A stretch of DNA of 64,000 bases from Tidjanibacter sp. (GTDB taxonomy: Bacteria; Bacteroidota; Bacteroidia; Bacteroidales; Rikenellaceae). The translations under genes were made by a program, and so were the position numbers. Under the pieces are notes generated by a model. That model had not been told where the DNA came from and did not search any database. It saw nothing but the letters and a program-made list of their open reading frames with translations. Shown one piece after another: positions 1 to 64,000 of this stretch. Location: positions 4,870-68,869 of the forward strand of contig JAZOCT010000001.1 of the NCBI GenBank assembly GCA_045596685.1, given 5' to 3'. How positions within the stretch are numbered: position 1 is the first letter of the stretch; each line of letters starts with the position of its first letter.

Positions 1-1
1 G

Positions 2-1108
2 AACGTGACCCTCGCCAAGAGAGATGGCTCGCTCACAAAGACCAAAATCAAGGATTTGATGGTATTTGAGGGATTGGGCAAGTCGAAGGTTGAGAGTGTG
101 GAGTGTGGCGAGATTTGCGCCCTTGTAGGCATTGACGGTTTCGAGATTGGCGACACCATCTGCGACTACGAAAACCCCGAGCCACTGCCCCCCATCGCCA
201 TTGATGAGCCTACGATGAGTATGCTCTTCACCATCAACGACTCGCCTTTCTTCGGCAAGGATGGTAAGTATGTGACCAGCCGTCACATCAAGGAGAGGCT
301 CGACAAAGAGTTGGAGAAGAACCTCGCTCTCCGCGTGGTGCAGGGCGAAAGTGCCGACAAATTCATCGTCTATGGTCGTGGCGTATTGCACCTCTCGGTA
401 CTCATCGAGACTATGCGTCGTGAGGGCTATGAGTTGCAGGTAGGTCAGCCCAAAGTAATCTTCAAGGAGATTGATGGGGTAAGGTGTGAGCCTGTGGAGG
501 AACTCACCATCGACGTGCCCGACGACTACGCAGGTAAGGCAATAGAACTGACCACCAAGCGTAAAGGTTCGCTCAAAAATATGGAATCGCGCAACGAGCG
601 CACAAGACTCGAATTTGAGATACCCTCGCGTGGCATCATCGGTCTGCGTAGCAACCTGCTGACCGCCACCGCCGGTGAGGCTATTATGGCACACCGCTTG
701 AAAGGATTTGAGCCCTATAAGGGTGAAATTGAGATGCGCTCGGTGGGCTCTTTGGTGGCTATGGAGACGGGGCAAGCGTACGCCTACGCACTAGGTAAGG
801 TGCAAGATAGGGGCCGCTTCTTTGTGGAGCCAGGTGATGAGATTTACTGCGGACAGGTTGTGGGCGAGAATACCCGCGACAACGACATCTGCCTGAACCT
901 CACCAAGAGCAAGAAACTCACCAATATGCGTGCGAGTGGCTCGGATGAGAAGATTATTCTTGCACCCGCTGTAAAGTTCTCTTTGGAGGAGGCTTTGGAG
1001 TATATCCGCGAGGATGAGTATGTGGAGATTACGCCCAAGTTTATGCGTATGCGTAAGATTCTGTTGAGCGAAATTGACCGCAAACGAGCCGAAAAGGCAC
1101 AGCAATAA
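2..1108 (+). CDS. typA: translational GTPase TypA/BipA, C-terminal part (5' end lies outside the window)
   Basis: The ORF is open at the window edge. The 367-aa product reads like TypA domains III-V and the C-terminal domain (GRGVLHLSVLIETMRREGYEL, FVEPGDEIYCGQVVGEN). Confidence 0.85.
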   Translation, partial: NVTLAKRDGSLTKTKIKDLMVFEGLGKSKVESVECGEICALVGIDGFEIGDTICDYENPEPLPPIAIDEPTMSMLFTINDSPFFGKDGKYVTSRHIKERLDKELEKNLALRVVQGESADKFIVYGRGVLHLSVLIETMRREGYELQVGQPKVIFKEIDGVRCEPVEELTIDVPDDYAGKAIELTTKRKGSLKNMESRNERTRLEFEIPSRGIIGLRSNLLTATAGEAIMAHRLKGFEPYKGEIEMRSVGSLVAMETGQAYAYALGKVQDRGRFFVEPGDEIYCGQVVGENTRDNDICLNLTKSKKLTNMRASGSDEKIILAPAVKFSLEEALEYIREDEYVEITPKFMRMRKILLSEIDRKRAEKAQQ

Positions 1109-1110
1109 AC

Positions 1111-1146
1111 AAAACGGGGGCTTCGATTGAAGTCCCCGTTTTTGTT
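1111..1146 (+). terminator. intrinsic terminator after typA
   Basis: Hairpin aaaacgggggcttc / gaagtccccgtttt followed by a T-run, 3 nt after the typA stop. Confidence 0.7.
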
Positions 1147-1348
1147 GGTCTAACGTCCAACGTCGCGGGGCGCACCGAATTGGTGCGCCCCGAAAACTTA
1201 TTAGGGAGGTTAGGGAGCACTAGGAGCACTAGGACTTATGGGAACTCCCAGAACTCCCAGAACTCCCAGAACTCCCAGAACTCCCAGAACTCCCAGAACT
1301 CCCAGAAACTTTTCGGGCGCATCGCGCCCGCGACGTTAGACGTTGGAC
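1147..1348. repeat. composite intergenic repeat: inverted (GACGTTR)n heptamer arrays, GC hairpins and 9-bp tandem arrays
   Basis: gtctaacgtccaacgtcgcg (1147-1166) faces cgcgacgttagacgttggac (1329-1348). Hairpins: ggggcgcacc..ggtgcgcccc and cgggcgcatcgcgcccg. 9-mer arrays: ttagggagg/ttagggagc/actaggagc x2 (1201-1236) and gaactccca x7 (1242-1304). Confidence 0.9.
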
Positions 1349-1472
1349 AAAAAACGCAGATAAGCGAGCGGATTTTAGGCGCACAAGAAAATCCCCTCCG
1401 CAGTTTGCTCTTCGCAAATGAGGAGGGGATTTATCGCCGTGCAACGCCAAAGGCGCCGCTTATATGCGTTTT

Positions 1473-1474
<2 letters not shown>
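1349..1474. repeat. structured palindromic repeat of about 125 nt, copy 1 (family also at 17011, 31727, 50242, 50397)
   Basis: Ends aaaaaacgcagataagcg...cgcttatatgcgtttttt pair over about 20 bp. Apical motif cgcagtttgc-tcttc-gcaaatgag is flanked by helix aatcccctc/gaggggatt. It sits between the convergent genes typA and ntpK. Confidence 0.85.
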
Positions 1475-1946
<472 letters not shown>

Positions 1947-1969
1947 TTAGTTTGTTAATTATTTGTTTT

Positions 1970-3793
1970 TTAGTTTGTTTTGCGTCTCTCAAAAGGAGTG
2001 TAAATCCTTGTTGAAGCCTCGAATCCCGCATTCTTGTAGAACTCGATAAAGGTAAGTCGCATTGGGTGTACAAAGGCACCAATGGCCGACATAAAGATGT
2101 TGATACCGTGACCAAAGCCCAAAATCAGGAACATCACCAATTGGCGAAGACCCGGGGTGTCGGGCGCAAGACTTCCGGCCAAGTCGTTGAACACCACCGC
2201 CAAAGCACCACCCGAAAGGCTGATGGCAAATAGGCGGACGTAACTCAACACATCGCCCAGCAGACCCGTAAGGTTGTTATAGGTATCCCACAAGCCCGAG
2301 CCAAAATTGACCAAAGGATTGCGGTTGGGGTTGTTCAAAAGGAGCATCAGCACTGCACCGACAATCAGCACACCGAGGAAGATGGGCGACGAGAAGCCAA
2401 AGCCCGCAACTCCCACCATCGGCAGCAAGAATGCCAACAAGCAATCAACCAAGATGATAAGCCACCCAAGAGTGCCAAACGAATACTTGAAGCCGTAGGC
2501 AATAGTGGTGTTTATCACGTTGAGTACCAATGCAAAGATAATCTGAACGATACCGCAGCCGAGTGCGATGTAGAAGAGTTGGTCGTTGATGGTCTGCATC
2601 GCATTGTTGTACCACTCGGGAACACCCAATGTGCGCAACGACACGCCAAAGACGTTACCAATACAAAGACCAAAGAGCACCGAAGCCGCACCCAACCACA
2701 TAACAAGTTGGGAGATAAGGCCCATACCCTTCATCTTCTTCAAGAACATAAACAGACCTATAAGGAAGAAGGTCGCACCATAGCCCGCATCGCCAATACA
2801 GAAGCCGAAGAAGAGCATATAGAAGGGTGCAAAGTACCTCGTGAGGTCCATAGTGCCATACTTGGGTACAGCATAGAAGTCGCCAATGAACTCAAAGGGT
2901 TTGGCAAACCAACCATTTTTGAGTTTCACAGGGGTATCGTCCTCCATTGTGGGTTTCTCCTTAACATAGAGCACATCGCCCTCGCCTTCGAGGAGCGCAT
3001 CCACCTCGGGGGCGTTCTCCTCGGGAGCCCAACCTTGCAGAACGATAAGTTTACCCTCTGCCTCTTGGTCACCACTGCGGCTCACCTGACTGAACTGCAA
3101 CTCATCTTTGAGGCTGTTCTCGTGGTCGACAATCAGTGCCTCGCTTGCCACACAGCGCGCCATAACACCCTGCCACTCTGCGAGTTCTGCCTGTAAGGAG
3201 GCAATCTCTCGACCTTTATCCTCGGCATTGAGCGTGGGGGTCTTAATCACCTGCGCATCAATCTGTGGTGCGGGTTCACCCTTGCGTGTAACTGCCACAA
3301 AGTAGGTCACACCTGCCTTCTCGGCAATGGGCTCAACGGTATACATCTCACCCCAAGTGGCTATCCCTTGTGCGTACTCATTGGAGTAGCAGGAGTAGAA
3401 GTGGAGCAAGATACCCTCCGATTCGAGGCGCGCGATGGACTCGGGTGCAAAGTTGCCCCACACTGCAAGTTCCTCGGCCTCCTTTGTTGCTTTGGCAATC
3501 TGCGCATTGAGGGAGTCAATAGCCGCCGATGCTTTGCGGTAGTTTTCGTAGGCCTCCTCACCGCTGGCGAAAGGCTCACCAGAGGCGTATTGGGGCTGTT
3601 TTTTCAGAGTAGAGAACGATTCGGAAGCCGCCTTGTGAGCCTCAATCTCACCCAGCACCTCTCTTTCGCGCTCATTGGGTTCCCAACCGCTGGTTGTGAT
3701 GTCCACAACGCCGAGTTCCTGCAACTTTGCGAGGAACTCCTCCTGTGCCTTATGATAGAGCACAAGAGTATATTTGTTCATCTTAACTATCAT
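1970..3793 (-). CDS. ntpI: V-type ATP synthase subunit I (a-subunit homolog)
   Basis: 607 aa, with a soluble coiled N-terminal half and a multi-TM C-terminal half. It overlaps the ntpD stop by 4 nt. Confidence 0.8.
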   Translation of the reverse strand: MIVKMNKYTLVLYHKAQEEFLAKLQELGVVDITTSGWEPNEREREVLGEIEAHKAASESFSTLKKQPQYASGEPFASGEEAYENYRKASAAIDSLNAQIAKATKEAEELAVWGNFAPESIARLESEGILLHFYSCYSNEYAQGIATWGEMYTVEPIAEKAGVTYFVAVTRKGEPAPQIDAQVIKTPTLNAEDKGREIASLQAELAEWQGVMARCVASEALIVDHENSLKDELQFSQVSRSGDQEAEGKLIVLQGWAPEENAPEVDALLEGEGDVLYVKEKPTMEDDTPVKLKNGWFAKPFEFIGDFYAVPKYGTMDLTRYFAPFYMLFFGFCIGDAGYGATFFLIGLFMFLKKMKGMGLISQLVMWLGAASVLFGLCIGNVFGVSLRTLGVPEWYNNAMQTINDQLFYIALGCGIVQIIFALVLNVINTTIAYGFKYSFGTLGWLIILVDCLLAFLLPMVGVAGFGFSSPIFLGVLIVGAVLMLLLNNPNRNPLVNFGSGLWDTYNNLTGLLGDVLSYVRLFAISLSGGALAVVFNDLAGSLAPDTPGLRQLVMFLILGFGHGINIFMSAIGAFVHPMRLTFIEFYKNAGFEASTRIYTPFERRKTN

Positions 3794-4398
3794 AACTCTT
3801 CGGCGGGTTTTAGTTGTTCGTGTTTAGTCTTAACAATCTTCTGGGCGCTCTTCGAGAGGTTCTCCTCATCTTCGAGGAAGCGTTTAATCTTCCTTATTGC
3901 GTCCTCATAGCCCGGAATCTGCACTTTTTCGTACAGATTGACCTTCTGTGTAGTCTTTTTGCGTGCGTGGTCGAGGAGTTCGGTGCGGCGCATAAATACC
4001 GCAAACTCAATCCCCAAGCGGGCAATCTCCTTCAAAACCTCCACCCCATCGGCATACCACGCGGGCGAGGAGAAGAGGTCGTAGGGACGCTGCTCAAAGA
4101 CCACCTCCGAAAGGGCAGGAATCTTCACACCGGCAATCTTATTGACCCCCAGCACGACATCCTTCACCACAAGAAGGTCACTCTCGAACTCACCCCAAAG
4201 TGCCGACATATAGTCGTACTTTGCCATCAACTCATCCATCTGCCTCTGGTAGCCCTCTGCCTTATCTTTGGCAGCCGACACCTCAACCCTCAAAGCCGAC
4301 TCCTTACTCTTGATGGTGGGGAGTGCTTTTTGGCGCATTTTGAGTTGTTTGCCGAGTTCGCCGAGCGAAGTCTTATTATATTGAAACTTTATTGCCAT
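3790..4398 (-). CDS. ntpD: V-type ATP synthase subunit D
   Basis: 202 aa with a helical, charged composition. Its position between B and I matches the operon order. Confidence 0.75.
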   Translation of the reverse strand: MAIKFQYNKTSLGELGKQLKMRQKALPTIKSKESALRVEVSAAKDKAEGYQRQMDELMAKYDYMSALWGEFESDLLVVKDVVLGVNKIAGVKIPALSEVVFEQRPYDLFSSPAWYADGVEVLKEIARLGIEFAVFMRRTELLDHARKKTTQKVNLYEKVQIPGYEDAIRKIKRFLEDEENLSKSAQKIVKTKHEQLKPAEEL

Positions 4399-4537
4399 CT
4401 AAATCCTTCAATTAGAATGGTTATCCTTTCTTTGTCTAATTCATTGAATTTTTGAACTATTTTTTTCCTTTGGCAAGGGAGCATAGCGGGCCTATGCAAC
4501 CGCACAAAAGGGGAAAAAGAGCCAAAAAGAGGATGAA

Positions 4538-5854
4538 TTATTTCCAATACTTCTCTACCAATTCGGCCTTAATTGTAACCTCCGACTTCTTGAAGTACTT
4601 GGCAAACAGAGTCCAAGCGGTGTCGAGCATCTCGGTGATGTCGATATTCACGTCAATGGAGAGCAACTTATCCGAATACTCCTTCGCAAACGCCAGAGCG
4701 CGCTCATCGTAGTCCGAAAGGTCAAAACCATTCTCCAACTTGGTCTTGGCACCCGCAGCATCCGAATACAAACGCACAGCGGCATTCATAACCTGGGGAT
4801 GGTCCTCGCGGGTCTTCTTGCCAATCACGAGTTGTTTCAGACGCGAAAGCGAGCGGAAGGGATCTACGATAACCTTGCCCGTATCGGTGTCGTTACGGAG
4901 GAAGAGCTGACCCTCGGTAATGTAACCCGTATTATCGGGAATTGCGTGGGTAATATCGCCACCCGAAAGGGTCGTAACGGCAATAATGGTAATCGAACCA
5001 CCCGAAGGCAACTGTACGGCTTTCTCGTAAATCTTCGCCAAGTCCGAGTAGAGCGAACCGGGCATCGAATCCTTCGAGGGAATCTGGTCCATACGGTTCG
5101 ACACGATAGCGAGTGCATCGGCGTAGAGGGTCATATCGGTGAGCAGCACCAGAACCTTCTCGCCCTTATCGGCAGCGAAATACTCTGCTGCTGTAAGTGC
5201 CATATCGGGCACCAACAGACGCTCCACAGGAGGATTCTCCGTTGTGTTCACAAAGCAAACAATCCTATCCAACACGCCCGCATTCTCAAACAAGTTCTTG
5301 AAATAGAGGAAGTCGTCGTTGGTCATACCCATACCGCCCAAGATAATCTTGTCGGCCTTTGCCCTCAAAGCCACATTGGCCATCACCTGGTTGTAGGGCT
5401 GGTCGGGGTCGGCAAAGAAAGGAATCTTCTGACCCGACACGATGGTGTTGTTAAGGTCGATACCTGCAATACCCGTAGCAATCAACTCCGAAGGCTGACG
5501 ACGACGGAAGGGATTTACGGTAGGACCGCCAATCTCCCTCTCCTCGCCCTCAACGGGGGCTCCTCCTTCGAGGGGCTCGCCATAGGCGTTGAAGAAACGA
5601 CCTGCCAGGCCATCGCCCACCTTCAACGTGGGGGGCACACCGTGAAACAGTACCTCGGCATCGGTAGAGATACCCTCGGTACCCTCAAACACCTGCAAGG
5701 TAACCTCGTCACCCATAATCTTAACCACCTGTGCAAGGTGACCACCAACGGTTGCGAGTTCGTCGTTACCCACACCCGTAGCGTGAAGTGTCACGGTTGC
5801 TTTGGTGATGTTGTCAATTTTGGTGTATATCTTCTGAAATGCTTTTGTAGTCAT
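4538..5854 (-). CDS. ntpB: V-type ATP synthase subunit B
   Basis: 438 aa with an A/B-type ATPase fold sequence (SRMDQIPSKDSMPGSLYSDLAKIYE, ITIIAVTTLSGGDITH). Confidence 0.9.
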   Translation of the reverse strand: MTTKAFQKIYTKIDNITKATVTLHATGVGNDELATVGGHLAQVVKIMGDEVTLQVFEGTEGISTDAEVLFHGVPPTLKVGDGLAGRFFNAYGEPLEGGAPVEGEEREIGGPTVNPFRRRQPSELIATGIAGIDLNNTIVSGQKIPFFADPDQPYNQVMANVALRAKADKIILGGMGMTNDDFLYFKNLFENAGVLDRIVCFVNTTENPPVERLLVPDMALTAAEYFAADKGEKVLVLLTDMTLYADALAIVSNRMDQIPSKDSMPGSLYSDLAKIYEKAVQLPSGGSITIIAVTTLSGGDITHAIPDNTGYITEGQLFLRNDTDTGKVIVDPFRSLSRLKQLVIGKKTREDHPQVMNAAVRLYSDAAGAKTKLENGFDLSDYDERALAFAKEYSDKLLSIDVNIDITEMLDTAWTLFAKYFKKSEVTIKAELVEKYWK

Positions 5855-5872
5855 ATCTCTTCTCCTCCAAGT

Positions 5873-7621
5873 TTATTTAGTGGTAGCAAATGCCCTGATT
5901 TCAGCCTCACCTTTTGCAAACGCCTCGCTCTTCCACTCGGTGTAGTTGAGTTGTTTGAAGAGGTTGATGAGGGTCTTGAAGAATGCCGAGCACTCCTCAA
6001 AGTCGGCAAAGTTGTACTCCTTGCGGCACATCTCCATCACAAAGTCGAACATATATTTTTGGCGGTCAATGGGGCAGTTGGCATCAATGTCATCGAATGC
6101 ATCCTGTTGCAAGATAACAAAGTCCACGAGTTCGCTCTTCCAGAACATCTCGTGATACTCTACGGGCACACCGTCGTCACCGAGAATGTTGATTTGCTCG
6201 GCTGCCTCTTTACCCCTACGCACGAGGGTCTTACCCTCCATTACGTTCTTAACCCAACCATCTTCGATGTGGTCATCGAGGTACTCCACGATTTCGGGAT
6301 ATTCGAGATATTTGGAGTAACTATCCAGCGGGTCGATAGCGGGATAGCGTTTCGAGTCGGCACGCTGCTGCGAGAGTGCATAGAAACACCTTGCAGCCTT
6401 CTTTGTGGACTCCGTAACGGGCTCCTTCAAGTTACCACCCGCAGGCGATACGGTACCGAGGAAAGTTACCGAACCGGTCACACCATTGCGCAAGTGTACC
6501 AAGCCCGCCCTCGCGTAGAACGACGAGATGATGGCCGAGAGGTCCATAGGGAATGCGTCCTGACCGGGAAGTTCCTCCAAACGGTTACTCATCTCACGAA
6601 GAGCCTGTGCCCAACGCGAAGTAGAGTCGGCCAACAGAAGCACCTTCAAACCCATAGCACGGTAGTACTCCGCGATGGTCATACCCGTGTAAACCGAAGC
6701 CTCACGAGCCGCAACGGGCATATTCGAGGTATTACAGATGATGGTTGTACGCTCCATAAGTTTGTGACCGGTACGGGGGTCGTCCAAGTGGGGGAACTCG
6801 GCGAAAATCTCCACCACCTCATTTGCACGCTCACCGCAGGCTACCATAATAATAAGGTCTGCCTCGGCCTGTTTCGAAATGGCGTGCTGCAACACAGTCT
6901 TACCTGCACCGAAAGGACCGGGAATGAAACCCGTACCGCCATCGGCAATGGGGTTGAAGGTATCAATAGCCCTCACACCTGTCTCCATAATACGGCTGGG
7001 ACGGGGTTTGGCGCTATACGCCTTGATGGCCTTCTTAACGGGCCAGCGCTGTACCATAGTCACCTCGTGGTCCTCACCCTTCTCGTCCGTAAGTACAGCC
7101 ACAACGGTATTCACATTGTACTGTCCCTCCTCTTTGAGCGACTTGATGGTGTAGGTCTGCTCCATAACAAAGGGAACCATAATTTTGTGGGCTACCCACA
7201 ACTCCTGAACCTCACCGAGCCAATCGCCTGCGGTAACCTTATCGCCCACCTTTGCGAGGGGCTTATAGTCCCAGAGTTTCTCGTAGTCGATGGGGTCGGT
7301 TTTGGTACCCCTCTCGATGAAGAGGCTCTCCATCCTTTCGAGGTCGTTTTGCAGACCGTCGTAGTTGCGCGAGATGATACCGGGAGCAAGTGTTGCTTCG
7401 AGCATATGGCCCTCAAACTCCACCTCGGTACCGATTCGCAAACCGCGTGTCGAGTCGAAGACCTGAACGTAGGCATCCTTACCCGTCACCTTAATCACCT
7501 CCGCCATCAACTTCACGCCACCAATGGTGATGTAGCAGATTTCGTTCTGCGACACAGCGCCCTCGGTGCGTACAATCACGATATTGGAGATAATACCTTG
7601 TACTTTACCAGTAGTTTTCAT
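5873..7621 (-). CDS. ntpA: V-type ATP synthase catalytic subunit A
   Basis: 582 aa. Walker A is GPFGAGKTV. The sequence also contains the non-homologous insert typical of A subunits. Confidence 0.9.
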   Translation of the reverse strand: MKTTGKVQGIISNIVIVRTEGAVSQNEICYITIGGVKLMAEVIKVTGKDAYVQVFDSTRGLRIGTEVEFEGHMLEATLAPGIISRNYDGLQNDLERMESLFIERGTKTDPIDYEKLWDYKPLAKVGDKVTAGDWLGEVQELWVAHKIMVPFVMEQTYTIKSLKEEGQYNVNTVVAVLTDEKGEDHEVTMVQRWPVKKAIKAYSAKPRPSRIMETGVRAIDTFNPIADGGTGFIPGPFGAGKTVLQHAISKQAEADLIIMVACGERANEVVEIFAEFPHLDDPRTGHKLMERTTIICNTSNMPVAAREASVYTGMTIAEYYRAMGLKVLLLADSTSRWAQALREMSNRLEELPGQDAFPMDLSAIISSFYARAGLVHLRNGVTGSVTFLGTVSPAGGNLKEPVTESTKKAARCFYALSQQRADSKRYPAIDPLDSYSKYLEYPEIVEYLDDHIEDGWVKNVMEGKTLVRRGKEAAEQINILGDDGVPVEYHEMFWKSELVDFVILQQDAFDDIDANCPIDRQKYMFDFVMEMCRKEYNFADFEECSAFFKTLINLFKQLNYTEWKSEAFAKGEAEIRAFATTK

Positions 7622-7676
7622 TTAATATTTCTATTTTTTGTTTTTTTGAATTTTCGTCACTTTTTCAGCCACCCCT

Positions 7677-8546
7677 CTACTCCGCATATCTTCTTTCGGC
7701 CTGACGGATGTGCTCCGTAGCACCGAGCGAGGATACCAACCTGCGGAACATCTCTTTGCCTCTCTCGGCATCGAGCCTTGCCCAGCGGTGGACAAGCGAA
7801 AGGCGTACAATGTAGCCCAAAAGGAAGTCTATATTGAAGTAATCGAAGGTCGAAAGTTCCTCCGAAATACCCCAACGAATCATATCTATGCGGTGCTCCT
7901 TATCGAGAAGGTTCTCATTCTCGGCAAGTGCACCAATGAGGGTATCGACATAGCCAACCTCACCTTTCAGTCCGAAGTCGGCAGCCGACGAGCGCGATAG
8001 TTGCTGTACGACCTCACCGTCGCCCACCATCCATTCGGCAATGGTGAGTCCTTTGGCGCGGGCTGCGAGCGCTGCGGTGATGTTGCGCAGGTTGCGGTCA
8101 GCCTCACTCCACTCCCTCAAAAAGCGACACCCGCTGGTGGCGCAGTAGCGGTAGTAGGCAGCAAAGAGTTCCGTTGCAAATGCACGCGAGGGGTCCACCC
8201 TCCTCAAACGCTCATCGTCGGCATCCACCTCGCCACCAGCCATATCGGTGTAGAGTTCCACAACCTCCGCCAACTCACGGGGAAGTTCGCTCGGGCGCTC
8301 CAACTGCTCGGCAATCTCCTCGCGCGAGAAGTTACCCAGCGTGGAGTATCCCTCCCTGCCACTCTTGATATTCACCATATTGCACACATCGTGGAAGAGC
8401 ATCCAACCGCGCAATGCCCGGGCATCCTCCTTCGAGAGTTCGTCGGCAATCTCGTCAATCACCTCTCTCGCGTCGAACCCCTTGACATCGCCATCGAGCG
8501 AATACTCCCTCAATCCGGCAACAAGGCAGTAGTAATTTTTAGCCAT
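7677..8546 (-). CDS. DUF2764-type protein (subunit C-like component of the Bacteroidetes V-ATPase operon)
   Basis: 289 aa. It lies between ntpE and ntpA, as in Bacteroidetes V-ATPase operons. The family assignment is from memory. Confidence 0.55.
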   Translation of the reverse strand: MAKNYYCLVAGLREYSLDGDVKGFDAREVIDEIADELSKEDARALRGWMLFHDVCNMVNIKSGREGYSTLGNFSREEIAEQLERPSELPRELAEVVELYTDMAGGEVDADDERLRRVDPSRAFATELFAAYYRYCATSGCRFLREWSEADRNLRNITAALAARAKGLTIAEWMVGDGEVVQQLSRSSAADFGLKGEVGYVDTLIGALAENENLLDKEHRIDMIRWGISEELSTFDYFNIDFLLGYIVRLSLVHRWARLDAERGKEMFRRLVSSLGATEHIRQAERRYAE

Positions 8547-8566
8547 AACTTATCCTACCCTATTGT

Positions 8567-9169
8567 TTAGAAGAGCATCTTCGTGATTTTCTCTTTGAGA
8601 TATTCGGCCAGAAGAGCCGAAAAATCCTCCTCGGTGAAACTGATGTAGTAGCCACCCTCTTTGGGTGCCACCTTGAAACCACTCTTCACCTTCTCGGAGT
8701 AGCCCACCTCGATGCCTGCCGACAAGAGAGCCTTCACTGCGCCCTCGGCATCGGCATCAAATTTGGCCCTCATCTCCACAGGAAGGGTAGCCTCCAAAGT
8801 CACCTTCTCACCATTCCACGCGCGAGCAACAGCCAACAACATCTCCTTCACGAACTCAACATCAAGCGATGCAGCGTGCACTGCGGGCTCACTCACTTTG
8901 GCAACAACCAGCCCTGCGATATTCTCGCGGAGCGATGCCACCATCTGGCGTACCGAAAGCCTCATCTCGGTTTCGTTGTTTTTCTTCACCTCGTCGGCTT
9001 TCACCTCGGCAGCCTTCACGATAGCCTCTGCTTTTGCCTCGGCCTCGGCAACGAGTGCAGCAGCCTTTGCCTCGGCCTCGGCTACCATTTGTGCAGCCTC
9101 CTCGCGACCCTTCGAAAGACCCTCATCATAGAGTTTTGCGGTCAATTCTTGCAATTTTTTGTTTTCCAT
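8567..9169 (-). CDS. ntpE: V-type ATP synthase subunit E
   Basis: 200 aa. The N-terminal half is a long Ala/Glu/Lys-rich helix. It is the first gene of the operon. Confidence 0.75.
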   Translation of the reverse strand: MENKKLQELTAKLYDEGLSKGREEAAQMVAEAEAKAAALVAEAEAKAEAIVKAAEVKADEVKKNNETEMRLSVRQMVASLRENIAGLVVAKVSEPAVHAASLDVEFVKEMLLAVARAWNGEKVTLEATLPVEMRAKFDADAEGAVKALLSAGIEVGYSEKVKSGFKVAPKEGGYYISFTEEDFSALLAEYLKEKITKMLF

Positions 9170-9190
9170 TTTTTATTGTTCAATTATTAT

Positions 9191-9224
9191 AATTTTGAAT
9201 TTTGAATTCTAAATTTTGAATTTC
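9191..9224. repeat. TTTTGAA-type heptamer/octamer tandem array
   Basis: aattttgaattttgaattctaaattttgaatttc. It fills most of the 54-nt gap between the DUF4301 gene stop and the ntpE start. Confidence 0.85.
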
Positions 9225-10678
9225 TATTGGTGTTCGGGGCGCAAAAGGTCGGTCACCACCTTCACAGGTGAGAAGGTCGTGATGGGAACCTCAACAAACA
9301 GTGTGTTCCAATTGGACATTGCGCCATTCCACAATCCGGGCAACTCCTGCGCCAAGAGGGTACGACCACTCTTCGACTTGCTCGAAATAAAGCCCGTTGC
9401 GGGGTCGGTAAATTGTGTGAAGTCGTACTTCTCACCCCTATGGTTACGGGTTGCGCAGACCAAATCTACGGGGTTGAAGTGGGTGGCATCGGCCATCAGC
9501 GACTTCTGCTCGGGGGCAATCTGCGACGACTCGGCAATCTGCAAAGCCACCTCCCCGTTGGTACTCTGTGCCCAGAAAGGACCGCCACCAGGCTCTCCCT
9601 CGTTGCGGACCATACCGCACACCCTCAAAGGACGGTCAAGAATCCTCAATAGCGCCTCACGACGCACCTCCTGACTCGCGCCCTTCACACTCTCGGGCAA
9701 AACCACGCAAAGGTCCCTCTCCACAAACTCCTCCACCTCGGCAAGAGAGCCCTCACCTGCTTCGAGTTGTGTCAAATAGTCAAATACCCTCTTCTGGGTA
9801 GTCACCAACAAGCCCGCCAGTACCTCTTTGTACTTGATGGTGTCGGCTTTCAGGTGGTCGGGAGCCACATTGTCGATAGTCTTGATGAAGATGAGGTCTG
9901 CGTCGATGTCGTTGAGATTCTCAATCAGCGCACCGTGACCTGCGGGGCGGAACAGCAACGAGCCATCGGCCTCGCGGAAGGGGGTGCAGTCCTCATTCAC
10001 AGCGATTGTATCGGTGCTGCTCTTCTGCACCGACATAGAGATGTTGTACTTGACCTCATAGCGCCTCTCATAGCGCTCCCTAACGCTCTCGAAGAGCGAC
10101 GAGAAACCCTCAACGTGCTCGGGCGATACGGTGAAGTGAATATTCACCTGGCCATCGCTCGAAGCATACATTGCACCCTCTGCCAAGTGCTCCTCAAAGG
10201 GGGTACGGGCACCTGTGGGATAGCGGTGAAAAAGAAGAAGACCTTTGGGTTTGGAGCCATATTCGAGCCTTTCACCAACAATGGTCTTCACTACATCTTT
10301 CAGGGGAGCATCCAACGACACCTTCTCGGAGAGTGCCTCGGCGAATGCGAATTTGTCGATATTTTGCGAGAGTTTCTCCACCGTGCCGTTCATCTGGCCG
10401 CTTTCCACAAAGGAGAAGAGGTCTTTGAACATTCGTGTAGCAGCGCCACTTGCGGGGACAAACTTCTCTATTCGAAGACCCTTCTGCGCCTCGCGATACT
10501 CGGCACGCAGCGCATCTGCACATTTTTCATCCACAGCGATAATGCCATCGCCAACCCTTGCAGAGCGGATGATATTAAGATAGGGGAAACCATTGCGGAA
10601 GTTTTCCAACTGTTTCTCGACAGCCTCACGGGAGAGTCCGTGTTGCTCAATTTGTTTAAGGTCTTCGGGTGTAAACAT
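9224..10678 (-). CDS. DUF4301-family protein (nucleotidyltransferase-like)
   Basis: 484 aa. The N-terminus MFTPEDLKQIEQHGLS..QLENFRNGFPYLNI matches my memory of DUF4301. Confidence 0.55.
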   Translation of the reverse strand: MFTPEDLKQIEQHGLSREAVEKQLENFRNGFPYLNIIRSARVGDGIIAVDEKCADALRAEYREAQKGLRIEKFVPASGAATRMFKDLFSFVESGQMNGTVEKLSQNIDKFAFAEALSEKVSLDAPLKDVVKTIVGERLEYGSKPKGLLLFHRYPTGARTPFEEHLAEGAMYASSDGQVNIHFTVSPEHVEGFSSLFESVRERYERRYEVKYNISMSVQKSSTDTIAVNEDCTPFREADGSLLFRPAGHGALIENLNDIDADLIFIKTIDNVAPDHLKADTIKYKEVLAGLLVTTQKRVFDYLTQLEAGEGSLAEVEEFVERDLCVVLPESVKGASQEVRREALLRILDRPLRVCGMVRNEGEPGGGPFWAQSTNGEVALQIAESSQIAPEQKSLMADATHFNPVDLVCATRNHRGEKYDFTQFTDPATGFISSKSKSGRTLLAQELPGLWNGAMSNWNTLFVEVPITTFSPVKVVTDLLRPEHQ

Positions 10679-10839
10679 AGGTCGTTTAATTTTATTAAAA
10701 TTAATCCGACAAAGTTATGCCTTTTCTTCGGAAAACCAAAGCACACCACACTCTTTTTTGGTAAAATTTCTCGCCCGAAGATATTTATTTGCGCCCGACG
10801 GGATAAATCTTGCGAAAAATACTAACTTTGTGGTTTGAA

Positions 10840-11868
10840 ATGGCAACAATAAAGGAAAATATACTTCTCGCACCCTACCTCTCCTTCGGTACGGATGGCA
10901 GGGCAAAGCGATTGGTGGAGTGGCACACCGTAGAGGAACTGCTCCACTACCTCCATTCCGAGGAGGGCAAAGAGCACCTTGCGGGGCGCTGGACAATCCT
11001 CGGCGAGGGGTGCAATACACTCTTCACAGAGGATTTCGATGGTACCATAATCCGCTCCGCAGCCAAAGGCATTGAGGTCTTGGAGGAGAGCGCGAGCCAC
11101 CTTATCATCCGCGCAATGGCAGGTGAGGTGTGGGACGATGTGGTGGCGTGGAGCACCCAACGTGGTCTGTGGGGAATGGAGAACCTCTCGTCAATTCCCA
11201 GCAGTGTAGGTGCCAGCGCGGTGCAGAACATCGGAGCCTATGGCACCGAAGCAAAGGATGTCATCGAGTGGGTGGAGTATGTAGACCTTACAACGCTCTC
11301 GGAGTGCCGTATTCCGGCCTCGGAGTGCAGATTCGGCTACCGAGAGAGCATCTTCAAAGGCGACCTTGCAGGTAGGGTGATAATCACCGCAGTGGTCTAT
11401 CGTTTGGAGCGGAGCGCCACCCCACGTCTCGACTACGGAACCCTCCGTCCCGAGGTGGAAAAGGCGGGCGACTACTCCCCCGAGGGTATCCGCAGGGCTG
11501 TGATAGCCATCCGAGAGAGCAAACTTCCCGACCCCAAAAAGATTGGCAATGCGGGCAGTTTTTTCAAAAACCCCATCCTACCCCGCGAGCAGGTCGAGAG
11601 GCTCAAAGCCCTCTACCCCACGATGCCCATCTATGAGGTTGCAGGGGCTCCCGAGAGTCTGAAAATCGCGACGGGGTGGATGATTGACTCTCTTGGTTGG
11701 AAGGGAAAGAGTCTGGGCAACGCGGGTGTTCACACCCATCAAGCATTGGTCTTGGTCAATCTGGGCGGAGCCACAGGAAAGGAGGTTTTGGCGCTTGCCG
11801 AGCGCATCTGCCAAGAGGTTAATGAGAAATTCGGGGTTGATATATCCCCCGAGGTAAACATACTTTGA
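10840..11868 (+). CDS. murB: UDP-N-acetylenolpyruvoylglucosamine reductase
   Basis: The sequence is MurB-like (GEGCNTLF, GNAGSFFKNP, C-terminal GVHTHQALVLVN). I placed the start at MATIKEN, which is internal to the tracked ORF starting at 10810. Confidence 0.85.
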   Translation: MATIKENILLAPYLSFGTDGRAKRLVEWHTVEELLHYLHSEEGKEHLAGRWTILGEGCNTLFTEDFDGTIIRSAAKGIEVLEESASHLIIRAMAGEVWDDVVAWSTQRGLWGMENLSSIPSSVGASAVQNIGAYGTEAKDVIEWVEYVDLTTLSECRIPASECRFGYRESIFKGDLAGRVIITAVVYRLERSATPRLDYGTLRPEVEKAGDYSPEGIRRAVIAIRESKLPDPKKIGNAGSFFKNPILPREQVERLKALYPTMPIYEVAGAPESLKIATGWMIDSLGWKGKSLGNAGVHTHQALVLVNLGGATGKEVLALAERICQEVNEKFGVDISPEVNIL

Positions 11869-11890
11869 GAATTCAAAAATCGGAATTGGA

Positions 11891-13243
11891 TTGAAAAACG
11901 AGAATCTATTACATAAGTTCAAGGCCTACATCACGGAACACCAACTCGCCACCACCGACAATCGTATTCTACTGACTGTCAGCGGTGGTGTCGATTCGAT
12001 GGTGATGATGCACCTCTTCGTGGAGGCAGGCTATAAGGTGGGGGTTGCCCACTGTAATTTTTGCCTGCGAGGACAGGAGAGCGAGGAGGATGAGGTGGCC
12101 GTTGCACGCCAAGCAGAGAGCCTCGGCATCCCCCACTACAACCACCGTTTCGACACCAAAGGTGAGATGGCACTCACGGGTGAGAGTGTGCAGATGGCGG
12201 CCCGCAGGTTGCGCTATGCGTGGTTCGACGAGTTGTGCCTTGATGAGGGCTACGACACCATAGCCGTTGCCCACCACGCCGACGACAGCATCGAGACCTT
12301 CTTCATCAACCTCCTGCGAGGTACGGGACTCAAAGGGCTGACGGGCATCAGCGTCATCAACGGCAAGGTCATCCGCCCTTTGCTGTTCGCATCGCGCCAC
12401 GAGATTAAGGAGTATGCCAAGAGCCACAACATCCCTTATAGGGAGGACTCCTCGAACCGCTCGACAAAGTATTTGCGCAACAAAATAAGGCTTGGCATTG
12501 TACCCCGCCTGCGCGAGATTGTACCCCAATTTACGGGAACGATGTGTAGCAACATTGACCGCCTGACGGAGACGCAACGATTCATCAACCACGCCATAGA
12601 GAAAATTGCCCGCGACGCTGTGGAACATATTGGGGGTGAGGATATTATCCATCCCGACAAAATTGACAGTGGCTTTCCTCTCGGATTTGTAATCTACGAA
12701 CTGATGAGTCACAATTACGGCTTTCGTGGCGACGTGGTGGACTCGCTCTGCGTGGCGCTCAAAGCGGGTGCTACGGGCAAACGTTTCTACTCGAAAGATT
12801 GGGTTGCCTACGTCAATCGTGGGTGCATTGTAATCTCCCGCATAGACGACAGCGATGCTTGCGAGGTGGAGGTCAATTTGGCCAAGACCAAAGTCTATTG
12901 CGGAGGTTCGATGCTCTACCTCGAAAAGTTGGATATCGACAACATTGAGACCCTCCGCACCCCCGAACATATAGCACTACTCGATTTGGACACCCTCACT
13001 GAACCCCTCACATTGCGCAAATGGAGGGAGGGGGATAGGTTTGTACCCCTCGGTATGATGGGCGAAAAGAAAGTGAGCGACTACCTGATTGATGTGAAGA
13101 TGTCGATGGCCGAAAAAGGGCGACAATTTGTGCTCACCTCGGGCGAAGAGATTGTGTGGCTTGTGGGGCAAAGGATAGACAACCGACACAAAATTACCTC
13201 CAAGACCGAAAATGTTCTCCGCATCACGAAGGAGAGTTTGTAG
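11891..13243 (+). CDS. tilS: tRNA(Ile)-lysidine synthetase
   Basis: 450 aa with the PP-loop SGGVDS. There is no in-frame ATG before the motif, so the start appears to be TTG at 11891. Confidence 0.85.
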   Translation: MKNENLLHKFKAYITEHQLATTDNRILLTVSGGVDSMVMMHLFVEAGYKVGVAHCNFCLRGQESEEDEVAVARQAESLGIPHYNHRFDTKGEMALTGESVQMAARRLRYAWFDELCLDEGYDTIAVAHHADDSIETFFINLLRGTGLKGLTGISVINGKVIRPLLFASRHEIKEYAKSHNIPYREDSSNRSTKYLRNKIRLGIVPRLREIVPQFTGTMCSNIDRLTETQRFINHAIEKIARDAVEHIGGEDIIHPDKIDSGFPLGFVIYELMSHNYGFRGDVVDSLCVALKAGATGKRFYSKDWVAYVNRGCIVISRIDDSDACEVEVNLAKTKVYCGGSMLYLEKLDIDNIETLRTPEHIALLDLDTLTEPLTLRKWREGDRFVPLGMMGEKKVSDYLIDVKMSMAEKGRQFVLTSGEEIVWLVGQRIDNRHKITSKTENVLRITKESL

Positions 13244-13252
13244 AGAGAGGGA

Positions 13253-13287
13253 GTTGAAAGTTGAAAGTTGAAAGTTGAAAGTTGAAA
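13253..13287. repeat. GTTGAAA heptamer x5 tandem array
   Basis: A perfect array of 5 units, 10 nt after the tilS stop. It is followed by hairpins caccctctaa..ttagagggggtg and gtcacgaagtgac. Confidence 0.9.
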
Positions 13288-13401
13288 GATTCACCCTCTA
13301 ATGTTAGAGGGGGTGTCACGAAGTGACGGGGAGAGTGTGTTTGAGTTGAGAATTATGATATGTCGGTTGACGATAGTCCGCTGACGGTAGACAAATAAAA
13401 T

Positions 13402-14472
13402 ATGGCAAAGACTATTCGTTTTAGGGACTCCTGGGCACAGTACGAGAAAATCGTGCAGGATATTCGTGCCCGCAAGTTTGCCCCCATCTATCTACTGATG
13501 GGTGAAGAGGGTTATTTCATTGACTGCCTGACGGATATGCTTGCCGACACCATTCTCGACGAAAGCCAAAAGGCTTTCAATCAACTTGTCATCTATGGCA
13601 AAGATGTGGAGGATGAAGGGGTGATTGTGAACTATGCGCGCCAGATGCCTATGATGGGTGGCAAGATGGTGATTATCGTCAAGGATGCCGCCTCGCTCCG
13701 CAAGGTCGAAAAACTCTCGCTCTACACCGCCTCTCCCTCCGAATCGACCATCCTTATCATAGCACACAAGGGTAAGAGTGTCGATAAACGCTCGGCCCTC
13801 TACAAGCAGGTGAGTACCAAAGGTGTGGTCTTTGAGTCACCACGCCCCTACGACAATGAACTCGCCCCCTGGATTGCCACCTATTTGCGTGGCTCAAAGG
13901 GGTGCGCCATTGAAGAGAAGGCGCTCAAAATGGTGCTCGACTTTATGGGTACGGATATAGCCAAAATCGTGGGCGAGTTCGACAAACTCTTCACACGACT
14001 GCCCGAGGGCACAAAGGTTATCACCGCCGATCACATCGAGCAAAACATCGGTATCAGCAAGGATTTCAACAACTTCGAGTTGGTGGAGGCTGTGGCTCAT
14101 AGACAGTTTGCCCGCGCAATGCAGATTGCCGACAACTTCGCACGCAACCCCAAAAACCACCCCCTTGTGGTGACTACCACTACCCTCTTCGGCTACTTCC
14201 AAAAACTCTTCACCATCAACTACAAAGAGTGGCAAACAAGGGTTAAGGGTATGCCCCCCGCAAGCGATGCCGAACTTGCAGGACTCATAAAGGTAAGTCC
14301 CTTTGTGCTTGGCGGTTACAAACAGGCAGCAAAACTCTATCCAAACAAAAAAATCTTTCTCATCCTCGGACTCATCAGAGAGTACGATATGAAGGGTAAG
14401 GGTATCAACTCGGGAGGTGTGGAACAAGGCGACCTCCTGCGCGAATTGTTGATGAAAATAATGATGCTCTAA
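13402..14472 (+). CDS. holA: DNA polymerase III subunit delta
   Basis: 356 aa with a HolA-like N-terminus (YLLMGEEGYFID) and matching length. Confidence 0.75.
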   Translation: MAKTIRFRDSWAQYEKIVQDIRARKFAPIYLLMGEEGYFIDCLTDMLADTILDESQKAFNQLVIYGKDVEDEGVIVNYARQMPMMGGKMVIIVKDAASLRKVEKLSLYTASPSESTILIIAHKGKSVDKRSALYKQVSTKGVVFESPRPYDNELAPWIATYLRGSKGCAIEEKALKMVLDFMGTDIAKIVGEFDKLFTRLPEGTKVITADHIEQNIGISKDFNNFELVEAVAHRQFARAMQIADNFARNPKNHPLVVTTTTLFGYFQKLFTINYKEWQTRVKGMPPASDAELAGLIKVSPFVLGGYKQAAKLYPNKKIFLILGLIREYDMKGKGINSGGVEQGDLLRELLMKIMML

Positions 14473-14478
14473 ACGACA

Positions 14479-15303
14479 ATGGTGGGCGAAAAAATATCCC
14501 TCGATGGCAAAATCACCTCGTGGCACGAAGCCAACCTCACACCCAAAGAACTCTTGGGGTGCAATTGGGTGTACACCACCATCAACACCTTCGCTCACAA
14601 ACCCCTGCACCTAACCCCCAAACTCCACCACGCAGTGGAGTCCTACAATGCACTCTATGGCACAAAGCCAACCATCGGCACCAAAGAGTTGGAGCGCGAG
14701 ATAGTCGATTTGCTCCACTTTGGGCTCTATCCCGAGGGGGGTAATACGGTAAATCTCTATCTCATACCCTCGGGGGATGGCAACTGCCGCAGGCTCCTGC
14801 TACACGAGGCCACAACCCCCTATGAGGGGTATGGGCTCCTTACGGTGCGCCCCCGAGCCATCGTTGCCAACTATGAGATACCCTTCGGTAAGCACCTCAC
14901 AAATGTCTCCCTAACAGCGGCAAGGTTTGCCGATGGCTACGCCTCCGCGCGTGGCTACAATGTAGCACTGCGCGCAGACCGTAACGGCACACTCCACTCC
15001 TCGGGCGACAACCCTCTCTATGCACTGCGTGGAAACACCCTCCTGACAACCCCCATCGACAAAGGTGCACGCCCCTCGGTGGAGAGAGAACTGATGGGAA
15101 GAGTTACCGAAATGGCGGGCGTGAAAGTCGTAGAGGAGGAGTTGAGAGTGGAGGACGTGGAGAACTATGAAGAACTCCTGGTCTTCACTCCTGTGGGGAT
15201 TCAAAGTATCTACTCGGTGGGTAATATAAGGCTTGGGAACATCTACGCCTCCCTACTCTCAAAGCACCTTATGGCTCTAACTCGCGAAGGATTCGCTCGC
15301 TAA
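14479..15303 (+). CDS. class IV aminotransferase-fold protein (ADC-lyase-like)
   Basis: 274 aa. The C-terminal pattern ...NPLYALRGNTLLTTP...PSVERELM...EELLVFTPVGIQSI resembles class IV fold proteins. Confidence 0.5.
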   Translation: MVGEKISLDGKITSWHEANLTPKELLGCNWVYTTINTFAHKPLHLTPKLHHAVESYNALYGTKPTIGTKELEREIVDLLHFGLYPEGGNTVNLYLIPSGDGNCRRLLLHEATTPYEGYGLLTVRPRAIVANYEIPFGKHLTNVSLTAARFADGYASARGYNVALRADRNGTLHSSGDNPLYALRGNTLLTTPIDKGARPSVERELMGRVTEMAGVKVVEEELRVEDVENYEELLVFTPVGIQSIYSVGNIRLGNIYASLLSKHLMALTREGFAR

Positions 15304-15772
15304 TCTCCAACACATCGTCGAGGTCGAAACCGCGACTCATCCCAAAACGTACCAATTTGGCTTTCAGGTCGTAACGGTCACGCGCTGTGGTCTTGGCCAT
15401 TTTTTTGCGCAAAATATCTTCCAGGCGCGCCACGTTCTCCTCGGGTTCCAACTGCATCAGAGCGCGGGCTATCACCTCGGGGGCTATGGACTTGGCACGC
15501 AGGGCAGAGCGAATCTTCATCGCCCCCCACCCCGAAAAGCGCATCTTCTCCCTCACATAAGCCTCGGCATAGCGCCCGTCGTCAATGAATCGCTCCTTTT
15601 TGAGTCGCTCCAACACCTCGCGCGCATCCTCATCCGAAAGCCCCCAACGACGCATCGAGCGCAAGGCATCACTACTGCACTTCTCGGCACGCGCACATTG
15701 GCGCATCAGCGAGGAGAGCGCTTGGGTGGGAGTCTTGGTGCGAGGAGCGTATAATTTCACCTCTTTCTGCAT
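15269..15772 (-). CDS. recX: recombination regulator RecX
   Basis: 167 aa with the three-repeat helical RecX pattern (FIDDGRYAEAYVREK). Its 3' end overlaps the convergent upstream gene by 35 nt. Confidence 0.75.
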   Translation of the reverse strand: MQKEVKLYAPRTKTPTQALSSLMRQCARAEKCSSDALRSMRRWGLSDEDAREVLERLKKERFIDDGRYAEAYVREKMRFSGWGAMKIRSALRAKSIAPEVIARALMQLEPEENVARLEDILRKKMAKTTARDRYDLKAKLVRFGMSRGFDLDDVLEISERILRELEP

Positions 15773-16602
15773 ACGACCATACGAGGTTTGGAGTTCATAT
15801 CTTGGTGTATTTCAACATCTTGGAAACCCTTACTGCGAAGCATTGAGGCTGTTTCCGAGGCGAGCCTTTCGTGAATCTCGAAGTACAACTTCCCCCCTCG
15901 ACGCAAGCCCACCATCGCACAATCGGCAATGCGCTCGTAGTAAACAAGTGGGGTGCTATCGGGTACAAAGAGAGCCTCGGAGGGCTCATAGTCGGTGACA
16001 TTGCGCTCCATCTGTTGGCGTTCACTCGTGGGGATGTAGGGGGGATTGGAAACTACAATATCGTAACTCTCCGACGCTGGCTCCCAACGGAAAATATCAC
16101 CCTCCAAAACCCTCATCGGGGCATTGTGAGAGAGTGCATTCTCGCTCGCCACCGCCACCGCTATGGGCGAAAGGTCAAGTGCCTCGACCAGAGAGCCTTC
16201 AATCTCACACGCAAGAGATACAGCAATGGCCCCACTACCCGTTCCGAGGTCTATGATGTGGGGATTGGAGAGGTCGTTTTCACGCACAATGAGCGCCACC
16301 AACTCCTCCGTCTCGGGGCGAGGAATGAGCACCCCGGGGCGCACCGCAAAACGCCTACCATAAAACTCGGTCCACCCTATTATATATTGTATGGGCTCAC
16401 CCTCGGCAATGCGCATTAAAAGAGCCTCAAACTCCTCGGCATCGAAACGCGAAGGCTCCGCAGCACCATCCATCACCACGTCGAAACGCCCAAAACCGTA
16501 GAGGTCGGCACACAAACGCTCCGCCACAGCATCTCCCTCGATGATGCCGTAGATATCTCTTGCTACGATTTGCGCTCTGGTGTAAATATTCTTGCGTGTC
16601 AC
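15757..16602 (-). CDS. prmC: release factor glutamine N5-methyltransferase
   Basis: 281 aa, with an NPPY motif (VSNPPYIP) and the SAM motif DLGTGSGAI. Confidence 0.85.
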   Translation of the reverse strand: MTRKNIYTRAQIVARDIYGIIEGDAVAERLCADLYGFGRFDVVMDGAAEPSRFDAEEFEALLMRIAEGEPIQYIIGWTEFYGRRFAVRPGVLIPRPETEELVALIVRENDLSNPHIIDLGTGSGAIAVSLACEIEGSLVEALDLSPIAVAVASENALSHNAPMRVLEGDIFRWEPASESYDIVVSNPPYIPTSERQQMERNVTDYEPSEALFVPDSTPLVYYERIADCAMVGLRRGGKLYFEIHERLASETASMLRSKGFQDVEIHQDMNSKPRMVVCRKR

Positions 16603-16764
16603 GATGCAAAGGTAGTGATTTTTTCGAGAATGCTATCAATATGTTTAACAATTAGTTAGGTGTTGGAGCGAAAAAAAGTTGCAAAAAAAGCACATTTTTT
16701 TGTTGTGAAAATTTGCAGAAACGAATTTTTGCGCTACCTTTGCATCGCAAATCAGAAATGCAAC

Positions 16765-16839
16765 GGGAGTTTAGCTCAGCTGGTTTAGAGCATCTGCCTT
16801 ACAAGCAGAGGGTCGGCGGTTCGAATCCGTCAACTCCCA
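16765..16839 (+). tRNA. tRNA-Val (anticodon TAC)
   Basis: Cloverleaf folded by hand. Acceptor gggagtt/aactccc, anticodon arm tctgc-CTTACAA-gcaga, T-loop ggttcgaatcc. Confidence 0.9.
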
Positions 16840-16845
16840 CAAGAG

Positions 16846-16873
16846 AAAGCCACTCGAAAGAGTGGCTTTTGTT
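16846..16873 (+). terminator. intrinsic terminator after tRNA-Val
   Basis: Hairpin aagccactc-gaaa-gagtggctt followed by tttt. Confidence 0.7.
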
Positions 16874-17010
16874 GTTGATAGGGGTGGCCGAATTTATTCG
16901 AAGCCACCCCTATCGGATTATATGATCTATACGGCTTATAGAACCATATGGGACTTATATGGTCTTCGGGCTCGCTTCTGCGAGCCCGCAGTTTACTTAA
17001 TCACCAACGC

Positions 17011-17131
17011 AAAAACGCATATAGCGAGGGGATTTCAAGGCTTGCGAAGAAGGCGGTCGCGCAGTTTACTATCGTAAATGAGCAGACCGCCTTCAAGCGT
17101 AACGCGGAAATCACCCGCTATATGCGTTTTT
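17011..17131. repeat. structured palindromic repeat of about 125 nt, copy 2
   Basis: aaaaacgcatatagcg...cgctatatgcgttttt. Apical motif cgcagtttac-tatc-gtaaatgag with helix gaaggcggtc/gaccgccttc. It abuts the stop codon of the S46 peptidase gene. Confidence 0.85.
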
Positions 17132-19154
17132 ACTTGATGGTCATTTCGTCGAGAAGATACCCTGCCCCGCCAATCTTGTCGATAACAAACAACACATAGC
17201 GAATATCCACAGAAATGTTGCGACAAATATCGGGGTCGTAGTCCAGGTCACTCATCGTACTCAACCAAGTACGGTCAAAGTTGATACCAAGAAGTTCGCC
17301 ACGACCATTGAGAATGGGGCTACCACTATTGCCACCCGTCGTGTGATTTTTGGCAAGGAAGGCCACAGGAATGGTATAGCGACCATCCATCTCCACACCC
17401 CACCTGCCATACTCCTTCGAGGCGTACAAATCGCGCAGGCTCTGTGGAATATCGTAGTCGTAGATTTCGGGGTTATCCTTCTCAATGATACCATCGAGGG
17501 TGGTATAGGGCAGGTGGTAGACACCATCGGCTGCCTCATAGCCGGCCACCGAGCCGTAGGCCACACGAAGTGTGAGGTTGGCATCGGGATAGAATGGGCG
17601 GGTGGGTTCGAAGGCCATCTGACCACGCATATAGGTTTTATAGAGTTCGGTAATCTCCTTATTGAGAGTCATATATTGGGGCGAGAGTCTTTCCATATAG
17701 ACCTCATCGAAGGCCTTACGCATAACCCTTGCGGGGTCCGAATCAAAGTCGTAGCCCTCTTTGCGTGCCTTTTGGAGTTCCTCGGCAGAGGTGATGCGCG
17801 AAGAGCCGAAGAGCCACTCTACAAAGGCCTCCACCGAACCACACTCGGCAAGGCGCGCAGAGTACCACTCGGGCACAAACTCCGCACCCACATTCTCGCC
17901 AAAATCGCGCAACATCTCCACTGCCACACGTTGGTCGATGGCGGGTAGGTAGTCTTTATAGTTGGGCTCCACACTCTCGGCATTGAGGCGGCGAGGAGTG
18001 GCGAGGCCCATCAGTTCGATGGCATAGATAGCCTCATTGTAGTAGTCGCGCGTGATGGCAAAGGGGAGCAATTCGGCATACTTGGCGTGGAGCCTATCGA
18101 GCACACCTTCGTACTCGGTGCCCGCAGCCCACTCCTCGAAGCGCTCCTCGTAGGCCACCTTCTTTGCCACCGTATTGCGCCTTGCAAGACCGAGGCTCTC
18201 ACCCTGCCATTTTTTCCAAGCATTGGCAATGCCTGCGTGCTTGGAGGCATACATAATGCGTGTTGCCACATCCTTACTCTGCGCCTCGGAGATAATGTCG
18301 AGCCTCTTTGTGCGCAGGCGAATCTTCGCCGGATTGGAGTAGTTGAGCGTGTAGTCCACAAAGTCGCTGGTCACATACTCCCTTGTGCTGCCCGGGAAAC
18401 CATACACAAAGGTGAAATCACCCTCGGCAGCCCCCTCGGTAGAGATTGCAAAGTGACGTTTTGGACGGTAGGGCACATTCTCGGGCGAGTAGTCGGCAGG
18501 CTGATTGTCCTTGTTGGCATAGATGCGGAAGATGGAAAAGTCACCCGTATGGCGGGGCCACATCCAATTGTCCGTATCGCCACCAAATTTACCGATACTC
18601 GAAGGGGGTGCACCCACCAATCGCACATCCCTATACACCTGATAGACAAACAGATAGTAGGTATTGTTGTAGTAGAGGCTCTCCACCGACGCGGAGTACT
18701 TGCCCCCCTCTACTGCCTCGTCGATGATACTCTGTGCGCTCTCACCGGCCTCAATCCTCGCGGTCACATCCTCCATTCGTACAAGGAACGAAACGGTGAG
18801 TCCAGGGTTAGGCAACTCCTCCGAGCGATTCATAGCCCAGAAACCGTTGGTTAGGTAGTCGTGCTCCACGCTACTATGGTACTGAATCTGTCCGTAGCCA
18901 CAGTGGTGGTTGGTGAGAAGCAGACCCTCGCCCGATACCAATTCGCCCGTACAGCCCCTGCCGAAAAGGACAATGGCATCTTTGAGTGCTGCCTGATTGA
19001 CACTATAAATATCCTCGGCAGAGAGTTCAAAGCCCTTTGCCTGCATATCCTTTATGCGCTCACCAATGAGTGATGGGAGCCACATACCCTCGTCGGCTCT
19101 CACACCCGCAAGTGTCACAACCGAGAGCAACAACACAGCAAAAAATCTCCTCAT
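17130..19154 (-). CDS. S46-family dipeptidyl-peptidase (DPP7/DPP11-like)
   Basis: 674 aa. A signal peptide is followed by DEGMWLP, and TNHHCG provides the catalytic His context. Confidence 0.85.
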   Translation of the reverse strand: MRRFFAVLLLSVVTLAGVRADEGMWLPSLIGERIKDMQAKGFELSAEDIYSVNQAALKDAIVLFGRGCTGELVSGEGLLLTNHHCGYGQIQYHSSVEHDYLTNGFWAMNRSEELPNPGLTVSFLVRMEDVTARIEAGESAQSIIDEAVEGGKYSASVESLYYNNTYYLFVYQVYRDVRLVGAPPSSIGKFGGDTDNWMWPRHTGDFSIFRIYANKDNQPADYSPENVPYRPKRHFAISTEGAAEGDFTFVYGFPGSTREYVTSDFVDYTLNYSNPAKIRLRTKRLDIISEAQSKDVATRIMYASKHAGIANAWKKWQGESLGLARRNTVAKKVAYEERFEEWAAGTEYEGVLDRLHAKYAELLPFAITRDYYNEAIYAIELMGLATPRRLNAESVEPNYKDYLPAIDQRVAVEMLRDFGENVGAEFVPEWYSARLAECGSVEAFVEWLFGSSRITSAEELQKARKEGYDFDSDPARVMRKAFDEVYMERLSPQYMTLNKEITELYKTYMRGQMAFEPTRPFYPDANLTLRVAYGSVAGYEAADGVYHLPYTTLDGIIEKDNPEIYDYDIPQSLRDLYASKEYGRWGVEMDGRYTIPVAFLAKNHTTGGNSGSPILNGRGELLGINFDRTWLSTMSDLDYDPDICRNISVDIRYVLFVIDKIGGAGYLLDEMTIK

Positions 19155-19175
19155 AGAAATTGAATATAGTTTAGG

Positions 19176-19766
19176 TTATACAAATTTTTCCAACTCTACC
19201 CACAGCATCTGCACAGGGAGCCCCATAACATTGTAGAAAGAGCCCTCTATGCCACTGATGGCAACATAGCCTATCCACTCCTGAATACCATAGGCTCCCG
19301 CCTTGTCGTAAGGGTGGTAGGTATCGATGTAGTATGCTATCTCCTCGTCGCTCATCTCCCTGAATCGCACCACACTATGGCACGAAAAACTCCTCTCTCG
19401 GTCTGTGGTGCGCAGTGTCACCCCCGTTACAACCTCGTGAGAGGCACCCGAGAGCAGGCGGAGCATCCTCACCGCATCCTCCCTATCGCAAGGCTTGCCG
19501 AGAATCTCGCCCGAGGCTATCACCACCGTATCGGCAGTGATGAGGATGTCCCCCTCGCGGAGCGTATCGCAATATGCGTCGCTCTTAATCTTCGAAAGGT
19601 ACTCGGCAACCTCCCCGAGTGGCATATCGGCAGGGAAATTCTCCTCTGCCTCTCTACCTTCTGCAATCTCAAATTCCAATCCACAACCCTGCAAGATTTC
19701 TCTCCTTCGGGGCGATTTGCTCGCCAAGAGCAGTCGATGATTTTTAAGCCTATCCACCAGAAGCAT
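19176..19766 (-). CDS. maf: Maf-family nucleoside triphosphate pyrophosphatase
   Basis: 196 aa, with LLLASKSPRRREIL and GAYGIQ motifs. Confidence 0.85.
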   Translation of the reverse strand: MLLVDRLKNHRLLLASKSPRRREILQGCGLEFEIAEGREAEENFPADMPLGEVAEYLSKIKSDAYCDTLREGDILITADTVVIASGEILGKPCDREDAVRMLRLLSGASHEVVTGVTLRTTDRERSFSCHSVVRFREMSDEEIAYYIDTYHPYDKAGAYGIQEWIGYVAISGIEGSFYNVMGLPVQMLWVELEKFV

Positions 19767-19768
19767 AG

Positions 19769-20389
19769 TTATTTAATATCAAAGTTCAACAACTCCTCGC
19801 CCTCCAATGAGGCTCTCAACACGTCGCCCTTGTGAACGGGGCCCACACCCGAGGGAGTTCCCGTGAAGATGTAGTCACCCATACGCAAGGTCATATATCG
19901 CGAAACATAGGATATTATCCTATCAACCGAGAAAATCATATTCTTCGGCTCGCCCACCTGTCGCACCTCACCATTGAGAGTCATCTCGAACCTCAACTCA
20001 TCGACCCTCTTACCCAACTCCGATAGCGAAAGGAAGCGTGGGGAGATGGCCGCCGAGCGGTCAAAACCCTTCGCTCTCTCCCAGGGTAGTCCCTTTGCAA
20101 TGGCCTCGCGTTGGAGGTCACGAGCGGTGAAGTCTATACCGAGTCCCACTTCATCGTAGTAGCGGTGAGCAAATCGTTCCTCTATGCACTTACCCACCCT
20201 ATTGATTTTCACCACCAATTCGGTTTCGTAATCGACCTGTTGGGAGAAGGTGGGGATGAAAAATGGGTCGTTATTACGCAAGAGTGAGGTGTCGGGTTTG
20301 ATGAAGTAGATGGGCTCCGCATTGGGCTCACCATTGTCAAACTCCTTTATGTGGTCGGCATAGTTGCGACCTATGCAGATTATCTTCAT
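19769..20389 (-). CDS. fumarylacetoacetate hydrolase (FAH) family protein
   Basis: 206 aa, with FAH family patterns CIGRNYADH and ETELVVKI. Confidence 0.75.
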   Translation of the reverse strand: MKIICIGRNYADHIKEFDNGEPNAEPIYFIKPDTSLLRNNDPFFIPTFSQQVDYETELVVKINRVGKCIEERFAHRYYDEVGLGIDFTARDLQREAIAKGLPWERAKGFDRSAAISPRFLSLSELGKRVDELRFEMTLNGEVRQVGEPKNMIFSVDRIISYVSRYMTLRMGDYIFTGTPSGVGPVHKGDVLRASLEGEELLNFDIK

Positions 20390-21522
20390 TTGTTCTCTTT
20401 TTTAAGCAGTTCCACCATTCGGGCCGCAAACCTATCCGATGCTCCCTGACCACCGACAATAGCGCGTAGTGCGTCATAATCGGCCCTCATTCGGTCATTT
20501 TTCACTCCCCCGGGCATAATGGCCAAGAGTTCCTCGGAGGCCTTCTCAACGGTCATATCGTGTTGGATGAGTTCCCTTACAACCTCTCGTTCCATAATAA
20601 TATTCACCAACGAGATAAAACCAATCTTCACAAATGCACGCGCCACACGATAGGAGAACTCATCCATACGGTAGCACACCACTTCGGGGGTGCCGATGAG
20701 GGCCGTTTCGAGGGTTGCCGTACCCGAGCACACCACCGCCGCCGATGAGTAGCGGAGGAGTTCATATGTTTTGTCTGTCAGCACCTTGATGCCACTATTC
20801 CCAACAAACGATTCATAAAGACCCTGCGAGAGCCACGACACACCCGCAACCACAAATTGCCACTCGGGATGCGCTTTCGAGAGGGCGACCATAAAGTCGA
20901 GGTTCCTCCTAACCTCGCTCTTGCGAGAGCCCGCCAATAACGCCACAATGGGGCGTTCATCGAGCCCGTTTTTCGCCACAAACTCCTCCCTCGGGGGGAC
21001 CGTCGCCAACCTCTCGGAGATGGAGTCCATAATAGGATTACCCTCATAAGTGGCCTCGATACCACGCTTGCGAAAATACTCCACCTCAAAGGGGAAAATG
21101 ATGAAGAGCCTATCGACATATTTACGAATCATCTCCACCCTGCGCTCCTTCCACGCCCACACTTTGGGCGAGATGTAGTAGAAGGTGCGAATACCCTGCG
21201 TGTGGGCAAACTTTGCCATCTTGAAGTTGAAGCCGGGGTAGTCTATCGAGATGAGCACATCGGGCGCAAAGGCCAACAAATCGCGCTTACACTCGGAGAG
21301 TTGCGAGAATATTGTACGCAGGTTTTTCAGCACCTCCGACACCCCGAAAAAGGAGGTCTGGTTGTAGTGCTTGGCGAGGTTCTCCCTGCCACCCACATCC
21401 GCCATACGATCACCTCCCCAGAAGCGGAATTGCGCCTCGGGGTCGGCTTTGAGGATGCCCCTCATAAGATTGGAGCCGTGCAAATCACCGCTCGCCTCAC
21501 CTGCAATGATATAGTACTTCAT
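20386..21522 (-). CDS. lpxB: lipid-A-disaccharide synthase
   Basis: 378 aa, with the N-terminus MKYYIIAGEASGDLHGSNLM. Confidence 0.9.
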   Translation of the reverse strand: MKYYIIAGEASGDLHGSNLMRGILKADPEAQFRFWGGDRMADVGGRENLAKHYNQTSFFGVSEVLKNLRTIFSQLSECKRDLLAFAPDVLISIDYPGFNFKMAKFAHTQGIRTFYYISPKVWAWKERRVEMIRKYVDRLFIIFPFEVEYFRKRGIEATYEGNPIMDSISERLATVPPREEFVAKNGLDERPIVALLAGSRKSEVRRNLDFMVALSKAHPEWQFVVAGVSWLSQGLYESFVGNSGIKVLTDKTYELLRYSSAAVVCSGTATLETALIGTPEVVCYRMDEFSYRVARAFVKIGFISLVNIIMEREVVRELIQHDMTVEKASEELLAIMPGGVKNDRMRADYDALRAIVGGQGASDRFAARMVELLKKENK

Positions 21523-21539
21523 TCTTGTCTAACGACCTC

Positions 21540-22244
21540 TTAATTTTGAATTTTGAATTTTGAATTTTGAATTTCCAAAAGGTCGGGGCGCAGGCGTTTG
21601 GTACGTTCATAGGCTTGTTCCTCCTTCCACGCCTCAATTTTGGCAAAATTGCCACTTGTGAGCACCTCGGGCACCCTCCAACCATTGAACTCCGCAGGGC
21701 GAGTGTAGATGGGTGGTGCCAGGAGGTTGTCTTGGAACGAGTCGGTGAGTGCCGACTCCTCGTCGCCAATAGCCCCGGGCAGCAACCTCACAACACTATC
21801 CGTAATGATTGCCGCAGCCAACTCACCTCCCGTAAGCACATAGTCGCCAACCGAGATTTCTCGCGTGATGAGGTGTTCTCGGATGCGGTGGTCAATGCCC
21901 TTATAGTGCCCACAAAGGATGATTATATTTCCAAGCGTCGAGAGGCGGTTGGCCTCCTGTTGGTTGTAGGTCACTCCGTCGGGCGAGGTGAAGATTATCT
22001 CGTCGTACTCTCGCTCGCTTTTGAGTTTTTCGATGAGTCTGTATACGGGCTCCACCATCATAACCATACCCGCCTCGCCACCAAAGGGGTAATCATCCAC
22101 CTGTCCGTGCTTATAGGGTGTATGGTCGCGGATGTTGTGCACAACGATTTCCACAAGCCCTTTCTCCTGCGCACGACGCAGAATGGACTCATTGAGTGGT
22201 GAGGTCAGCAAGTCGGGCACGACTGTAAGTATGTCAATTCTCAT
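21540..22244 (-). CDS. trmD: tRNA (guanine37-N1)-methyltransferase
   Basis: 234 aa, with [10 protein letters not shown]...[10 protein letters not shown]. The last ~11 codons and the stop come from a heptamer array. Confidence 0.9.
21542..21575. repeat. AATTTTG heptamer tandem array (about 5 units)
   Basis: aattttgaattttgaattttgaattttgaatttc. It lies inside the 3' end of trmD and 20 nt upstream of the lpxB start. Confidence 0.9.
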
Positions 22245-22915
22245 AGTGTTGTATCTTTATTGAATCCTCCATCGAGAACCTCACCAATGAATGGGTTGGT
22301 TCCCATCTCTTGTCCCAAAGTTGTTTCGCCACCGTGACCCGGATAGACCTTCACTCCACCACCAAGTGGCAGCACACGCTCCATAATGCTGCGCATCAAC
22401 TCGTCGTAGTCACCACCCGGCAAATCCGTGCGGCCAATGCTCCCCGCAAAGAGCGTATCTCCCGAGAGCAGGATACCCTCCGATGGGGCATAGAAACAGA
22501 CACCGCCTTTGGAGTGTCCTGGGGTGTGGATAACCTCCACCCTACTCTCACCCAAGAGTATCTCGCGCCTTTCGGCCAGGTCTATCTCCGCCTCAACGGG
22601 ACTGATATTGAAGCCCATAGATGCGCCATAGGCGGGTGCCACAGCAAGCAGTTGCGCATCGGCAGAGTGGAGAGCCAAAGGTATATTGTAGTGTTCCTTT
22701 ACGAATGCGACACTTCCCAAGTGGTCGGGGTGCGCGTGGGTGAGGAGTGCCATTACGGGCTTAATACCCCTCTGTGCCACGAAAGTGGTGAGCCTCTGGC
22801 GCTCCGCCTCGGTGGTGCAACAAGCATCCACCACAAGAGCCTCGCCACTCTCTGCCCAGAGCAGATAGCAGTTGGTGCCGAAATGATTGAAGGTAAAACG
22901 TGCTAATTGTATCAT
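22241..22915 (-). CDS. MBL-fold metallo-hydrolase (glyoxalase II-like)
   Basis: 224 aa, with the HxHxDH motif [10 protein letters not shown]. Confidence 0.8.
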
Positions 22916-23039
22916 ATTTCAACCCTAAAAATTCAACACGCGGGGAGCATACTCCCCACGAAAATATTATTTTCCTACAAATATAGTGAGTTTTTTGAGA
23001 AATTTAGTATCTTTGTTTGATTAACTACTCAAAGTAATT

Positions 23040-24443
23040 ATGGCAAGAAATCGACACCCCCGATTGGAGGGACTCAAAATAACCTCACTGGCCGCCGAAG
23101 GCAACGCGATGGGCAAGTGGAACGACGTGGTGGTATTCGTACCGATGACCGTTCCGGGCGACGTTGTGAATGTGCAGATTCGCACCAAACGTCGTCGCTA
23201 TATGGAGGGCTACGTCACCGAGTACATCGAGCGCTCACCCCTGCGCGTGGAGCCTTTCTGCGCCCACTTTGGCGTGTGTGGAGGTTGCAAATGGCAGAAC
23301 ATCCCATACGGTGAGCAGATTGCCTTCAAGCAGCAACAGGTCTTCGACCAACTCACCCGCATCGGACACCTTACGATTCCCGAAATAAGGCCCATTCTCG
23401 GTTCGCGCAAGACCGACCACTACCGCAACAAACTCGAATTCACCTTCGCACCCAAGCGTTGGAAAACCTACGAGGAGGTGGCACGAGGTGAGGAGATTGC
23501 CGACACACCCGCTTTGGGTTTCCACATCCCCTCGATGTTCGACAAGATTCTCGACATCGACTATTGTCACCTGCAACCCTCACCCTCCAACGAGATTCGC
23601 AATGAGGCAAGGCGCTTTTGTATCGAGCACAATTACCCCTTCTATGACATCCGTCAGCACTCGGGGCTTATGCGTAACATAGTCATCCGTACTGCCTCGA
23701 CGGGCGAAGTGATGGTCATCGTGGTCTTTGCTGTGGAGGACAAGGAGCGCATCGAAGAGTTTATGGAGCACCTGAAAGTAACCTTCCCCGAGATTACCTC
23801 GCTGGTCTATATGATAAACGACAAACTCAACGATTCGCTCGGCGATAGGGAGCCCATCCTCTACTCGGGTCGTGACCACATCTTCGAGGAGATGGAGGGC
23901 CTGCGCTTCAAGATTGGCCCCAAATCGTTCTACCAGACCAACTCCGAGCAGGCATACGAACTCTACAAGGTGGCACGCGAGTTTGCCGACCTTACGGGCG
24001 ACGAGGTGGTCTATGACCTCTATACGGGTACGGGTACGATTGCCAACTTTGTGGCATCGAAGGCCAAGAGTGTAGTCGGTGTGGAGTACGTCGAGGAGGC
24101 TATTGAGGATGCGAAGGTCAATTCTGCAATCAATGGCATCACCAACACCACTTTCTATGCGGGCGATATGAAAGATGTTCTCAATGATGAGTTTGTGGAG
24201 CAAAACGGCCATCCCGATGTAGTGATACTCGACCCCCCGAGGGCGGGCGTACACGAGGATGTGATTGCCACAATCCTTCGTGCCGCACCCGACAGAATTG
24301 TCTATGTTAGTTGCAACCCCGCAACACAAGCACGCGACTTGGCAATGATGAACGACCACTACGAGATTGTAGCCGTACAACCCGTAGATATGTTCCCCCA
24401 CACCCACCACGTTGAAAATGTAGTAAAACTTATAAAGCGATGA
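23040..24443 (+). CDS. rlmD: 23S rRNA (uracil-C5)-methyltransferase RlmD/RumA family
   Basis: 467 aa. It has a TRAM-like N-terminus, the Fe-S cysteine cluster CAHFGVCGGCKWQ, and a SAM methyltransferase C-terminal domain. Confidence 0.85.
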   Translation: MARNRHPRLEGLKITSLAAEGNAMGKWNDVVVFVPMTVPGDVVNVQIRTKRRRYMEGYVTEYIERSPLRVEPFCAHFGVCGGCKWQNIPYGEQIAFKQQQVFDQLTRIGHLTIPEIRPILGSRKTDHYRNKLEFTFAPKRWKTYEEVARGEEIADTPALGFHIPSMFDKILDIDYCHLQPSPSNEIRNEARRFCIEHNYPFYDIRQHSGLMRNIVIRTASTGEVMVIVVFAVEDKERIEEFMEHLKVTFPEITSLVYMINDKLNDSLGDREPILYSGRDHIFEEMEGLRFKIGPKSFYQTNSEQAYELYKVAREFADLTGDEVVYDLYTGTGTIANFVASKAKSVVGVEYVEEAIEDAKVNSAINGITNTTFYAGDMKDVLNDEFVEQNGHPDVVILDPPRAGVHEDVIATILRAAPDRIVYVSCNPATQARDLAMMNDHYEIVAVQPVDMFPHTHHVENVVKLIKR

Positions 24444-25039
24444 AACGAATTATCACAACCCTCGCCACCATTATGAGCGCACTCTCGCTCGTGGCACAAA
24501 CCACCGTTGTCGAATCACCACAAACCGACGTTCTCTATCGTCTGCCGATGGAGGGCGGAGTGAAGATTACAGCACGCACCCTCACCCCTCGTAACCTCGG
24601 CATTGCTATGCACCAGAACCTCTTGGACTTCTGCGCGTGGGAACTCCTCACCACAGAGGCCACCGATATTGTAGCACCCCGTGAGGGTGTGGTTGAGAAG
24701 GTGACCGATGGCTCACTCCTGCTTCTCCACCCCGATGGGCTCTACACCCTTTTGGATGCAATGGGTAGCGTCACTGTCAAAGAGGGCGACAAGGTGGCCA
24801 AAGGTGACAAGGTGGGCACAGCACAGCCTCTGGATGGGGGCAAATGGAGAGTGTGGGTGGTTGCCTACTACCTGAAAAACAACCCCTCCTATGGTCAGGT
24901 GGCACAGAGTGGAAACTACGAGCACCTCTACCAATACCTCAACCCCGTGTTCTCCACGAGGGGTAAATGCAAAGTGCAACTCTCCGACGGTGGCTCCTAC
25001 ACCGTCAAGGCTCGCACTTGGTGCTGGCCCTGGGAATAG
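24440..25039 (+). CDS. secreted LytM/M23-like domain protein (possibly degenerate)
   Basis: 199 aa with a signal peptide. LLLLHPDGLYTLLDAMGSVTVKEGDKVAKGDKVGT resembles the M23 core. It overlaps the rlmD stop by 4 nt. Confidence 0.4.
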   Translation: MKRIITTLATIMSALSLVAQTTVVESPQTDVLYRLPMEGGVKITARTLTPRNLGIAMHQNLLDFCAWELLTTEATDIVAPREGVVEKVTDGSLLLLHPDGLYTLLDAMGSVTVKEGDKVAKGDKVGTAQPLDGGKWRVWVVAYYLKNNPSYGQVAQSGNYEHLYQYLNPVFSTRGKCKVQLSDGGSYTVKARTWCWPWE

Positions 25040-25129
25040 AGAGAGGCGTTTGCCCAACTCGAAAAATCGTAGGCAAGGTTTTTGCCTACATCACAGTTTT
25101 AGGATTCTTATCTAAAAGACTATAACGCT

Positions 25130-25585
25130 ATGGAGAAGAGAATGATATTGGAATACCGTCACTACGACGCTATTGGTGAGATGGCTCACGAGGATTTGGA
25201 ACTTGTGGAAGCAGCCCAGAGAGCGTGCGAAAAGGCCATTGCCAACTACTCCAACTTCCACGTTGGGGCAGCAGCAAGGCTCGAAAGCGGACGCATTGTG
25301 ACGGGTAGCAACATCGAGAGCGAGGTCTACCCCGCAGGCTTGTGTGCCGAGCGCACCCTGCTCTATCACCATCAAGCATCCACCCCCGAGGATAGGATTG
25401 TGGCACTCGCCATAGCCTCCTCGCCCAGCCATCGAGAGTGCTACCCTTGTGGTCAGTGCCGCCAGGTGTTGCACGATGTGGAGAAACGTCAGGGACTCAA
25501 CTTCCGCGTCATTATGAGTGGTGCGGGCTCGGCTACGGTGGTCGAAAAGGCGAGCGACCTATTGCCATTCACATTCATCCTCTAA
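25130..25585 (+). CDS. cdd: cytidine deaminase
   Basis: 151 aa, with zinc motifs CAERTLL and PCGQCRQVL. Confidence 0.85.
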   Translation: MEKRMILEYRHYDAIGEMAHEDLELVEAAQRACEKAIANYSNFHVGAAARLESGRIVTGSNIESEVYPAGLCAERTLLYHHQASTPEDRIVALAIASSPSHRECYPCGQCRQVLHDVEKRQGLNFRVIMSGAGSATVVEKASDLLPFTFIL

Positions 25586-25610
25586 CCCTCTAACACACAC
25601 CCAAACGATT

Positions 25611-26303
25611 ATGTTCAAAAAACAAGATATTCTCTACGAAGATAACCACATCTTGGCTGTCAATAAACACTCGGGCGACTTGGTGCAGTCCGATGCCGAA
25701 GGTACGCTCGGATTGGAAGACGAAATCAAGGAGTTCATAAAACGTCGCGACGATAAACCGGGGGAGGTTTTCCTCGGTGTTGTCCACCGCATAGACCGCC
25801 CTGTGAGTGGCGTGGTGCTCTTTGCCAAGACCAGCAAGGCTCTGGTGAGGCTCAACGAGATGGTGCGCAACCGCAACATCGACAAACGCTATTGGGCAGT
25901 GACCGAAGAGGCCCCCGAAGAGTTGGAAGGCACGCTGGTTCATTTCATCACACGCGACGGCAAGACCAATAAGGCGGTGGCCTACAACTCCCAAAAAGGC
26001 GATGCCAAACGTGCCGAGTTGCGCTATAAGATGCTCGGCGGTAGCAAGAACTACAAACTCTTGGAGGTGGAACTCATCACGGGTAGGCACCACCAGATTC
26101 GTTGCCAACTCGCCAAAGTGGGTTGCCCCATCAAGGGAGACCTTAAATATGGAGCCAAACGCTCCAATCAGGGCGGTGGCATCTCGCTCCATTCGCGCAG
26201 TGTGGAGTTTATCCACCCCGTAAGGAAGGAGCCCCTGAAAATTGTCGCACCCGTACCCGTAGGTGACGCTCTGTGGAGTTTCTTCGAGGAGAGCCAATCG
26301 TAA
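25611..26303 (+). CDS. RluA-family RNA pseudouridine synthase
   Basis: HRIDRPVSGVVLFAKT motif. I moved the start to MFKKQD, internal to the tracked ORF starting at 25518. Confidence 0.8.
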   Translation: MFKKQDILYEDNHILAVNKHSGDLVQSDAEGTLGLEDEIKEFIKRRDDKPGEVFLGVVHRIDRPVSGVVLFAKTSKALVRLNEMVRNRNIDKRYWAVTEEAPEELEGTLVHFITRDGKTNKAVAYNSQKGDAKRAELRYKMLGGSKNYKLLEVELITGRHHQIRCQLAKVGCPIKGDLKYGAKRSNQGGGISLHSRSVEFIHPVRKEPLKIVAPVPVGDALWSFFEESQS

Positions 26304-26317
26304 AAAACGAAAGTGAT

Positions 26318-26348
26318 TTTGATTATTGAGCAACAGATGTTAATTTTG
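26318..26348 (+). promoter_or_regulatory. candidate Bacteroidetes sigma-A promoter for the islet ATPase operon
   Basis: TTTG (26318-26321), N19, then TAATTTTG (26341-26348). This matches the -33 TTTG / -7 TAnnTTTG consensus. The ATG is 22 nt downstream. Confidence 0.45.
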
Positions 26349-26369
26349 TGGAAATTATAGCAATTCAGT

Positions 26370-27737
26370 ATGATACATTTTAAGTTAAATAATTTTAGAG
26401 CTATCGGCTCTGCCGAAATTGATATTAAAGGTATTACGGTTGTATCTGGCGAGAATGGTTGTGGTAAGAGTACTATATCTCGCTTGTTGTACAACACATT
26501 TGACATTGCTAATAACTATGAGAAACTCATTAAAGCAAATCTAAACTCCAAGTTGGCTGATTTGTATAGTCTGATTAACTCAATTATGAGAGATATGACG
26601 TTTGGAAGATATGGACAGCTTTCGGAAGAGGAAAACGAATGGATTCACTATTCTGGTCGTAGGTATTATTCCATACAAGAGGATGAGGAAATAGAAGATT
26701 ACTTGGAAAGGATTATCGCCACAATTGATAAAATCGAGAAAGCATTTATTGGTGCGATGTCAATAAAAAGTGAAAATATGAGAATATATCCGCTCTCGAT
26801 TATTCAACAAACAATAGTTAGACTTGGTTCTACATTGGGAGTATCTATTGATGTAGAATGTTTGAACAGAATAGATGATGTCATTGCGGCTTTCAATGAG
26901 CTCAAAGAAGAATGTGAACGTGTAGTAAGACAAACAGCTAGAGCAATTGATTTTAGACCAATAAATTTCTTGAAAGATGACCTATCTTCTAAGTTTTCTC
27001 AGCGAATTGAAGATATTTTTTTGCATATTAGCGAATATAGTACCTCTATCACCAACTGGGATTACAATACATTGGAACAACCAATAGAGGTGCGTAAATG
27101 CGTCTATATTGATACCCCTATGGCTGTTGGTAGGAAAAATAAAACCAATAACCCATATTGGATTAAATTGAATGATTTATTGGAAAGTAAAGATGTGAAT
27201 AATGCTCTTTGGGATGTAACAGCACAAATCAATCAAACGCTAAATAATGATGTATTAAAGGGAAGTACATATTTTGATGATAATAAAATAAATTCATCTT
27301 TTAAGTACAAACGTATTGATGGCAAAGTGTTTGATTTAGAAGAGTGTGCAACGGGTATCAAGTCATTCGGTATTCTGCAAATGTTGCTTGAAAATGGTCA
27401 TCTTAATAAGAATTCATTGTTGATTATTGATGAACCAGAAGCACATCTTCATCCACAATGGATTGTTGAGTATGCTCGATTAATAGTTTTGCTTAATAAA
27501 CTTTTAGGGGTTAAGGTGTTTATTGCAAGCCACAATCCTGATATGGTAAGCGCAATAAGATATATTTCTGAAAAAGAAGGTATGCTTGATCAAGTGAGTT
27601 TCTATTTGGCAGAGAAAAATGAGGGTTCCTATACCTACGACTATAAATACTTGGAATCCGATATTGAGCCAATTTTTGCGTCTTTCAATATTGCACTTGA
27701 CCGTATTAACCAATATGGAACTATTGAACAAGAATAG
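26370..27737 (+). CDS. ABC/SMC-type (AAA_21/AAA_15-like) ATPase
   Basis: 455 aa. Walker A is SGENGCGKST. There is a helical insertion of about 300 aa. Walker B/D-loop is LLIIDEPEAHLHPQW and the H-loop is IASHNPDMV. The codon usage is AT-rich and unlike the flanking genes. Confidence 0.75.
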   Translation: MIHFKLNNFRAIGSAEIDIKGITVVSGENGCGKSTISRLLYNTFDIANNYEKLIKANLNSKLADLYSLINSIMRDMTFGRYGQLSEEENEWIHYSGRRYYSIQEDEEIEDYLERIIATIDKIEKAFIGAMSIKSENMRIYPLSIIQQTIVRLGSTLGVSIDVECLNRIDDVIAAFNELKEECERVVRQTARAIDFRPINFLKDDLSSKFSQRIEDIFLHISEYSTSITNWDYNTLEQPIEVRKCVYIDTPMAVGRKNKTNNPYWIKLNDLLESKDVNNALWDVTAQINQTLNNDVLKGSTYFDDNKINSSFKYKRIDGKVFDLEECATGIKSFGILQMLLENGHLNKNSLLIIDEPEAHLHPQWIVEYARLIVLLNKLLGVKVFIASHNPDMVSAIRYISEKEGMLDQVSFYLAEKNEGSYTYDYKYLESDIEPIFASFNIALDRINQYGTIEQE

Positions 27738-27740
27738 AGT

Positions 27741-28229
27741 ATGGCTTATAAATACTGTGAAAAAACTACTAAAAAACATCCGAAATATAAGGATGTTTTT
27801 GCCAAACCTCTATCGGTTGCTATAAAGGATGAGGGTGGACCAATTATTGGTATCCATAGCATTGTTGTTGACCTAGATGCTATGGAGAAGGATAATGCTT
27901 TAAGGCAGAATAGAAACCAAATATCTACAATGGATATATTCTTTGGAATATCACAAGAGGTTACACATAAAAGCCCTCAAATATGTCTAGTAGATTTTAA
28001 ATATAGGGTAAAGGGGAATAGTGGATTTGACATAAAAGATTGTGAAAAAAAGATAAAAGACTCTATCGTAATACTTGGAAGAGATGTGATTATTCATCCA
28101 AACTATTATTTTGTTTTTTCAAAGAACAATCAGGTAAAGCGAAGTATTTTATCTAGAAAGAATCTGTCAAACCCGAACTCACCAATGAAATTCATTAATA
28201 CGAACACTTTTACAGAATTGTTTTGGTAA
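27741..28229 (+). CDS. hypothetical 162-aa protein, partner of the ATPase
   Basis: It starts 4 nt after the ATPase stop, and its AT-rich composition matches the ATPase gene. I recognise no family. D65 and D85-F-K87 could form a PD-(D/E)xK-like motif, but this is speculative. Confidence 0.55.
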   Translation: MAYKYCEKTTKKHPKYKDVFAKPLSVAIKDEGGPIIGIHSIVVDLDAMEKDNALRQNRNQISTMDIFFGISQEVTHKSPQICLVDFKYRVKGNSGFDIKDCEKKIKDSIVILGRDVIIHPNYYFVFSKNNQVKRSILSRKNLSNPNSPMKFINTNTFTELFW

Positions 28230-28230
28230 T

Positions 28231-28269
28231 ATAAATATGGCTCGGAATAAATTTCCGAGCCATATTTAT
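28231..28269. terminator. bidirectional hairpin terminator
   Basis: Perfect 17-bp stem ataaatatggctcggaa / ttccgagccatatttat with a 5-nt loop, between convergent genes. Confidence 0.7.
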
Positions 28270-28275
28270 TACAAT

Positions 28276-28971
28276 TTATAAGCCAACTGCGATAAAAGGA
28301 AGCAATGTTGACACAACTACCACAACACCAGTGCTAATATATATAGTTGCTTTTTCTGTATCATATTCGACTAAACTTTGTATATTAAACTCACTTCCGA
28401 CAAAAGTCAGAGTGTATTCTATCTTCTTACCATCAACTTCAATAGGTAGTAAGAGTCTCGTTTCTGTGTAATACGGGTTGGTTTTGTATAACTGCAAGAT
28501 GTTTTCTGCTGCATTTATGTTGTCAAATTTGTTGTAATTAGGTAAAGCGATAGACCAATTACCATCTATGAGTGTTAAACCATCTACAGGTGCAATGGTA
28601 TCTTCTAATCTTGCACCTGCTGGGATTACGGAAGGTACTTGTGCCTTTTCCTTGTCTATTAGTTTTATTCCCATATGGATTATTCGGTGGGAAGAACCTT
28701 CATTATCAATAAATGCTGCATCATCCCATAAGATACGGATAGAAGAGGAGTGATTATTTATTATTGTCAAATCAATTTGGCTCCCCGAGACTGAAGCGGA
28801 TGGGCAGAGTGTGACATATTCATCTGAATATGTGTTATTGGAATGCACACCAAGCGAATTATGATTAGCGTTTGCTTCTTTGAGTTTGTACTTGCCATCA
28901 ATAAAATAGGTGGTTGTGTAACAGCTTGACAAGGTCGTTATTGCCAAAATAATTAGTAGTACTTTTTTCAT
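28276..28971 (-). CDS. hypothetical lipoprotein with a C-terminal TM anchor
   Basis: 231 aa counted from MKKVLLIILAITTLSSC (lipobox). C-terminal hydrophobic helix TGVVVVVSTLLPFIAVGL. AT-rich. Confidence 0.6.
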   Translation of the reverse strand: MKKVLLIILAITTLSSCYTTTYFIDGKYKLKEANANHNSLGVHSNNTYSDEYVTLCPSASVSGSQIDLTIINNHSSSIRILWDDAAFIDNEGSSHRIIHMGIKLIDKEKAQVPSVIPAGARLEDTIAPVDGLTLIDGNWSIALPNYNKFDNINAAENILQLYKTNPYYTETRLLLPIEVDGKKIEYTLTFVGSEFNIQSLVEYDTEKATIYISTGVVVVVSTLLPFIAVGL

Positions 28972-29300
28972 GGCTTTGTTTGTGTTAGTTAAACAATAGT
29001 ATTCTGCCTTTCTGCTATTGTGAAACCAACTACACAAAAAAGCGCAGGAGGACTTATGTAATTCAGAGGTACTGGCATACCTATACTACAACATAAGCAC
29101 CACCCACGCTTTGGCGTAGGCGTTAAGTGCCCATTGTTCTTGTAGTAATAAGAAAAGTGCCAGTTTTCTGAATTCGAACAATAGCAAACGCTACAAAATA
29201 TGTTTGTCAAGATAAATATAATCCTCTCAACACTGCAAATATAGGTATAAATAGCGATTTATATCTATTTATTTTGTATTTTTGTGCATAAAAATTAGTA

Positions 29301-29332
29301 GGCGTGCAACGAAATGCCCCTGTTTTGCATCT
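29301..29332 (+). promoter_or_regulatory. 32-nt conserved motif (candidate ECF-type promoter or operator), copy A
   Basis: GGCGTGCAACGAAATGCCCCTGTTTTGCATCT. It is 27/32 identical to 53798-53829 and lies 37 nt upstream of the lipoprotein ATG. Confidence 0.5.
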
Positions 29333-29369
29333 ATATGTTATAGAGCACAAACTTAACACCCTAACTACT

Positions 29370-29735
29370 ATGAAACGCGGAATCAAAAACATCCTTTTGA
29401 GCCTTGCAGGTTTCTCGGCTGCCCCCATTCTCACCGCCTGCTATGGTATGCCCGACAACTACTACGACGAGCCGGAGATGTTCAACGACATAAAAGGCTT
29501 CGTAGTCGATACGGAGTTGAACCCCATCAAAGATATTGAGGTCTATGTAGATGGACAGACTTGTCGCACCAATGAGAATGGCAGTTTCCACCTCGATGGC
29601 GAATTTTGGGGCTACACCACCCTCACCGCTACCGATGTGGATGGCGAGGCAAACGGTGGCGAATTCGGCACTGTGGATGTGCCCGTATCGGAGGAAAACC
29701 ACGCAATCATAAGTGTCGTAATGAGTAGAAAATAG
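29370..29735 (+). CDS. small lipoprotein with a carboxypeptidase-regulatory-like beta-sandwich domain (radical-SAM-associated)
   Basis: 121 aa with lipobox ILTAC. IKGFVVDTELNPIKDIEVYVDGQTCRTNENGSFHLDG fits the CarboxypepD_reg pattern. Confidence 0.65.
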   Translation: MKRGIKNILLSLAGFSAAPILTACYGMPDNYYDEPEMFNDIKGFVVDTELNPIKDIEVYVDGQTCRTNENGSFHLDGEFWGYTTLTATDVDGEANGGEFGTVDVPVSEENHAIISVVMSRK

Positions 29736-29739
29736 CGCT

Positions 29740-30816
29740 ATGGCAAACATCAAAATAGGACTACGCAAGAGGTTGGCACTCAATCTGTTTGCAGGCATCA
29801 AGCGCGAACTTGCCGAGAAACACGAGTTGCGCGAAATATTCTGGGAGTGTACCCTACGTTGCAACCTCAACTGTCGCCACTGCGGGAGCGATTGTCGCTC
29901 CTCGTCGGCAACACCCGATATGCCCGCCGAGGATTTTCTCGCGGCTGTGGACAAAATCACACCCCACGTCAATCCACACAAGGTGATGGTCGTAATCACC
30001 GGTGGTGAGGCCCTCTGTCGCAAAGACCTCGATAGTGTGGGGCGAGAACTCTACAAACGTGGCTACCCCTGGGGAATAGTCACAAATGGTATGCTCCTCA
30101 CAAAGGAGCGTATGCGCTCACTTGTAGCCTCGGGTCTGCGCTCCATTACGGTGTCGATTGACGGGTTCGAGGAGCAACATAACTACATACGTCGCAACCC
30201 CAATAGTTGGCAAAATGCCATCCGAGCACTCGATGTCATAACAGCCACCAAAGGTATCGCCTACGATGTCGTAACCTGCGTAAATAGAGATAATTACCGC
30301 CATCTTACCGAGTTCAAAGAGTTGCTCATTGCACACGGATGCAAGGCGTGGAGGCTCTTCACAATCTTCCCCGTAGGGAGGGCTGCCGAGGATGATGCGC
30401 TCCAACTCCCACCCGAGGAGTATCGCGGGCTGATGGATTTTATCGAAGCAACCCGCAAGGAGGGACGCATCCAGTGTAACTACGCCTGCGAGGGTTTCCT
30501 CGGAGGGTACGAGGCCGAAGTAAGGGACAACTTCTTCGGTTGTCAGGCGGGCATCGGCATTATAGGCATCAAGGTTGATGGCGCGATTTCGGGTTGTACG
30601 AGCATACGCGCGGGATTCGACCAGGGCAACATCTACACCGATGACATCTGGGATGTGTGGCAAAACCGCTTCGAGCCCTTCCGCAACCGCGCGTGGGCAC
30701 ACAAAGGGGTGTGCAAAGATTGCAAGATGTGGAAATTCTGCGAGGGCAACGGTATGCACCTCTACGACGACAACCACGAACTACTCCACTGCAACTACCA
30801 GAGATTGTGTAAGTAA
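29740..30816 (+). CDS. radical SAM protein with a C-terminal SPASM domain
   Basis: 358 aa. The CxxxCxxC motif is CNLNCRHC. The C-terminal Cys cluster is GCQAG...SGCTS...CKDCKMWKFCEGNG. Confidence 0.85.
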   Translation: MANIKIGLRKRLALNLFAGIKRELAEKHELREIFWECTLRCNLNCRHCGSDCRSSSATPDMPAEDFLAAVDKITPHVNPHKVMVVITGGEALCRKDLDSVGRELYKRGYPWGIVTNGMLLTKERMRSLVASGLRSITVSIDGFEEQHNYIRRNPNSWQNAIRALDVITATKGIAYDVVTCVNRDNYRHLTEFKELLIAHGCKAWRLFTIFPVGRAAEDDALQLPPEEYRGLMDFIEATRKEGRIQCNYACEGFLGGYEAEVRDNFFGCQAGIGIIGIKVDGAISGCTSIRAGFDQGNIYTDDIWDVWQNRFEPFRNRAWAHKGVCKDCKMWKFCEGNGMHLYDDNHELLHCNYQRLCK

Positions 30817-30847
30817 TCCCCCCCTATCCCCAATAGCCCATACGACA

Positions 30848-31624
30848 ATGAAGAAAATTCTACCTTTTATTCTACTATTTATACTCGCCATTCCGCAAGG
30901 GGCCTCGGCGCAAGAGAGATTATACACCGAAGAGCCCACCTATCTCACCGACTTTGAACAAGATTACGCAGAGAGAATCTACGAGATTGGAAAGTGGGCA
31001 ACAATAAGTAGTGGTGCGGTTGTGGCAAGTGGCGCACTCATCTGGTATCTTGGCGAGTTATCCATCCGCGAACAACTCAAAGATTCCGACGTGGTAAATG
31101 GTATTGTATCCACAGTAGGTTTGATGCAAACCCTTATGGGTGGCATTTGCCTTACAGCAGCGGTCCCCCTCTATCTGTGGGGCTTGGATTTGAATAATAA
31201 CCCCGATGGAATAAGCCTCGAAATGGGAGAAAAACAACGCGGTTGGGGCGGCAGATTGGATGTTGGTTGGGGATTTTCCAACACGCCAAACATCGGAGGT
31301 TCAATTGGTTACAACTTCAACCACAGACTCTTCATAGGTATCGGTGCGGGCTACGAATACGACCTCAATGGCGAGGGGCCCTACAACTATCCCGTCATCC
31401 CCGCCTATGCCGACATCAGGTACCGATTGGGCGGTAGTCGCATCACCCCCTATCTTGGCGTGAAGGCCGGTTTCGACTTCAATGGCGTGCCTATCCCCTA
31501 CGGCACCATTGATTGGGGTGTGAGCCAGCGATGCCGCAACTCGTCGGGCGCGTGGTGGTATGCCCTTTCGCTCTCCAATAACTACAACAACACTCTATCG
31601 TTTAGAATAAGTCGCTCATTTTAG
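30848..31624 (+). CDS. secreted/membrane protein with TM segments and a porin-like beta-strand C-terminal region
   Basis: 258 aa from MKKILPFILLFILAIPQGASA. There are two hydrophobic helices, followed by alternating aromatic/Gly strands (GYNFNHRLFIGIGAGYEYD). Confidence 0.55.
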   Translation: MKKILPFILLFILAIPQGASAQERLYTEEPTYLTDFEQDYAERIYEIGKWATISSGAVVASGALIWYLGELSIREQLKDSDVVNGIVSTVGLMQTLMGGICLTAAVPLYLWGLDLNNNPDGISLEMGEKQRGWGGRLDVGWGFSNTPNIGGSIGYNFNHRLFIGIGAGYEYDLNGEGPYNYPVIPAYADIRYRLGGSRITPYLGVKAGFDFNGVPIPYGTIDWGVSQRCRNSSGAWWYALSLSNNYNNTLSFRISRSF

Positions 31625-31726
31625 CCGCTCATCCCCTCTTGGTTGACGGGTACCGTCAACTTTTTTATAGAGGGTGCCGTAACGGCACTTCTGTGAGGGG
31701 GGTACTCTCGAAAGTTCGGAAGAAAT

Positions 31727-31854
31727 AAAAAAAACGCATAGAATCGAGCGAGTTATAGGCGCACAAGAAAGCGGGCTCCGCAGTTTACTAAACGTAAATG
31801 AGGTGCCCGCTTATCGCAGTGCAACGACTAAATCGCCGATTATATGCGTTTTTT
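31727..31854. repeat. structured palindromic repeat of about 125 nt, copy 3
   Basis: aaaaaaaacgcatagaatcg...cgattatatgcgtttttt. Apical motif cgcagtttac-taaac-gtaaatgag with helix aagcgggc/gcccgctt. It abuts the 3' end of tRNA-Arg. Confidence 0.85.
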
Positions 31855-31855
31855 G

Positions 31856-31927
31856 TAGTCCCACCGGGAATCGAACCCAGATTTACAGTTTAGGAAACTG
31901 TCGTTCTATCCGTTGAACTATGGAACC
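31856..31927 (-). tRNA. tRNA-Arg (anticodon CCT)
   Basis: Hand-folded 72-nt cloverleaf. Anticodon arm acagt-TTCCTAA-actgt, T-arm ctggg-ttcgatt-cccgg. Confidence 0.85.
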
Positions 31928-32023
31928 AAGCTGGTCTTCTCTTCCAAGACCTCGTGCCCAGAGGCGCTGCGGAAACCTTCAATCAGCCAAACAACCAACA
32001 TCCAGCCCCCTTATCTCACCCCC

Positions 32024-32992
32024 TTACTCGGCAGTAGTTTTTCTCTCTGCAAACGCCTTGCGAATATCCTCCGCATAACCCGACTTGATACTCAACTCGG
32101 TCTGGTGTACCATATTGCGGAGCGCCAAGACTGTGGAGGAACCGTGACCCACTATCACAACCTCACCAACACCAAGCGCGGGTGTACCACCCTTAATCTC
32201 GTAATTGAGGTTGTCGAGGAACTCATCGTCTATCTTCCTTGCTTTGGCAATGAAGCGAAGACTCTCGGAGAGTTTCAGCAACACGTTGCCCATAAATCCA
32301 TCACAGACAACAACATCTGCCTTGCCGAGGTAGAAATCCTTACCCTCGATGTTGCCCACGAAGTTGATACTCTTCTCCGAAGCCAACATTTGGTATGCAG
32401 CCTTTGTCGCCGCGTTACCCTTACTCTCCTCCTCGCCAATATTGAGGAGTCCCACGCGGGGATTCTCCAACCCCCAGAGGTCTTTGGCGTAGATGCTACC
32501 CATAATACTATACTGGTGTAGTACCTCGGGTTTGCAATCTACGTTGAGCCCCACATCCAGCAGGAGGGTATATCCTCCCCTGACGTTTGCAATGGCAGCC
32601 GAAATTGCAGGACGGATGACACCCTCGGTGACACCCACCGTAAACATCGCACCTGCCATCATTGCACCGGTTGAACCAGCGCTTGCAATGCCGTCAATCT
32701 TACCCGCTTTGAGCCACTCAAAGCCCTTGCGGATACTCGAATCGGGCTTCGACTGGAAGGCCTTTGCAGGGTGGTCATTCATTGTGATAACCTCGGTGGT
32801 TGCCACAATCTCTATCCTATCCCCCTTGTAGCCCTCTGCCTCCAAGCACCTCTCAATAGCCTCCTTGTCGCCAAAGAGCACCACCTTCGAGGTCACGTCG
32901 AGCAACGACAACGACTCTACAACTCCCTTGACTACCGCCTCGGGAGCGTAATCGCCACCCATCGCATCGACTCCTATTCGCAGACTGCGCAT
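32024..32992 (-). CDS. plsX: phosphate acyltransferase
   Basis: 322 aa with MRIGVDAMGGDYAP-type N-terminus. It is located downstream of rpmF. Confidence 0.9.
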   Translation of the reverse strand: MRSLRIGVDAMGGDYAPEAVVKGVVESLSLLDVTSKVVLFGDKEAIERCLEAEGYKGDRIEIVATTEVITMNDHPAKAFQSKPDSSIRKGFEWLKAGKIDGIASAGSTGAMMAGAMFTVGVTEGVIRPAISAAIANVRGGYTLLLDVGLNVDCKPEVLHQYSIMGSIYAKDLWGLENPRVGLLNIGEEESKGNAATKAAYQMLASEKSINFVGNIEGKDFYLGKADVVVCDGFMGNVLLKLSESLRFIAKARKIDDEFLDNLNYEIKGGTPALGVGEVVIVGHGSSTVLALRNMVHQTELSIKSGYAEDIRKAFAERKTTAE

Positions 32993-33012
32993 CGCTCGGT
33001 AAAGTCAGTTAC

Positions 33013-33195
33013 CTACTCGGCTTTTTTCTCGATTGCCAATTTGCCACGATAGAAACCACACTCGGGGCATACGCGGTGGTACTGAACGGGCGAACCGCAG
33101 TTCGAGCAAACTGCAACGGTAGGAACAGCTGCTACATAGTGAGTCCTACGTTTGTCTCTTCTGGTCGACGAAACCTTGTGTTTAGGATGTGCCAT
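33013..33195 (-). CDS. rpmF: 50S ribosomal protein L32
   Basis: 60 aa. MAHPKHKVSSTRRDKRR plus a CxxC...CxxC zinc ribbon. Confidence 0.9.
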   Translation of the reverse strand: MAHPKHKVSSTRRDKRRTHYVAAVPTVAVCSNCGSPVQYHRVCPECGFYRGKLAIEKKAE

Positions 33196-33222
33196 AGTTG
33201 TCTTTTGTTTTTATAAGTTAAT

Positions 33223-33792
33223 CTATTCGTTCTCTTTCTCTTGCATCTCCAATTGGCGTTTGAGGGCCGCAAGCGCGTCGCCATTCTCACCACCGGAGAG
33301 TGAATTTTCTTTGGGCTCGGCAATCTCCTCAAACTCCTCCTCGCTCACGATTCTGAAACGGGCAACCATCTCTTGGTTGCACTCCTCAATACTCTCGTGC
33401 ACCCTTTGGTAAGGAAGCGACAGCAGGAGGGTCTCATAGACATAAGGCGCCAAATCAATCTCTTCATCGGCAGGATTGAGCCACATAACCTCGCCATCGA
33501 ACTCAATCTCCTCGTCGCTGAACTTCACATAGAGTGTATCCTCCGCCTCAACGGGATATTCGAGTTCATCCAAGCACCTATCGCACTCCACTTGTGCCAC
33601 ACCGTCCAATGCCACTTCGAAGGTGAGCATCTGGGCCGTCTTGGTCATCACAACATCCACAGCCACCTCTGCATCAAGGAGTTCCTCGTCACCCAACTCT
33701 TCCAAGAGAGCCTTGTCGATAGTGAACTCAAAGTGGTGTTCGCCACTCTTGTAGCCCTTAAACGGGATGCAAAATTCTTTCAGTGCGCTCAT
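33223..33792 (-). CDS. DUF177 (YceD-like) protein
   Basis: 189 aa and acidic. It shows the conserved synteny upstream of rpmF-plsX. Confidence 0.7.
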   Translation of the reverse strand: MSALKEFCIPFKGYKSGEHHFEFTIDKALLEELGDEELLDAEVAVDVVMTKTAQMLTFEVALDGVAQVECDRCLDELEYPVEAEDTLYVKFSDEEIEFDGEVMWLNPADEEIDLAPYVYETLLLSLPYQRVHESIEECNQEMVARFRIVSEEEFEEIAEPKENSLSGGENGDALAALKRQLEMQEKENE

Positions 33793-33832
33793 AAGTGCCT
33801 AAAATTAGCCCGCAAATATACAAAGAAATTTG

Positions 33833-33868
33833 GAAATCGAAAATTGAAAATTGAAAATTTTATCTTTT
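33833..33868. repeat. GAAAATT heptamer tandem array
   Basis: gaaatcgaaaattgaaaattgaaaattgaaaatttt, lying between the thiL stop and the DUF177 gene start. Confidence 0.85.
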
Positions 33869-33872
33869 CCCT

Positions 33873-34892
33873 CTATTTTCTCGCAAAACCAGGTGCCGTC
33901 AAGGGCAACTCGCCTCCCTCGGGGGTGACAAGCACCGCACCGTGAGTCGTGACGTGACCGATGACATCCACACCGCCAAAGCGCAACACCTTATCTCTCA
34001 TCTCCAAAGGAACGGTGAACATCAATTCGTAGTCGTCACCGCCATTGAGCATCGCCACAATCGGGTCGGCGTGCAACTCCTCCGCCATAGCCCTCGTCTC
34101 GGCAGCAATGGGTATGCGCTCCAAGTAGAGCCTTACGCCACAGGCCGACGATTTGCACAGTTGCAGGGTGTCGGATGCCAAACCATCGGTAATATCAATC
34201 ATTGCGGTGGGAACAATGCCCTCTGTTTCGAGAGCCCTCACAATATCGAGGCGCAAGTCGGGTTTGAGCCAGCGACGCAGGATATACTCGTGCCCCTTGA
34301 AGTCGGGCTCGGGATTGGGGTGACCATCCAACGCGATGCGCTCCCTCTCCAAAAGGTGCAGGCCCATATACGCTGCGCCCAAATCGCTGGTAATGCAAAT
34401 CAGGTCGTTCTCCTTTGCGCCCGAGCGACGCACCAAGCGGTCTTTTGCCACATCGCCCACCGCCGACACACTGATAGTCAGGCCATTAACGGAAGCCGTA
34501 GTATCACCACCCACAAGGTCTATATTATACTCCTTGCACGCCAATCTCACACCCTCATACAACTCTTCGAGGTCCTCAACGGCAAATCGTGCCGACACGC
34601 CAATCGAGATAGTCACCTGACGAGGGGTGCCGTTCATTGCGACAATATCGCTCATACCCGCCACCACGACCTTGTAGCCGAGGTATTTGAGGGGGAAGTA
34701 TGTGAGGTCGAAATGGACTCCTTCGAGCAGCAGTTCCGTAGAGAGCAGGAGGTATCTATCTCCCGCATCTATAACTGCGGCATCGTCCCCCACTCCCACT
34801 ACGGTAGTGCCATTTGTTGCCTCAAAACCCTGTGTCAATCTGTCGATGAGTCCGAAGTGTCCCACCTCGGCAATTTCAGTGCGTTTGTTCAT
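33873..34892 (-). CDS. thiL: thiamine-monophosphate kinase
   Basis: AIR-synthase-like fold sequence. I placed the start at MNKRTEIAEVGHFGLIDRL, internal to the tracked ORF. Confidence 0.8.
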   Translation of the reverse strand: MNKRTEIAEVGHFGLIDRLTQGFEATNGTTVVGVGDDAAVIDAGDRYLLLSTELLLEGVHFDLTYFPLKYLGYKVVVAGMSDIVAMNGTPRQVTISIGVSARFAVEDLEELYEGVRLACKEYNIDLVGGDTTASVNGLTISVSAVGDVAKDRLVRRSGAKENDLICITSDLGAAYMGLHLLERERIALDGHPNPEPDFKGHEYILRRWLKPDLRLDIVRALETEGIVPTAMIDITDGLASDTLQLCKSSACGVRLYLERIPIAAETRAMAEELHADPIVAMLNGGDDYELMFTVPLEMRDKVLRFGGVDVIGHVTTHGAVLVTPEGGELPLTAPGFARK

Positions 34893-35014
34893 ATTTGCCA
34901 AAATTTCAATTTGGCGCAAAGATAATAAATATTTTTACTAATTGGGTATGCAATTTGAGGATTAATATCTATATTTGCACCCGTGAAAAAATTTGCATAT
35001 TATTTAGCATCTAA

Positions 35015-35590
35015 ATGAAAAACATAGTACTATTCGGAGCGCCGGGTGCCGGCAAGGGTACCCAAGCGGTCAAATTGGTTGAGAAATATGGTTTCAACCA
35101 CATCTCAACGGGTCAGGTTATCAGGAACGAAATCAAGGCTCAAACCCCCGCAGGTAAGCAGGTGGAGGAGTGCATCGCCCGAGGCGAATTTGCCCCCGAC
35201 GACTTGGTTATCGAGATTGTGAAACACTTTATGGCCACTCACCAAGATGTGGCAGGCAGCATCTTCGACGGCTTCCCCCGCAATACCTATCAGGCAGAGC
35301 AGTTCGACCTGCTGATGAAGGAGTGGAATAGCAAGGTGGATGTTATGCTCTCGCTCGAAGTCCCCGAAGAGGAACTCGTAGCACGTTTGCTGTTGAGAGG
35401 CAAGGAGAGTGGCAGGGCCGACGATGCCTCCGAGGAGGTTATCCGCAACCGCATCCGCATCTACAATGAGCAGACAGCAGTGGTGGCCGACTACTACGCC
35501 AAGCAGGGCAAGCACATCGCCATCGATGGCACCGGTACTATTGAGGAGATTTTCGAAAGGCTCTGCAAAGAGGTAGACGCACTTAAATAA
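35015..35590 (+). CDS. adk: adenylate kinase
   Basis: 191 aa with P-loop GAPGAGKGTQ. Confidence 0.9.
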   Translation: MKNIVLFGAPGAGKGTQAVKLVEKYGFNHISTGQVIRNEIKAQTPAGKQVEECIARGEFAPDDLVIEIVKHFMATHQDVAGSIFDGFPRNTYQAEQFDLLMKEWNSKVDVMLSLEVPEEELVARLLLRGKESGRADDASEEVIRNRIRIYNEQTAVVADYYAKQGKHIAIDGTGTIEEIFERLCKEVDALK

Positions 35591-35761
35591 CGTGAGTTTC
35601 GTGAATTTCAACTTATTGAAATTCCGAAACATCCGCTTTATCAAAGAGCCTTTTTTGAGGCTCTTTGAGCAAGTCCCTCCTTTGTCAAAGGAGGGATTTA
35701 GGGAGGAATATAAGCATTAATCAGCCCACGCAGTGGGCTAATGGGCTTGCGGAGCAGGCCC

Positions 35762-35850
35762 TAACGTGAGGTTTGCGGAAATGGTGCAATAGTAAGCACG
35801 TTATTAACAGCAAGTTGGCGATGCGCCATTTTCGCAAAACTCACGTTAAA
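35762..35850. repeat. 88-nt element with TIRs of about 28 nt, copy A
   Basis: taacgtgaggtttgcggaaatggtgca...tgcgccattttcgcaaaactcacgtta. The reverse complement of copy B (40863-40950) matches it almost perfectly across the inner ~70 nt. A solo TIR-like fragment, aacgtgagtttcg, occurs at 35589-35601. Confidence 0.85.
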
Positions 35851-35864
35851 TAGAATTGAAAATT

Positions 35865-35903
35865 AAGATGGTGTCCAATAGGTCATTGGACACCATCTTT
35901 TTT
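35865..35903. terminator. hairpin terminator between the convergent adk and OMP genes
   Basis: 15-bp stem aagatggtgtccaat/attggacaccatctt followed by a T-run. Confidence 0.7.
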
Positions 35904-35915
35904 GTGAGAATTTAT

Positions 35916-36521
35916 TTAGAACTTCACGCCTGCTTTGAGATACACACCTGGAATCGTGTAGTCCTCATAATCTATAACTTCTTCAACTCGATTGATATTC
36001 AAGGAGATGTATAGCGGTTTCGAGTAGCGATACACATCGCAACCGATTTCGAGTGTGGGGATAAATGCAGAGCCAAGTCCATACTCGCCACTATCAGATA
36101 TATATGGTGGTAAAAGCACTCCTACCCAACTTGCAATATAGGGTTGGAACTCGCTCTCTGGGAATGTAGATGCAATAGGGTGAATTTTGACACCACCGCG
36201 CAACTCAATACCAAAATTGATGTCAAAGTAGTACCAATAGCCCGCCCAAAGTCCTGCAACAACCGAAACATAGGAGCCAAAGCGGTATTGCGCAGTGTAG
36301 TCCACGCCCACATTTACCTCACCGGTATCATTGTAGCCCACAAGCGCACCAACCGAGTGGGAGAACCTACCCACCTCGTCGCCCCAATCACCAGCCGTAG
36401 GCCTCTCGCGCTCGATTTTCACTCGTGTCTGCTTCACAACACCCGAGGGGCGAATCATCTGTGCATTGGCGAGGCTCGCCGCACCCACCAATGCTAAAAG
36501 TGTGATAATTAGTTTCTTCAT
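35916..36521 (-). CDS. small outer-membrane beta-barrel protein (paralog 1)
   Basis: 201 aa with a signal peptide. It ends in ...LKAGVKF and has alternating aromatic/Gly strands. Confidence 0.6.
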   Translation of the reverse strand: MKKLIITLLALVGAASLANAQMIRPSGVVKQTRVKIERERPTAGDWGDEVGRFSHSVGALVGYNDTGEVNVGVDYTAQYRFGSYVSVVAGLWAGYWYYFDINFGIELRGGVKIHPIASTFPESEFQPYIASWVGVLLPPYISDSGEYGLGSAFIPTLEIGCDVYRYSKPLYISLNINRVEEVIDYEDYTIPGVYLKAGVKF

Positions 36522-36527
36522 ATTTTA

Positions 36528-37139
36528 TTAGAATTTAATGCCTCCTTTGAGGTATACGCCAAAGAGCCAATACTCTTCGTCGTAGTTATCAAAGGTGTTC
36601 ATATTGAGGTTGAAAGATAGGAATAAAGGTCGCCCCCATTTGTAGGCATCGCAACCCGCCTCGAAGGTGAGCGCAAATGGGAGATGTCCCCACTCCTGAC
36701 CACCATGCTTATTGCCTCCATTATATACAACCCAAAGGTTCGGCGTGATATATCCTGCCCAAACCGACACATAGGGCTGGAATTGGCTCTCGGACTTAAA
36801 GAGAGCAAGGGGATGAACTCTTACATTGGCGCGCAGTTCCACGCCAATTTTGTCGTCATACCAATCGCCATATCCTCCCCAGATGCCTGCGCCTACCGAG
36901 AACAGGGGAGAGAAGCGGTACTGTGCCGTGTAGTCCAAACCTGCATAGTCGAGACTTGCAAGCGCACCTACCGAATGGGTTATGCGCCCAACCTCATCGC
37001 TCCAAACGCCTATGGTTGTCTTTTCGCGCTCGATTTTCACACGGGTTTGTTTGACCACTCCCGAGGGGCGAATCATCTGTGCATTAGCGAGGCCCACAGC
37101 GCCCACCAAAGCGAATAATAGCAGTGTAAATCGCTTCAT
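36528..37139 (-). CDS. small outer-membrane beta-barrel protein (paralog 2)
   Basis: 203 aa. It shares the N-terminal ANAQMIRPSGVVKQTRVKIERE with paralog 1 and ends in ...LKGGIKF. Confidence 0.6.
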   Translation of the reverse strand: MKRFTLLLFALVGAVGLANAQMIRPSGVVKQTRVKIEREKTTIGVWSDEVGRITHSVGALASLDYAGLDYTAQYRFSPLFSVGAGIWGGYGDWYDDKIGVELRANVRVHPLALFKSESQFQPYVSVWAGYITPNLWVVYNGGNKHGGQEWGHLPFALTFEAGCDAYKWGRPLFLSFNLNMNTFDNYDEEYWLFGVYLKGGIKF

Positions 37140-37156
37140 AGTCCTCGAAATAGTTT

Positions 37157-37666
37157 CTATTTGTTTTCGTAGAGATGGAGGCGCTCTTCATCCTCGGGCG
37201 AGAGAATAACCATATCGCCATTATTGTTGCGCATAAGGCTTGCTCGACGTACAAGTTCGGCATCTTCGAGGGTGGCCTTTCGGAAATTGACATACTTTGC
37301 GGGGAAGCCCGTTACGGTGATAACAAGCCTGCCATCGAGGGTCTGCACATCAATCATCGAGGCTACCAACACATCGGCATCATAGGACTTTGCAGCCTTC
37401 GAGAGAGCAATCTTCTTGTAACTCTCCATATTCTCCTTCTGGATGGCAAAACCATCCACTACAATATCGACGAAAGCAGCCCTTTCGACGTGTTTTATGC
37501 GGGTGCTCGAAACTTCCAGGTCGGCAATGACGGGTGAAGTGAGCATAACGTGCTCGGGTTCGAGGTTGCGCGCGGTGGATTCGTTGTAGTCGTAGGTGAT
37601 GTACGATGTGGGTGCACAAGCTACTGCCAACAGCATAGCAATGGCAATGAATAGATATTTTTTCAT
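37157..37666 (-). CDS. hypothetical lipoprotein
   Basis: About 169 aa from MKKYLFIAIAMLLAVAC (lipobox). Confidence 0.55.
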   Translation of the reverse strand: MKKYLFIAIAMLLAVACAPTSYITYDYNESTARNLEPEHVMLTSPVIADLEVSSTRIKHVERAAFVDIVVDGFAIQKENMESYKKIALSKAAKSYDADVLVASMIDVQTLDGRLVITVTGFPAKYVNFRKATLEDAELVRRASLMRNNNGDMVILSPEDEERLHLYENK

Positions 37667-37825
37667 GGCGTTAAAGTATTTAGGAGTTATAGTTTTCACA
37701 AATATAAGAAAAAATAGCCAAAAAACAATTTTTAGCTATTTTTTTTGTCGCCCAACGACGGGCTCACTTGGGCAAGCCCGAGAAGTATTCAGCGGTCAAC
37801 CGTTAGCAATCGGCCTATTTTTGTT

Positions 37826-37880
37826 CGCGGGCTCGCACCGCGAGCCCGCGACGTTAGACGTTAGACGTTGGACGTTAGAC
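37826..37880. repeat. CGCGGGC hairpin plus (GACGTTR)x4 heptamer array
   Basis: cgcgggctcgcaccgcgagcccgcg followed by gacgtta gacgtta gacgttg gacgtta gac. Confidence 0.9.
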
Positions 37881-37905
37881 TACTCATAGGCCATAGGGCC
37901 GTCTT

Positions 37906-38526
37906 TTAGTGATTAAACATAAAGCCGATATAGCACCTTATTCCGGAGGGAAAGTCGAACTCGGTGGCAGAGAGCGAAAACATATAGTCCGCCTTGAAGG
38001 TGAGTGACATACGCTCGGTGAGGCCATATTCAACGCCGGCAAAGGGGACAAGCACACCCACGCCATAGTTGCGATAGGAGATGTTAGCCTCGGGCAGAAT
38101 ATCCATCGCAGGTTCGGAGGAGAGGGTGAGATTTTCCACCACACCGCCACCAATGGTAGCGCCAATGTAGGGCAGAAATTTACCCACCTTAAAGGTGTAG
38201 TCCACCAGCAAGCCACCCCAACCAATGGAGAGCGACGAGCCCCATTCACCATAGCCAAGCGAGGAGGTGTAGCCCTCGGTGCCGACCCTCAAATGGTCGC
38301 CAAAGCGCACTTTAAGCGCACCACCAATACCCATAGGCACTCCCCGAAGTCTCTGTGCGGGCGCAAGGCCAACTACCATATCGCCCCTCTGCACCCAACC
38401 TGCGTGGAGCATCATACCGCCCGAGAAACCCTTGTAGGCCAGAGGATTAGAACCAGACCCACCCGCAGCCACAACGGACTGCACAAAGGCCACAAGGACC
38501 AAGAGAATTGTCGAAATTTTTTTCAT
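37906..38526 (-). CDS. outer-membrane beta-barrel protein
   Basis: 206 aa, with a signal peptide, Gly/aromatic strand periodicity and a C-terminal F..H. Confidence 0.55.
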   Translation of the reverse strand: MKKISTILLVLVAFVQSVVAAGGSGSNPLAYKGFSGGMMLHAGWVQRGDMVVGLAPAQRLRGVPMGIGGALKVRFGDHLRVGTEGYTSSLGYGEWGSSLSIGWGGLLVDYTFKVGKFLPYIGATIGGGVVENLTLSSEPAMDILPEANISYRNYGVGVLVPFAGVEYGLTERMSLTFKADYMFSLSATEFDFPSGIRCYIGFMFNH

Positions 38527-38552
38527 ATCATTATAGCGTAAAAAAATTTTCC

Positions 38553-38987
38553 TTAAATATTTAGGGTATTGGAGTCGTTAGACATTAGTCCCCTTATCAC
38601 AAACCTTGCCGAAGAGAGCAGTAGCATAGGCCCGAGGGCCGAGTAGAAGGATGCAATGAATGAGTTAGGAACACTCGGCACAAAACGTACAGCCATTCCC
38701 AAACACATCATAACCCCCAATAGTAACCAACCACGAGGTGTAAAGGTTTCGAGAACAGAGGCGCAAGGTGGAAGTGATTGAATGTGCGCCGAATAGCGTG
38801 CAACTACGCGACGAAACATAAAGAAAAATCCCGCCATCACAACAGCCGTCACGAGCAGATGCCACCACAGAGCACCTTCGAATACAAGCCCATAGGCCCT
38901 TATGCCTTTGAGCGTAATTCCCACACCCGGGCCTCCCCAAATAATCGCTGCCACCACAAACAGCCATCTACGCCCCACTTTCATCAC
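38553..38987 (-). CDS. small integral membrane protein
   Basis: 144 aa with four predicted hydrophobic helices. It overlaps the upstream small ORF by 4 nt. Confidence 0.55.
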   Translation of the reverse strand: MMKVGRRWLFVVAAIIWGGPGVGITLKGIRAYGLVFEGALWWHLLVTAVVMAGFFFMFRRVVARYSAHIQSLPPCASVLETFTPRGWLLLGVMMCLGMAVRFVPSVPNSFIASFYSALGPMLLLSSARFVIRGLMSNDSNTLNI

Positions 38988-39187
38988 TTTGGGGCGTACT
39001 TGGTAAAACGATACTTCTCCCTCAGGGCCTCTTGCTCCTCGGTCGTAAGCGAGGTGAAATATGCTTTCCAGCCCGGACAGAAGTTAATGTGCCAACGCCA
39101 AAAACGCCCCATTAGCGAGCGTGGCGACTGCTCCCACTTTGCCCTCAGAGGGCAAGAGGAGCATTTGTAAGTTTGGGTTTTCTCCAT
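38984..39187 (-). CDS. hypothetical 67-aa Cys-containing protein
   Basis: CSSCP...FCPGW. It lies 2 nt after the marR-family gene and overlaps the next gene, an operon-like packing. Confidence 0.45.
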   Translation of the reverse strand: MEKTQTYKCSSCPLRAKWEQSPRSLMGRFWRWHINFCPGWKAYFTSLTTEEQEALREKYRFTKYAPK

Positions 39188-39189
39188 TG

Positions 39190-39624
39190 TTATTTGTTGC
39201 TTTTGAATGAGTTAAGTAGTTTTCCGAGCAGTGAGTAGAGTTGCACCATATCCTCGCCCGCAAGGCTTACGCACTGCGCCACACGCCCAGGCACATCTTG
39301 TGCCCTCTCCTGCAACTCTTCGCCCTCGGGAGTGATGGTAACAACAACCCTGCGCTCATCGCTCCTACTACGCTCCCTTGTGAGCCAACCTCGCTGCTCC
39401 ATCTTTTTGAGCATCGGGGTCAGCGTACCCGAATCGAGGAAGAGCATATCACCCAACTCCTTGACACCTATGGAGTGGTGTTCCCAGAGTACCATCATCG
39501 CCACATATTGGGTGTATGTCAATCCCAGAGGTTCAAGGAAAGGAGTATAACTCCTAACCACCTCTTTGGCACACACATAGAGTGGAAAACAGAGTTGATT
39601 GGAGAGTTTCAGTTGTTCCTTCAT
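39190..39624 (-). CDS. MarR-family transcriptional regulator (OhrR-like)
   Basis: 144 aa with a winged-helix pattern: LTYTQYVAMMVLWEH...GTLTPMLKKMEQRGWLTRERS..DERRV. Confidence 0.8.
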   Translation of the reverse strand: MKEQLKLSNQLCFPLYVCAKEVVRSYTPFLEPLGLTYTQYVAMMVLWEHHSIGVKELGDMLFLDSGTLTPMLKKMEQRGWLTRERSRSDERRVVVTITPEGEELQERAQDVPGRVAQCVSLAGEDMVQLYSLLGKLLNSFKSNK

Positions 39625-40109
39625 AGTAGTTTTTCAATATCGTTAGCAATCTTCTCGGGGCGCTTGGTAGAACCATAACGGGCCACAACCTCCCCCTCGC
39701 GTGAGATGAGGAACTTCTCAAAGTTCCACTTAATCTTCGAGCCCAATAGTCCTCCACTCTTCCGCTCTTTGAGGAATGTGAACAGCGGCTCCGCCTTGTC
39801 GCCATTCACATCGACCTTCGCAAAGAGCCTAAATGTGGTCTTATATTTGAGTGTGCAGAAATTCTGAATCTCATCTTCACTACCAGGTGCCTGATGACCA
39901 AATTGGTTGCAGGGGAAGTCGAGAATCTCCAATCCGCGCTCCTTGTAGCGCTCATAGAGCTCTTGCAGGGCCTTGTATTGGGGCGTAAAACCACACTCGG
40001 TGGCAGTGTTCACCACAAGCACCACCTTACCCTTATAGTCCGCCATCGACACCTCTTCGCCCTTGACATCCTTAACCTTGAAATCGTAAATACTCATCGC
40101 TTTCTCCAT
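39621..40109 (-). CDS. glutathione peroxidase
   Basis: 162 aa. VVNTATECGFTPQY contains the catalytic Cys, and FPCNQFGHQ and WNFEKFL are also present. Confidence 0.9.
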   Translation of the reverse strand: MEKAMSIYDFKVKDVKGEEVSMADYKGKVVLVVNTATECGFTPQYKALQELYERYKERGLEILDFPCNQFGHQAPGSEDEIQNFCTLKYKTTFRLFAKVDVNGDKAEPLFTFLKERKSGGLLGSKIKWNFEKFLISREGEVVARYGSTKRPEKIANDIEKLL

Positions 40110-40138
40110 ACACTTATCTATTATATGTTTGTTTGCTA

Positions 40139-40267
40139 CACACTGATTATACGCTGATTATTCACTGATATATACCGGTTACACGCTGATTATACGCTGA
40201 TTATGCACTGATATATACCGGTTATGCACTGATTATGCACTGGTATATACCAGTTATATACTGACAA
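40139..40267. repeat. phased repeat array with 11-bp sub-repeats in three units of about 43 bp
   Basis: Units are RCRCTGATTAT x2, YCACTGATATA and TACCGGTTAY. The third unit contains the perfect palindrome ctggtatataccag (40239-40252). The array lies 30-160 nt upstream of the gpx ATG. Confidence 0.85.
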
Positions 40268-40307
40268 TTACCCGCTTTTTGATTGCATACAATTAAATTG
40301 CGCACCA

Positions 40308-40338
40308 CAAATATATAAAGAAATTTACAAATTGCAAA
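40308..40338 (-). promoter_or_regulatory. candidate promoter of the gpx-marR operon
   Basis: On the minus strand: TTTG (40338-40335), N19, then TATATTTG (40315-40308). This would put the phased array inside the 5' leader. Confidence 0.35.
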
Positions 40339-40377
40339 TTAAGGCCGGAAAAAACGTAGAGACTGTAAGTTGAGTGG

Positions 40378-40440
40378 GCGGTCAGCAGTCAGCGGTCAGC
40401 AGTCAGCCTTTTTTCGCGGGTATCTTTTTTAATACCCGCG
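40378..40440. repeat. (GTCAGCR)x4 heptamer array plus CGCGGGTAT-CTTTTTTA-ATACCCGCG hairpin
   Basis: gcggtcagcagtcagcggtcagcagtcagcc, then ttttttcgcgggtatcttttttaatacccgcg. The same hairpin recurs at 40811, 45684, 45783, 56802 and 57010. Confidence 0.9.
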
Positions 40441-40862
40441 CCCATTGGGGCGCACCATAGACCCGCACTTTACATCGTCGGCGGAGAAGCGACCTCCTTG
40501 TGAGGTCGTGGCGAGGGCGGAGGGCAAAAGCGTTAAAAAACAAAGACGGCAAATGCTTTGCCCGCGACAGCGTTTGTTTTAGGCTTTGCGCTCCGCACTC
40601 CCGCCAGAGATGTCGTGCGTGGCTTTTGCGCCACTTTTGCCACCAAAAGTGGCAAAGAAAAGCGGGCAACCAAGTTGCCCGCAACAAAGAGTGGTGGATG
40701 CCAACCGCCTCACTTGCAATGAGTCGTGGCAAGACGGATTTTACAGACCTCACCCCCGCTACGCGGACCCTCTCCTAACTTATGAGAGGGTTTTCCCCTT
40801 TTTTGTTCACAGGTATCTTTTTTAATACCCGCGAGGAACGGAAGGTTATTCCCCCTCTAAAT

Positions 40863-40950
40863 TAACGTGAGTTTTGCGAAAATGGCGCATCGCCAACTTG
40901 CTGTTAATAACGTGCTTACTATTGCGCCATTTTCGCGAAACTCACCTTAA
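40863..40950. repeat. 88-nt TIR element, copy B (inverted relative to copy A)
   Basis: taacgtgagttttgcgaaaatggcgca...tgcgccattttcgcgaaactcacctta. It overlaps the cysS stop codon. Confidence 0.85.
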
Positions 40951-42416
40951 ATCTGCTCCCACTCAACGGAGCCATCCTTGTTGTCCTTCACGCGGATGCC
41001 TATCTCGGAGAGGCGGTTACGGATAAGGTCGCTTGTGGCCCAATCCTTGTTGGCTTTGGCCGTGCGACGCACTTCGAGAATCATATCCATCAGAGGTGCT
41101 ATCTGGTCGGCACTCTCCTCGCTCTTCTCGTTTCTCAAACCAAGAATGTCAAAGACGTAGAGGTTCACAATCCTCCTCAACTCCGCGAGGTCGCCCTCGG
41201 AGATACTCTCCTTGCCATCGGCAAGCGAGTTGATGATACGCACCCAATCGAAGAGGGCCGAGATGACCATAGGCGACGAGAGGTCGTCGTTCATTGCATC
41301 CTCACAACGAGTTGCAAGGTCGGCAACATTGACACTCGAACTCTCGGAGGGTTTGATTTTGGCGAGGGTATCCACAGCCTTCATCAACCTGTCGTAGCCC
41401 TTCTCGGCGGCTTTCAAGGCCTCATTCGAGAAGTCGAGGGTGGAGCGGTAGTGTGCCTGCAAGATGAAGAAACGCACGGTCATAGGCGAGTAGGCCTGTT
41501 CGAGTTTGTTGTGGGTGCCGTTGAAGAGTTCTTCGAGGGTGATGAAGTTACCGAGCGATTTGCCCATCTTCTGACCACCAATGGTAATCATATTGTTGTG
41601 AATCCAATAGTGTGCCGAGTCGTTACCGAGTGAGGCGCACGATTGGGCAATCTCGCACTCGTGGTGGGGGAACATAAGGTCCATACCTCCACCGTGAATG
41701 TCGAACTGCTCACCGAGGTACTTGGTACTCATAGCCGTACACTCCAAGTGCCAGCCGGGGAAGCCGTCGCTCCAGGGTGAAGACCAGCGCATAATGTGCT
41801 CGGGCTGCGCCTTTTTCCAGAGGGCAAAGTCGTAGGAGTTGCGCTTGTCGCTCTGACCGTCAATCTCGCGGGTGCCTACGAGCACATCGTCGAGGTTGCG
41901 ACCCGAGAGTTTGCCGTAGTGGAATTTTTCGTTGTATTTGGTCACATCGAAATAGACGGAGCCGTTGCTTTCGTAGGCGTAGCCCGCATTGAGGATACGT
42001 TGCACGAGTTCAATCTGCTCAATGATGTGTCCGCTGGCGTGGGGCTCAATTGAGGGGGGTAGTACGCCCAACTTATCCATAAAGGTGTGGTAGCGGTTGG
42101 TGTAGTACTGTGCCACCTCCATAGGTTCGAGCCTTTCGAGCCTTGCTTTTTTGGTGATCTTGTCCTCACCCTCGTCGGCATCGTGTTCGAGGTGACCAAC
42201 ATCGGTGATGTTCCTGACGTAGCGCACCTTGTAGCCCAGAGCCTTCAAGTAGCGGAACAGAAGGTCGAAGGTGATGGCGGGGCGGGTGTGGCCCAAGTGG
42301 GGGTCGCCATAGACGGTGGGACCGCACACATACATACCAACGTGCTCGGGGTTGAGGGGGGTAAATACCTCTTTCCTGCGAGAAAGAGTGTTGTATAGCA
42401 TCAACTTTGTAGCCAT
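40947..42416 (-). CDS. cysS: cysteine--tRNA ligase
   Basis: 489 aa, with an HIGH-type motif (DPHLGH) and KMSKS-type motif KMGKS. Confidence 0.9.
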
Positions 42417-42509
42417 AGTCTTATCTTTTATCGTTTATTGAGGTTGTAAAAATACTCATTATTTTCGTAACTTTGCAAAATATTTGGTGTAATAGAGAGT
42501 TATTTATCT

Positions 42510-45500
42510 ATGAAAACTTACAATAGAGTGAACAATCTGCTCGGATGGCTGACTTTTTTCATCTCGGCAGTGGTCTATATCCTCACCACCGAACCCTCGG
42601 CAAGTTTTTGGGATTGCGGTGAGTTCATCCCCACATCGTATAAGTTGGAGGTAGGGCATCCCCCGGGTGCTCCGCTCTTTATGATGATTGCCAACTTCTT
42701 CTCGCAATTTGCCTTTGGCAATGTCGAGAGGGTGGCATTTTGGGTCAATGTTATGTCGTGCGTGGCTGCGGCTGCGACCATTATGTTCCTCTTCTGGACC
42801 ATCACCCACATTGCACGACGTATGACAACGCGCAGGGAGGAGGTTCCTTCGAAGGCCAAAATGGTGGCTATTATGGGCGCAGGTTTGGTGGGCGCGCTCG
42901 CCTATACCTTCACCGACACCTTTTGGTTCTCGGCAGTGGAGGCGGAGGTCTATGCACTCTCGTCGCTGATGACGGCTGTTGTTGTGTGGGCGATACTTCG
43001 CTGGGAGGATGTCGCCGACCAAAAGGGCAATGAGCGCTGGCTCATCTTCATTGCCTATATGATGGGCCTCTCCATCGGTGTCCATATCCTCAACTTGCTG
43101 ACCATCCCCGCGTTGGTTTTTGTCTACTACTTCCGTAAAACAGAGAGCGTCACGGTGAAGGGTATTGTCTATTCGACCCTCATTAGCGGTGCGCTCATCC
43201 TCTTCCTAAACAGTATTGTTATTCCCTACACCACCCAATGTGGTGCGTGGTTTGACAGAGTATTGAACTCGATGGGGGTTCCTGTGAATGTAGGCTTTGC
43301 CATCTATGCCTTGTTGCTCTTTGTGGCACTCGGAGTGGGAGTGTGGTACACCCAAAAGAGGGGGCTCAAAATTGCCAATCTTGTGGTTACGGCCCTCACA
43401 GTAATCCTCATAGGTTACTCCTCCTACGCCTCGGTTATCATTCGCGCGGTGGCCAACCCGCCAATGAACTCCAACGACCCCGACAACCCCTACGCGCTCC
43501 TCTATCTCTTGAACCGTGAGCAGTATGAGTCGCAGCCCATCCTCTCGGGTGTCTCTTATGCGGCTCCCGTTACGGATGTCAAGTATCGCACCAAATACTA
43601 CGTCAATGATGAGGGAAAATATGTGGGCGAAAAGACCGTTGCCGGATATGAGTACCCCGACGAGTTCAAGATGCTCTTCCCCCGTATGTGGTCGAGTCAG
43701 GATAGGCACATTGAGGGCTACACCTCGTGGGGTCGTGTAAAGGGGCGTAAGGTGCGCTATGAGGGTGAAACCTATACGGTACCCACCTTTGGTGAGAACC
43801 TGCGCTACTTCTTCGACTACCAACTCAACTTTATGTATTGGCGCTACTTCCTCTGGAACTTCGTGGGTCGTCAGAGCGACAATCAGACGGTGGGTGAGAT
43901 TACCGATGGCAATTGGCTCTCGGGCATCAAACCCCTCGATGAGGCGATGCTCGGACCACAAGATAACCTCCCCGACGAGATGGCACATAACAAGGGGCGC
44001 AACCGCTACTACTTCCTACCCTTCATCCTGGGCTTGGTGGGACTATTGTGGCAGTTGGGCAAGAATCCACGCTACTTTACGGTGGTGATGTGGCTCTTTG
44101 TGATGATGGGTGTGGCTCTGGTGGTCTATTTCAACTCGCCCCCCGGAGAGCCACGCGAAAGGGATTATGTCTATGCCGGCTCCTTCTATGCCTTCTGTAT
44201 GTGGATAGGCTTTGGTGTGTTGGCGCTGGTGGAGTGGCTCGAAAAAGTCTTCAAAAAGGATAAGGTTGTACCCGCTGTGGTGGCAACGGTGGTGTGCCTT
44301 TCGGTTCCCACCATCCTCGCTGCCGAAAATTGGGACGACCACAACCGTAGCGGTAGGTATGTGATGCGCGATATGGGCTACAACTACCTCTCCTCCGTCC
44401 TGCCAAATTCCATAATTGTCAATTTTGGCGACAACGACACCTACCCGATGTGGTACAATCAGGAGGTGGAGGGCGTGCGTCCCGATGTTAGGATTATGAA
44501 CCAGAGTTACCTCGGTGGCGGTTGGTATATCGATGAGATGAAGCAGACCTACAACGAGAGTGCCCCCGTGCCCTTCTCCTTCCCCAAAGAGAAATATATG
44601 TATGCCAACGAGTACATCTTCGTGGAGGATGTGGTGGATTATCGTGTGGATTTGAAGCAGGCGATGGCAGTCGTCAGGAGCGAGAGCCCCGCAACCAAAC
44701 TCGCCTATTCCGAGGACCTTACCTTCGACTTCCTACCCCAACACAAACTCTCCCTGCCCGTCAATAAGGAGAATGTCTTGAAGGCGGGTATCGTCAAGCC
44801 CGAAGATGCCCACCTTATACTCGATAGCATCGAACTCAACATCACCAAAAACACCCTCGAAAAACCCGAGGTTATGATTCTTGATATGTTGGCCGAGTTG
44901 GATTGGAGCCGCCCCGTATACTTCGTGCAGCCCAACCTCCTGAAACACCTCGGAATCACCGACTACCTCCAATATGATGGCTACGCCTACCGCCTTGTGC
45001 CCATCCGCACACCTATGGAGAGTGTGGCAAATATCGGACGTATCGACACCGACTACCTCTACGACAATATTATGAACAAATACCGCTATGGTAATGTAAA
45101 GGATGAGAGTGTCTATATCGACAACTTCTCGCGCTACAACATCTCCTCCACACAGATTCGTGGCGGCTTTGCTCGCCTTGCCGAGGAGTTGGTCAAGGAG
45201 GGAAGGAGTGAGGATGCTGTGGCGGTGCTCGACAGAGGCGTGGAGGAGTTGCCCTTCTCGCAACTGCCTCACGGCTACCAATCGTTCCCCTACATTGATG
45301 CCTACTATATGGCGGGTGCTGTGGAGAAGGGTGACGCTTTGGCGCGCGATTTTGCACACAACATCACCCAGAAGTTGTACTACTATTTCACCTTCCCCGA
45401 TGCAAAACAACCCTTCGTAGAGGATACCCTCGTGGAGCAGTTCCAATACCTCGAACACCTCATCTACTCGGTGCTCCTGCCACATCAGCGCTATGAGTTG

Positions 45501-45659
45501 ATAAATGAGTTTGACCGCAGTTTGGAGATTGCCGAGTTGTTCTTCGGTATGACCCGCAACGAGGATGGACAACCCGAGGCTACGGTAGCACCCGTAAGTG
45601 ACCGTACAAGGGACGAATTTCTCAAAAGTATCGATGGATATTTTTTAATTGAGAATTAA
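42510..45659 (+). CDS. DUF2723-family large membrane protein (putative glycosyltransferase-like)
   Basis: 1049 aa. The N-terminus EPSASFWDCGEFIPTSYKLEVGHPPGAPLF is as I recall for DUF2723. It has multiple TM helices and a soluble C-terminal region. Confidence 0.6.
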   Translation: MKTYNRVNNLLGWLTFFISAVVYILTTEPSASFWDCGEFIPTSYKLEVGHPPGAPLFMMIANFFSQFAFGNVERVAFWVNVMSCVAAAATIMFLFWTITHIARRMTTRREEVPSKAKMVAIMGAGLVGALAYTFTDTFWFSAVEAEVYALSSLMTAVVVWAILRWEDVADQKGNERWLIFIAYMMGLSIGVHILNLLTIPALVFVYYFRKTESVTVKGIVYSTLISGALILFLNSIVIPYTTQCGAWFDRVLNSMGVPVNVGFAIYALLLFVALGVGVWYTQKRGLKIANLVVTALTVILIGYSSYASVIIRAVANPPMNSNDPDNPYALLYLLNREQYESQPILSGVSYAAPVTDVKYRTKYYVNDEGKYVGEKTVAGYEYPDEFKMLFPRMWSSQDRHIEGYTSWGRVKGRKVRYEGETYTVPTFGENLRYFFDYQLNFMYWRYFLWNFVGRQSDNQTVGEITDGNWLSGIKPLDEAMLGPQDNLPDEMAHNKGRNRYYFLPFILGLVGLLWQLGKNPRYFTVVMWLFVMMGVALVVYFNSPPGEPRERDYVYAGSFYAFCMWIGFGVLALVEWLEKVFKKDKVVPAVVATVVCLSVPTILAAENWDDHNRSGRYVMRDMGYNYLSSVLPNSIIVNFGDNDTYPMWYNQEVEGVRPDVRIMNQSYLGGGWYIDEMKQTYNESAPVPFSFPKEKYMYANEYIFVEDVVDYRVDLKQAMAVVRSESPATKLAYSEDLTFDFLPQHKLSLPVNKENVLKAGIVKPEDAHLILDSIELNITKNTLEKPEVMILDMLAELDWSRPVYFVQPNLLKHLGITDYLQYDGYAYRLVPIRTPMESVANIGRIDTDYLYDNIMNKYRYGNVKDESVYIDNFSRYNISSTQIRGGFARLAEELVKEGRSEDAVAVLDRGVEELPFSQLPHGYQSFPYIDAYYMAGAVEKGDALARDFAHNITQKLYYYFTFPDAKQPFVEDTLVEQFQYLEHLIYSVLLPHQRYELINEFDRSLEIAELFFGMTRNEDGQPEATVAPVSDRTRDEFLKSIDGYFLIEN

Positions 45660-45660
45660 G

Positions 45661-45810
45661 AGCAGTCAGCCCCCATTCGGTCACGGGTATTAAAAAAGAT
45701 ACCCGAGAGGAGAGTTCTGAATGCAAAATTCAAAATGCAAAATTCAAAATTATGGCAGTCAGCAGTTAGCTCCTTATTTCCTCGCGGGTATTAAAAAAAA
45801 GATACCCGAG
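45661..45810. repeat. repeat cluster: GTCAGC units, two GGGTAT hairpins (reverse orientation) and a 14-mer x2
   Basis: agcagtcagc...cgggtattaaaaaagatacccg (45684-45705). atgcaaaattcaaa x2 (45721-45748). ggcagtcagcagttagc...cgcgggtattaaaaaaaagatacccgag (45783-45810). Confidence 0.9.
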
Positions 45811-45867
45811 AGGGATTAAATTTACCTTGAAGCCTTTGAGGATTTTAATGTAATAAAACTTTGTAAC

Positions 45868-47007
45868 GTGAGAAGAACGATTTCAATACTTTTGGCGCTT
45901 TTGTTGTGTGGAGTTAATATCTCCGCACAGGAGGTAGTGGGGAGGTTACCACAAGGGTGGCAACCACAGACCTCCTATCCTTTGGCGTGGAGCGGTGAGG
46001 GCGACTTCGAGGAGTGGAAGAGGGAGGCGCGAACCAAAATTGTGGAACTGATGGGCATAGCGCCCGAGGCCCCCACCACGACCTCCTATCGCACACTCGC
46101 CTCCGAGAAGAGGGAGGGCTACACTGCTCACAAAATCCTCTTCGAGGTGTCGAAAAATCACAATGTGGTGGCCTATCTACTCATTCCGGAGGGCGAGGGG
46201 CCTTTCCCCGCACTCTTGGCACTCCACGATCACGGTGCGAAATTTTCCATAGGCAAGGAGAAGATGGTGCGCCCCATTGGGGAGAGCCCCGAGGTGGAGA
46301 GAGAGGCCGAGGAGTGGAGTCACAAGTGCTACGATGGGGTGTTTACGGGCGATTGGTTTGCGCAGCAGGGCTATGTTGTGCTCGCCACCGATGCGCTTCT
46401 TTGGGGCAATAGGGGTGAGGGCGCAGAGGGACGACAAACCTCCTACGACACACAGCAGGCTCTCGCCTCAAACTGTCTGAAATTGGGCACCACGCTGGTG
46501 GGCATCATAACTTGGGACGATATTAGAAGTGTCGAGTTTCTCTCCTCACAGGAGTTTGTGGACCCCGAGCGTGTGGCCGTCTATGGTCACTCGATGGGTG
46601 GCCATCGGGCGTGGATGGTGGGTGCCCTCTCCGAGAGGGTGAAGGCTGTGGCAGCCATCTGTTGGATGGCGACCTCCGATGCGCTCTTGGCTACGGGTAA
46701 CAATGAACTCAAAGGCGGTTCGGCCTTTACGATGCAGGTTCCTTTTTTGAGTCGCTGGCTCGACAATCCCGATGTGGCATCGCTCATCTGCCCCCGAGCG
46801 GCACTCTTCATCAACGGGGCCCAAGATAAACTCTTCCCTACGGGAGTAGAGGAGGCCTTCGAGAAGATGGAGAGCGTATGGCGCTCACAGGGAGTGACCT
46901 CCAATATCCATTGCCATCTCTATCCCTCGCCTCACTACTTTGGCGTGGAGATGCAACAAGCCGTTGCGGAGTTTTTAGCAAATACCCTTACTCGCGCCTG
47001 CAAGTAA
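45868..47007 (+). CDS. secreted alpha/beta hydrolase (dienelactone hydrolase / acetyl-esterase-like)
   Basis: 379 aa, with a signal peptide and the nucleophile elbow GHSMGG. Confidence 0.6.
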   Translation: MRRTISILLALLLCGVNISAQEVVGRLPQGWQPQTSYPLAWSGEGDFEEWKREARTKIVELMGIAPEAPTTTSYRTLASEKREGYTAHKILFEVSKNHNVVAYLLIPEGEGPFPALLALHDHGAKFSIGKEKMVRPIGESPEVEREAEEWSHKCYDGVFTGDWFAQQGYVVLATDALLWGNRGEGAEGRQTSYDTQQALASNCLKLGTTLVGIITWDDIRSVEFLSSQEFVDPERVAVYGHSMGGHRAWMVGALSERVKAVAAICWMATSDALLATGNNELKGGSAFTMQVPFLSRWLDNPDVASLICPRAALFINGAQDKLFPTGVEEAFEKMESVWRSQGVTSNIHCHLYPSPHYFGVEMQQAVAEFLANTLTRACK

Positions 47008-47043
47008 GGGTATTTGTATGATTGGTCAAAGATTTTTTCTCTG

Positions 47044-47862
47044 TTAAGCAAGCCTACACACAAAGACCTCTTCGCCCGCAAAAATAGGTTTGTAGTTGGG
47101 CTCCTTGTCGAAGAGTCCATACATTGCCGAACCCGAGCCCGAGAGTGACGCATAGAAGGCTCCGCAGCGTTGCATTTCGCGCTTGATGTTGGGCAGAGCG
47201 GTGTATTTGTCGAAGAGAGAGGGCTCGAAATCGTTACGGATAGCACTCTGCCACTCGGCACGGGGCAGGCGTAGGCGCTCTTCGAGAGAGAGGTCGGGAA
47301 TGTGAGGCGCAACTCCTGCATAGGCCTCGGCAGTGGAAATGCCAAACGAGGGCTTCGAAATCACACACCACACACCCGATAAATCGACCTTCGCGGGGCT
47401 CATAACCTCTCCCCTGCCACGACAAAACATCGGCTGGGAGTGGATAAAGAATGGTATGTCGCTTCCCAAGCGCTCGGCAATGCCCACCATCTGTTCGGTG
47501 GTGAGGCGCAAATCGAAGAGTTCATTGAAACCCTTAATGGCGGCTGCGGCATCGGCGCTACCTCCACCCAGGCCCGCACCAAAGGGAATGTGCTTTTCGA
47601 GCCTGATGTTCACGCCCCCAATGCCATACATCTCGCGCATAAGCATCCACACCTTGACTACCAAGTTCCTATCGGCAGCACAATCTACATTGAGTCCCTC
47701 GATTTGGAGGTTGCACCCTCCACCCTCCGCAGGAAGGAGTTCGATGCGGTCCGATACGCAGGGCACCTGAACCATAAGGGTGTCTATTTCGTGGTAACCA
47801 TCGGGGCGACGGAAGAGTATGTCGAGCCCGAGGTTGATTTTTGGGTAGGCGGTAAGTATCAT
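47044..47862 (-). CDS. ispE: 4-diphosphocytidyl-2-C-methyl-D-erythritol kinase
   Basis: GHMP motif PFGAGLGGGSADAAA. I placed the start at MILTAYPKINLGL, internal to the tracked ORF. Confidence 0.85.
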   Translation of the reverse strand: MILTAYPKINLGLDILFRRPDGYHEIDTLMVQVPCVSDRIELLPAEGGGCNLQIEGLNVDCAADRNLVVKVWMLMREMYGIGGVNIRLEKHIPFGAGLGGGSADAAAAIKGFNELFDLRLTTEQMVGIAERLGSDIPFFIHSQPMFCRGRGEVMSPAKVDLSGVWCVISKPSFGISTAEAYAGVAPHIPDLSLEERLRLPRAEWQSAIRNDFEPSLFDKYTALPNIKREMQRCGAFYASLSGSGSAMYGLFDKEPNYKPIFAGEEVFVCRLA

Positions 47863-47937
47863 TTTAGCACTATTATTTAACGATAACAAAGATAATATTT
47901 TTATCTTTGTACTCAAAGAGTAACCAAATTTTCTACT

Positions 47938-48894
47938 ATGAACTTTCGTACCGAAATATCTATCACACCAAGTGTCAATAAGATAGACCAATCACAAAAA
48001 ATCCTATCCATAGGTTCGTGCTTTGCCGAAGAGGTCGCTGCGTGTCTTACGAAGGTGGGCGTAGAGGTGGTGAGCAACCCCCTGGGCACCCTCTACAACC
48101 CTCTGTCGATTGCCTCCTGTGTGGAGCGCATCACCCACAATAGGCACATTCGGCGTGAGGATTTGAAGTGTAGGGGCGATATATGGTTTTCGCTCGATAG
48201 TCACGGCTCCTTCGACAGTCCAGACCCCGAGGAGGTGGTGAGCACTATCAATCGCTCCATAGAGAATGCACACCAAGCCCTCACAACTACCGATTGGGTG
48301 ATTCTGACCCTCGGCACCTCGTGGGTGTTTGAGTACAATGGCGAGGTGGTGGCCAACTGCCACAAGATGCCCGCCAGGGAGTTTGTGCGTCGTAGGCTCT
48401 CCGTAGAGGAGGTCGTAGCCTCACTCGAAAAGACTCTCGCAATGCTCCCCAATAAGCGGGTAATCCTCTCCATCAGCCCCGTGCGCCATCTGGGTGACGG
48501 CTTGGAGGGCAACTCGCTCTCGAAGGCCACATTGCGCTTGGCCGTCGAGCAGTTGGTAGCACAAAATGAGAGGGTGTGCTACTTCCCCTCGTTTGAGATT
48601 CTGATTGACGATTTGCGCGACTACCGCTACTGTGGTGACGATATGATGCACCCTTCGAGGGGCGCAGTGGAGTATGTCTGGGAGCGTTTTTGTGAGATGT
48701 TCTTGGGTAGGGAGGCCTTGTGCGATGGAGAACTCTTCGAGAGGCTCACCGATGCCCGCAATCATCGCCCTCTCCATCCCGAAAGTGACGAACACCGTAC
48801 CTTCCGCGAGACTATGTTCCGCAAGGCGCTAACCCTCACACATAAGTTCCCAAAGAATCCTATCGCCTCCGAACTGATGAAATTCTTTGCGTAG
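47938..48894 (+). CDS. GSCFA-domain protein
   Basis: 318 aa with the eponymous motif SIGSCFAEE. Confidence 0.75.
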   Translation: MNFRTEISITPSVNKIDQSQKILSIGSCFAEEVAACLTKVGVEVVSNPLGTLYNPLSIASCVERITHNRHIRREDLKCRGDIWFSLDSHGSFDSPDPEEVVSTINRSIENAHQALTTTDWVILTLGTSWVFEYNGEVVANCHKMPAREFVRRRLSVEEVVASLEKTLAMLPNKRVILSISPVRHLGDGLEGNSLSKATLRLAVEQLVAQNERVCYFPSFEILIDDLRDYRYCGDDMMHPSRGAVEYVWERFCEMFLGREALCDGELFERLTDARNHRPLHPESDEHRTFRETMFRKALTLTHKFPKNPIASELMKFFA

Positions 48895-48941
48895 GATTCC
48901 TCGGGTGGCAGAACCCTCGCGACAAAACAAAGGGTGATTCG

Positions 48942-50213
48942 TTATGAATCACCCTTTGTTTTACGAATAATGCGCAAAACCTTACGAGAGCGTTGCGTCA
49001 TATAGACCCCCTCTCGCTCGGCAAACTCCGCAAGGTGCTCCATCTTATAGCCCCTGATGGTGAGCAACTCCATATCGGTGTTGTACTTCACCGTGAAGCC
49101 CGCCTTATGGAATGCATCGACAATCTCCTCCAAATAGCGTGTGGAGTCAATACACAGGGCCATACTGATGGCCGAATTCTGCACCAAATGTACCTTCGCA
49201 CGATGGGCTTCCAAAATGTGGAATATCTCCGCCATACGTTCCTCCAAAATGAACGAGTAGTCCTCGGGCTTGATGGAGAGGAGTATCTGGTTCTTCTTCA
49301 AGATGAGAATGGGGGTGTCGATGGGCTTGGCAATCTCCGCCTTGATGACACTGCCCGGCAATGAAGGATTCACAAAACACCTTACATATAAGGGTATGTT
49401 CTTATTTTGGAGTGGTTTGATGGTCTTTGGGTGGATAATCTGCGCGCCACTATATGCGAGTTCTATTGCGTCGAGGTAGGTGAGTTCGGGGATGTAGGTC
49501 ACGCCCTCGAACTGCTTGGGGTCGCCATTGAGAATGCCCTCCACATCCTTCCAAATCGACACACTCTCCGCACCGAGTATGTAGCCCGCAACGGCTGCCG
49601 AGTAGTCGGAGCCCTCGCGTCCGATGGTGGTGGTGGCTCCCTGCTCGGTGGCACCAATGAAACCCTGACTGACAATAACCCTCTCCTCGGTGGTCTCCAC
49701 AGCACGCAATAGGCGAGGGGTGGAGGCCTCAATGTCTATGTTGGCATCGCGGAAACGACTATTGGTGAGGAATAAGCGCCTTATGTCGAGCCACTTACTA
49801 TCCACTCCTGCAAAGTTGAGGTAGTCGCTCACGATGGCTGTGGAGATGAGTTCGCCAAAACTCACAATCCTGTCGTACCACTCCTCATAGGTGCGACTTT
49901 TGGGGTTCGAGAGGGTGATAATCTCCTCCAACTCCTCGTAGAAGCCTCTGACCAGCGTGGGCAGATGGGGTTCACCCCAAAGGTCGGCAAGAATCCCTGC
50001 GTGGTAGTCTACAATATCCTGCATTGCAACCACCGCCTCTCCTGTGCGACCTGTCCAAAAACTCTCCATTACCCTTTCGAGAGCATTGGTAGTCTTGCCC
50101 ATAGCCGACACAACGATAAACAAGCGCCCCTCCGTTTGGCGGGCAATCTCCGCAAGGTTCCTTACACCTGCCGCCTCCTTCACCGAGGCTCCTCCGAATT
50201 TATATACCTTCAT
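48942..50213 (-). CDS. lysC: aspartate kinase
   Basis: 423 aa, with MKVYKFGGASV and C-terminal ACT-like repeats. Confidence 0.85.
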   Translation of the reverse strand: MKVYKFGGASVKEAAGVRNLAEIARQTEGRLFIVVSAMGKTTNALERVMESFWTGRTGEAVVAMQDIVDYHAGILADLWGEPHLPTLVRGFYEELEEIITLSNPKSRTYEEWYDRIVSFGELISTAIVSDYLNFAGVDSKWLDIRRLFLTNSRFRDANIDIEASTPRLLRAVETTEERVIVSQGFIGATEQGATTTIGREGSDYSAAVAGYILGAESVSIWKDVEGILNGDPKQFEGVTYIPELTYLDAIELAYSGAQIIHPKTIKPLQNKNIPLYVRCFVNPSLPGSVIKAEIAKPIDTPILILKKNQILLSIKPEDYSFILEERMAEIFHILEAHRAKVHLVQNSAISMALCIDSTRYLEEIVDAFHKAGFTVKYNTDMELLTIRGYKMEHLAEFAEREGVYMTQRSRKVLRIIRKTKGDS

Positions 50214-50241
50214 ATTGTTTATTGTTTCACTTGTAACTTAT

Positions 50242-50500
50242 CACTCGCAAGGCTTGTTTTTGTGGGCGTTTTCTGCGTTACGCTCGGGTTCGGATTGCTC
50301 ATTTGCCCCCAGCAAACTGCGCATCCTCACCCATCGCAAGCCTTGAAACCACCTCACAAAAAGCAACCCTACGGGTAGCGTTATTATTGTGTTTTCACAC
50401 TCGCAAGGCTTGTTTTGTGGTCGTTTTCTGCGTTACCCTCGGGCTCGGATTGCTCATTTGCCCCCGGCAAACTGCGCCCCTTCACCCACCTAATCCTTGA
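50242..50500. repeat. two tandem copies (about 105 nt each) of the structured repeat family, in reverse orientation
   Basis: Copies at 50242-50345 and 50397-50500. Their reverse complements contain caaggcttgcga...gcgcagtttgc-NGGGG-gcaaatgagcaatcc...gagcgtaacgcagaaaacgccc, which parallels copy 2 at 17011. Confidence 0.8.
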
Positions 50501-50530
50501 AAGTCTAACCCTTAAAGTCTTCTCTGGCCC

Positions 50531-51847
50531 CTATTTGGCAGCGTTCCGCTCTTTGTTGAGGTGTTTGTATATCTCCTCCGTTGCGAGGGATATTTTCGTA
50601 ACCGAGAAATCCTCGCCCTGGGGGTAGACAAACATCGTATCCGTCAGGGTGCTCAAATCCACGCAGTCGCGCTTCCAACGGCGGTAGTCATACTCAATGT
50701 GGATGGAGTAGCGTTGGGAGGCGGGGATGGTCATCGAGTAGTCGATGCCGTCGAACTCGCCACGAAGCGAAAAACCATTCATATCGTGTGTCAGCACGCC
50801 CTCGCCCAACTCCACAAATCTGCGTGGGTGGGGTAGTGCGCGAACATCCGATTTGAGCGTCGTCCCATAGGTGCCGGCCTCGACCTCTTTGCGGACATTC
50901 ATCCTCTCCCACTCATACCAATCGGGGATGTGGGCAAAGTGGGTTTCGCCCTCGGTGGCCTCCAATTGGCCATACTCATTCATCCACCAACGGTGGCCAC
51001 ACTCCTTACACCAGAGGTGCGAACCCTCGCTTGCCATACGGAACTCCTTGCCACAATGGGGGCATTGGTAGAGAACTTTGTGCAGGCCTTCGGCGCGGGT
51101 GCGCTTGGTCATACGAATCTGGTTGTCGCGCTGCCAAGCAAAGTCGTCGTAGTAGAACTCGCGGTTGATGACCTCCATAATTTGGTTGTAGTCCATCTTC
51201 TCAATCTCCTCCACCGTGAGAATCTGTTTCATCGTAGCCTCGGTCTTGATAAACCTGTCGCCCGTATGCCAGAATGGGGAGTTGATGTGGTTGCCCTGTG
51301 TGATGAGGGTCACGACGGGCAGTTTGAGGAGTTTCACGAGTTTGCCGAGCGAGGGTGGCAGGATGGCGTTGGTGCCACAGAGCGAGTAGCGGGCTTCGGG
51401 GTAGAAGGCAACTACTTTACGGCGCTCTTTTATCTCGCGCAATTGGCGCACAAGGCGGGTGTCGTTGGTGAACTTACGCTTGGGAATACAACCCACGCGC
51501 GCCATCAGCCACGCGAGAATGCCACCAATGCCCACAAAGCCGTCAATGGCCACAATGTAGTATGCCTGATTGGGGAAGGTTGCCTTGATGGCCACCATAA
51601 AATCGTAGAAGGCATTATGGTTGCAGAGAAGCAGGTAGGGTCGCCTAACGCCCTCCATATTCACTTTGCGTATGCGGGTGCGGTGAATCCAAGTAACGGG
51701 GAATGAGGCAATCCACATTACAGGACGTAGCCACCACGAAACCCTCTTGGGTTTGGCGCTCATATCGAGCCTTCTGGCACCCTCCACCAGCGGGGTGTAG
51801 TCGTCGAGTTCTTTTGTCTTTTTAGTATTGTCAGTGTTCGGTTGCAT
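50531..51847 (-). CDS. PlsC-family acyltransferase with a C-terminal zinc-ribbon region
   Basis: 438 aa, with the HX4D motif CNHNAFYD and CPHCG...CKECG. Confidence 0.65.
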   Translation of the reverse strand: MQPNTDNTKKTKELDDYTPLVEGARRLDMSAKPKRVSWWLRPVMWIASFPVTWIHRTRIRKVNMEGVRRPYLLLCNHNAFYDFMVAIKATFPNQAYYIVAIDGFVGIGGILAWLMARVGCIPKRKFTNDTRLVRQLREIKERRKVVAFYPEARYSLCGTNAILPPSLGKLVKLLKLPVVTLITQGNHINSPFWHTGDRFIKTEATMKQILTVEEIEKMDYNQIMEVINREFYYDDFAWQRDNQIRMTKRTRAEGLHKVLYQCPHCGKEFRMASEGSHLWCKECGHRWWMNEYGQLEATEGETHFAHIPDWYEWERMNVRKEVEAGTYGTTLKSDVRALPHPRRFVELGEGVLTHDMNGFSLRGEFDGIDYSMTIPASQRYSIHIEYDYRRWKRDCVDLSTLTDTMFVYPQGEDFSVTKISLATEEIYKHLNKERNAAK

Positions 51848-51992
51848 AGAGAAATTTGTTTAGTAAAACCCTAACCCAATGGGCAATTAACCACAAAGAT
51901 AGTACAAAAAAGAAAAAAGCGGGTGGAGTTGTTCCATTTCTCCCACTTTTTTGCCATATTTGTAGTGTATAATGCAAAAATAATGGATGATT

Positions 51993-52814
51993 ATGTATAG
52001 CGAACTGAAAAAACATATTGAGGATGCGTGGGAGAATCGTGAGTTGCTCAACAACCCCGAGGTGCTCGACGCTATCGAAAGAGTCGTCACACTTCTCGAT
52101 GAGGGTAAGGTGAGGGTTGCCGAGCCCATCGAAGAGGGTAGGTGGCAGGTGAATGAGTGGGTGAAAAAGGCGGTGATTCTCTATTTCCCCACCCACGAGA
52201 TGACAACTTCCCACGCAGGTGACTTGGAGTTCTACGACAAATTACCCCTCAAAAAAGGCTACAAAGAGTTGGGGGTGAGGGTCGTACCTCACGCTGTGGC
52301 GCGTCGTGGTGCCTACCTTGCAAAGGGGGTTATTATGATGCCCTCCTATGTGAACATCGGAGCCTATGTGGATAGTGGCACGATGGTCGATACTTGGGCG
52401 ACGGTTGGCTCGTGTGCCCAGATTGGCAAAGGGGTCCATTTGAGCGGTGGTGTGGGCATCGGTGGCGTTTTGGAGCCCGTACAGGCCGCCCCCGTAATCG
52501 TGGAGGACAACTGCTTCCTCGGGTCGAGGTGTATTGTTGTGGAGGGTGCCCATATCGGCAAAGAGTCGGTGTTGGGTGCGGGTACCATCATCACCTCCTC
52601 GACCAAAATTATCGACGTGACGGGCGCAGAACCCATTGAGTATAAAGGTTATGTACCTCCTCGCTCGGTGGTTATTCCGGGTAGTTACAAGCGCCAATAC
52701 CCCGCAGGGGAGTATTCGGTAGGGTGTGCCCTCATCATCGGTAAGCGCAAGGAGAGTACCGACAAAAAGACCTCTCTGAATGACGCATTGCGCGAATTTG
52801 GCGTGTCGGTATAA
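51993..52814 (+). CDS. dapD: tetrahydrodipicolinate N-succinyltransferase
   Basis: Hexapeptide-repeat protein with N-terminus MYSELKKHIEDAWENRELL. An alternative ATG lies at 51987. Confidence 0.8.
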   Translation: MYSELKKHIEDAWENRELLNNPEVLDAIERVVTLLDEGKVRVAEPIEEGRWQVNEWVKKAVILYFPTHEMTTSHAGDLEFYDKLPLKKGYKELGVRVVPHAVARRGAYLAKGVIMMPSYVNIGAYVDSGTMVDTWATVGSCAQIGKGVHLSGGVGIGGVLEPVQAAPVIVEDNCFLGSRCIVVEGAHIGKESVLGAGTIITSSTKIIDVTGAEPIEYKGYVPPRSVVIPGSYKRQYPAGEYSVGCALIIGKRKESTDKKTSLNDALREFGVSV

Positions 52815-52831
52815 CAAACAATCGAGAACCT

Positions 52832-53548
52832 ATGGCAGTTTTTATCTATAAGTCTATGCCTTCGACAAATTCGGAGGTGGCAAAACCCGGCTATCGTCAC
52901 GGCGATGCAGTCATTGCGCGTGAGCAGACCGCAGGCAGGGGCCAAAGAGGTAATAAGTGGAGTAGCAAGGCGGGGGAAAACCTCACCTTCTCGCTTGTGT
53001 GGGAGCCCTCTTTTATGGAGGCGAAGCGTCAGTTTTTACTCTCGGAGGCTGTGGCTCTGGCACTTGTGGACACCCTCAAACAATACGATATCCGCTCCAA
53101 AATCAAGTGGACAAACGATATTTATGTGGGTAACAAGAAGATTTGTGGTATCCTCATTGAGCACACCCTCGGGACCGAGGGGCACCTTGCGCGCACGATA
53201 GTGGGCATTGGGCTCAATGTCAATCAGCGCGAGTTTGAGGAGTGGGTGCCCAACCCCACCTCTATGGCGACGGTTGCGGGCCACGAGTTCGATATGAACC
53301 AGGTCTTTCAGAGGCTCTATGACGCTTTGGAGGCGCGCTATGAGCAGTTGCAGAGTGCCCCCGAGGAGATAGAGAGGGAGTATGACGCGCTACTCTACCG
53401 CAAGGGCGAACTGCATACATACGGCTTGCCCTCGGGCAAAAAGTTTCAGGGTGTCATTCAGGGTGTTAAGTCTACGGGAGAGTTGTTGGTTGAGAGCGAA
53501 GGGATGGTTGTACCTTATCTCTTCAAAGAGGTGGAATTCATCATTTAG
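52832..53548 (+). CDS. birA: biotin--[acetyl-CoA-carboxylase] ligase
   Basis: 238 aa, with GRGQRGNKW and KWTNDIYV motifs. Confidence 0.8.
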   Translation: MAVFIYKSMPSTNSEVAKPGYRHGDAVIAREQTAGRGQRGNKWSSKAGENLTFSLVWEPSFMEAKRQFLLSEAVALALVDTLKQYDIRSKIKWTNDIYVGNKKICGILIEHTLGTEGHLARTIVGIGLNVNQREFEEWVPNPTSMATVAGHEFDMNQVFQRLYDALEARYEQLQSAPEEIEREYDALLYRKGELHTYGLPSGKKFQGVIQGVKSTGELLVESEGMVVPYLFKEVEFII

Positions 53549-53574
53549 CGAGCACATCTCGTGGGGGAGTGGAG

Positions 53575-53692
53575 GTCTAACATCTAACGTCGCGGGCGAC
53601 AAATCGCCCGAGGAAATATTAGTGAAGATAGGGAATTTAGTGAATTTAGAGAAGAGAGCCCTAACCTCCCTAACCTCCCTAACCCTCCCTAA
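53575..53692. repeat. repeat cluster: GTCTAAC units, a CGCGGGC hairpin and a CCTAACCTC 9-mer array
   Basis: gtctaacatctaacgtc, then gcgggcgacaaatcgcccg. ccctaacctccctaacctccctaaccctccctaa (53658-53692) is the reverse complement of the TTAGGGAGG units at 1201. Confidence 0.9.
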
Positions 53693-53797
53693 TTGGGGTA
53701 GAGCAAAGGCTACACTAAAAGTTTTTTGCGTCGCTTTTTTACAAAAAAGCGACAGAGATGTGAAGTTTTTACAAAAAAATCAAAGAAAAATTAGGGG

Positions 53798-53829
53798 GGC
53801 GTGCAACGTTTTGCCCCTTTTATGCATCT
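53798..53829 (+). promoter_or_regulatory. 32-nt conserved motif (candidate ECF-type promoter or operator), copy B
   Basis: GGCGTGCAACGTTTTGCCCCTTTTATGCATCT, 22 nt upstream of the ECF sigma ATG. Confidence 0.5.
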
Positions 53830-53851
53830 TAATAAATAGAGAGAAAGGTAA

Positions 53852-54403
53852 ATGACCATCGAGAGCATCATACGGGGTTGCTGTGAGGGCGACGCGGAGG
53901 CTCGCAGGGAACTTTATGAGAGGTACGCCACAGCGATGTTCTCGCTTGTGAGGCGCTACATAAAGGTGCGTGCGACAGCCGAGGATGTGTTCCACGATGG
54001 CTTCGTTGTGCTCTACACCAAGATTGGTGAGTGGCGCGGAGATGGACCTTTCGAGGGGTGGATGAGGAGAATATTCATCAACACGGCACTCACACACCTA
54101 CGACGAGAGAGAGGTGTGGAGGCTGTGGATGAGGATGTGAGCGAACTACCGCCCGGCACCATAGGGGGTGCCCCTCCCGATGCGGTGGAGAGGTTGGGCG
54201 ACAAGGAACTCCTCGCTATGGTGGAACGACTACCCGAAGGGTTCCGAACAGTACTGATGCTACACGCGGTGGATGGTTACAGCCACGCAGAAATTGCCCA
54301 AATGCTCTCCATTGGCGAGGCAACAAGCCGTAGTCAGTTTTTGAGGGCAAAGGCAAGGCTCTCGGAGATGATTGCCAGAGAAAACAGAGAAAAGAGTCAC
54401 TAA
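53852..54403 (+). CDS. ECF-type RNA polymerase sigma-70 family factor
   Basis: 183 aa. Region 2 is FHDGFVVLY...FEGWMRRIFINTAL. Region 4 is VLMLHAVDGYSHAEIAQMLSIGEATSRSQFLRAK. Confidence 0.85.
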   Translation: MTIESIIRGCCEGDAEARRELYERYATAMFSLVRRYIKVRATAEDVFHDGFVVLYTKIGEWRGDGPFEGWMRRIFINTALTHLRRERGVEAVDEDVSELPPGTIGGAPPDAVERLGDKELLAMVERLPEGFRTVLMLHAVDGYSHAEIAQMLSIGEATSRSQFLRAKARLSEMIARENREKSH

Positions 54404-54434
54404 AACACTTAAAAAACGTAGAGAAACAGTTTGT

Positions 54435-55736
54435 ATGAAAGATATTTTGGACGATAAATTAACCCAAGAGGTGGGCGATAAGTTGAGAGGCTTCCGCGAA
54501 GAGCCACCCGCAGGGATGTTCGAGCGCATCGAGCAGACCTTGCAGGCGAGTGGCGTTGTGAAGCCCGCAACAACCCCCGCTGTGCAGAGTGAGCCCGTGA
54601 AGGTCGTGCCCCTGTGGAACCGTTTGTGGGTGAAGGGTGTGGCGGCAACTCTGGCCGCAGCCTCGCTTGCAGTGGCCCTGATGGTTGGGTTGAGAGAGAA
54701 TATGCCCGAGGAGGTGGTGGTTGCACAGCAGATGCCTCCAATGGAGGTCCCCACACCCGAAATCCAGGCCACCGAGGCGGTGGAGGTCGAAGAGGTGGAG
54801 ATGTTGGCGGCAACCATTGCGCCCCGAGTTGCAAAACCGATGGTGGCAAAGGTTACAATGGAGACTATGCCCATCGTAGAACAGGTTGAGAGCGAGAAAC
54901 AAACAACACCCGAGGGCGACCCAAACCAAACAACAACCATCAGCAAGAAGAACAAAAACACCAAGACCACACGCTCTCGTCAGCGCTCTTCGGCGCGTAG
55001 GAGCGATGCGGAGTTGGAGGAGTATTGGCGCAGTATCTTCACCGAGGAGCCTCGCAAGAGGAGTCTTGCACATCCTACGCAGGTGGGGCTCTACGCCTCG
55101 AACCTCGGCTTCGACCAGGGACACATCAACTCCAATGAGGTGGTGAATAGTTCTATGCTGCTCACCGACAACAATCAACTCGCCTCGGGTGGCAACTATC
55201 TGGCACCCACTCTTGTACAGCCCAAACCCAAGTCACATCTCGAACACTTTATGCCCGTTACGGTGGGTGTGACGGTGAGTTATGCGCTGGGTGACTGGAT
55301 ATCGCTCGACAGCGGTCTGCTCTACACCAACCTCTACTCCACAAGCGATGCTTCGGGAACAATAAGTGACTTCGGCAGAAGGCGCACGTTGGATTACCTC
55401 GGTGTGCCGCTCGCAATGTCGGTCTACTTTGCCGATTTTGACCGCCTCTCGCTCTATGGTCGTCTGGGGGGTACGGCAGAGTTGTGTATCAGCGCCAAAG
55501 ATAAGGAGTATATGGATGGCGTAATGACCAAAAAGACCAAACTCGATGTTGCACCTCTCACCTTCTCGCTCGATGCAGCGGTGGGTGCAGGGTATGCTCT
55601 CTGGGGAGGTTTCGGACTCTTTGGTGAGGTGGGTTGTTCCTATTGGATGGCCCCCGACGACTACCCCGAAAACTATCGCACAATTCACCCATTGAGCCTC
55701 TCCATCAGGGCGGGTTTGCGTTTCACCTTTAACTAA
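54435..55736 (+). CDS. putative anti-sigma-like protein with a C-terminal outer-membrane beta-barrel domain
   Basis: It follows the sigma gene directly. It has one TM segment (VAATLAAASLAVALMV), a low-complexity linker and C-terminal porin-like strands ending in RFTFN. Confidence 0.5.
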   Translation: MKDILDDKLTQEVGDKLRGFREEPPAGMFERIEQTLQASGVVKPATTPAVQSEPVKVVPLWNRLWVKGVAATLAAASLAVALMVGLRENMPEEVVVAQQMPPMEVPTPEIQATEAVEVEEVEMLAATIAPRVAKPMVAKVTMETMPIVEQVESEKQTTPEGDPNQTTTISKKNKNTKTTRSRQRSSARRSDAELEEYWRSIFTEEPRKRSLAHPTQVGLYASNLGFDQGHINSNEVVNSSMLLTDNNQLASGGNYLAPTLVQPKPKSHLEHFMPVTVGVTVSYALGDWISLDSGLLYTNLYSTSDASGTISDFGRRRTLDYLGVPLAMSVYFADFDRLSLYGRLGGTAELCISAKDKEYMDGVMTKKTKLDVAPLTFSLDAAVGAGYALWGGFGLFGEVGCSYWMAPDDYPENYRTIHPLSLSIRAGLRFTFN

Positions 55737-55745
55737 TTGGGCACT

Positions 55746-56582
55746 ATGAAGAGATTTTGTGATTTTATACGGATTGCAGTGGTGCTGATGGTCGGTGCTC
55801 TGGCGTGGGCGTGTAGTGCGGATTACGAGCCGATGGGGGACGCCGCACCAGAGGCTAATGGCGAATATATTACCGCTTTCGGTGTGCTATCTTCCTCCTA
55901 TTCGACCATCACAACCGACTCCAATGTGGTGCTCTTTATTGCCGAAATTGGAGAGCAAACCTCTGTTGAGGAGTTGGAAAGTAAAAGCGGGCGTGTGATG
56001 TTCAACTATACGATTTTGGGCAATAACCCCGCAGGCGGATTTTTCGTGAGGCTCAACCGATTCTATCCGTTGGTAGTTAAGGATATGGAGGTCTTTACTC
56101 CCGAGGATAAGGCCACAAGGTCATCCACACCAAGTGGTGGCGCGTGGTTGGAGGATGAGAACTTCACCTCAATTCTCGACGCTCCTTATATGCCCTTTGA
56201 GGCGAGTGTGGGGGGCGGATATATCAATGTGAATGTCTGCTACCTCTCGACCAAGAGCGAGAGTGAGGAGGTGCCCGATGTGGACCTCTACTACGACACT
56301 GTGGTCTCCACCGCAGATACGGCTGTATTCCAACTTGTAGGCGATGATGAGGAGGAGATGTATGAGGAGGGGGCTGTGGCACGCTTCCAATGGTTCTCCT
56401 TCCGCATTGTGGAGCAGATGGAGGAGGCCTTGCAGGGGGTGAATCTCTACGCTTTCTATTGGCGTTGGTGGGAGAATCAAGACGAACCACTGCTGGGTAC
56501 CAAAGAGTATACGAGTGTGCTGAATAACGATACTGTTGGTGGTGGTGCGACGGGTAGAGTGATGGCGTTCAGCGAGTTGTGA
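55746..56582 (+). CDS. lipoprotein, possibly NigD-like
   Basis: Lipobox LAWAC. The size and beta-rich pattern resemble NigD-like proteins. The assignment is from memory only. Confidence 0.4.
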   Translation: MKRFCDFIRIAVVLMVGALAWACSADYEPMGDAAPEANGEYITAFGVLSSSYSTITTDSNVVLFIAEIGEQTSVEELESKSGRVMFNYTILGNNPAGGFFVRLNRFYPLVVKDMEVFTPEDKATRSSTPSGGAWLEDENFTSILDAPYMPFEASVGGGYINVNVCYLSTKSESEEVPDVDLYYDTVVSTADTAVFQLVGDDEEEMYEEGAVARFQWFSFRIVEQMEEALQGVNLYAFYWRWWENQDEPLLGTKEYTSVLNNDTVGGGATGRVMAFSEL

Positions 56583-56606
56583 TAATGACACACTTGGTAG
56601 AACCAT

Positions 56607-56635
56607 AAAAAAGGAGGTCTTGTGACCTCCTTTTT
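56607..56635. terminator. bidirectional hairpin terminator
   Basis: aaaaaaggaggtc-ttgt-gacctccttttt, between the lipoprotein gene and the convergent tRNA-Gln. Confidence 0.7.
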
Positions 56636-56637
56636 AG

Positions 56638-56708
56638 TTGGGCTGCACGGACTCGAACCATGAATAACAGGACCAGAATCTGTTGTGTTACCATTACACC
56701 ACAGCCCA
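56638..56708 (-). tRNA. tRNA-Gln (anticodon CTG)
   Basis: Hand-folded 71-nt cloverleaf. Acceptor tgggctg/cagccca, anticodon loop TTCTGGT, T-arm catgg-ttcgagt-ccgtg. There is one A-C mismatch at pair 31-39. Confidence 0.8.
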
Positions 56709-56801
56709 ATAGCGAGTGCAAAAGTACTACTTTTTTCAAAAAGTGCAAGCGTTTGAGTAAAAATTTTTTCTTCGACCACCAATTTTCACTCCCATTATTT
56801 A

Positions 56802-57035
56802 CGGGTATCTTTTTTAATACCCGCGACTAAAAAACAGACCTCACCCGCCTTCGGCACTGCTCGGTGAGGACACCGAGCGCAATTACGACCACCCCTCCAA
56901 ACCTCCCCTATCGTAGGGGAGGCTTGACAGACCTCACCCGCCTTCGGCACCCTCTCCTAACTTATGAGAGGGTTTTTTCCTACAAAATTAGAGGTCCCAC
57001 CCCTTTGTTCTCGGGTGTCTTTTTTAATACCCGAG
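56802..57035. repeat. hairpin and repeat cluster upstream of the polysaccharide locus
   Basis: GGGTAT hairpins at 56802-56825 and 57010-57035. cagacctcacccgccttcggcac occurs twice (56834, 56927). Also present are hairpin ccctctcctaacttatgagaggg and hairpins gctcggtg..caccgagc and cctcccct..aggggagg. Confidence 0.85.
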
Positions 57036-57162
57036 AATAAGGAAAGGAATCCTTAACATTAAACGCTAAAAACAGCCCCCAAAATGCGCAAAAATCCCCA
57101 CAAGATGTGCAATTTTTCCATAGGGGGGGGGTAAAATCAAAGGTAAGAAATTGAAAAAAATA

Positions 57163-57194
57163 TTTGTTATTGTAAATAAAAAATCATAAATTTG
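57163..57194 (+). promoter_or_regulatory. candidate sigma-A promoter of the polysaccharide locus
   Basis: TTTG (57163-57166), N20, then TAAATTTG (57187-57194). This leaves a leader of about 265 nt before the upxY-like gene. Confidence 0.4.
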
Positions 57195-57461
57195 TAGTCG
57201 CATACTTCCACACTTTTCACGAAGTAGAGCAATACAAAATCGTACGCTTTGCCCACAACAACGGGCGCAACTAATTGGTAATCATTATATTATATGGTTG
57301 CCAATGTCCCCAGATTATACCCTGACGCGAACTCACAGAGGGATGCCGAAGGTGCAAAAATCGCACCCCAAAAGTGACCTTTCAATGGGGTAGGTGGCGC
57401 GCACACAAGAAAAAAGTGTACAATTGTTGCTCACGCGCGAGTGCAAAGCCGATAGAAAAAT

Positions 57462-58040
57462 ATGGAAAATCCTAACCATCAAACCCAACATTCCAACCCT
57501 CTATTCAACGTGGAGTGGTATGTGATGAGGGTGACCTATCAGCGCGAATTGGTAGCACGCAGGCTTTTGGAGGATATGGGCATTGAGTGTTTCGTGCCCA
57601 CCGAAAAGGTCAAAAGGCGCAAAACGGGTGGAGGGTATCTCTGGCGCGAGGTGGCAAAGGTCCACAACTACATCTTTGTGCGCACCTCGATTGCAGAGTT
57701 GCAGGAGATAAAAACCACGAAAATTCAGTACCTGCGTTTTATGATGGCAAATGGGGAGGATGGGCGACCCACACCCCAATATGTACCTGCCGACCAGATG
57801 GCAAATTTTATGGAGATTAGCCGTAGTGAGGGTGCAAGGTATTTGGAGCCGGATGTAAAATTCAGCGTAGGTGACAAGGTGAGGATTCTCGTGGGGCCCC
57901 TCAAAGGGGTGGAGGGCATCTACACCCGCACAACCGCCCGCCACGAAAGGCGCGTAGTGGTACAAATTGAGGGTGTCGCCGCCATCGCCACCGCCACCTA
58001 CCTCGCCTCCGAGGTGGAAAAGGTGGAGGAAAAGAAGTAA
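57462..58040 (+). CDS. UpxY-family (NusG-like) transcription antiterminator
   Basis: 192 aa, with an NGN-like segment WYVMRVTYQRELVARRLLEDMGIECFVP and KOW-like segment GDKVRILVGPLKGVEGIY. It is the first gene of the sugar-nucleotide cluster. Confidence 0.75.
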   Translation: MENPNHQTQHSNPLFNVEWYVMRVTYQRELVARRLLEDMGIECFVPTEKVKRRKTGGGYLWREVAKVHNYIFVRTSIAELQEIKTTKIQYLRFMMANGEDGRPTPQYVPADQMANFMEISRSEGARYLEPDVKFSVGDKVRILVGPLKGVEGIYTRTTARHERRVVVQIEGVAAIATATYLASEVEKVEEKK

Positions 58041-58102
58041 GAATTGTCGATATAACTTCCAAAAGAAGTTTGAGTTATAAACCTTTTAAACCACAATAAG
58101 AG

Positions 58103-60052
58103 ATGAAAAGGTCTTTGAAAAATAGGTATTTGAGCCACTGGATTGTGTTACTTATTGACACAGCCATAACACTTGTCGCATCCATTGTAGCCATTCTTAC
58201 TGCCAAATACTTCATTGGAGGGGTGGTTATTACAAAGGAGAACGCCGTATGGATGGTTGCTGTATCGCTCGGTGTAAACCTGTTATGTTTCTTCATTTTC
58301 AGGACATATCGTCACATCATACGCCACTCTACCCTCAAAGGGCTACTCTCGTTGGGTGTGGCGCAGTTGTTGAAATCCGCCCTATTCATAACTCTACTAC
58401 ACATCGTACCCACCATCAATATGAGCGACAAGGTGATTCTGTTGGTTGTGGGATTCGACCTATTGCTTTCGGTTGTGGGTCTGGTAGCGGTCAGGGTTGC
58501 GATGATTGTGGTTTATGAGTGGGTTGTTGTTCACTCCCACGACAAGCGTCGTCGAGTGTTGGTCTACGGCATCAATGACAAAAGCGTGGCTCTCACAACC
58601 CGCCTTTTCAATAGTTCCCACTACCGAATCGTGGGTTTCATAACCTACGGAAACCGAATGAGTGCCTACAAAGTGTCGGAACACAAAACATATTTCTTCC
58701 GTACCGAAGAAGAGTTGGAAAAAGTTTTGCGCACAAGCAGGGCCGATGCGCTGTTGTTTGCCACCGATGAGGATGTGAAAACCGAGAAAGACCGCCTGAT
58801 AAAGTACTGCGAAAAGCGCAAAGAGGATGCCATCAAAGTTCTTGTGGCTCCACAGTTGGGCGAGGTATATGGTGATAGCATCAACAAGATGAAGATGCGT
58901 AACATCCGCATCGAGGACCTCTTGGGCAGGGATGAAATTACGATTAACCGCGAAGAGATATACAACAATTTTCACGGTAAAAGGGTGATGGTTACTGGTG
59001 GCGCGGGCAGTATCGGTAGCGAGATTTGCCGACAGATGGCAGACCTCGGCGTTGCTCGTCTGATTGTTTTTGATATGGCAGAAACCCCTCTCCACGAAAT
59101 ACGTTTGGAGTTGGAGCGTAAGTACCCCAACCTCGACCTTGTCCCATTCATTGGTGATGTGCGCTCTGCAAAACGTCTGCAAGTTGCCTTTGATCGCTAT
59201 CAACCAGAGGTGGTGTTCCACGCCGCAGCATACAAACACGTTCCACTGATGGAGGAGAATCCTTGCGAGGCTATTTTGAGCAACGTATATGGTTCGAAAA
59301 ACGTCGCAGACCTGTGTGTGAGAAACGGTATCGAAAGAATGGTTATGATTTCCACAGACAAGGCTGTAAACCCCACTAATGTAATGGGTTGCTCGAAGCG
59401 TCTGGCAGAAATCTACTGTCAAAGTCTGGGCGTGGCAATCGAGAATGGCACAAGGGTGGGTAAAACCAAATTTGTTACCACTCGTTTTGGCAACGTGCTC
59501 GGTAGCAATGGTAGTGTAATTCCCCACTTCCGCAAACAAATTGAAGAGGGAGGTCCCGTTACTGTTACTCACCCCAAGATAAATCGTTTCTTTATGACCA
59601 TTCCCGAAGCGTGTAGGCTTGTGATGGAAGCCGCAACAATGAGTAATGGCAATGAAATTTTCGTCTTCGAAATGGGCGAGCCTGTAATGATTGTCGACTT
59701 GGCAGAAAAGATGATTAAACTCGCTGGATATATTCCCAATAAAGACATTGAGATTAAATTCACCGGTCTGCGTTCGGGTGAGAAACTCTACGAAGAGGTG
59801 CTCTCCAATGAGGAGAACACAATCCCCACCGAGCACAAGAAAATTAAAATCGCAAAGGTTAGGGAGTATGATTTCGATACCGTAGAGGAGCAATATGACG
59901 ATATTATCGAAATTGCGAAAGGTGGTAACGTAATGAACGCTGTTCGCCATATGAAGATGATTGTTCCCGAGTTCAAGAGTAACAACTCGGTATTCGAAGA
60001 ATTGGACAAAGAACTCGAAGAGGCGCAAATGCAACAAGACAAAATCGCATAA
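58103..60052 (+). CDS. membrane-anchored NDP-sugar 4,6-dehydratase/epimerase (CapD/WbpM/PglF-like)
   Basis: 649 aa, with N-terminal TM helices, a Rossmann motif [11 protein letters not shown] and a YKHVP-type catalytic region. Confidence 0.8.
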
Positions 60053-60056
60053 ACCT

Positions 60057-61379
60057 ATGAAAATTGCAGTAGCAGGAACGGGATATGTGGGGCTTTCGAT
60101 AGCCACACTTTTGGCACAGCACAACGAGGTTGTGGCTGTGGATGTCGTGCCAGAAAAGGTGGAATTAATCAACAACAAAAAATCACCTATTCAGGACGAC
60201 TATATCGAGGATTACCTCGCCAACAAACCTCTCAATCTGAAAGCAACACTCGATGGCAAACGCGCATATCGCGATGCCGAAATAGTGGTCATCGCCGCAC
60301 CTACCAACTACGACTCACAGCGAAACTTCTTTGATACTCACCACATTGAGGATGTTATCGACCTCGTTTTGGAGGTTAATCCCGACGCAGTGATGGTTAT
60401 CAAATCAACAATCCCTGTGGGCTATTGTCGCTCGCTGTATGTAAAGTACGCATTCCGTTTCCTCACCGATGAGACTCTGCGTGGCAAGAAGTTCAACCTT
60501 CTTTTCTCACCCGAGTTTCTGCGCGAGAGCAAGGCTCTCTACGACAACCTCTACCCCTCGCGTATAATTGTGGGCATTCCCAAACTTATTGACCGCGAGC
60601 AGTTTGCAGGTGAAAATAAGGCCATCGAAACCATCGCTGACATTCCCGCGCTGGAAAAAGCCGCTCATAAATTTGCCGAGTTGCTCCAACAAGGTGCCAT
60701 AAAAAGCGACATTCCTACCCTCTTTATGGGTATGAAGGAGGCAGAGGCTGTGAAACTTTTTGCCAATACATACTTGGCACTCCGCGTGAGTTATTTCAAC
60801 GAACTCGACACCTACGCGGAGATGAAAGGTCTTGATACACAGGAGATTATCAATGGTGTTTGTCTTGACCCACGCATTGGTTCGCACTACAATAATCCCT
60901 CGTTTGGCTATGGTGGCTACTGTCTGCCCAAAGATACCAAACAACTCTTGGCAAACTACGATGCCGTACCACAGAATATGATGTCGGCAATTGTGGACAG
61001 CAACCGCACACGCAAGGATTTCATCGCCGATCAGGTGCTGGCAAAGGCGGGATACTACACTGCATCGAGCGCTTGGAATGCTGCAAAAGAGCAAGAGGTC
61101 GTAGTGGGCGTTTATAGGCTCACAATGAAGGCCGGCTCGGACAACTTCCGTCAGAGTGCCATTCAGGGTGTAATGAAAAGAGTGAAGGCAAAGGGCGCAA
61201 AGGTTATCATTTATGAGCCCACATTGGAGAATGGTTCTACCTTCTTTGGCTCGGAGGTAGTGGGCGATCTGGCGGAGTTCAAGGCTCGCTCACAGGCCAT
61301 CATAGCCAACCGCTACGAGAGCGTGCTCGACGATGTGATTGACAAGGTGTACACACGCGATATTTTCAAGAGGGATTAG
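60057..61379 (+). CDS. ugd: UDP-glucose 6-dehydrogenase
   Basis: I placed the start at [23 protein letters not shown] provides the catalytic Cys context. Confidence 0.85.
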
Positions 61380-61385
61380 TGCAAT

Positions 61386-62444
61386 ATGAAAGTATTAGTT
61401 ACGGGAGCCGCAGGTTTCATAGGCTCCAACCTGGTAGAGAGATTACTCACCACCGAAAGCCCCATTGAGATTGTGGGCCTCGACAGCGTGAACGACTATT
61501 ACGATGTGAGCATCAAGGAGTATCGTCTGCGCAATTTGGAGGCACTCGCTGCGCAATATCCAGAGAGTAGGTGGGAGTTTGTGAAGGGCAATTTGGCCGA
61601 CAAAGCACTCATTGATAGGCTCTTTGAGGAGAACGACTTTGAAGTGGTTGTGAATCTCGCAGCCCAAGCGGGCGTGCGCTACTCCATTACCAATCCCGAT
61701 GCCTACATTGAGAGCAATCTGATTGGTTTCTACAATATTTTGGAGGCTTGCCGCCATAGTTATGACGGAGGCAAGAGGGGTGTGCAGCACCTCGTTTATG
61801 CCTCGTCGAGTTCTGTGTATGGCAGCAACAAGAAAGTCCCCTACTCCACTGATGATAAGGTAGATAACCCCGTAAGTCTCTACGCTGCAACCAAGAAGAG
61901 CAATGAACTTTTGGCCCACTCGTACAGCAAACTCTACAACATTCCCTCGACAGGTTTGAGGTTCTTCACGGTCTATGGTCCCGCAGGTAGGCCCGATATG
62001 GCATACTTCGGCTTCACGAATATGTTGCGCAAGGGCGAAACCATCAAAATCTTCAACTACGGCAACTGCAAGAGGGACTTCACCTATGTGGATGACATCG
62101 TGGAGGGCGTTCAGCGTGTGATGCACAAAGCGCCCGAGCGTAGAGTTGGAGAGGATGGACTGCCCGAGCCTCCCTATGCTGTATATAACATAGGTAACAG
62201 CAACCCCGAAAACCTATTGGATTTTGTGGACATATTGCAACAGGAATTGGTGAGAGCGGGCGTACTGCTCGAGGATTACGACTTCGAGTCGCACAAGGAA
62301 CTCGTGGCAATGCAGCCCGGTGATGTGCCCGTGACGTTTGCGGACACGAGTGCATTGGAGCGCGACTTCGGCTTTAAGCCCCACACCCCACTGCGCGAAG
62401 GCCTGCGCAAATTTGCCGAGTGGTACAAAGAGTTTTACGGATAA
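61386..62444 (+). CDS. NAD-dependent epimerase, UDP-glucuronate 4-epimerase-like
   Basis: 352 aa, with VTGAAGFIGSN, SSSSVYG and YAATK motifs. It lies immediately after ugd. Confidence 0.75.
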   Translation: MKVLVTGAAGFIGSNLVERLLTTESPIEIVGLDSVNDYYDVSIKEYRLRNLEALAAQYPESRWEFVKGNLADKALIDRLFEENDFEVVVNLAAQAGVRYSITNPDAYIESNLIGFYNILEACRHSYDGGKRGVQHLVYASSSSVYGSNKKVPYSTDDKVDNPVSLYAATKKSNELLAHSYSKLYNIPSTGLRFFTVYGPAGRPDMAYFGFTNMLRKGETIKIFNYGNCKRDFTYVDDIVEGVQRVMHKAPERRVGEDGLPEPPYAVYNIGNSNPENLLDFVDILQQELVRAGVLLEDYDFESHKELVAMQPGDVPVTFADTSALERDFGFKPHTPLREGLRKFAEWYKEFYG

Positions 62445-62456
62445 ACAAAAAGATAA

Positions 62457-63599
62457 ATGAAAGATTACCAATATCATATCTTTTCGCCCTACCGCGTGTG
62501 CCCTCTGGGTGCGCACGTTGACCACCAGCACGGCTTGGTGAGCGGTTTCGCCTTCGACAAAGGTGTGGATTTCTGGTTCAACCCCACCGACGACGGCATC
62601 GTAAGGCTCAAAAGCCTTACCTTCCCCGGTGAGGCAGAGTTCCCCATCGACGACCTCGTAAGGGTAAAACAGGGGCATTGGAGCGACTATGCACGCGGCG
62701 CTAAATATGCTCTCTCAAAGAGATTTAAGTTGCGTCGTGGTGTGGAGGGAGTAATCAAAGGCTCGCTCCCCATCGGTGGTCTCTCATCGAGTGCTGCGGT
62801 ACTTACTGCTTATGTGATGGCGCTGGCAAAGGCAAACGATATCGAACTCACAAAGATGGAGGTAATCCGCATCGCCTCCGAAGCGGAGAGGGAGTATATC
62901 GGTCTGAACAACGGTATCTTGGACCAATCGTGTATCGTGTTGAGCGAGAAGGATTCGCTCCTGTTCCTCGACACCGCAACGGAGGAATATCGCGTAATTC
63001 CGAAGAACCCTAAAATGCCCGACTTCCACCTCGGAATCTTCTTCTCGGGACTGACCCGCTCGCTTGTGTCGAGCGACTACAACTTGCGCGTAAGCGAGTG
63101 TAAGGCGGCGGCTTGGAATATGCTCGCCTATACCGACCAACCACTCAAAACCCTCGATAAGACCTTCCTGCGTGATGTGCCACGCGAAACCTACGAGGCC
63201 ACAAAAGATAGGATGCCAGCAAGGTTTGCACGCCGTGCCGAGCACTTCTACTCGGAGTACAAGCGTGTCCGCAAGGGTGTAACTGCTTGGGAAGCAGGCA
63301 ACTTGGAACTCTTTGGCAAACTCTCATTCGAGAGTTGCGAGAGTTCGATTCACAACTACGAGTGCGGTTCGCCCGAACTTATAGCCATTTATGAGATTAT
63401 GCGCGACCTGGACGGTGTCTACGGTGGTCGCTTCTCTGGCGCTGGTTTTAAGGGTGCTTGCATTGCCCTCGTGGACCCCGCAAAGGAGGAGTCCATCCGC
63501 GAGAAACTGACCGCCGAGTACCTCCGTCGCTTCCCCGAGTACGAGGGCACCTTCGAGGTACACTTCTGCAAGACCGACGACGGCGCACGATTTGTGTAA
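62457..63599 (+). CDS. GHMP-family sugar 1-kinase (galactokinase-like)
   Basis: 380 aa, with the GHMP motif LPIGGLSSSAAV and a galactokinase-like N-terminus PYRVCPLGAHVDHQHG. Confidence 0.65.
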   Translation: MKDYQYHIFSPYRVCPLGAHVDHQHGLVSGFAFDKGVDFWFNPTDDGIVRLKSLTFPGEAEFPIDDLVRVKQGHWSDYARGAKYALSKRFKLRRGVEGVIKGSLPIGGLSSSAAVLTAYVMALAKANDIELTKMEVIRIASEAEREYIGLNNGILDQSCIVLSEKDSLLFLDTATEEYRVIPKNPKMPDFHLGIFFSGLTRSLVSSDYNLRVSECKAAAWNMLAYTDQPLKTLDKTFLRDVPRETYEATKDRMPARFARRAEHFYSEYKRVRKGVTAWEAGNLELFGKLSFESCESSIHNYECGSPELIAIYEIMRDLDGVYGGRFSGAGFKGACIALVDPAKEESIREKLTAEYLRRFPEYEGTFEVHFCKTDDGARFV

Positions 63600-63618
63600 G
63601 TGATTAGAATTTAAGTAA

Positions 63619-64000
63619 ATGAAGAATATCGTAATAGCCGCAGGATATGCGACACGATTGGGCGAACTGACCAAAAATTTTCCCAAGCCACTGCTGAAAA
63701 TAGGCGAAAGCACGATTTTGGGGCGTATGCTCGATGATATCGACACCATACCCGAGATTGACGAGCATATAATCATCACCAACCACAAGTTTGCACCCAT
63801 CTTTGAGGAGTGGGCAGCGGGCTTGAACTATACCAAACCCGTGACCATTGTGGACGATGGCACCGAGACCAACGACACCCGTTTGGGTGCGGTGTGCGAC
63901 TTGCTGTTCGCGATGGAGAAATTGGGTGTGGATGACGATATGTTAGTTGTGGCAGCAGATAACCTGCTGTTTTTCAGCTTCAAGGAGTTTGTCGATTTCG
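63619..64000 (+). CDS. sugar-phosphate nucleotidyltransferase (3' end lies outside the window)
   Basis: I translated this by hand; it is not in the ORF track because it runs off the window. MKNIVIAAGYATRLGELTKNFPKPLLKIG is the G-x-G-x-R-L NTP-transferase motif. Confidence 0.7.
   Translation, partial: MKNIVIAAGYATRLGELTKNFPKPLLKIGESTILGRMLDDIDTIPEIDEHIIITNHKFAPIFEEWAAGLNYTKPVTIVDDGTETNDTRLGAVCDLLFAMEKLGVDDDMLVVAADNLLFFSFKEFVDF

Follow-up and report, generated by a model that had tools for sequence, protein, structure and literature searches.

What are the structured repeats of about 125 nt that recur in a 64,000-nt stretch of a Tidjanibacter sp. contig (JAZOCT010000001.1; hereafter the window): mobile DNA, recombination sites, RNA modules or terminators? 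On balance, and with confidence only a little above even, we favor the reading that the five copies are widespread, non-autonomous, MITE-like palindromic elements of 120–150 nt that form a distant branch of the ERIC/IRU superfamily.

Five copies and their folds in the window

An earlier note, made from the sequence alone, had placed five repeats here, including a tandem reverse pair near 50242–50500, and both direct reading of the sequence and covariance models bear this out. Scanning the whole window with two covariance models (filters off, E ≤ 1) returned exactly five copies and no further match. The best-scoring match was c2 with 103 bits (17012–17130, +), followed by c4 with 97 bits (50250–50369, −), c3 with 81 bits (31731–31852, +), c1 with 78 bits (1351–1472, +) and c5 with 68 bits (50405–50521, −), the last with many non-canonical pairs. 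The copies and the features around them are as follows:

1349..1474, +: c1, full hairpin element of the A-run/T-run subfamily (from sequence, fold and covariance model)
1399–1422, +: c1 apex, CGCAGTTTGC-TCTTC-GCAAATGAG
1473–1931, −: ATP-synt_C gene (V-ATPase c-subunit); its stop, TTA as plus-strand letters, overlaps the c1 3' T-run
1473..1475, −: TAA stop of the V-ATPase c-subunit gene, to which the c1 T-run contributes
17011..17131, +: c2, full hairpin element with a CAAGGC / GTAACGC internal loop
17060–17082, +: c2 apex
17130–19154, −: S46 peptidase gene; its stop codon overlaps the c2 3' end
17130..17132, −: TAA stop of the S46 peptidase gene, to which the c2 T-run contributes
31727..31854, +: c3, full hairpin element
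31779–31802, +: c3 apex
31855–31927, −: tRNA-Arg; its 3' end at 31855 adjoins c3
50236..50378, −: c4, full hairpin element of another subfamily, without T runs
50390..50530, −: c5, degenerate copy in tandem with c4
50531–51847, −: gene whose stop codon (50531) precedes c5
53549..53574, −: probable outer-arm remnant of an element (GCGAGCACATCTCGTGGGGG...), from synteny with the Tidjanibacter locus L011

The copies are 120–143 nt long, and c1–c4 fold with minimum free energies of −57 to −66 kcal/mol (z −5.6 to −9.9). Each of c1–c3 forms one long hairpin, at −63.7 kcal/mol (z −7.9) for c1, −66 kcal/mol (z −9.9) for c2 and −57.4 kcal/mol (z −8.1) for c3, and none of 200 shuffles folded as well. 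The minus strand of c4 reaches −62 kcal/mol (z −5.6), compared with −44.3 kcal/mol for its plus strand, and its outer stem is TTTTTGTGAGGTGG / CGCCCACAAAAA. The fifth copy, c5, is degenerate: it retains the apex and the 3' arm (91% identical to c4 over 76 nt), and because its 5' arm has been replaced the full hairpin does not form (z = +0.47). The full-length hairpin is thus present in four copies and absent from c5.

The details of the fold described earlier were likewise confirmed by reading the sequence. The basal stem of c1–c3 is AAAAACGCATA...TATGCGTTTTT, with A and T runs; A5–8 precedes the hairpin and T5–6 follows it, at 3' ends on both strands. In the apical stem, c1, c4 and c5 have TTTGC/GCAAA and c2 and c3 have TTTAC/GTAAA, and the stem is closed by a G-T pair on the plus-sense strand only. 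The helices of c1–c3 are unlike yet complementary (aatcccctc/gaggggatt, gaaggcggtc/gaccgccttc and agcgggc/gcccgct), and CGCAG and TGAG are kept across the window copies.

The probable remnant at 53549..53574 lies directly after the TAG stop of a LipB-like gene and is interrupted by a TIR/minisatellite element. At the corresponding position the syntenic locus L011 carries a complete element (3413–3532), which begins with the homologous GCGAGTGTGCCTTGTGGG. The window is Rikenellaceae-like, with 82% nucleotide identity to a Tidjanibacter metagenome-assembled genome.

Conservation of the fold and spread of the family

Searching a genome collection with one apex pattern yielded at least 118 loci. 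Among the matches listed, hosts include Rikenellaceae, Bacteroidaceae, Cytophagales, Pseudomonas and allied genera, Halomonas, Acinetobacter, Zetaproteobacteria, Eremiobacterota and others. Copies of the family are scattered over unrelated loci and many bacterial phyla: a common 24-nt core occurs at non-homologous loci of unrelated phyla and on plasmids, which indicates that the element itself has spread horizontally. Pseudomonas copies that share about 95% identity sit in differing flanks, some on plasmids, and copies are locally dense and in places tandem or truncated (L021, L029 and c4/c5).

Covariation was measured on a plain MAFFT alignment of 103 copies. Paired cells amounted to 91.2%, compared with 67.8% in shuffles and 30–43% with slid partners, and 481 cells had changed on both sides as against 169 in shuffles. 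The compensatory change noted earlier is therefore genuine, and the family is a structured one rather than a passively decaying palindrome: a rod-like hairpin with covarying stems and fixed, asymmetric, purine-rich internal loops. These loops, CG[C/G]AG and TGAG, are invariant, and AAGGC / TAACGC is retained in most subfamilies. The near-invariant apex in alignment A2 is partly an effect of how the copies were collected, and the apex of covariance model R1 is over-trained in the same manner. In copies found by model that lack the exact apex, the apex stem still covaries (CCTAC/GTAGG, TGTAC/GTACA, CATAC/GTATG), and CG[C/G]AG...TGAG is also retained. Conservation peaks at the center and tip of the hairpin, and the foot consists of lineage-specific stems. 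The fold is also strand-specific, as had been predicted: in 98 of 108 copies the plus sense folds more stably than its complement, with a mean difference of 6.4 kcal/mol (Wilcoxon p = 1e-16).

None of the searches linked the element to a known RNA family or to a gene that might move it. At the gathering threshold, Rfam 15 returned only tRNAs in the window and nothing on the elements in 16 loci, and permissive E-value scans of c1 and one Pseudomonas copy gave chance-level matches only; an RsmZ match in these scans is unrelated to the element. Clustering of all ORFs at the 118 loci listed revealed no recurring protein family within 2.5 kb, the single large cluster consisting of spurious ORFs that run through the element. 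The window contains no RAYT, IS200/TnpA, integrase/IntI or other transposase, no Y1/HUH transposase Pfam match turned up in ~59 window ORFs, and no related autonomous IS was found in the window or among the neighbors of the 118 loci listed. We found no description of the family in literature searched by sequence string and by topic. Two further candidates were set aside. A phage origin was rejected with only 7 matches in 2.9 million viral contigs, and so was a small peptide starting at the ATG inside the conserved AAATGAG, as the downstream codons track the stem covariation and, by eye, no peptide is conserved.

Gene ends, TA dinucleotides and orientation

In the window, c1–c3 adjoin a neighbor on their 3' side only; on the 5' side they are separated by spacers of ~100–240 nt that contain other repeats. 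The claim that these copies abut both convergent neighbors thus applies to one side. To place this in the family, we considered ORFs of at least 150 codons around 139 copies. An opposite-strand stop codon lies at the 3' base of the element in 42 of the 139, the mirror arrangement occurs in 11, and 36 of the 42 abutting stop codons are TAA or TAG. The 3' end of the better-folding strand therefore falls on opposite-strand TAA/TAG stops far more often than the reverse, and where a copy abuts a stop codon, the mRNA of that gene in most cases contains the less stable strand. A cruder count of orientation relative to flanking ORFs gave a weak signal (33 vs 18) and is superseded by this analysis of stop-codon distance.

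TA flanks were seen at L001, L007, L021, L028, L102, c3 (a TA dinucleotide at each end) and the (C)TAG ends of Pseudomonas copies; in a regex census of the window subfamily, a small sample, 2 of 8 copies had T...A at both flanks. We recovered no clean empty site in which a target-site duplication could be read without ambiguity, and element ends taken from the outermost pair of the minimum-free-energy fold over-extend into the flanks and were of no use for the search. The S46 peptidase site is occupied by elements in three related genomes (c2 of the window, L074 and L138), all at the one stop codon and of three sub-types; since the sub-types differ, turnover rather than conservation is indicated. 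By comparison, 79 more distant homologues have no element within 1.2 kb. An exact-protein look-up of the window's S46 peptidase gave no record.

Taken together with the folds, this placement suggests a mechanism. TA dinucleotides would be the insertion target, as for ERIC, with stop codons representing tolerated TA sites, and mobilization would occur in trans through machinery that recognizes the conserved folded core instead of the variable ends. Once inserted, the element would form the 3' UTR in transcripts of the gene that it abuts. The orientation bias probably reflects selection against the orientation that places the tightly folding, loop-bearing strand in mRNA; the orientation-dependent destabilization by RNase E reported for Yersinia ERIC would be a parallel.

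Termination is a plausible role for c1–c3, judging from their sequence. Because the hairpin of the window subfamily is bracketed by A5–8 and T5–6, these copies would most likely act in both directions as factor-independent terminators, on one side for the V-ATPase operon, the S46 peptidase gene and tRNA-Arg. The bidirectional terminator proposed earlier is thus plausible for these three copies and does not extend to the family: T runs are missing from Pseudomonas-type copies and from many of those in Bacteroidota, so termination cannot be what defines the family. A simple terminator scan of the window, which handles short stems only and to which 60-bp stems are inaccessible, did not call the copies.

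Proposed kinship with ERIC and competing explanations

The closest likeness we found is to ERIC (enterobacterial repetitive intergenic consensus), or IRU, reportedly described by Sharples and Lloyd in 1990 and by Hulton et al. in 1991. Strain typing has relied on ERIC for 35 years, and we know of no transposase linked to it. Both ERIC and the element are imperfect palindromes of ~125 nt that fold into one long hairpin, and they have a motif order in common: AAGGC(G), a helix, G(N)AG, a 5-bp stem closed by G-T, a 4–5 nt loop, TGA, a helix and AACGCA. The apex stem is NTTAC/GTAAN in both, with AAGGC(G) on the 5' arm and AACGCA on the 3' arm. ERIC favors the same better-folding strand (9 of 9 copies) and likewise lies between genes, and the stop codon of an opposite-strand gene is often found at its 3' end or nearby; an opposite-strand gene ended at that point or within ~9 nt of it at 4 of the 9 ERIC loci examined.

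Quantitatively, the relationship is modest. The less biased covariance model R2 scored full-length E. coli ERIC at 18.3 bits (E = 0.0015), compared with 12.3 bits for its best chance match in 128 kb of window, whereas R1 gave ~9 bits (E ~0.3) and an nhmmer profile of the window subfamily did not match the E. coli ERIC locus. Local alignments between ERIC and the element scoring at least 14 numbered 51 in the same orientation, 1 in reverse complement and 3–15 in shuffles, the top pair being a Rahnella ERIC and an Alistipes copy (score 25). Against the conserved central inverted repeat of ERIC (...CCCCAGGAGCTTACATAAGTAAGTGACTGGGG...), the layout and several motifs are common and sequence similarity is weak, and the primary sequences as a whole are barely alignable. 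The two also differ in the loop beside the apex, which is 2x2 (GA/GA) in ERIC and 3x2 (G-N-A/GA) in the element, and in the segment from AAGGC to the inner helix, which is largely unpaired in ERIC and a well-paired, covarying helix in the element. The terminal inverted repeats of ERIC (TATACTC...AATTCGAGTTGCAG / CTGCAACTTGAA...GAGTATA) are absent from the element, whose ends are AAAAACGCATA.../...TATGCGTTTTT in c1–c3 or other lineage-specific stems. ERIC is known from Enterobacteriaceae and Vibrionaceae only (PMC10969869), while the element occurs in Bacteroidota, Pseudomonadales, Oceanospirillales, Zetaproteobacteria and others. Published work on ERIC describes TA flanks, co-transcription and an effect of RNase E (PMC3184786; PMC10969869). 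The likeness may also reflect convergence on a common host factor.

No Rfam 15 family matches the element, in line with the earlier note. Its resemblance to the described ERIC/IRU comes near to what that note had named as counting against it, a match to a family already described, but the known range of ERIC is limited to Enterobacteriaceae and Vibrionaceae. The note had missed the occurrence in several phyla, the orientation-biased preference for stop codons and TA, and the ERIC/IRU resemblance.

Other known systems fit less well. The Correia/NEMIS elements of Neisseria resemble the element as hairpin-forming MITEs with TA flanks; they are 100–160 nt long and co-transcribed with their neighbors, and a host RNase processes the hairpins in their transcripts (PMC10969869). 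They are, however, genus-restricted, with conserved 26-bp terminal repeats and an IHF site at the center, and we saw no sequence or motif similarity to the element. Of the generic MITE traits, short length, non-coding sequence, multiple copies and inverted ends are present or suggested in the element, which is atypical in that its conservation is highest in the center. Terminator-like repeats (SPRITE, S. pneumoniae) and intrinsic terminators resemble c1–c3 in combining a hairpin with T runs on both strands at gene 3' ends, but the element is a ~60 bp hairpin with conserved internal loops, and most members outside the window subfamily have no T runs. REPs, 20–40 nt long with a GTAG/CGTC head, occur in association with a RAYT gene, which they flank (PMC3733652, PMC2817692). 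REPs and REPINs resemble the element as abundant intergenic palindromes, REPINs forming long hairpins, and single-strand recognition by a domesticated HUH enzyme would suit its strand-specific fold; yet the element is ~125 nt long and conserved at the hairpin tip, has no such head and has no RAYT in the window. Integron attC sites are conserved at the foot of the hairpin (R and L boxes, RYYYAAC/GTTRRRY) and variable at its tip, and they occur one per cassette in a single orientation beside intI. Like the element, they conserve structure over sequence and have asymmetric unpaired bases and a strand-specific fold, whereas the element has a lineage-specific foot and a conserved tip and is scattered between housekeeping genes with no integrase in the window.

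These comparisons bear on the proposal that the repeats are single-stranded DNA sites for recombination or transposition, in which a DNA hairpin would be recognized by an HUH enzyme (IS200/IS605- or RAYT-type) or a tyrosine enzyme (integron-like) and orientation would follow replication rather than transcription. We regard this as unlikely. It would account for a fold that is strongly strand-specific (98/108) although copies lie in both orientations to flanking genes, for the conserved unpaired bases of the asymmetric loops, as in attC and IS608 ends, and for the arrangement in the window, where orientation switches from plus (c1–c3) to minus (c4–c5) at ~40 kb together with the sign of GC skew and gene direction. 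The gene adjoining that switch is cysS, however, not dnaA, and a replication origin is not demonstrated in the window. Moreover, RAYT, TnpA and IntI are absent from the window, no protein family recurs within 2.5 kb at the 118 loci listed, and the apex is conserved rather than the foot, where the recognition and cleavage sites of attC and REP lie; there is no GTAG/CGTC head or cassette array, and the TA-type flanks with lineage-specific inverted ends look MITE-like. The REP/RAYT- or attC-like logic once suggested for the repeats is, on these grounds, not upheld.

Two RNA-based readings also have to be considered. That the repeats are host-selected, cis-acting RNA modules (a 3' UTR terminator, stabilizer, processing signal or protein-binding hairpin), duplicated and kept for function with mobility incidental or absent, seems to us distinctly improbable. 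Covarying stems, invariant purine loops (among them loops of the tandem G-A type, which are characteristic of structured RNA), intergenic placement right after stop codons, the A/T runs flanking c1–c3 and the retention of S46-site elements in three related genomes are all consistent with it. But horizontal spread is required to explain a 24-nt core found on plasmids and at non-homologous loci of unrelated phyla, copies cluster locally and some are tandem or truncated, and the S46-site elements differ in sub-type. In addition, the strand usually transcribed by the abutting gene is the weaker-folding one, so an RNA-level role for the better-folding strand is not straightforward. We consider it very improbable that the repeats are independently transcribed small RNA genes, even with a strand-specific, highly stable fold and conserved loops. 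BipA and tRNA-Val, upstream of c1 and c2, carry terminator hairpins of their own (1113–1145 and 16845–16870), so that a plus-sense c1 or c2 RNA would need its own promoter; this was counted in favor of small RNA genes, but no conserved promoter-like sequence lies beside the copies, their ends are lineage-specific inverted repeats, they overlap stop codons, and no Rfam small RNA matches them.

The favored reading, a MITE-like branch of the ERIC/IRU superfamily, can be taken further, to a proposal that we advance tentatively, as a possibility. ERIC would be only the enterobacterial representative of an ancient superfamily that spreads horizontally and whose folded core is a handle for cross-phylum mobilization or processing machinery; insertion would be tied to the 3' ends of genes, with the strand orientation fixed. 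The invariant, asymmetric core of these rod-shaped elements would then be G(N)AG/TGA beside a G-T-closed apex, with AAGGC/AACGC in most subfamilies. If true, this would define a new mechanistic class of bacterial mobile DNA, recognized via a folded single strand and not via terminal repeats. A superfamily spanning Bacteroidota, many Gammaproteobacteria, Zetaproteobacteria and further groups would offer comparative leverage beyond that of ERIC alone: comparison would pinpoint the key nucleotides, the strand-specific fold and the stop-codon-abutting, orientation-biased placement, and phylogenetic profiling for gene families that co-occur with the element would become possible. In gut Rikenellaceae, these unannotated elements occupy the stop codons of housekeeping genes and the 3' ends of tRNAs, where they can mislead assembly and gene calling and, going by their sequence features, probably set transcript 3' ends.

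Copies in the window and conservation of the fold

A covariance model built from relatives of the ~125-nt hairpin element, applied unfiltered to the whole window, returned exactly five copies at E ≤ 1; a second, less biased model returned the identical five, with a next-best match of 12.3 bits. The earlier note, made from the sequence alone, had described five related sequences, and they are present where it had placed them (four regions were read directly).

Copies of the hairpin element in the window (c1-c5), with model matches
c1: 1349-1474, + strand; match 1351-1472, 78 bits
c2: 17011-17131, + strand; match 17012-17130, 103 bits
c3: 31727-31854, + strand; match 31731-31852, 81 bits
c4: 50236-50378, - strand; match 50250-50369, 97 bits
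c5: 50390-50530, - strand; match 50405-50521, 68 bits

As had been claimed, c1-c3 each fold as one long imperfect hairpin (-57 to -66 kcal/mol, z -7.9 to -9.9; 0/200 shuffles equal). Folding of c4 is comparable (-62 kcal/mol, z = -5.6); in c5 the 5′ arm is missing, and the hairpin does not form (z = +0.47). The finer description also held: three copies have TTTGC/GCAAA as their apical stem and the other two TTTAC/GTAAA, the helices below it are of three mutually unrelated yet complementary kinds, CGCAG and TGAG are fixed, and only one strand has its apex closed by a G-T pair.

We then measured covariation in a plain MAFFT alignment of 103 copies, whose RNAalifold consensus contains 20 pairs, 14 of them with two-sided changes; the loop-adjacent pair is G-C in 58 copies and C-G in 40. 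The excess over shuffled alignments bears out the proposal that the hairpin structure is under selection.

Pairing in the alignment of 103 copies
Paired cells: observed 91.2%; shuffled 67.8% (observed value reached by 0/500); slid partners 30-43%
Cells changed on both sides: observed 481; shuffled 169; slid partners 67-175

The apex appears invariant in this alignment because the copies were gathered with an apex pattern. Running a covariance model over the loci yielded 12 additional copies lacking the exact pattern, in which the apical stem covaries (CCTAC/GTAGG, TGTAC/GTACA, CATAC/GTATG, TTGGC/GCCAA), and CG[C/G]AG ... TGAG and the stem-closing G...T remain fixed even there. Of 108 copies, 98 have their more stable fold on the purine-loop strand (mean difference between the strands 6.4 kcal/mol, Wilcoxon p = 1e-16; -62 vs -44 kcal/mol for c4). 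Simple deamination bias predicts G-T pairs on the coding/leading strand, the opposite of what is seen beside stop codons, and we therefore infer that the asymmetry reflects selection on the single-stranded form. Together, these data show selection for a fold that is specific to one strand and keeps its loop nucleotides fixed.

Distribution, architecture and placement

The pattern CGCAGTTTRC-N3-6-GYAAATGAG, applied to one genome per species, matched at least 118 loci, each taken as an 8-kb stretch. Bacteroidota hosts among the matches listed comprise many Alistipes, Tidjanibacter, Rikenellaceae and Bacteroidaceae MAGs, as well as Prevotellaceae, Cytophagales and Schleiferiaceae. Others among the matches listed are isolates of Pseudomonas and its split-off genera; Halomonas, Salinicola, Acinetobacter, Rheinheimera and Thalassolituus; and MAGs of Zetaproteobacteria, Thiotrichaceae, Chromatiales, Pseudohongiella, Desulfobacterales, Rickettsiales and Eremiobacterota (the last on a 1.7-Mb contig), several phylum assignments being based on MAGs. 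The element also occurs, never annotated, on plasmids of Pseudomonas, Halomonas and Fukatsuia, and is rare on viral contigs (7 matches). No protein family recurs within 2.5 kb of the copies in these 118 loci. These results show a dispersed, horizontally spread, non-coding element.

In nearly all hosts among the matches listed, the apex match marks the tip of a hairpin 120-150 nt long whose parts keep a constant order.

Parts of the hairpin, from base to tip
1: lineage-specific outer stem
2: short helix
3: internal loop of CAAGGC (5′ side) and TAACGC(AG) (3′ side)
4: variable helix
5: GA/GA loop, often present
6: 6-bp helix containing an A-A mismatch
7: loop, G-N-A / GA
8: 5-bp apical stem, G-T closed

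Some Rikenellaceae subfamilies carry a paired TTTGTGCC/GGTGCAAA segment in place of the AAGGC/TAACGC loop. Short or divergent subfamilies occur in Zetaproteobacteria (L046, L101) and in gammaproteobacterial MAGs (L009, L047, L048): in the zetaproteobacterial loci, AAGGC and AACGC directly flank the inner helix and the middle helix is absent; in others of these, the exact apex is joined to quite different arms. These divergent forms could serve as bridges for defining a minimal core. Tandem or nested copies, like c4/c5, are common in other genomes (L021 1353-1588, L029 7166-7410, L036 4673-5070, L084 209-444), and the first unit is often truncated at the junction, which suggests insertion into or beside a pre-existing copy.

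For every copy, we determined how far from the apex the nearest stop codon lies, counting ORFs of at least 150 codons. Opposite-strand stops on the 3′ side cluster at 46-60 nt, exactly the hairpin base, in 42 of 139 copies; same-strand stops on the 5′ side lie in that range in only 11 copies and are otherwise scattered, an orientation bias of roughly 4:1 (binomial p around 2e-5 by our own estimate). The 42 junctions, which include c1 and c2 and come from both Bacteroidota and Proteobacteria, read [T/C]TA (TAA or TAG) in 36 and TCA in 6; c3 likewise abuts the 3′ end of a tRNA. Many copies have TA dinucleotides at their flanks (L001, L007, L021, L028, L102, c3; (C)TA-G...C-TA(G) in Pseudomonas); within the window's own subfamily, a small count found T...A at both sides in 2 of 8 copies. 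No clean empty site showing target duplication was recovered among the loci compared. The junctions show placement on TA-containing stop codons with an orientation bias.

The S46 peptidase stop carries the element in the same orientation in the window, in a Tidjanibacter locus (L074) and in L138 (76% amino-acid identity), each of a different sub-type; 79 more distant S46 homologues have no element within 1.2 kb and ordinary terminators instead. Downstream of a LipB-like gene, the element is whole in L011, and only ~26 nt of arm is left in the window. Both sites behave as insertion hot spots with turnover.

Genomic setting and other repeats

The window carries Bacteroidota chromosomal housekeeping genes (BipA, V-type ATPase operon, S46 dipeptidyl-peptidase, PlsX, aspartokinase, LpxB, TrmD, CysS), and its aspartokinase segment shares 82% DNA identity with a Tidjanibacter MAG. 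BipA and tRNA-Val already possess terminators, which lie upstream of c1 and c2. GC skew changes sign near 40 kb (~40000-42500) and the genes switch direction at 42.4-42.5 kb, with cysS (-) on one side and a TMEM260-like gene (+) on the other; dnaA is not present at this switch. Hairpin copies are + to its left and - to its right. A low-GC stretch (24000-32000; 0.45 vs about 0.52) with an AAA_15/AbiEii-like ATPase (26370-27737), a radical-SAM/SPASM protein and several Pfam-less ORFs terminates at c3 and tRNA-Arg, and is possibly an acquired defence or accessory island.

A second, unrelated repeat adjoins c1 (1146-1348), with inverted ends GTCTAACGTCCAACGTCGCGGG.../...CCCGCGACGTTAGACGTTGGAC (28 nt, 86% complementary) around GC hairpins and a 9-bp minisatellite (GAACTCCCA x7). 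Its end recurs at 37844-37866 and 53575-53695, followed at 53575 by CCCTAACCT repeats, and lies beside hairpin elements in L018, L074, L084 and L086; the two repeats seem to attract each other. In the region 5′ of c2 (16880-16996), period-9 repeats (TTATAnnnn) are accompanied by a GC hairpin (16967-16988) and by one isolated, exact CGCAGTTTAC motif (16987-16996) whose partner arm is absent; this could be what is left of another element, or a minisatellite-module variant.

An 88-nt inverted repeat (35762-35849 / 40862-40949; 94% complementary, arms 5 kb apart) encloses a Pfam-less ORF block (35916-38987) and, just within it, an 11-nt tandem array (TATACGCTGAT-like, 40137-40265); the segment could be mobile or invertible. 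A small hairpin family, CGGGTATC-TTTTTTAA-TACCCG with conserved flanks, has five intergenic copies in both orientations (40409, 40802, 45680, 56794, 57004), and AATTTTGAATTTTGAATTT-type short tandem repeats lie near gene starts in three intergenic regions (9189-9224, 21541-21575, 45720-45753). A 43-nt motif, AAAATTAG-GGGGCGTGCAACG-TTTGCCCC-T-TGCATCT, occurs just upstream of ORF 29304 (29290-29332) and of an ECF sigma factor gene at 53852 (53787-53829), with 77% identity between copies. It is conserved in the syntenic Tidjanibacter locus L011 (~3690-3720) and may be a leader or promoter element.

Relation to ERIC and possible mode of spread

The comparison with Rfam that the earlier note had proposed gave no match in Rfam 15, at gathering threshold or in permissive scans. 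Its suggestion of REP/RAYT-like logic fails because the size is wrong, the GTAG/CGTC head is absent and there is no RAYT; transposase, RAYT and integrase families were matched by 0 of ~59 window ORFs. Its attC-like alternative falls because conservation lies in the tip, not in the foot, and cassette arrays are absent.

The closest known family is ERIC/IRU, with modest but directional statistical support. An ERIC centre rebuilt from the ERIC-PCR primers matched all 5,426 complete E. coli genomes (median 9 places per genome), and one E. coli copy plus eight diverse enterobacterial copies were compared. They share with the hairpin element the type of fold, the order of signature motifs (in ERIC, 5′ arm GGAAGGCG, a 6-bp inner helix, GA/GA beside a G-T-closed CTTAC-ATAA-GTAAG apex, 3′ arm AACGCAGC) and the strand asymmetry (9/9 copies, 6-16 kcal/mol); an opposite-strand gene ends at or within ~9 nt of the 3′ end in 4/9 loci. 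The hairpin element differs from ERIC in its ends, in its 3x2 loop and in having a middle helix that is paired. An apex-biased covariance model scored ERIC at only about 9 bits, and nhmmer gave no match to ERIC. A model built from 28 diverse copies, 12 of them apex variants, aligned E. coli ERIC end to end (18.3 bits, E = 0.0015; chance ceiling 12.3 bits, the best in 128 kb of window) and matched three more ERICs (E = 0.02-0.03), all on the correct strand. Local alignments of the nine ERICs against 108 copies gave 51 same-orientation pairs scoring at least 14, compared with 1 when ERIC was reverse-complemented and 3-15 with shuffled sequences; the highest-scoring pair, a Rahnella ERIC and an Alistipes copy, reached 25 (shuffle maximum 15-20).

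Reviews describe ERIC as a MITE confined to Enterobacteriaceae and Vibrionaceae, with TIRs and TA flanks, that is co-transcribed with genes and has an orientation-dependent RNase E effect in Yersinia (PMC3184786; PMC10969869; PMC2267715). We found no published extension to Pseudomonas or Bacteroidota within an incomplete coverage of the literature. The hairpin family is most likely an ERIC-like superfamily far outside ERIC's described range, with its own architecture.

We lean slightly towards a TA-targeted, trans-mobilised ERIC-like element that serves as a 3′ UTR or terminator after insertion. The main rival, in which the hairpin is a single-stranded DNA site acted on by an unlinked HUH or tyrosine enzyme, draws on the strand-specific fold and on a copy orientation that flips together with GC skew in the window; we consider it unlikely, and no such enzyme was seen among the window ORFs. 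A purely host-selected RNA module fits the distribution poorly and is quite unlikely, and free-standing sRNA genes, which share that poor fit, are very improbable.

On the favored reading of a trans-mobilised ERIC-like element, insertion would be TA-targeted in the fashion of ERIC, and a factor reading the folded core would mobilise it in trans, because the ends vary between lineages and the core is constant, the reverse of an ordinary MITE. The simplest cause of the orientation bias would be selection against the tightly folding strand entering mRNA. Once inserted, the element would become the 3′ UTR of the abutting gene, and, because the window's subfamily carries A5-8/T5-6 runs, c1-c3 would probably work as intrinsic terminators in both directions, serving the V-ATPase operon, the S46 peptidase gene and tRNA-Arg.

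Follow-up and report, generated by a model that had tools for sequence, protein, structure and literature searches.

A two-gene module of an ABC-type ATPase and an unannotated, nuclease-like partner in Tidjanibacter: a candidate anti-phage system

The 64-kb stretch of Tidjanibacter sp. DNA analysed here (the window) contains two adjacent genes on the forward strand, encoding an ABC-type ATPase of 455 aa and a partner protein of 162 aa (Table 1). A preliminary description, made from the letters alone, had presented them as translationally coupled, equipped with a promoter of their own and closed by a perfect 17-bp inverted repeat, and all three readings stand: the TAG stop of the ATPase gene ends at 27737 and the ATG of the partner gene starts at 27741, a TTTG-N19-TAATTTTG promoter can be read upstream, with the ATPase ATG 22 nt downstream of the end of its -7 element, and the fully complementary arms of the hairpin lie between convergent genes. 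TTTG and TAnnTTTG form the Bacteroides promoter consensus. The motif TTTG-N18-20-TAnnTTTG is enriched in the window, with seven occurrences against 0.54 expected, a number reached in none of 100 shuffles. The hairpin is probably a bidirectional terminator; being AT-rich and devoid of a T tract, it was not flagged by a generic terminator scan. The two genes have a GC content of 0.32-0.34 (GC3 0.27-0.30), while that of the flanking genes is 0.53-0.56 (GC3 0.65-0.67), and the islet that holds them is the only stretch of the window with GC below 0.42. Their base composition is foreign-looking. The AT-rich codon usage first ascribed to them was correct, but not the statement that it differs from that of every neighbouring gene, as the convergent ORF downstream (28276..29037, minus strand) has a GC content of 0.36; because this ORF is AT-rich too, the islet extends across it. 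The same lipoprotein-like ORF was considered as a third component and rejected, since it is missing from distant loci and from one locus of the same genus (L016). No att-like direct repeats were found flanking the islet, and no Rfam RNA in or around the pair. The neighbours at the window locus are all housekeeping genes (RumA, M23, cytidine deaminase, RluD, and radical SAM), with no PADLOC defence gene next to the pair.

Table 1. Features of the two-gene locus, in window coordinates.
Feature	Position	Strand	Details
AT-rich islet	26304..29303	.	GC 0.32-0.37 vs 0.52-0.56 in the flanks; the pair and the convergent lipoprotein-like ORF
Bacteroidetes-type promoter	26318..26348	+	-33 TTTG at 26318-26321, 19-nt spacer, -7 TAATTTTG at 26341-26348
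ABC-type ATPase gene, AAA_15/AAA_21 class	26370..27737	+	ORF (455 aa) and profile matches
Walker A (P-loop), residues 27-35, GENGCGKST	26448..26474	+	G27, E28, N29, G30, G32, K33, T35 invariant (n = 14)
ATPase hypervariable insert, residues 53-195	26526..26954	+	19% identity to same-genus relative P0013 vs 85-88% at the ends
Signature-motif equivalent, residues 327-331, ATGIK	27348..27362	+	A327, T328, G329, I330, K331 invariant
Walker B and D-loop, residues 350-364, LLIIDEPEAHLHPQW	27417..27461	+	ATPase motif alignment
H-loop region, residues 386-393, ASHNPDMV	27525..27548	+	S387, H388, P390, D391, V393 invariant
ATPase C-terminal extension past the H-loop, residues 401-455	27570..27734	+	Conserved in the family alignment
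Partner gene, unannotated family with PD-(D/E)xK-like signature	27741..28229	+	162 aa; proposed nuclease effector
D65 codon	27933..27935	+	Invariant in 92/92; N-terminal edge of strand 66-72 (model)
D85-F86-K87 codons, (D/E)xK motif	27993..28001	+	End of strand 80-86 (model)
K104 to S108 codons	28050..28064	+	Helix 98-112; K104 invariant, S/T at position 108 in 89/92
Inverted repeat	28231..28269	.	Arms 28231-28247 and 28253-28269, 17 nt, 100% complementary, 5-nt loop

The ATPase matches the Pfam families AAA_15 (3e-17, 63.6 bits against a cutoff of 32.1, residues 4-393) and AAA_21 (7e-15, 56.3 bits against a cutoff of 27). Its top PADLOC matches are HEC-02A (9e-29), NsnB (9e-23), PD-T4-4_A (2e-19), and AriA (5e-19), with further ones to PtuA, GajA, and Old; among the PHROGs it matches phrog_14430 (2.5e-34), and none of the NCBIfam transporter or housekeeping models came near its own cutoff. 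Its earlier assignment to the AAA_21/AAA_15 class is confirmed by these searches, in which it groups with the defence-type ABC ATPases and not with transporters. An alignment of 14 family sequences shows that the Walker A motif, a signature-like motif, the DE of Walker B, the D-loop, and the H-loop histidine are all conserved and split by an insert at about residues 50-320, and that the key residues are invariant in the motifs already listed in the preliminary description (SGENGCGKST at residues 26-35, and the Walker B/D-loop and H-loop segments of Table 1). Within Walker B and the D-loop I352, E355, P356, E357, L360, H361, P362, Q363, and W364 are invariant and D354 is kept in at least 90% of the sequences; the alignment likewise keeps IIDEPE (352-357) and H388. 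The ATGIK pentapeptide, judged by its position ahead of Walker B, presumably corresponds to the ABC signature motif. The insert at residues 53-195, for which the role of a sensor cassette is proposed, has a family-wide mean identity of 23%, compared with 60-79% at the ends of the protein, and the variable zone runs on in a less extreme form to about residue 322. The C-terminal extension contains a series of invariant residues (Y423, Y425, L428, I432, I435, F436, S438, F439, N440, I446, Y449, and G450), and, by analogy with NsnB, whose DUF3696 is predicted to bind NsnC (PMC12065111), may be the surface on which the partner docks.

The partner had been described as lacking the motifs of the known partner families, and HMM searches bear this out. 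No match to it was found in Pfam 2025, NCBIfam 20.0, PADLOC 2.0, PHROGs v4, or the PDB sequences, and 92 members of its family were equally without a match to any Pfam, NCBIfam, PADLOC, or PHROG model, those for HNH, Toprim/DUF4435, DUF4276/RloB, and NERD included; one member weakly matches the Shedu DUF4263 model (0.002). The family was revealed by an exhaustive profile search, a word-indexed search having given 4 and then 8 relatives. It comprises 143 representative clusters at 50% identity, nearly all of 155-185 aa, and its NCBI records are named "hypothetical protein" throughout. The suggestion that D65, D85, and K87 might form a minimal nuclease core turned out to describe the conserved signature of the family in the 92 sequences: besides the invariant D65, a proposed metal-binding aspartate, position 85 carries E in 71 and D in 21, position 87 carries K in 76 and R in 15, and 91 of the sequences have D46. 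The AlphaFold model of the partner, which rests on the 92-sequence alignment, has a pLDDT of 94 and a pTM of 0.88 (the five close sequences alone gave a pLDDT of 33). In this model D65 begins and D85-x-K87 ends a beta-hairpin, after which come helix 98-112 and strand 118-126, and the predicted order of elements (H45-55, E66-72, E80-86, H98-112, E118-126, the first strand possibly being E41-44) would fit an alpha-beta-beta-beta-alpha-beta core. The partner looks like a minimal restriction-type nuclease. A Toprim fold, for which E31-G32 and D44-x-D46 were considered, was discarded, since only 13 residues separate the two motifs, both lie on the wrong structural elements, and there is no profile match.

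The strongest rival explanation leaves a role in defence or conflict intact and concerns the chemistry of the partner, which could serve as adaptor or sensor or act as an effector of another kind, its conserved D, E, and K residues being used for binding or for a different reaction. A Foldseek search with the model gave no significant match to any nuclease or other fold (best E 0.23 in the PDB, with TM 0.2-0.38, and 7e-3 in BFVD; TM at most 0.44 across the weak matches), a PDB profile search gave nothing relevant, and no sequence profile of a PD-(D/E)xK family was matched among the 92 members. The arginine at position 87 in 15 of them counts against the nuclease reading, being unusual in place of a catalytic lysine, and the family also has features outside a canonical nuclease core, namely a conserved N-terminal motif (Y5, T10, and H13, often with C6 and C20) and a subgroup of about 260 aa with an unannotated helical extension. 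Against this, the weak fold matches are heavily enriched for the PD-(D/E)xK superfamily in both libraries, being mostly to such proteins (MUS81-EME1, Zip2-Spo16, MspJI, YaeQ, the Shedu nuclease, Cap4, Can2, VRR-NUC, and DUF2726); in their order, spacing, and placement on secondary-structure elements, D65, [E/D]85-x-[K/R]87, the acidic helix upstream (D46 and E49), and the helix downstream agree with the canonical core of restriction endonucleases; and every characterised two-gene relative has a nuclease as the partner. A non-nuclease partner is rated as unlikely, and the nuclease remains the preferred reading.

The two genes belong together. The partner gene lies immediately downstream of the ATPase gene, on the same strand and often overlapping it, in 80 of 80 ATPase-carrying species genomes, in otherwise unrelated contexts, which answers in the affirmative the co-occurrence check proposed at the outset; the same adjacency is found in Alistipes shahii and Elizabethkingia. 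A scan of 185,579 species genomes by ATPase alignment gave at least 221 matches, a number limited by the search pattern, and the hosts include, apart from Bacteroidota, members of WOR-3, Cyanobacteria, Melainabacteria, and Acidobacteria. The partner of Alistipes shahii is present on several hundred metagenome contigs. The flanks of 37 loci hold 168 Pfam families, none of them in more than five neighbours. The pair has spread horizontally. Its defence-island context is weak, because only about 11 of the 146 nearest neighbours at the 37 loci have PADLOC matches (E<=1e-10), and several of these are of a generic kind, to ATPases or to sigma-54 activators. Searches of viral contigs, phage records, and plasmid records yielded no close relatives, and in a metagenome scan with the neighbouring RluD, aimed at an empty site in close relatives, all matches were distant, with at most 75% identity and no conserved synteny.

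Within the host genus the pair is found at one fixed chromosomal site. Among the loci of the genus the housekeeping neighbours are 83-94% identical and the ATPase ends 86-100%, compared with 19-84% for the insert and 36-99% for the partner. Where the insert falls to 19-25% identity, the ends are still 85-98% identical. Insert and partner variants combine independently: at one locus (L195) the partner is 99% identical at the nucleotide level, yet residues 53-195 of the ATPase are 25% identical. The insert and the partner have been swapped between species in a cassette-like manner. The dN of the insert is 0.08-0.71 versus 0.03-0.07 at the ends, and dN/dS is below 1 everywhere in the pair, with values of 0.13-0.14 for the partner and 0.02-0.08 for the ATPase ends. 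Purifying selection acts on both genes, and their variability is explained by allele swapping, not by demonstrated positive selection.

These patterns bear on two further explanations. The pair could be a selfish, toxin-antitoxin-like addiction cassette, which persists and spreads because its loss is harmful and which gives no protection from phages. Several features speak for it: the pair is a small, tightly coupled operon of foreign composition, patchily distributed across phyla, it sits at the window locus among housekeeping genes with no defence neighbours, and there are some frameshifted or truncated copies (L036, L052, L075, and L103). Less easily accommodated are the retention of one chromosomal site through the speciation of the host genus under purifying selection on both genes, the lack of close plasmid relatives in the records searched, and the swapped hypervariable insert of the ATPase, which better fits the recognition of changing targets. 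The explanation is judged improbable; the two roles are also compatible, many abortive-infection systems being toxin-antitoxin-like. That the pair repairs or recombines DNA in the manner of SbcCD/RecF/RecN, its ABC ATPase acting with a nuclease on chromosomal DNA ends, is very improbable: although SbcCD/Mre11-Rad50 also follows the plan of an ABC ATPase with a nuclease, the pair lies among housekeeping genes in the window, and the N-terminal part of the ATPase weakly matches SMC_N, RecF, RecN, and Rad50, these matches extend over residues 3-45 (the P-loop region) only and score far under the family cutoffs, the pair is sporadic in distribution (at least 221 of 185,579 species genomes) and foreign in composition, and within the genus its insert differs by up to about 80% and its partner by up to about 64%, while housekeeping neighbours differ by 6-17%.

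Several known defence systems share the general design of the pair. The closest is HEC-02 (Hma-embedded candidate 02; Payne et al.), in which an ABC ATPase is followed by a small protein of the PD-(D/E)xK superfamily, a NERD protein, and protection from phages, demonstrated by experiment, requires both genes (10.1101/2024.01.29.577857). HEC-02A is the best PADLOC match of the window ATPase, although its model of about 338 positions covers the protein in two partial stretches, the better one aligning residues 282-409 with profile positions 176-298, and the window ATPase carries both an insert of its own, about 270 residues long, and the conserved C-terminal extension. The partners differ, as the window protein has no NERD or PADLOC match at E<=1, and its 92 relatives have none at E<=0.01. 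In PARIS an AAA_15-type ATPase of similar size, AriA, which matches the window ATPase over residues 4-393, is associated with a smaller nuclease, AriB; according to the accounts in PMC11464382 and PMC12065111, AriA responds to a phage trigger by setting the nuclease free, and the working model proposed for the window pair is of this kind. AriB carries Toprim/DUF4435, which the window partner does not match and with which its model topology is incompatible, and the AriA structures match the window ATPase in the motif regions only (E about 5e-4). In Septu (PtuA and PtuB) and retron I-A PtuAB the small nuclease is under the control of the ABC ATPase oligomer to which it is bound, and PtuA models match the window ATPase at 1e-13 to 3e-16; however, PtuB is an HNH nuclease, and NCBIfam PtuA gives the window ATPase 29.8 bits against a cutoff of 500. 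PARIS, Septu, and the Menshen models have in common, as set out in the same two sources (PMC12065111; PMC11464382), ATPase dimers that bind and regulate a nuclease.

Menshen (NsnABC) also has an AAA_15 ABC ATPase, NsnB, and its effector region is highly polymorphic and shuffled, with the C-terminal domain of the ATPase predicted to dock the effector (PMC12065111). It differs from the pair in consisting of three genes, including the required ParB/DUF262 gene nsnA, whereas the window pair has no DUF262 gene and the gene upstream of its ATPase encodes a pseudouridine synthase (PseudoU_synth_2); moreover, NsnC combines an inactive PIN with a toxin domain, while the window partner is a single domain of 162 aa. 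OLD and Gabija GajA, AbiL (AbiLi/AbiLii), and PD-T4-4 belong to the same broad ABC ATPase clade (PADLOC matches of 1e-11 to 2e-19), and their ATPases serve phage defence together with nuclease domains. In OLD and Gabija the nuclease is a fused C-terminal Toprim, which the window ATPase lacks, as it ends 62 residues past the H-loop and has no Toprim match, and the window partner matches neither AbiLii/RloB/DUF4276 nor PD-T4-4_B in Pfam or PADLOC.

Taken together, the pair most probably represents a hitherto undescribed anti-phage system whose general design is familiar. It is best read as a variant, with a new effector, of the defence design that joins an ABC ATPase to a nuclease, with HEC-02 as the closest relative; the novelty lies in the effector family and not in the architecture, because HEC-02 is a validated precedent for an ABC ATPase acting with a PD-(D/E)xK protein. 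That the pair is specifically a two-gene anti-phage or anti-mobile-element module built on this plan is given an about even chance. The defence role itself is inferred, as are complex formation, a trigger, a nuclease activity, and a substrate, and a mechanism of the following kind may be envisaged. Through its conserved N- and C-terminal halves the ATPase would assemble head to head into an ABC dimer of the usual kind, or into a higher oligomer, and would keep the partner inactive, possibly by way of the conserved C-terminal extension. A trigger derived from the invader would be recognised by the hypervariable insert (residues 53-195, more loosely to about 322), and binding of the trigger would alter the binding or hydrolysis of ATP. 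This change would in turn release or activate the partner, a putative minimal PD-(D/E)xK-type nuclease whose active site might be formed by D65, D85, and K87 with the help of D46/E49 and K104, and which would then cut the nucleic acid of the invader or of the host. A more far-reaching version of the proposal is put forward tentatively, as possible but doubtful: the pair may represent an unnamed anti-phage family found across the Bacteroidota and common in human-gut Alistipes, with an effector that forms a new, minimal branch of the restriction-endonuclease fold and a specificity reprogrammed by cassette exchange, in which insert (residues 53-195) and effector gene are exchanged independently from species to species. 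If so, it would be a natural immune locus of the "plug-in sensor, plug-in effector" type, in which the ATPase heads and the chromosomal site are fixed.

Defence catalogues, built mainly from Proteobacteria and Firmicutes, cover the gut Bacteroidota poorly, and the pair is present in at least 221 species genomes although its partner has no name in current libraries. Should the pair prove to be a defence system, the ABC-ATPase class would gain a new effector family, and the finding would be of relevance to phage therapy and to the ecology of crAss-like gut phages. Naturally occurring chimeras, in which the same ATPase heads and partner are combined with different inserts, offer a ready-made test of how such ATPases sense infection: if the insert is the sensor, exchange of the insert should exchange phage specificity.

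The 455-aa ATPase and the 162-aa partner are encoded by two coupled ORFs, laid out as in the preliminary description (Table). Both are real genes, and purifying selection acts on both, with dN/dS of 0.13-0.14 for the partner and 0.02-0.08 for the conserved ends of the ATPase. The pair has a GC content of 0.32-0.34 and a GC3 of 0.27-0.30, the flanking genes having a GC3 of 0.65-0.67. The noted AT-richness stands, but it is not, as had been claimed, unlike every neighbouring gene: the convergent downstream ORF is AT-rich too, so the AT-rich islet comprises all three ORFs, and nowhere else in the 64-kb window does GC fall below 0.42. The promoter ascribed to the pair, TTTG-N19-TAATTTTG, is present, its end lying 22 nt upstream of the ATPase ATG; the generalised motif, TTTG-N18-20-TAnnTTTG, occurs seven times in the window versus 0.54 expected from shuffles. 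One copy of this Bacteroidetes promoter pattern is located directly 5' of tRNA-Val. The perfect 17-bp repeat reported after the pair was also found.

Features of the locus and related sites in the window
Feature	Coordinates	Strand	Remarks
Promoter pattern site	16712-16742	+	one of the seven
tRNA-Val	16765-16840		
M23-peptidase-like gene	24440-25039	+	
AT-rich islet	~26304 to 29303		
Promoter-like element (one of the seven)	26318-26348	+	TTTG, 26318-26321; TAATTTTG, 26341-26348
ATPase ORF	26370..27737	+	455 aa; TAG stop ends at 27737
Partner ORF	27741..28229	+	162 aa; ATG from 27741
Perfect inverted repeat, 17-bp	28231-28247 and 28253-28269		two arms
Lipoprotein-like ORF	28276..29037	-	253 aa; GC 0.36; in islet, convergent with pair
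CarboxypepD_reg-like gene	29304-29735	+	

The lipoprotein-like ORF could be placed in no family; among PHROGs it weakly resembles the Cor superinfection-exclusion lipoprotein (E 0.009) over residues 23-68, close to the N-terminus, and it shows 53-84% identity in same-genus relatives, being missing from one, locus L016. The M23-peptidase-like and CarboxypepD_reg-like genes, one on each side of the region, are fast-evolving (49-62% identity to same-genus orthologues versus 83-94% for the other neighbours) and probably encode envelope proteins.

The ATPase belongs, as proposed, to the AAA_15/AAA_21 ABC class: AAA_15 of Pfam matches residues 4-393 (3e-17), AAA_21 is also matched, and the top PADLOC matches are defence-system ABC ATPases throughout, namely HEC-02A (the best, 9e-29), NsnB of Menshen (9e-23), PD-T4-4_A (2e-19), AriA of PARIS (5e-19), and then PtuA, GajA and Old. 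Scores against the transporter and repair models of NCBIfam fell far short of the cutoffs, and phrog_14430, of unknown function, matches over the full length (2.5e-34). The solved structures of OLD, PtuA, AriA and Rad50 matched at E 6e-5 or weaker, over the nucleotide-binding motifs only. In a 14-member alignment the residues of the Walker A, ATGIK, Walker B/D-loop and H-loop motifs are invariant, in agreement with the motifs read earlier, and a C-terminal extension of ~55 residues is conserved. The PADLOC model PDLC04146, labelled HEC-02B, matches the ATPase (5.5e-18) and not the partner; HEC-02B is the NERD protein in the HEC paper (10.1101/2024.01.29.577857), and the PADLOC label may be inconsistent with it.

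The partner has no match in Pfam, PADLOC, NCBIfam or PHROGs, which bears out its placement outside known families. A word-indexed search recovered only four close relatives; an exhaustive profile search yielded a family of 143 representative clusters, nearly all of 155-185 aa. A subgroup of ~260 aa (P0154, P0206, P0237, P0257 and similar proteins) keeps the D/ExK/K core and adds a C-terminal extension of ~100 residues, in which no known domain was found. Among 92 aligned members D65, K104 and E or D at position 85 occur in all; K or R at position 87 and D46 in 91 each; Y5 in 88, T10 in 87, H13 in 85, S108 in 83, and E49 in 81. The suggested D65...D85-x-K87 core is thus conserved. None of the 92 has a convincing Pfam or PADLOC family match, one matches the Shedu DUF4263 nuclease model weakly (0.002), and a PDB sequence-profile search with the partner gave no match; members are named "hypothetical protein" in NCBI and UniProt.

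An AlphaFold model built from the 92-sequence alignment (pLDDT 94, pTM 0.88) comprises, in order, strand 41-44, helix 45-55, strands 66-72 and 80-86, helix 98-112, strand 118-126, helix 128-142, strand 149-153 and helix 154-161. D65 is placed at the start of the first hairpin strand, D85-x-K87 at the end of the second, and D46/E49 on the helix preceding the hairpin; the predicted order of elements and residues fits that of the canonical PD-(D/E)xK nuclease. The earlier reading of a minimal PD-(D/E)xK protein is supported by this layout; no Foldseek hit reached significance (lowest E 0.23 in PDB and 7e-3 in BFVD), yet most of the weak hits fall in the PD-(D/E)xK superfamily: MUS81-EME1, Zip2-Spo16, MspJI, YaeQ and the Shedu nuclease, as well as Cap4, Can2, VRR-NUC, DUF2726 and RPB5-type domains. 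A non-nuclease partner is possible, given the fold search and the R sometimes found at position 87; a divergent minimal protein of the restriction-endonuclease fold is nevertheless the rather more probable identity.

An architecture of ABC ATPase plus nuclease is already known. In PARIS, Septu and the Menshen models an ABC ATPase oligomer holds a bound nuclease quiet until a phage cue alters the nucleotide state, and in Gabija and OLD a single fused protein carries both ATPase and nuclease (PMC12065111; PMC11464382). HEC-02, an ABC ATPase with a NERD (PD-(D/E)xK) protein, protects E. coli against phages, both genes being required (10.1101/2024.01.29.577857). By Pfam and PADLOC searches the partner is neither a NERD protein as in HEC-02, nor a Toprim protein as in PARIS, nor an HNH protein as in Septu; the pair lacks the fused Toprim of Gabija/OLD and the NsnA of Menshen, and the partner matches neither AbiL nor PD-T4-4. 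Literature searches found no description of it. It is best described as a known ATPase class with an effector family undescribed among those compared (PADLOC, Pfam).

When a single genome was scanned for each species, an ATPase relative was found in at least 221 species genomes. In the best 80 of these the partner profile matched the ORF immediately 3' on the same strand without exception (80/80), as the expected co-occurrence required; the ORFs usually overlap or sit a few bases apart, and five copies are frameshifted or truncated. The hosts are mostly Bacteroidota, Tidjanibacter being closest, and include Alistipes, Bacteroides, Prevotella, Parabacteroides, Flavobacterium, Capnocytophaga, Chitinophaga and Elizabethkingia, with a few outside: WOR-3, Cyanobacteria, Melainabacteria and Acidobacteria. 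The four nearest neighbours at 37 loci represent 168 Pfam families, none common to more than five neighbours, from which it follows that the two genes travel together. Of 146 neighbours, about 11 matched PADLOC models (other AAA_21 ATPases, a type IIG restriction enzyme, HamB, MzaA and PDC candidates), so that defence-gene enrichment is at most modest, and the window locus has housekeeping neighbours only.

On Alistipes shahii contigs (L019-L022, positions 4100-7915) the pair directly follows AAA_24 and DUF3871 genes; content farther upstream varies, a downstream sulfatase gene is conserved, and the locus resembles the border of a mobile element that has integrated. The A. shahii partner cluster occurs on more than 570 contigs. 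No close relatives turned up in the viral, phage and plasmid collections searched. A faecal phage, MT835532 (L193:5304-5873), and a Bacillus cereus plasmid, NZ_CP128105 (L194:5383-6051), encode distant ATPase homologues of 29% and 24% identity, respectively; behind each lies a small ORF that shows the partner's D...ExK...KxxxS motif order. The phage ORF can be aligned in register with the partner profile, though the match is weak (hhalign P 0.013); an extension of the family beyond Bacteroidota is only suggested.

In same-genus relatives the pair always lies between pseudouridine synthase and radical-SAM genes. Amino acid identity to the window is 83-94% for housekeeping neighbours, 92-100% for ATPase residues 1-50 and 86-97% for residues 341-455, with 33-84% for residues 51-340 and 36-99% for the partner. 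Against the same-genus protein P0013, residues 323-455 are 85% identical and residues 53-195, the hypervariable insert, only 19%, phylum-level homologues being no worse (15-25%). Residues 51-340 and the partner assort independently: identities are 33% and 76%, respectively, at locus L001, 73% and 36% at L011, and 84% and 99% at L014. Locus L195 (272-2140, versus window 26370-28229) is a natural chimera, its partner gene 99% identical in nucleotides, ATPase residues 401-455 98% and residues 53-195 only 25% identical, and therefore a recombination breakpoint lies inside the ATPase gene. At L014 nucleotide identity is 98% for the partner and 84% for rluD. These mosaic identities place recombination breakpoints both within the ATPase gene and where the two genes meet, alleles being exchanged between species; as dN/dS is below 1, this is cassette swapping rather than demonstrated positive selection. 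The pair could also be a purely selfish addiction cassette, a reading less consistent with the fixed site and the swapping of the putative sensor; its sporadic distribution, foreign composition and extreme variability make a repair role unlikely.

By analogy with PARIS, Septu and HEC-02, a defence pair would work by the same logic: sensing may fall to the variable insert, switching and docking to the conserved heads and C-terminal extension, and the effector role to the partner as a putative nuclease. The components, with their coupling, spread and variability, are established; an ATPase-partner complex, its trigger, cleavage and a phenotype are inferred. The defence interpretation put forward earlier is supported at the level of a candidate. 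The pair, familiar in design but with a new effector family and unusually clear natural chimeras, is a good and testable candidate for a defence system.

Follow-up and report, generated by a model that had tools for sequence, protein, structure and literature searches.

The window that we analysed, by which we mean the whole 64,000-nucleotide stretch of the Tidjanibacter sp. contig, carries two operons on the forward strand that are each preceded by a copy of the same 32-nt motif. One operon encodes a small lipoprotein, a radical SAM (rSAM)/SPASM enzyme of family TIGR04133 and a secreted protein that may be an outer-membrane protein; the other encodes an ECF sigma factor, a Dma-like anti-sigma factor and a second lipoprotein. 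The features referred to below are as follows, with promoter elements and transcript features being predictions.

1349-1474, 31729-31854 and about 17010-17131: 125-nt repeats
29288-29298, forward strand: A-rich tract with TTAG, UP-element-like, 5' of the -35 element of the rSAM operon; the repeat pair extends to AAAAATTAG
29301-29332, forward strand: GGCGTGCAACGAAATGCCCCTGTTTTGCATCT, the rSAM-operon copy of the motif, a predicted ECF-type promoter (46.4 bits)
29304-29310, 29316-29320 and 29327-29332, forward strand: its predicted -35 element (GTGCAAC), the GCCCC of its spacer and its predicted -10 element (GCATCT)
29370-29735, forward strand: lipoprotein of 121 aa, lipobox LTAC followed by YGMP, CarboxypepD_reg-like fold
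29740-30816, forward strand: TIGR04133 radical SAM/SPASM enzyme (580.8 bits, cutoff 425)
30848-31624, forward strand: secreted protein of 258 aa with a signal peptide and a C-terminal ...RSF
53772-53794, forward strand: A-rich tract with TTAG, 5' of the predicted sigma promoter
53798-53829, forward strand: GGCGTGCAACGTTTTGCCCCTTTTATGCATCT, the sigma-operon copy of the motif, a predicted ECF-type, autoregulatory promoter (58.4 bits)
53801-53807, 53813-53817 and 53824-53829, forward strand: its predicted -35 element (GTGCAAC), GCCCC and predicted -10 element (GCATCT)
53839-53848, forward strand: GAGAGAAAGG in the predicted sigma mRNA leader, a candidate feedback site that stops 4 nt short of the start codon
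53852-54403, forward strand: ECF sigma factor, EcfO/Das1-like (Sigma70_r2, r4_2 and ECF domains)
54435-55736, forward strand: Dma-like anti-sigma factor (Pfam OMP_b-brl, 30.8 bits, cutoff 28.7)
55746-56582, forward strand: lipoprotein, weakly NigD-like (NF051862 NigD1/NigD2, 27.3 bits, cutoff 60)

The two copies of the motif had been picked out in a sequence-only reading of the window, and the measurements made there hold: 29301-29332 and 53798-53829, both on the forward strand, are identical at 27 of 32 positions (the mismatches fall at motif positions 12, 13, 14, 22 and 25), the distances from motif end to start codon are 37 nt (ATG at 29370) and 22 nt (ATG at 53852), and GCAAC and CATCT are separated by 17 nt in both. 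The similarity is in fact longer than first noted, reaching upstream to AAAAATTAG and covering 43 nt (repeat family D15). The pattern common to the two copies matches twice in the window and not once in 100 dinucleotide-preserving shuffles. When the window is scored with a position-weight matrix made from 35 related sites, the sigma copy scores 58.4 bits, the rSAM copy 46.4 bits and the third-ranked site 2.9 bits, and the top score from 20 shuffles is 18.0 bits.

Read from its 5' end, the motif consists of an A-rich tract, a -35-like block, (G)TGCAAC, a 16-nt spacer that contains GCCCC, and a -10-like block, GCATCT(A). Both copies in the window thus read TGCAAC-N16-GCATCT, which is the two-block layout of an ECF (group 4) promoter, with AAC in the -35 block and a spacer of about 16-17 nt; conservation of the A-rich tract amounts to about 1.3 bits per position in the set of 35 related sites. 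Transcription would begin approximately 7-10 nt 3' of the -10 element, and the predicted start sites accordingly lie near 29339-29342 for the rSAM operon and near 53836-53839 for the sigma operon. We note that the GCCCC conserved in the spacers of Tidjanibacter is atypical for a sigma-factor promoter. A sigma-54 promoter was considered and rejected on inspection, there being no GG at -24 and positions 12-15 being variable. We also note that two TAnnTTTG boxes, at 29199 and 29277, lie upstream of the motif at the rSAM operon, and that no such box was found when we looked upstream of the sigma motif. TAnnTTTG is the housekeeping -7 element of Bacteroidota, and the rSAM operon may therefore also have a basal promoter.

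The proteins encoded by the sigma operon place it in a known class. The solved structures nearest to the sigma factor are those of AlgU and E. coli RpoE (E about 1e-16). The product of the adjacent gene has a conserved cytoplasmic N-terminus, a single hydrophobic helix (residues 64-87), a low-complexity linker and a beta-barrel that ends in RFTFN; in the AlphaFold2 model there are helices at residues 8-19 and 28-38 and a transmembrane helix at 64-87, pLDDT is below 50 at residues 89-185, and the barrel is modelled with a pLDDT of 85-94. This is the architecture of the anti-sigma factors found next to ECF sigma factors in the EcfO-Reo and Das-Dma systems, and the protein is similar by BLASTP (E = 6e-28) to the Dma-like protein of a NigD-bearing locus, L064. 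At five loci (L063, L064, L068, L081 and L087) a sigma factor 45% identical to that of the window sits in the same three-gene array, the third gene of which encodes a NigD_N-like lipoprotein (88 bits). The third gene of the window is, by comparison, only weakly NigD-like (Pfam NigD_N, E = 0.085), and BLASTP found no similarity between its product and the NigD_N-like protein of L064. The 45% identity and the common synteny with these five loci give indirect support for a sigma factor of ECF group 21, putatively orthologous to BT_4720 / EcfO. Overall, the best fit for the sigma operon is the EcfO-Reo / Das1-Dma1-NigD type.

The motif upstream of the sigma gene is conserved where the DNA around it is not. 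Homologues of the sigma factor point to a Tidjanibacter-like Rikenellaceae of animal guts as the source. Before sigma orthologues from Tidjanibacter and other Rikenellaceae (62-93% identity) the motif is invariant, and an alignment of the upstream regions of orthologues at 65-89% identity shows that the flanking intergenic DNA has diverged; a copy lies directly 5' of the sigma gene in all of the orthologues examined, the distance from motif to ATG being 21-26 nt in every case. The motif is conserved likewise in at least 15 Tidjanibacter genome bins, and the order lipB, sigma factor, barrel protein, lipoprotein is kept around sigma orthologues at 65-89% identity. We also assembled a more distant set of 80 metagenome loci, chosen by protein similarity alone, with sigma homologues 36-47% identical to that of the window. 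At 23 of the 76 usable loci, a relaxed pattern, TGCAAC-N15/16-(T)GCATCT(A/T), is present 10-60 nt 5' of the ATG; the spacers of these 23 are mutually unrelated, and only the two blocks persist. Another group of distant loci has ATGCAGC...ACATC upstream of the sigma gene. The motif also accompanies a sigma homologue of 37% identity from Flammeovirgaceae (L042).

We searched for the motif over 185,579 species, one genome per species, with the pattern GTGCAAC-N5-GCCCC-N5-TGCATC, which demands GCCCC and is therefore biased toward sites that have it. At least 50 loci match. Among the matches listed, 31 are in bins labelled Tidjanibacter or Alistipes, with 1-3 copies per bin, 3 are in other Bacteroidota and 16 are in other phyla; these last are fortuitous and fall within open reading frames of GC-rich genomes. 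Each of the Rikenellaceae copies listed has, on its 3' side and in the orientation of the motif, a gene or a small-RNA gene, and protein-coding targets start 21-51 nt 3' of the motif where the contig continues. The sigma operon is downstream at no fewer than 15 Rikenellaceae loci and the lipoprotein-rSAM operon at three (L013, L030 and L055). Elsewhere the motif precedes tandem genes for TIGR04134-like lipoproteins (L018 and L038), genes for secreted proteins, namely a serpin (L036 and L038), an outer-membrane-protein-like protein (L019) and a DUF5683 protein (L011), or a conserved non-coding unit (L026, L028, L044, L045, L053 and L054). Whether a match lies within a long open frame did not discriminate, as all 16 matches in other phyla do but so do 16 of the 31 in Rikenellaceae, where stop-free frames cross the short intergenic gaps.

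In the rSAM operon, 4 nt separate the end of the lipoprotein gene from the start of the enzyme gene. The lipoprotein is a weak match (32.6 bits, cutoff 39.8) to TIGR04134, which NCBIfam labels 'radical SAM-associated putative lipoprotein', and with an enzyme well above the TIGR04133 cutoff beside a small lipoprotein the operon has the composition of a TIGR04133/TIGR04134 pair. The third product is a weak match to outer-membrane beta-barrels (OMP_b-brl, E = 4e-4, below the cutoff). TIGR04133 and TIGR04134 are hypothetical equivalogs of an 'rSAM/lipoprotein system' in NCBIfam, with which the operon of the window shares the arrangement of lipoprotein first and enzyme second; a full-text literature search on TIGR04133 found no paper, and the present analysis adds a predicted link to an ECF sigma factor. 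Six operons with orthologues of the enzyme (63-89% identity) were chosen by protein identity alone, ignoring the motif. Five of the six carry the motif before the first lipoprotein gene, and it is absent from the upstream region of the sixth, an operon of the Alistipes type (L140). The five upstream sequences are as follows.

L136: GATGCAAC...GCCCCC...GTGTGTCTA
L137: GATGCAAC...GCCCCC...TGCATCTA
L138: GTGCAAC-TATTTGGCGCTCATT-TGCGTCAA
L139: GTGCAAC...GGCATCAT
L141: TTGCAAC...AACGTCTA

The -10 elements of ECF promoters typically contain CGTC; the variants at the corresponding position in these five operons are GCATC, GCGTC and ACGTC, the last two of which contain CGTC. Since the rSAM operons and the distant sigma loci keep only the two short blocks, at promoter spacing, GCCCC is a feature of one lineage rather than a universal requirement. 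The proposal that the rSAM operon belongs to the regulon of the sigma factor at 53852 is thus supported both by the pattern scan and by five of six operons that were selected without reference to the motif.

The conserved non-coding unit lies directly 3' of the motif in six genomes and is approximately 125 nt long. Its consensus fold has three hairpins, with compensatory double changes in 12 of 34 pairs, and it ends in an intrinsic terminator, a GC-rich hairpin followed by a T-run. A search of Rfam with these loci, and with a locus of the 125-nt repeats, returned no match, and the 64-kb window itself contains no copy of the small-RNA gene. A terminator-ended small-RNA gene that begins directly after the motif makes the motif hard to explain except as the promoter of that gene.

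We consider it likely that both 32-nt strings are the core of promoters that RNA polymerase recognizes when it is loaded with the ECF sigma factor of 53852-54403. The copy at 53798 would drive the operon for the sigma factor, the anti-sigma factor and the lipoprotein, giving positive autoregulation of the kind seen with EcfO-Reo and Das1-Dma1, and the copy at 29301 would place the operon for the lipoprotein, the TIGR04133 rSAM/SPASM enzyme and the outer-membrane protein in the same regulon. Damage to the outer membrane, the presumed inducing signal, would lead to loss of the anti-sigma factor and so free the sigma factor, which would then raise its own level and turn on the rSAM operon; in related genomes the free sigma factor would also turn on genes for a serpin, outer-membrane proteins and lipoproteins, together with the small RNA. 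That this sigma factor, and not a paralogue, is the cognate one we infer from the logic of autoregulation and from co-occurrence.

It is conceivable, then, that the promoters are read by another ECF sigma factor of the same genome, in which case the copy before 53852 would be a step in a sigma cascade and not an autoregulatory element. Bacteroidota encode approximately 22 ECF sigma factors per genome on average (PMC7826278), the window makes 64 kb of this genome visible, and the link between sigma factor and site is drawn from sequence. Nevertheless, the motif tracks this particular sigma family over long distances, to the homologue of 37% identity at L042 and to many homologues of 36-47% identity, and the homologous EcfO has been found experimentally to be autoregulated; we regard a paralogue as an unlikely reader of these sites.

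A little less probable again, in our view, is that the motif serves as an operator, and not as a promoter, with its inverted TGCA...TGCA half-sites recognized by a dimeric DNA-binding regulator. The rSAM copy does contain a 5-bp inverted repeat, TGCAA-N15-TTGCA, and the conserved GCCCC block in the spacer would be unusual in a promoter. The inverted repeat is not kept, however: the base before the second TGCA may be T, A or G, the second TGCA itself is lost from L138 and L141, which retain C(A/G)TC, and the spacing shifts by 1 nt in distant homologues. A second half-site that is not palindromic, together with this variation in spacing, disfavours an operator, and the small-RNA units additionally need a promoter at the position of the motif. 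A third alternative, that the motif plays no part in transcription initiation and is either a piece of some dispersed repeat or a structured DNA or RNA hairpin (GGGGGC...GCCCCC), we consider very improbable, for while the sigma copies have a G-run and a C-run around the -35 element that are able to pair (-13 kcal/mol), and hairpin repeats are abundant in the genome, the motif regions have no more folding potential than shuffled sequences (z = -0.9 and -1.0), the copies at the small-RNA and serpin genes are without the G-run, and among the matches listed there are 2-3 copies per genome, each with an oriented downstream gene or small-RNA gene. The kinship that had been raised between the motif and the 3' arm of the 125-nt repeats is not borne out either. 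Those repeats are long hairpins (-64 and -57 kcal/mol; z = -9.4 and -7.4) in which GTGCAACG forms part of the stem and TATATGCG part of the terminal inverted repeat, and the terminal repeats, AAAACGCATATAA and TTATATGCGTTTT, are absent from the two motif regions, which do not form such a long hairpin; the resemblance is coincidental.

The assignment of the two strings as ECF promoters can also be set against RNA data, which consist of assembled contigs from four or five metatranscriptomes. Both operons are represented in these libraries. In three of four runs the sigma-operon contigs have their start 24-37 nt past the motif (at 53853 twice and at 53866 once), and in those three runs coverage of 53756-53852 is almost nil; in the deepest run the sigma-operon contig extends up to 53741, through the motif. 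Contigs of the rSAM operon cross the motif, as do small-RNA contigs in a related genome, so that start sites cannot be mapped from contigs. Carry-over of DNA or promoters further upstream could account for the contigs that cross the motif. We note that the metatranscriptome contigs are compatible with the promoter model, and that the contig ends at the sigma operon are suggestive.

The anti-sigma factors Reo, from B. fragilis and P. vulgatus, and Dma1, from B. thetaiotaomicron, reach across both membranes and retain the ECF sigma factors EcfO and Das1, respectively (PMC10927553; PMC9308784; PMC13114119); EcfO-Reo is the equivalent of Das1-Dma1(-NigD2). These systems have the same gene order as the sigma operon of the window, with the sigma gene first, the gene for the membrane-spanning anti-sigma factor second and, in the case of Das1-Dma1-NigD2, a lipoprotein gene third, and their anti-sigma factors are homologous to the one described here. 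Disruption of the anti-sigma gene in P. vulgatus increases expression 33-fold for the sigma gene, 70-fold for the anti-sigma gene itself and 59- to 360-fold for nigD paralogues (PMC9308784, supplement). Autoregulation in the EcfO-Reo system is thus an experimental fact in a relative, and a promoter before the sigma gene is common to the Bacteroidaceae systems and to ours. Envelope and surface proteins make up the regulon there, as we predict they do here. The membership nevertheless differs: in Bacteroidaceae the regulon comprises mainly nigD paralogues, whereas here the predicted target is the TIGR04133/TIGR04134 rSAM-lipoprotein-outer-membrane-protein operon, and in relatives of this genome the predicted members are a small RNA, a serpin and outer-membrane proteins. 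An observation that runs against the model is that a 356-aa radical SAM gene of P. vulgatus, whether of TIGR04133 or otherwise, shows a fold change of 1.1 in the anti-sigma mutant, although it is induced 6-fold by a membrane-damaging toxin (PMC9308784). Membership of the rSAM operon in the regulon would therefore be lineage-specific at best. The upstream motif differs too, with Bacteroidaceae-like loci having ATGCAGC...ACATC where the window has GTGCAAC...GCATCT, and a literature search for a promoter logo of ECF03 or of TGCAAC type found none.

The sigma-E (RpoE)/RseA pair of E. coli is an envelope-stress system with the sigma-E-dependent small RNAs MicA, RybB and MicL. Like the system proposed here, it has AAC in the -35 element, an autoregulated promoter, an envelope regulon and small RNA made from the same type of promoter. 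RseA, however, ends in the periplasm, whereas the anti-sigma factor of the window spans both membranes, and the promoter elements are GGAACTT/TCAAA in E. coli compared with TGCAAC/GCATCT in the window. The small RNAs also appear to differ in their targets, since those of E. coli act on porin mRNAs and the candidate described here has its complement in the sigma mRNA leader.

This complementarity rests on an invariant loop of the small RNA, 5'-CCUUUCUCUC-3', which is the exact complement of GAGAGAAAGG. Folding of whole-molecule duplexes between the small RNA and the starts of open reading frames in the window was swamped by spurious long duplexes, and exact complements were counted instead; GAGAGAAAGG is the sole 10-mer complement of the loop in the 64-kb window, against 0.73 expected anywhere, for a match that was noticed after the fact. 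The pairing, with G-U allowed, is kept in 13 of 17 sigma leaders, and the bases next to it vary. The pattern of pairing suggests that the small RNA may feed back on the sigma mRNA, although the purine tract GAGAGAAAGG could simply be a translation signal. A fuller reading, which we put forward tentatively and consider possible rather than probable, is that the sigma factor drives a small RNA that pairs with the leader of its own mRNA, providing direct negative feedback at the RNA level, and that the rSAM enzyme modifies the co-encoded lipoprotein. The likely site of modification would then be the conserved YG(C/M/T/S)P just past the lipobox, and the role would be one of envelope repair or defence.

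In kind, the proposed arrangement is an ordinary one, an autoregulatory promoter of an ECF sigma factor to which one more regulon member is added. What is new is the predicted tie between TIGR04133/TIGR04134 and a sigma factor of the EcfO/Das1 type, a regulon unlike that of Bacteroidaceae, and a candidate sigma-dependent small RNA. The tie would provide the first physiological lead, a context of outer-membrane stress, for a TIGR04133/TIGR04134 system that is widespread in gut Bacteroidota, and it would widen the regulon of the EcfO/Das1 sigma family, which in Rikenellaceae is predicted to include an rSAM enzyme, a serpin, outer-membrane proteins and a small RNA. With the motif defined, regulons can be predicted in uncultured relatives. 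The small RNA, if confirmed, would be an ECF-driven small RNA in Bacteroidota, possibly one that feeds back on its own sigma factor.

Six Tidjanibacter/Alistipes genome bins carry, immediately 3' of the predicted ECF-type promoter motif, a unit of about 125 nt that we regard as a candidate small RNA and that includes an intrinsic terminator. Its copies, by fetched locus, are:

L044:2719-2845, + strand, candidate small RNA
L053:1026-1152, + strand, candidate small RNA
L054:209-334, - strand, candidate small RNA
L045:4116-4242, - strand, candidate small RNA
L028:1550-1675, - strand, candidate small RNA
L026:4683-4812, + strand, candidate small RNA

The RNA folds into three hairpins, with compensatory changes in 12 of 34 pairs across the six copies, and both the loop CUUUCUCUCCCUU and the single-stranded CCUACCAACUUC are invariant. 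Rfam holds no family for it, and the 64-kb window contains no copy. The loop is the exact complement of GAGAGAAAGG in the sigma mRNA leader (window 53839-53848), the sole 10-mer in the window that is complementary to it, and GAGAGAAAGG is kept in 13 of 17 orthologous sigma leaders. GAGAGAAAGG could be a feedback target of the small RNA; it could also be a mere purine-rich translation signal.

We note that in L044, L053, L045 and L028 the small RNA is also followed by copies of a dispersed intergenic repeat of about 125 nt. The repeats fold as long hairpins (z = -9.4 and -7.4) with AAAACGCATATAA / TTATATGCGTTTT as their terminal inverted repeats. From copy to copy there is covariation in the inner stem and conservation at the apex, GCAGTTTaCT...AAATGAGG. 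This family may be a MITE, a REP-like element or an RNA. CGGGTATCTTTTTTAATACCCG hairpins, which have similar flanks and are partly paired with ACCCTCTCCTAACTTATGAGAGGGTTTT (window 40767 and 56949), are a further small intergenic repeat family. The intergenic repeats noted in the window are:

1349-1474, 31729-31854 and about 17010-17131, dispersed repeat of about 125 nt
40409-40452, 40802-40845, 56794-56837 and 57004-57047, hairpin CGGGTATCTTTTTTAATACCCG
1233-1316, short tandem repeat, GAACTCCCA x8
53661-53695, short tandem repeat, CCCTAACCT-like units
40137-40265, short tandem repeat, 11/21-nt TATACGCTGAT-like units

Just 5' of the sigma promoter, window 53642-53755 reached a very high depth, 494, in one RNA run, versus 38 for the operon.

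The anti-sigma factor (window 54435-55736) has the same dual-membrane-spanning architecture as Reo/Dma. A Flammeovirgaceae locus, L042, encodes a sigma factor 37% identical to that of the window, with the same promoter motif, and there the N-terminal/transmembrane part and a secreted protein, the latter without a match in a Pfam search, are distinct genes:

L042:5578-6255, - strand, N-terminal/transmembrane part (225 aa)
L042:4718-5575, - strand, secreted protein (285 aa)

Their separation is a hint that genes of the Reo/Dma-type anti-sigma family may have been split or fused in the past.

The Bacteroidota housekeeping -7 element, TAnnTTTG, occurs twice in the rSAM intergenic region, 5' of the ECF motif (window 29199-29206 and 29277-29284, + strand), and is absent upstream of the sigma gene, which suggests that the rSAM operon may have dual promoters; over the whole window TAnnTTTG is enriched (64 observed, 31 expected). 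The rSAM-associated lipoproteins compared (window 29370-29450, L018:3899-5371, L038:6150-6620 and the lipoprotein genes of L136-L141) share the signal peptide MK+G(I/L)KN.LLSL.GFS and, right behind the lipobox cysteine, a YG(C/M/T/S)P motif, present twice in one paralogue (MYGCP...EYGCP). This motif is a possible site of action of the radical SAM/SPASM enzyme.

Lastly, in two Tidjanibacter bins the same promoter motif immediately precedes a serpin gene (PF00079, 309-320 bits):

L036:189-1412, - strand, serpin with signal peptide
L038:4893-6107, + strand, serpin with signal peptide

The predicted stress regulon appears to include a secreted protease inhibitor.
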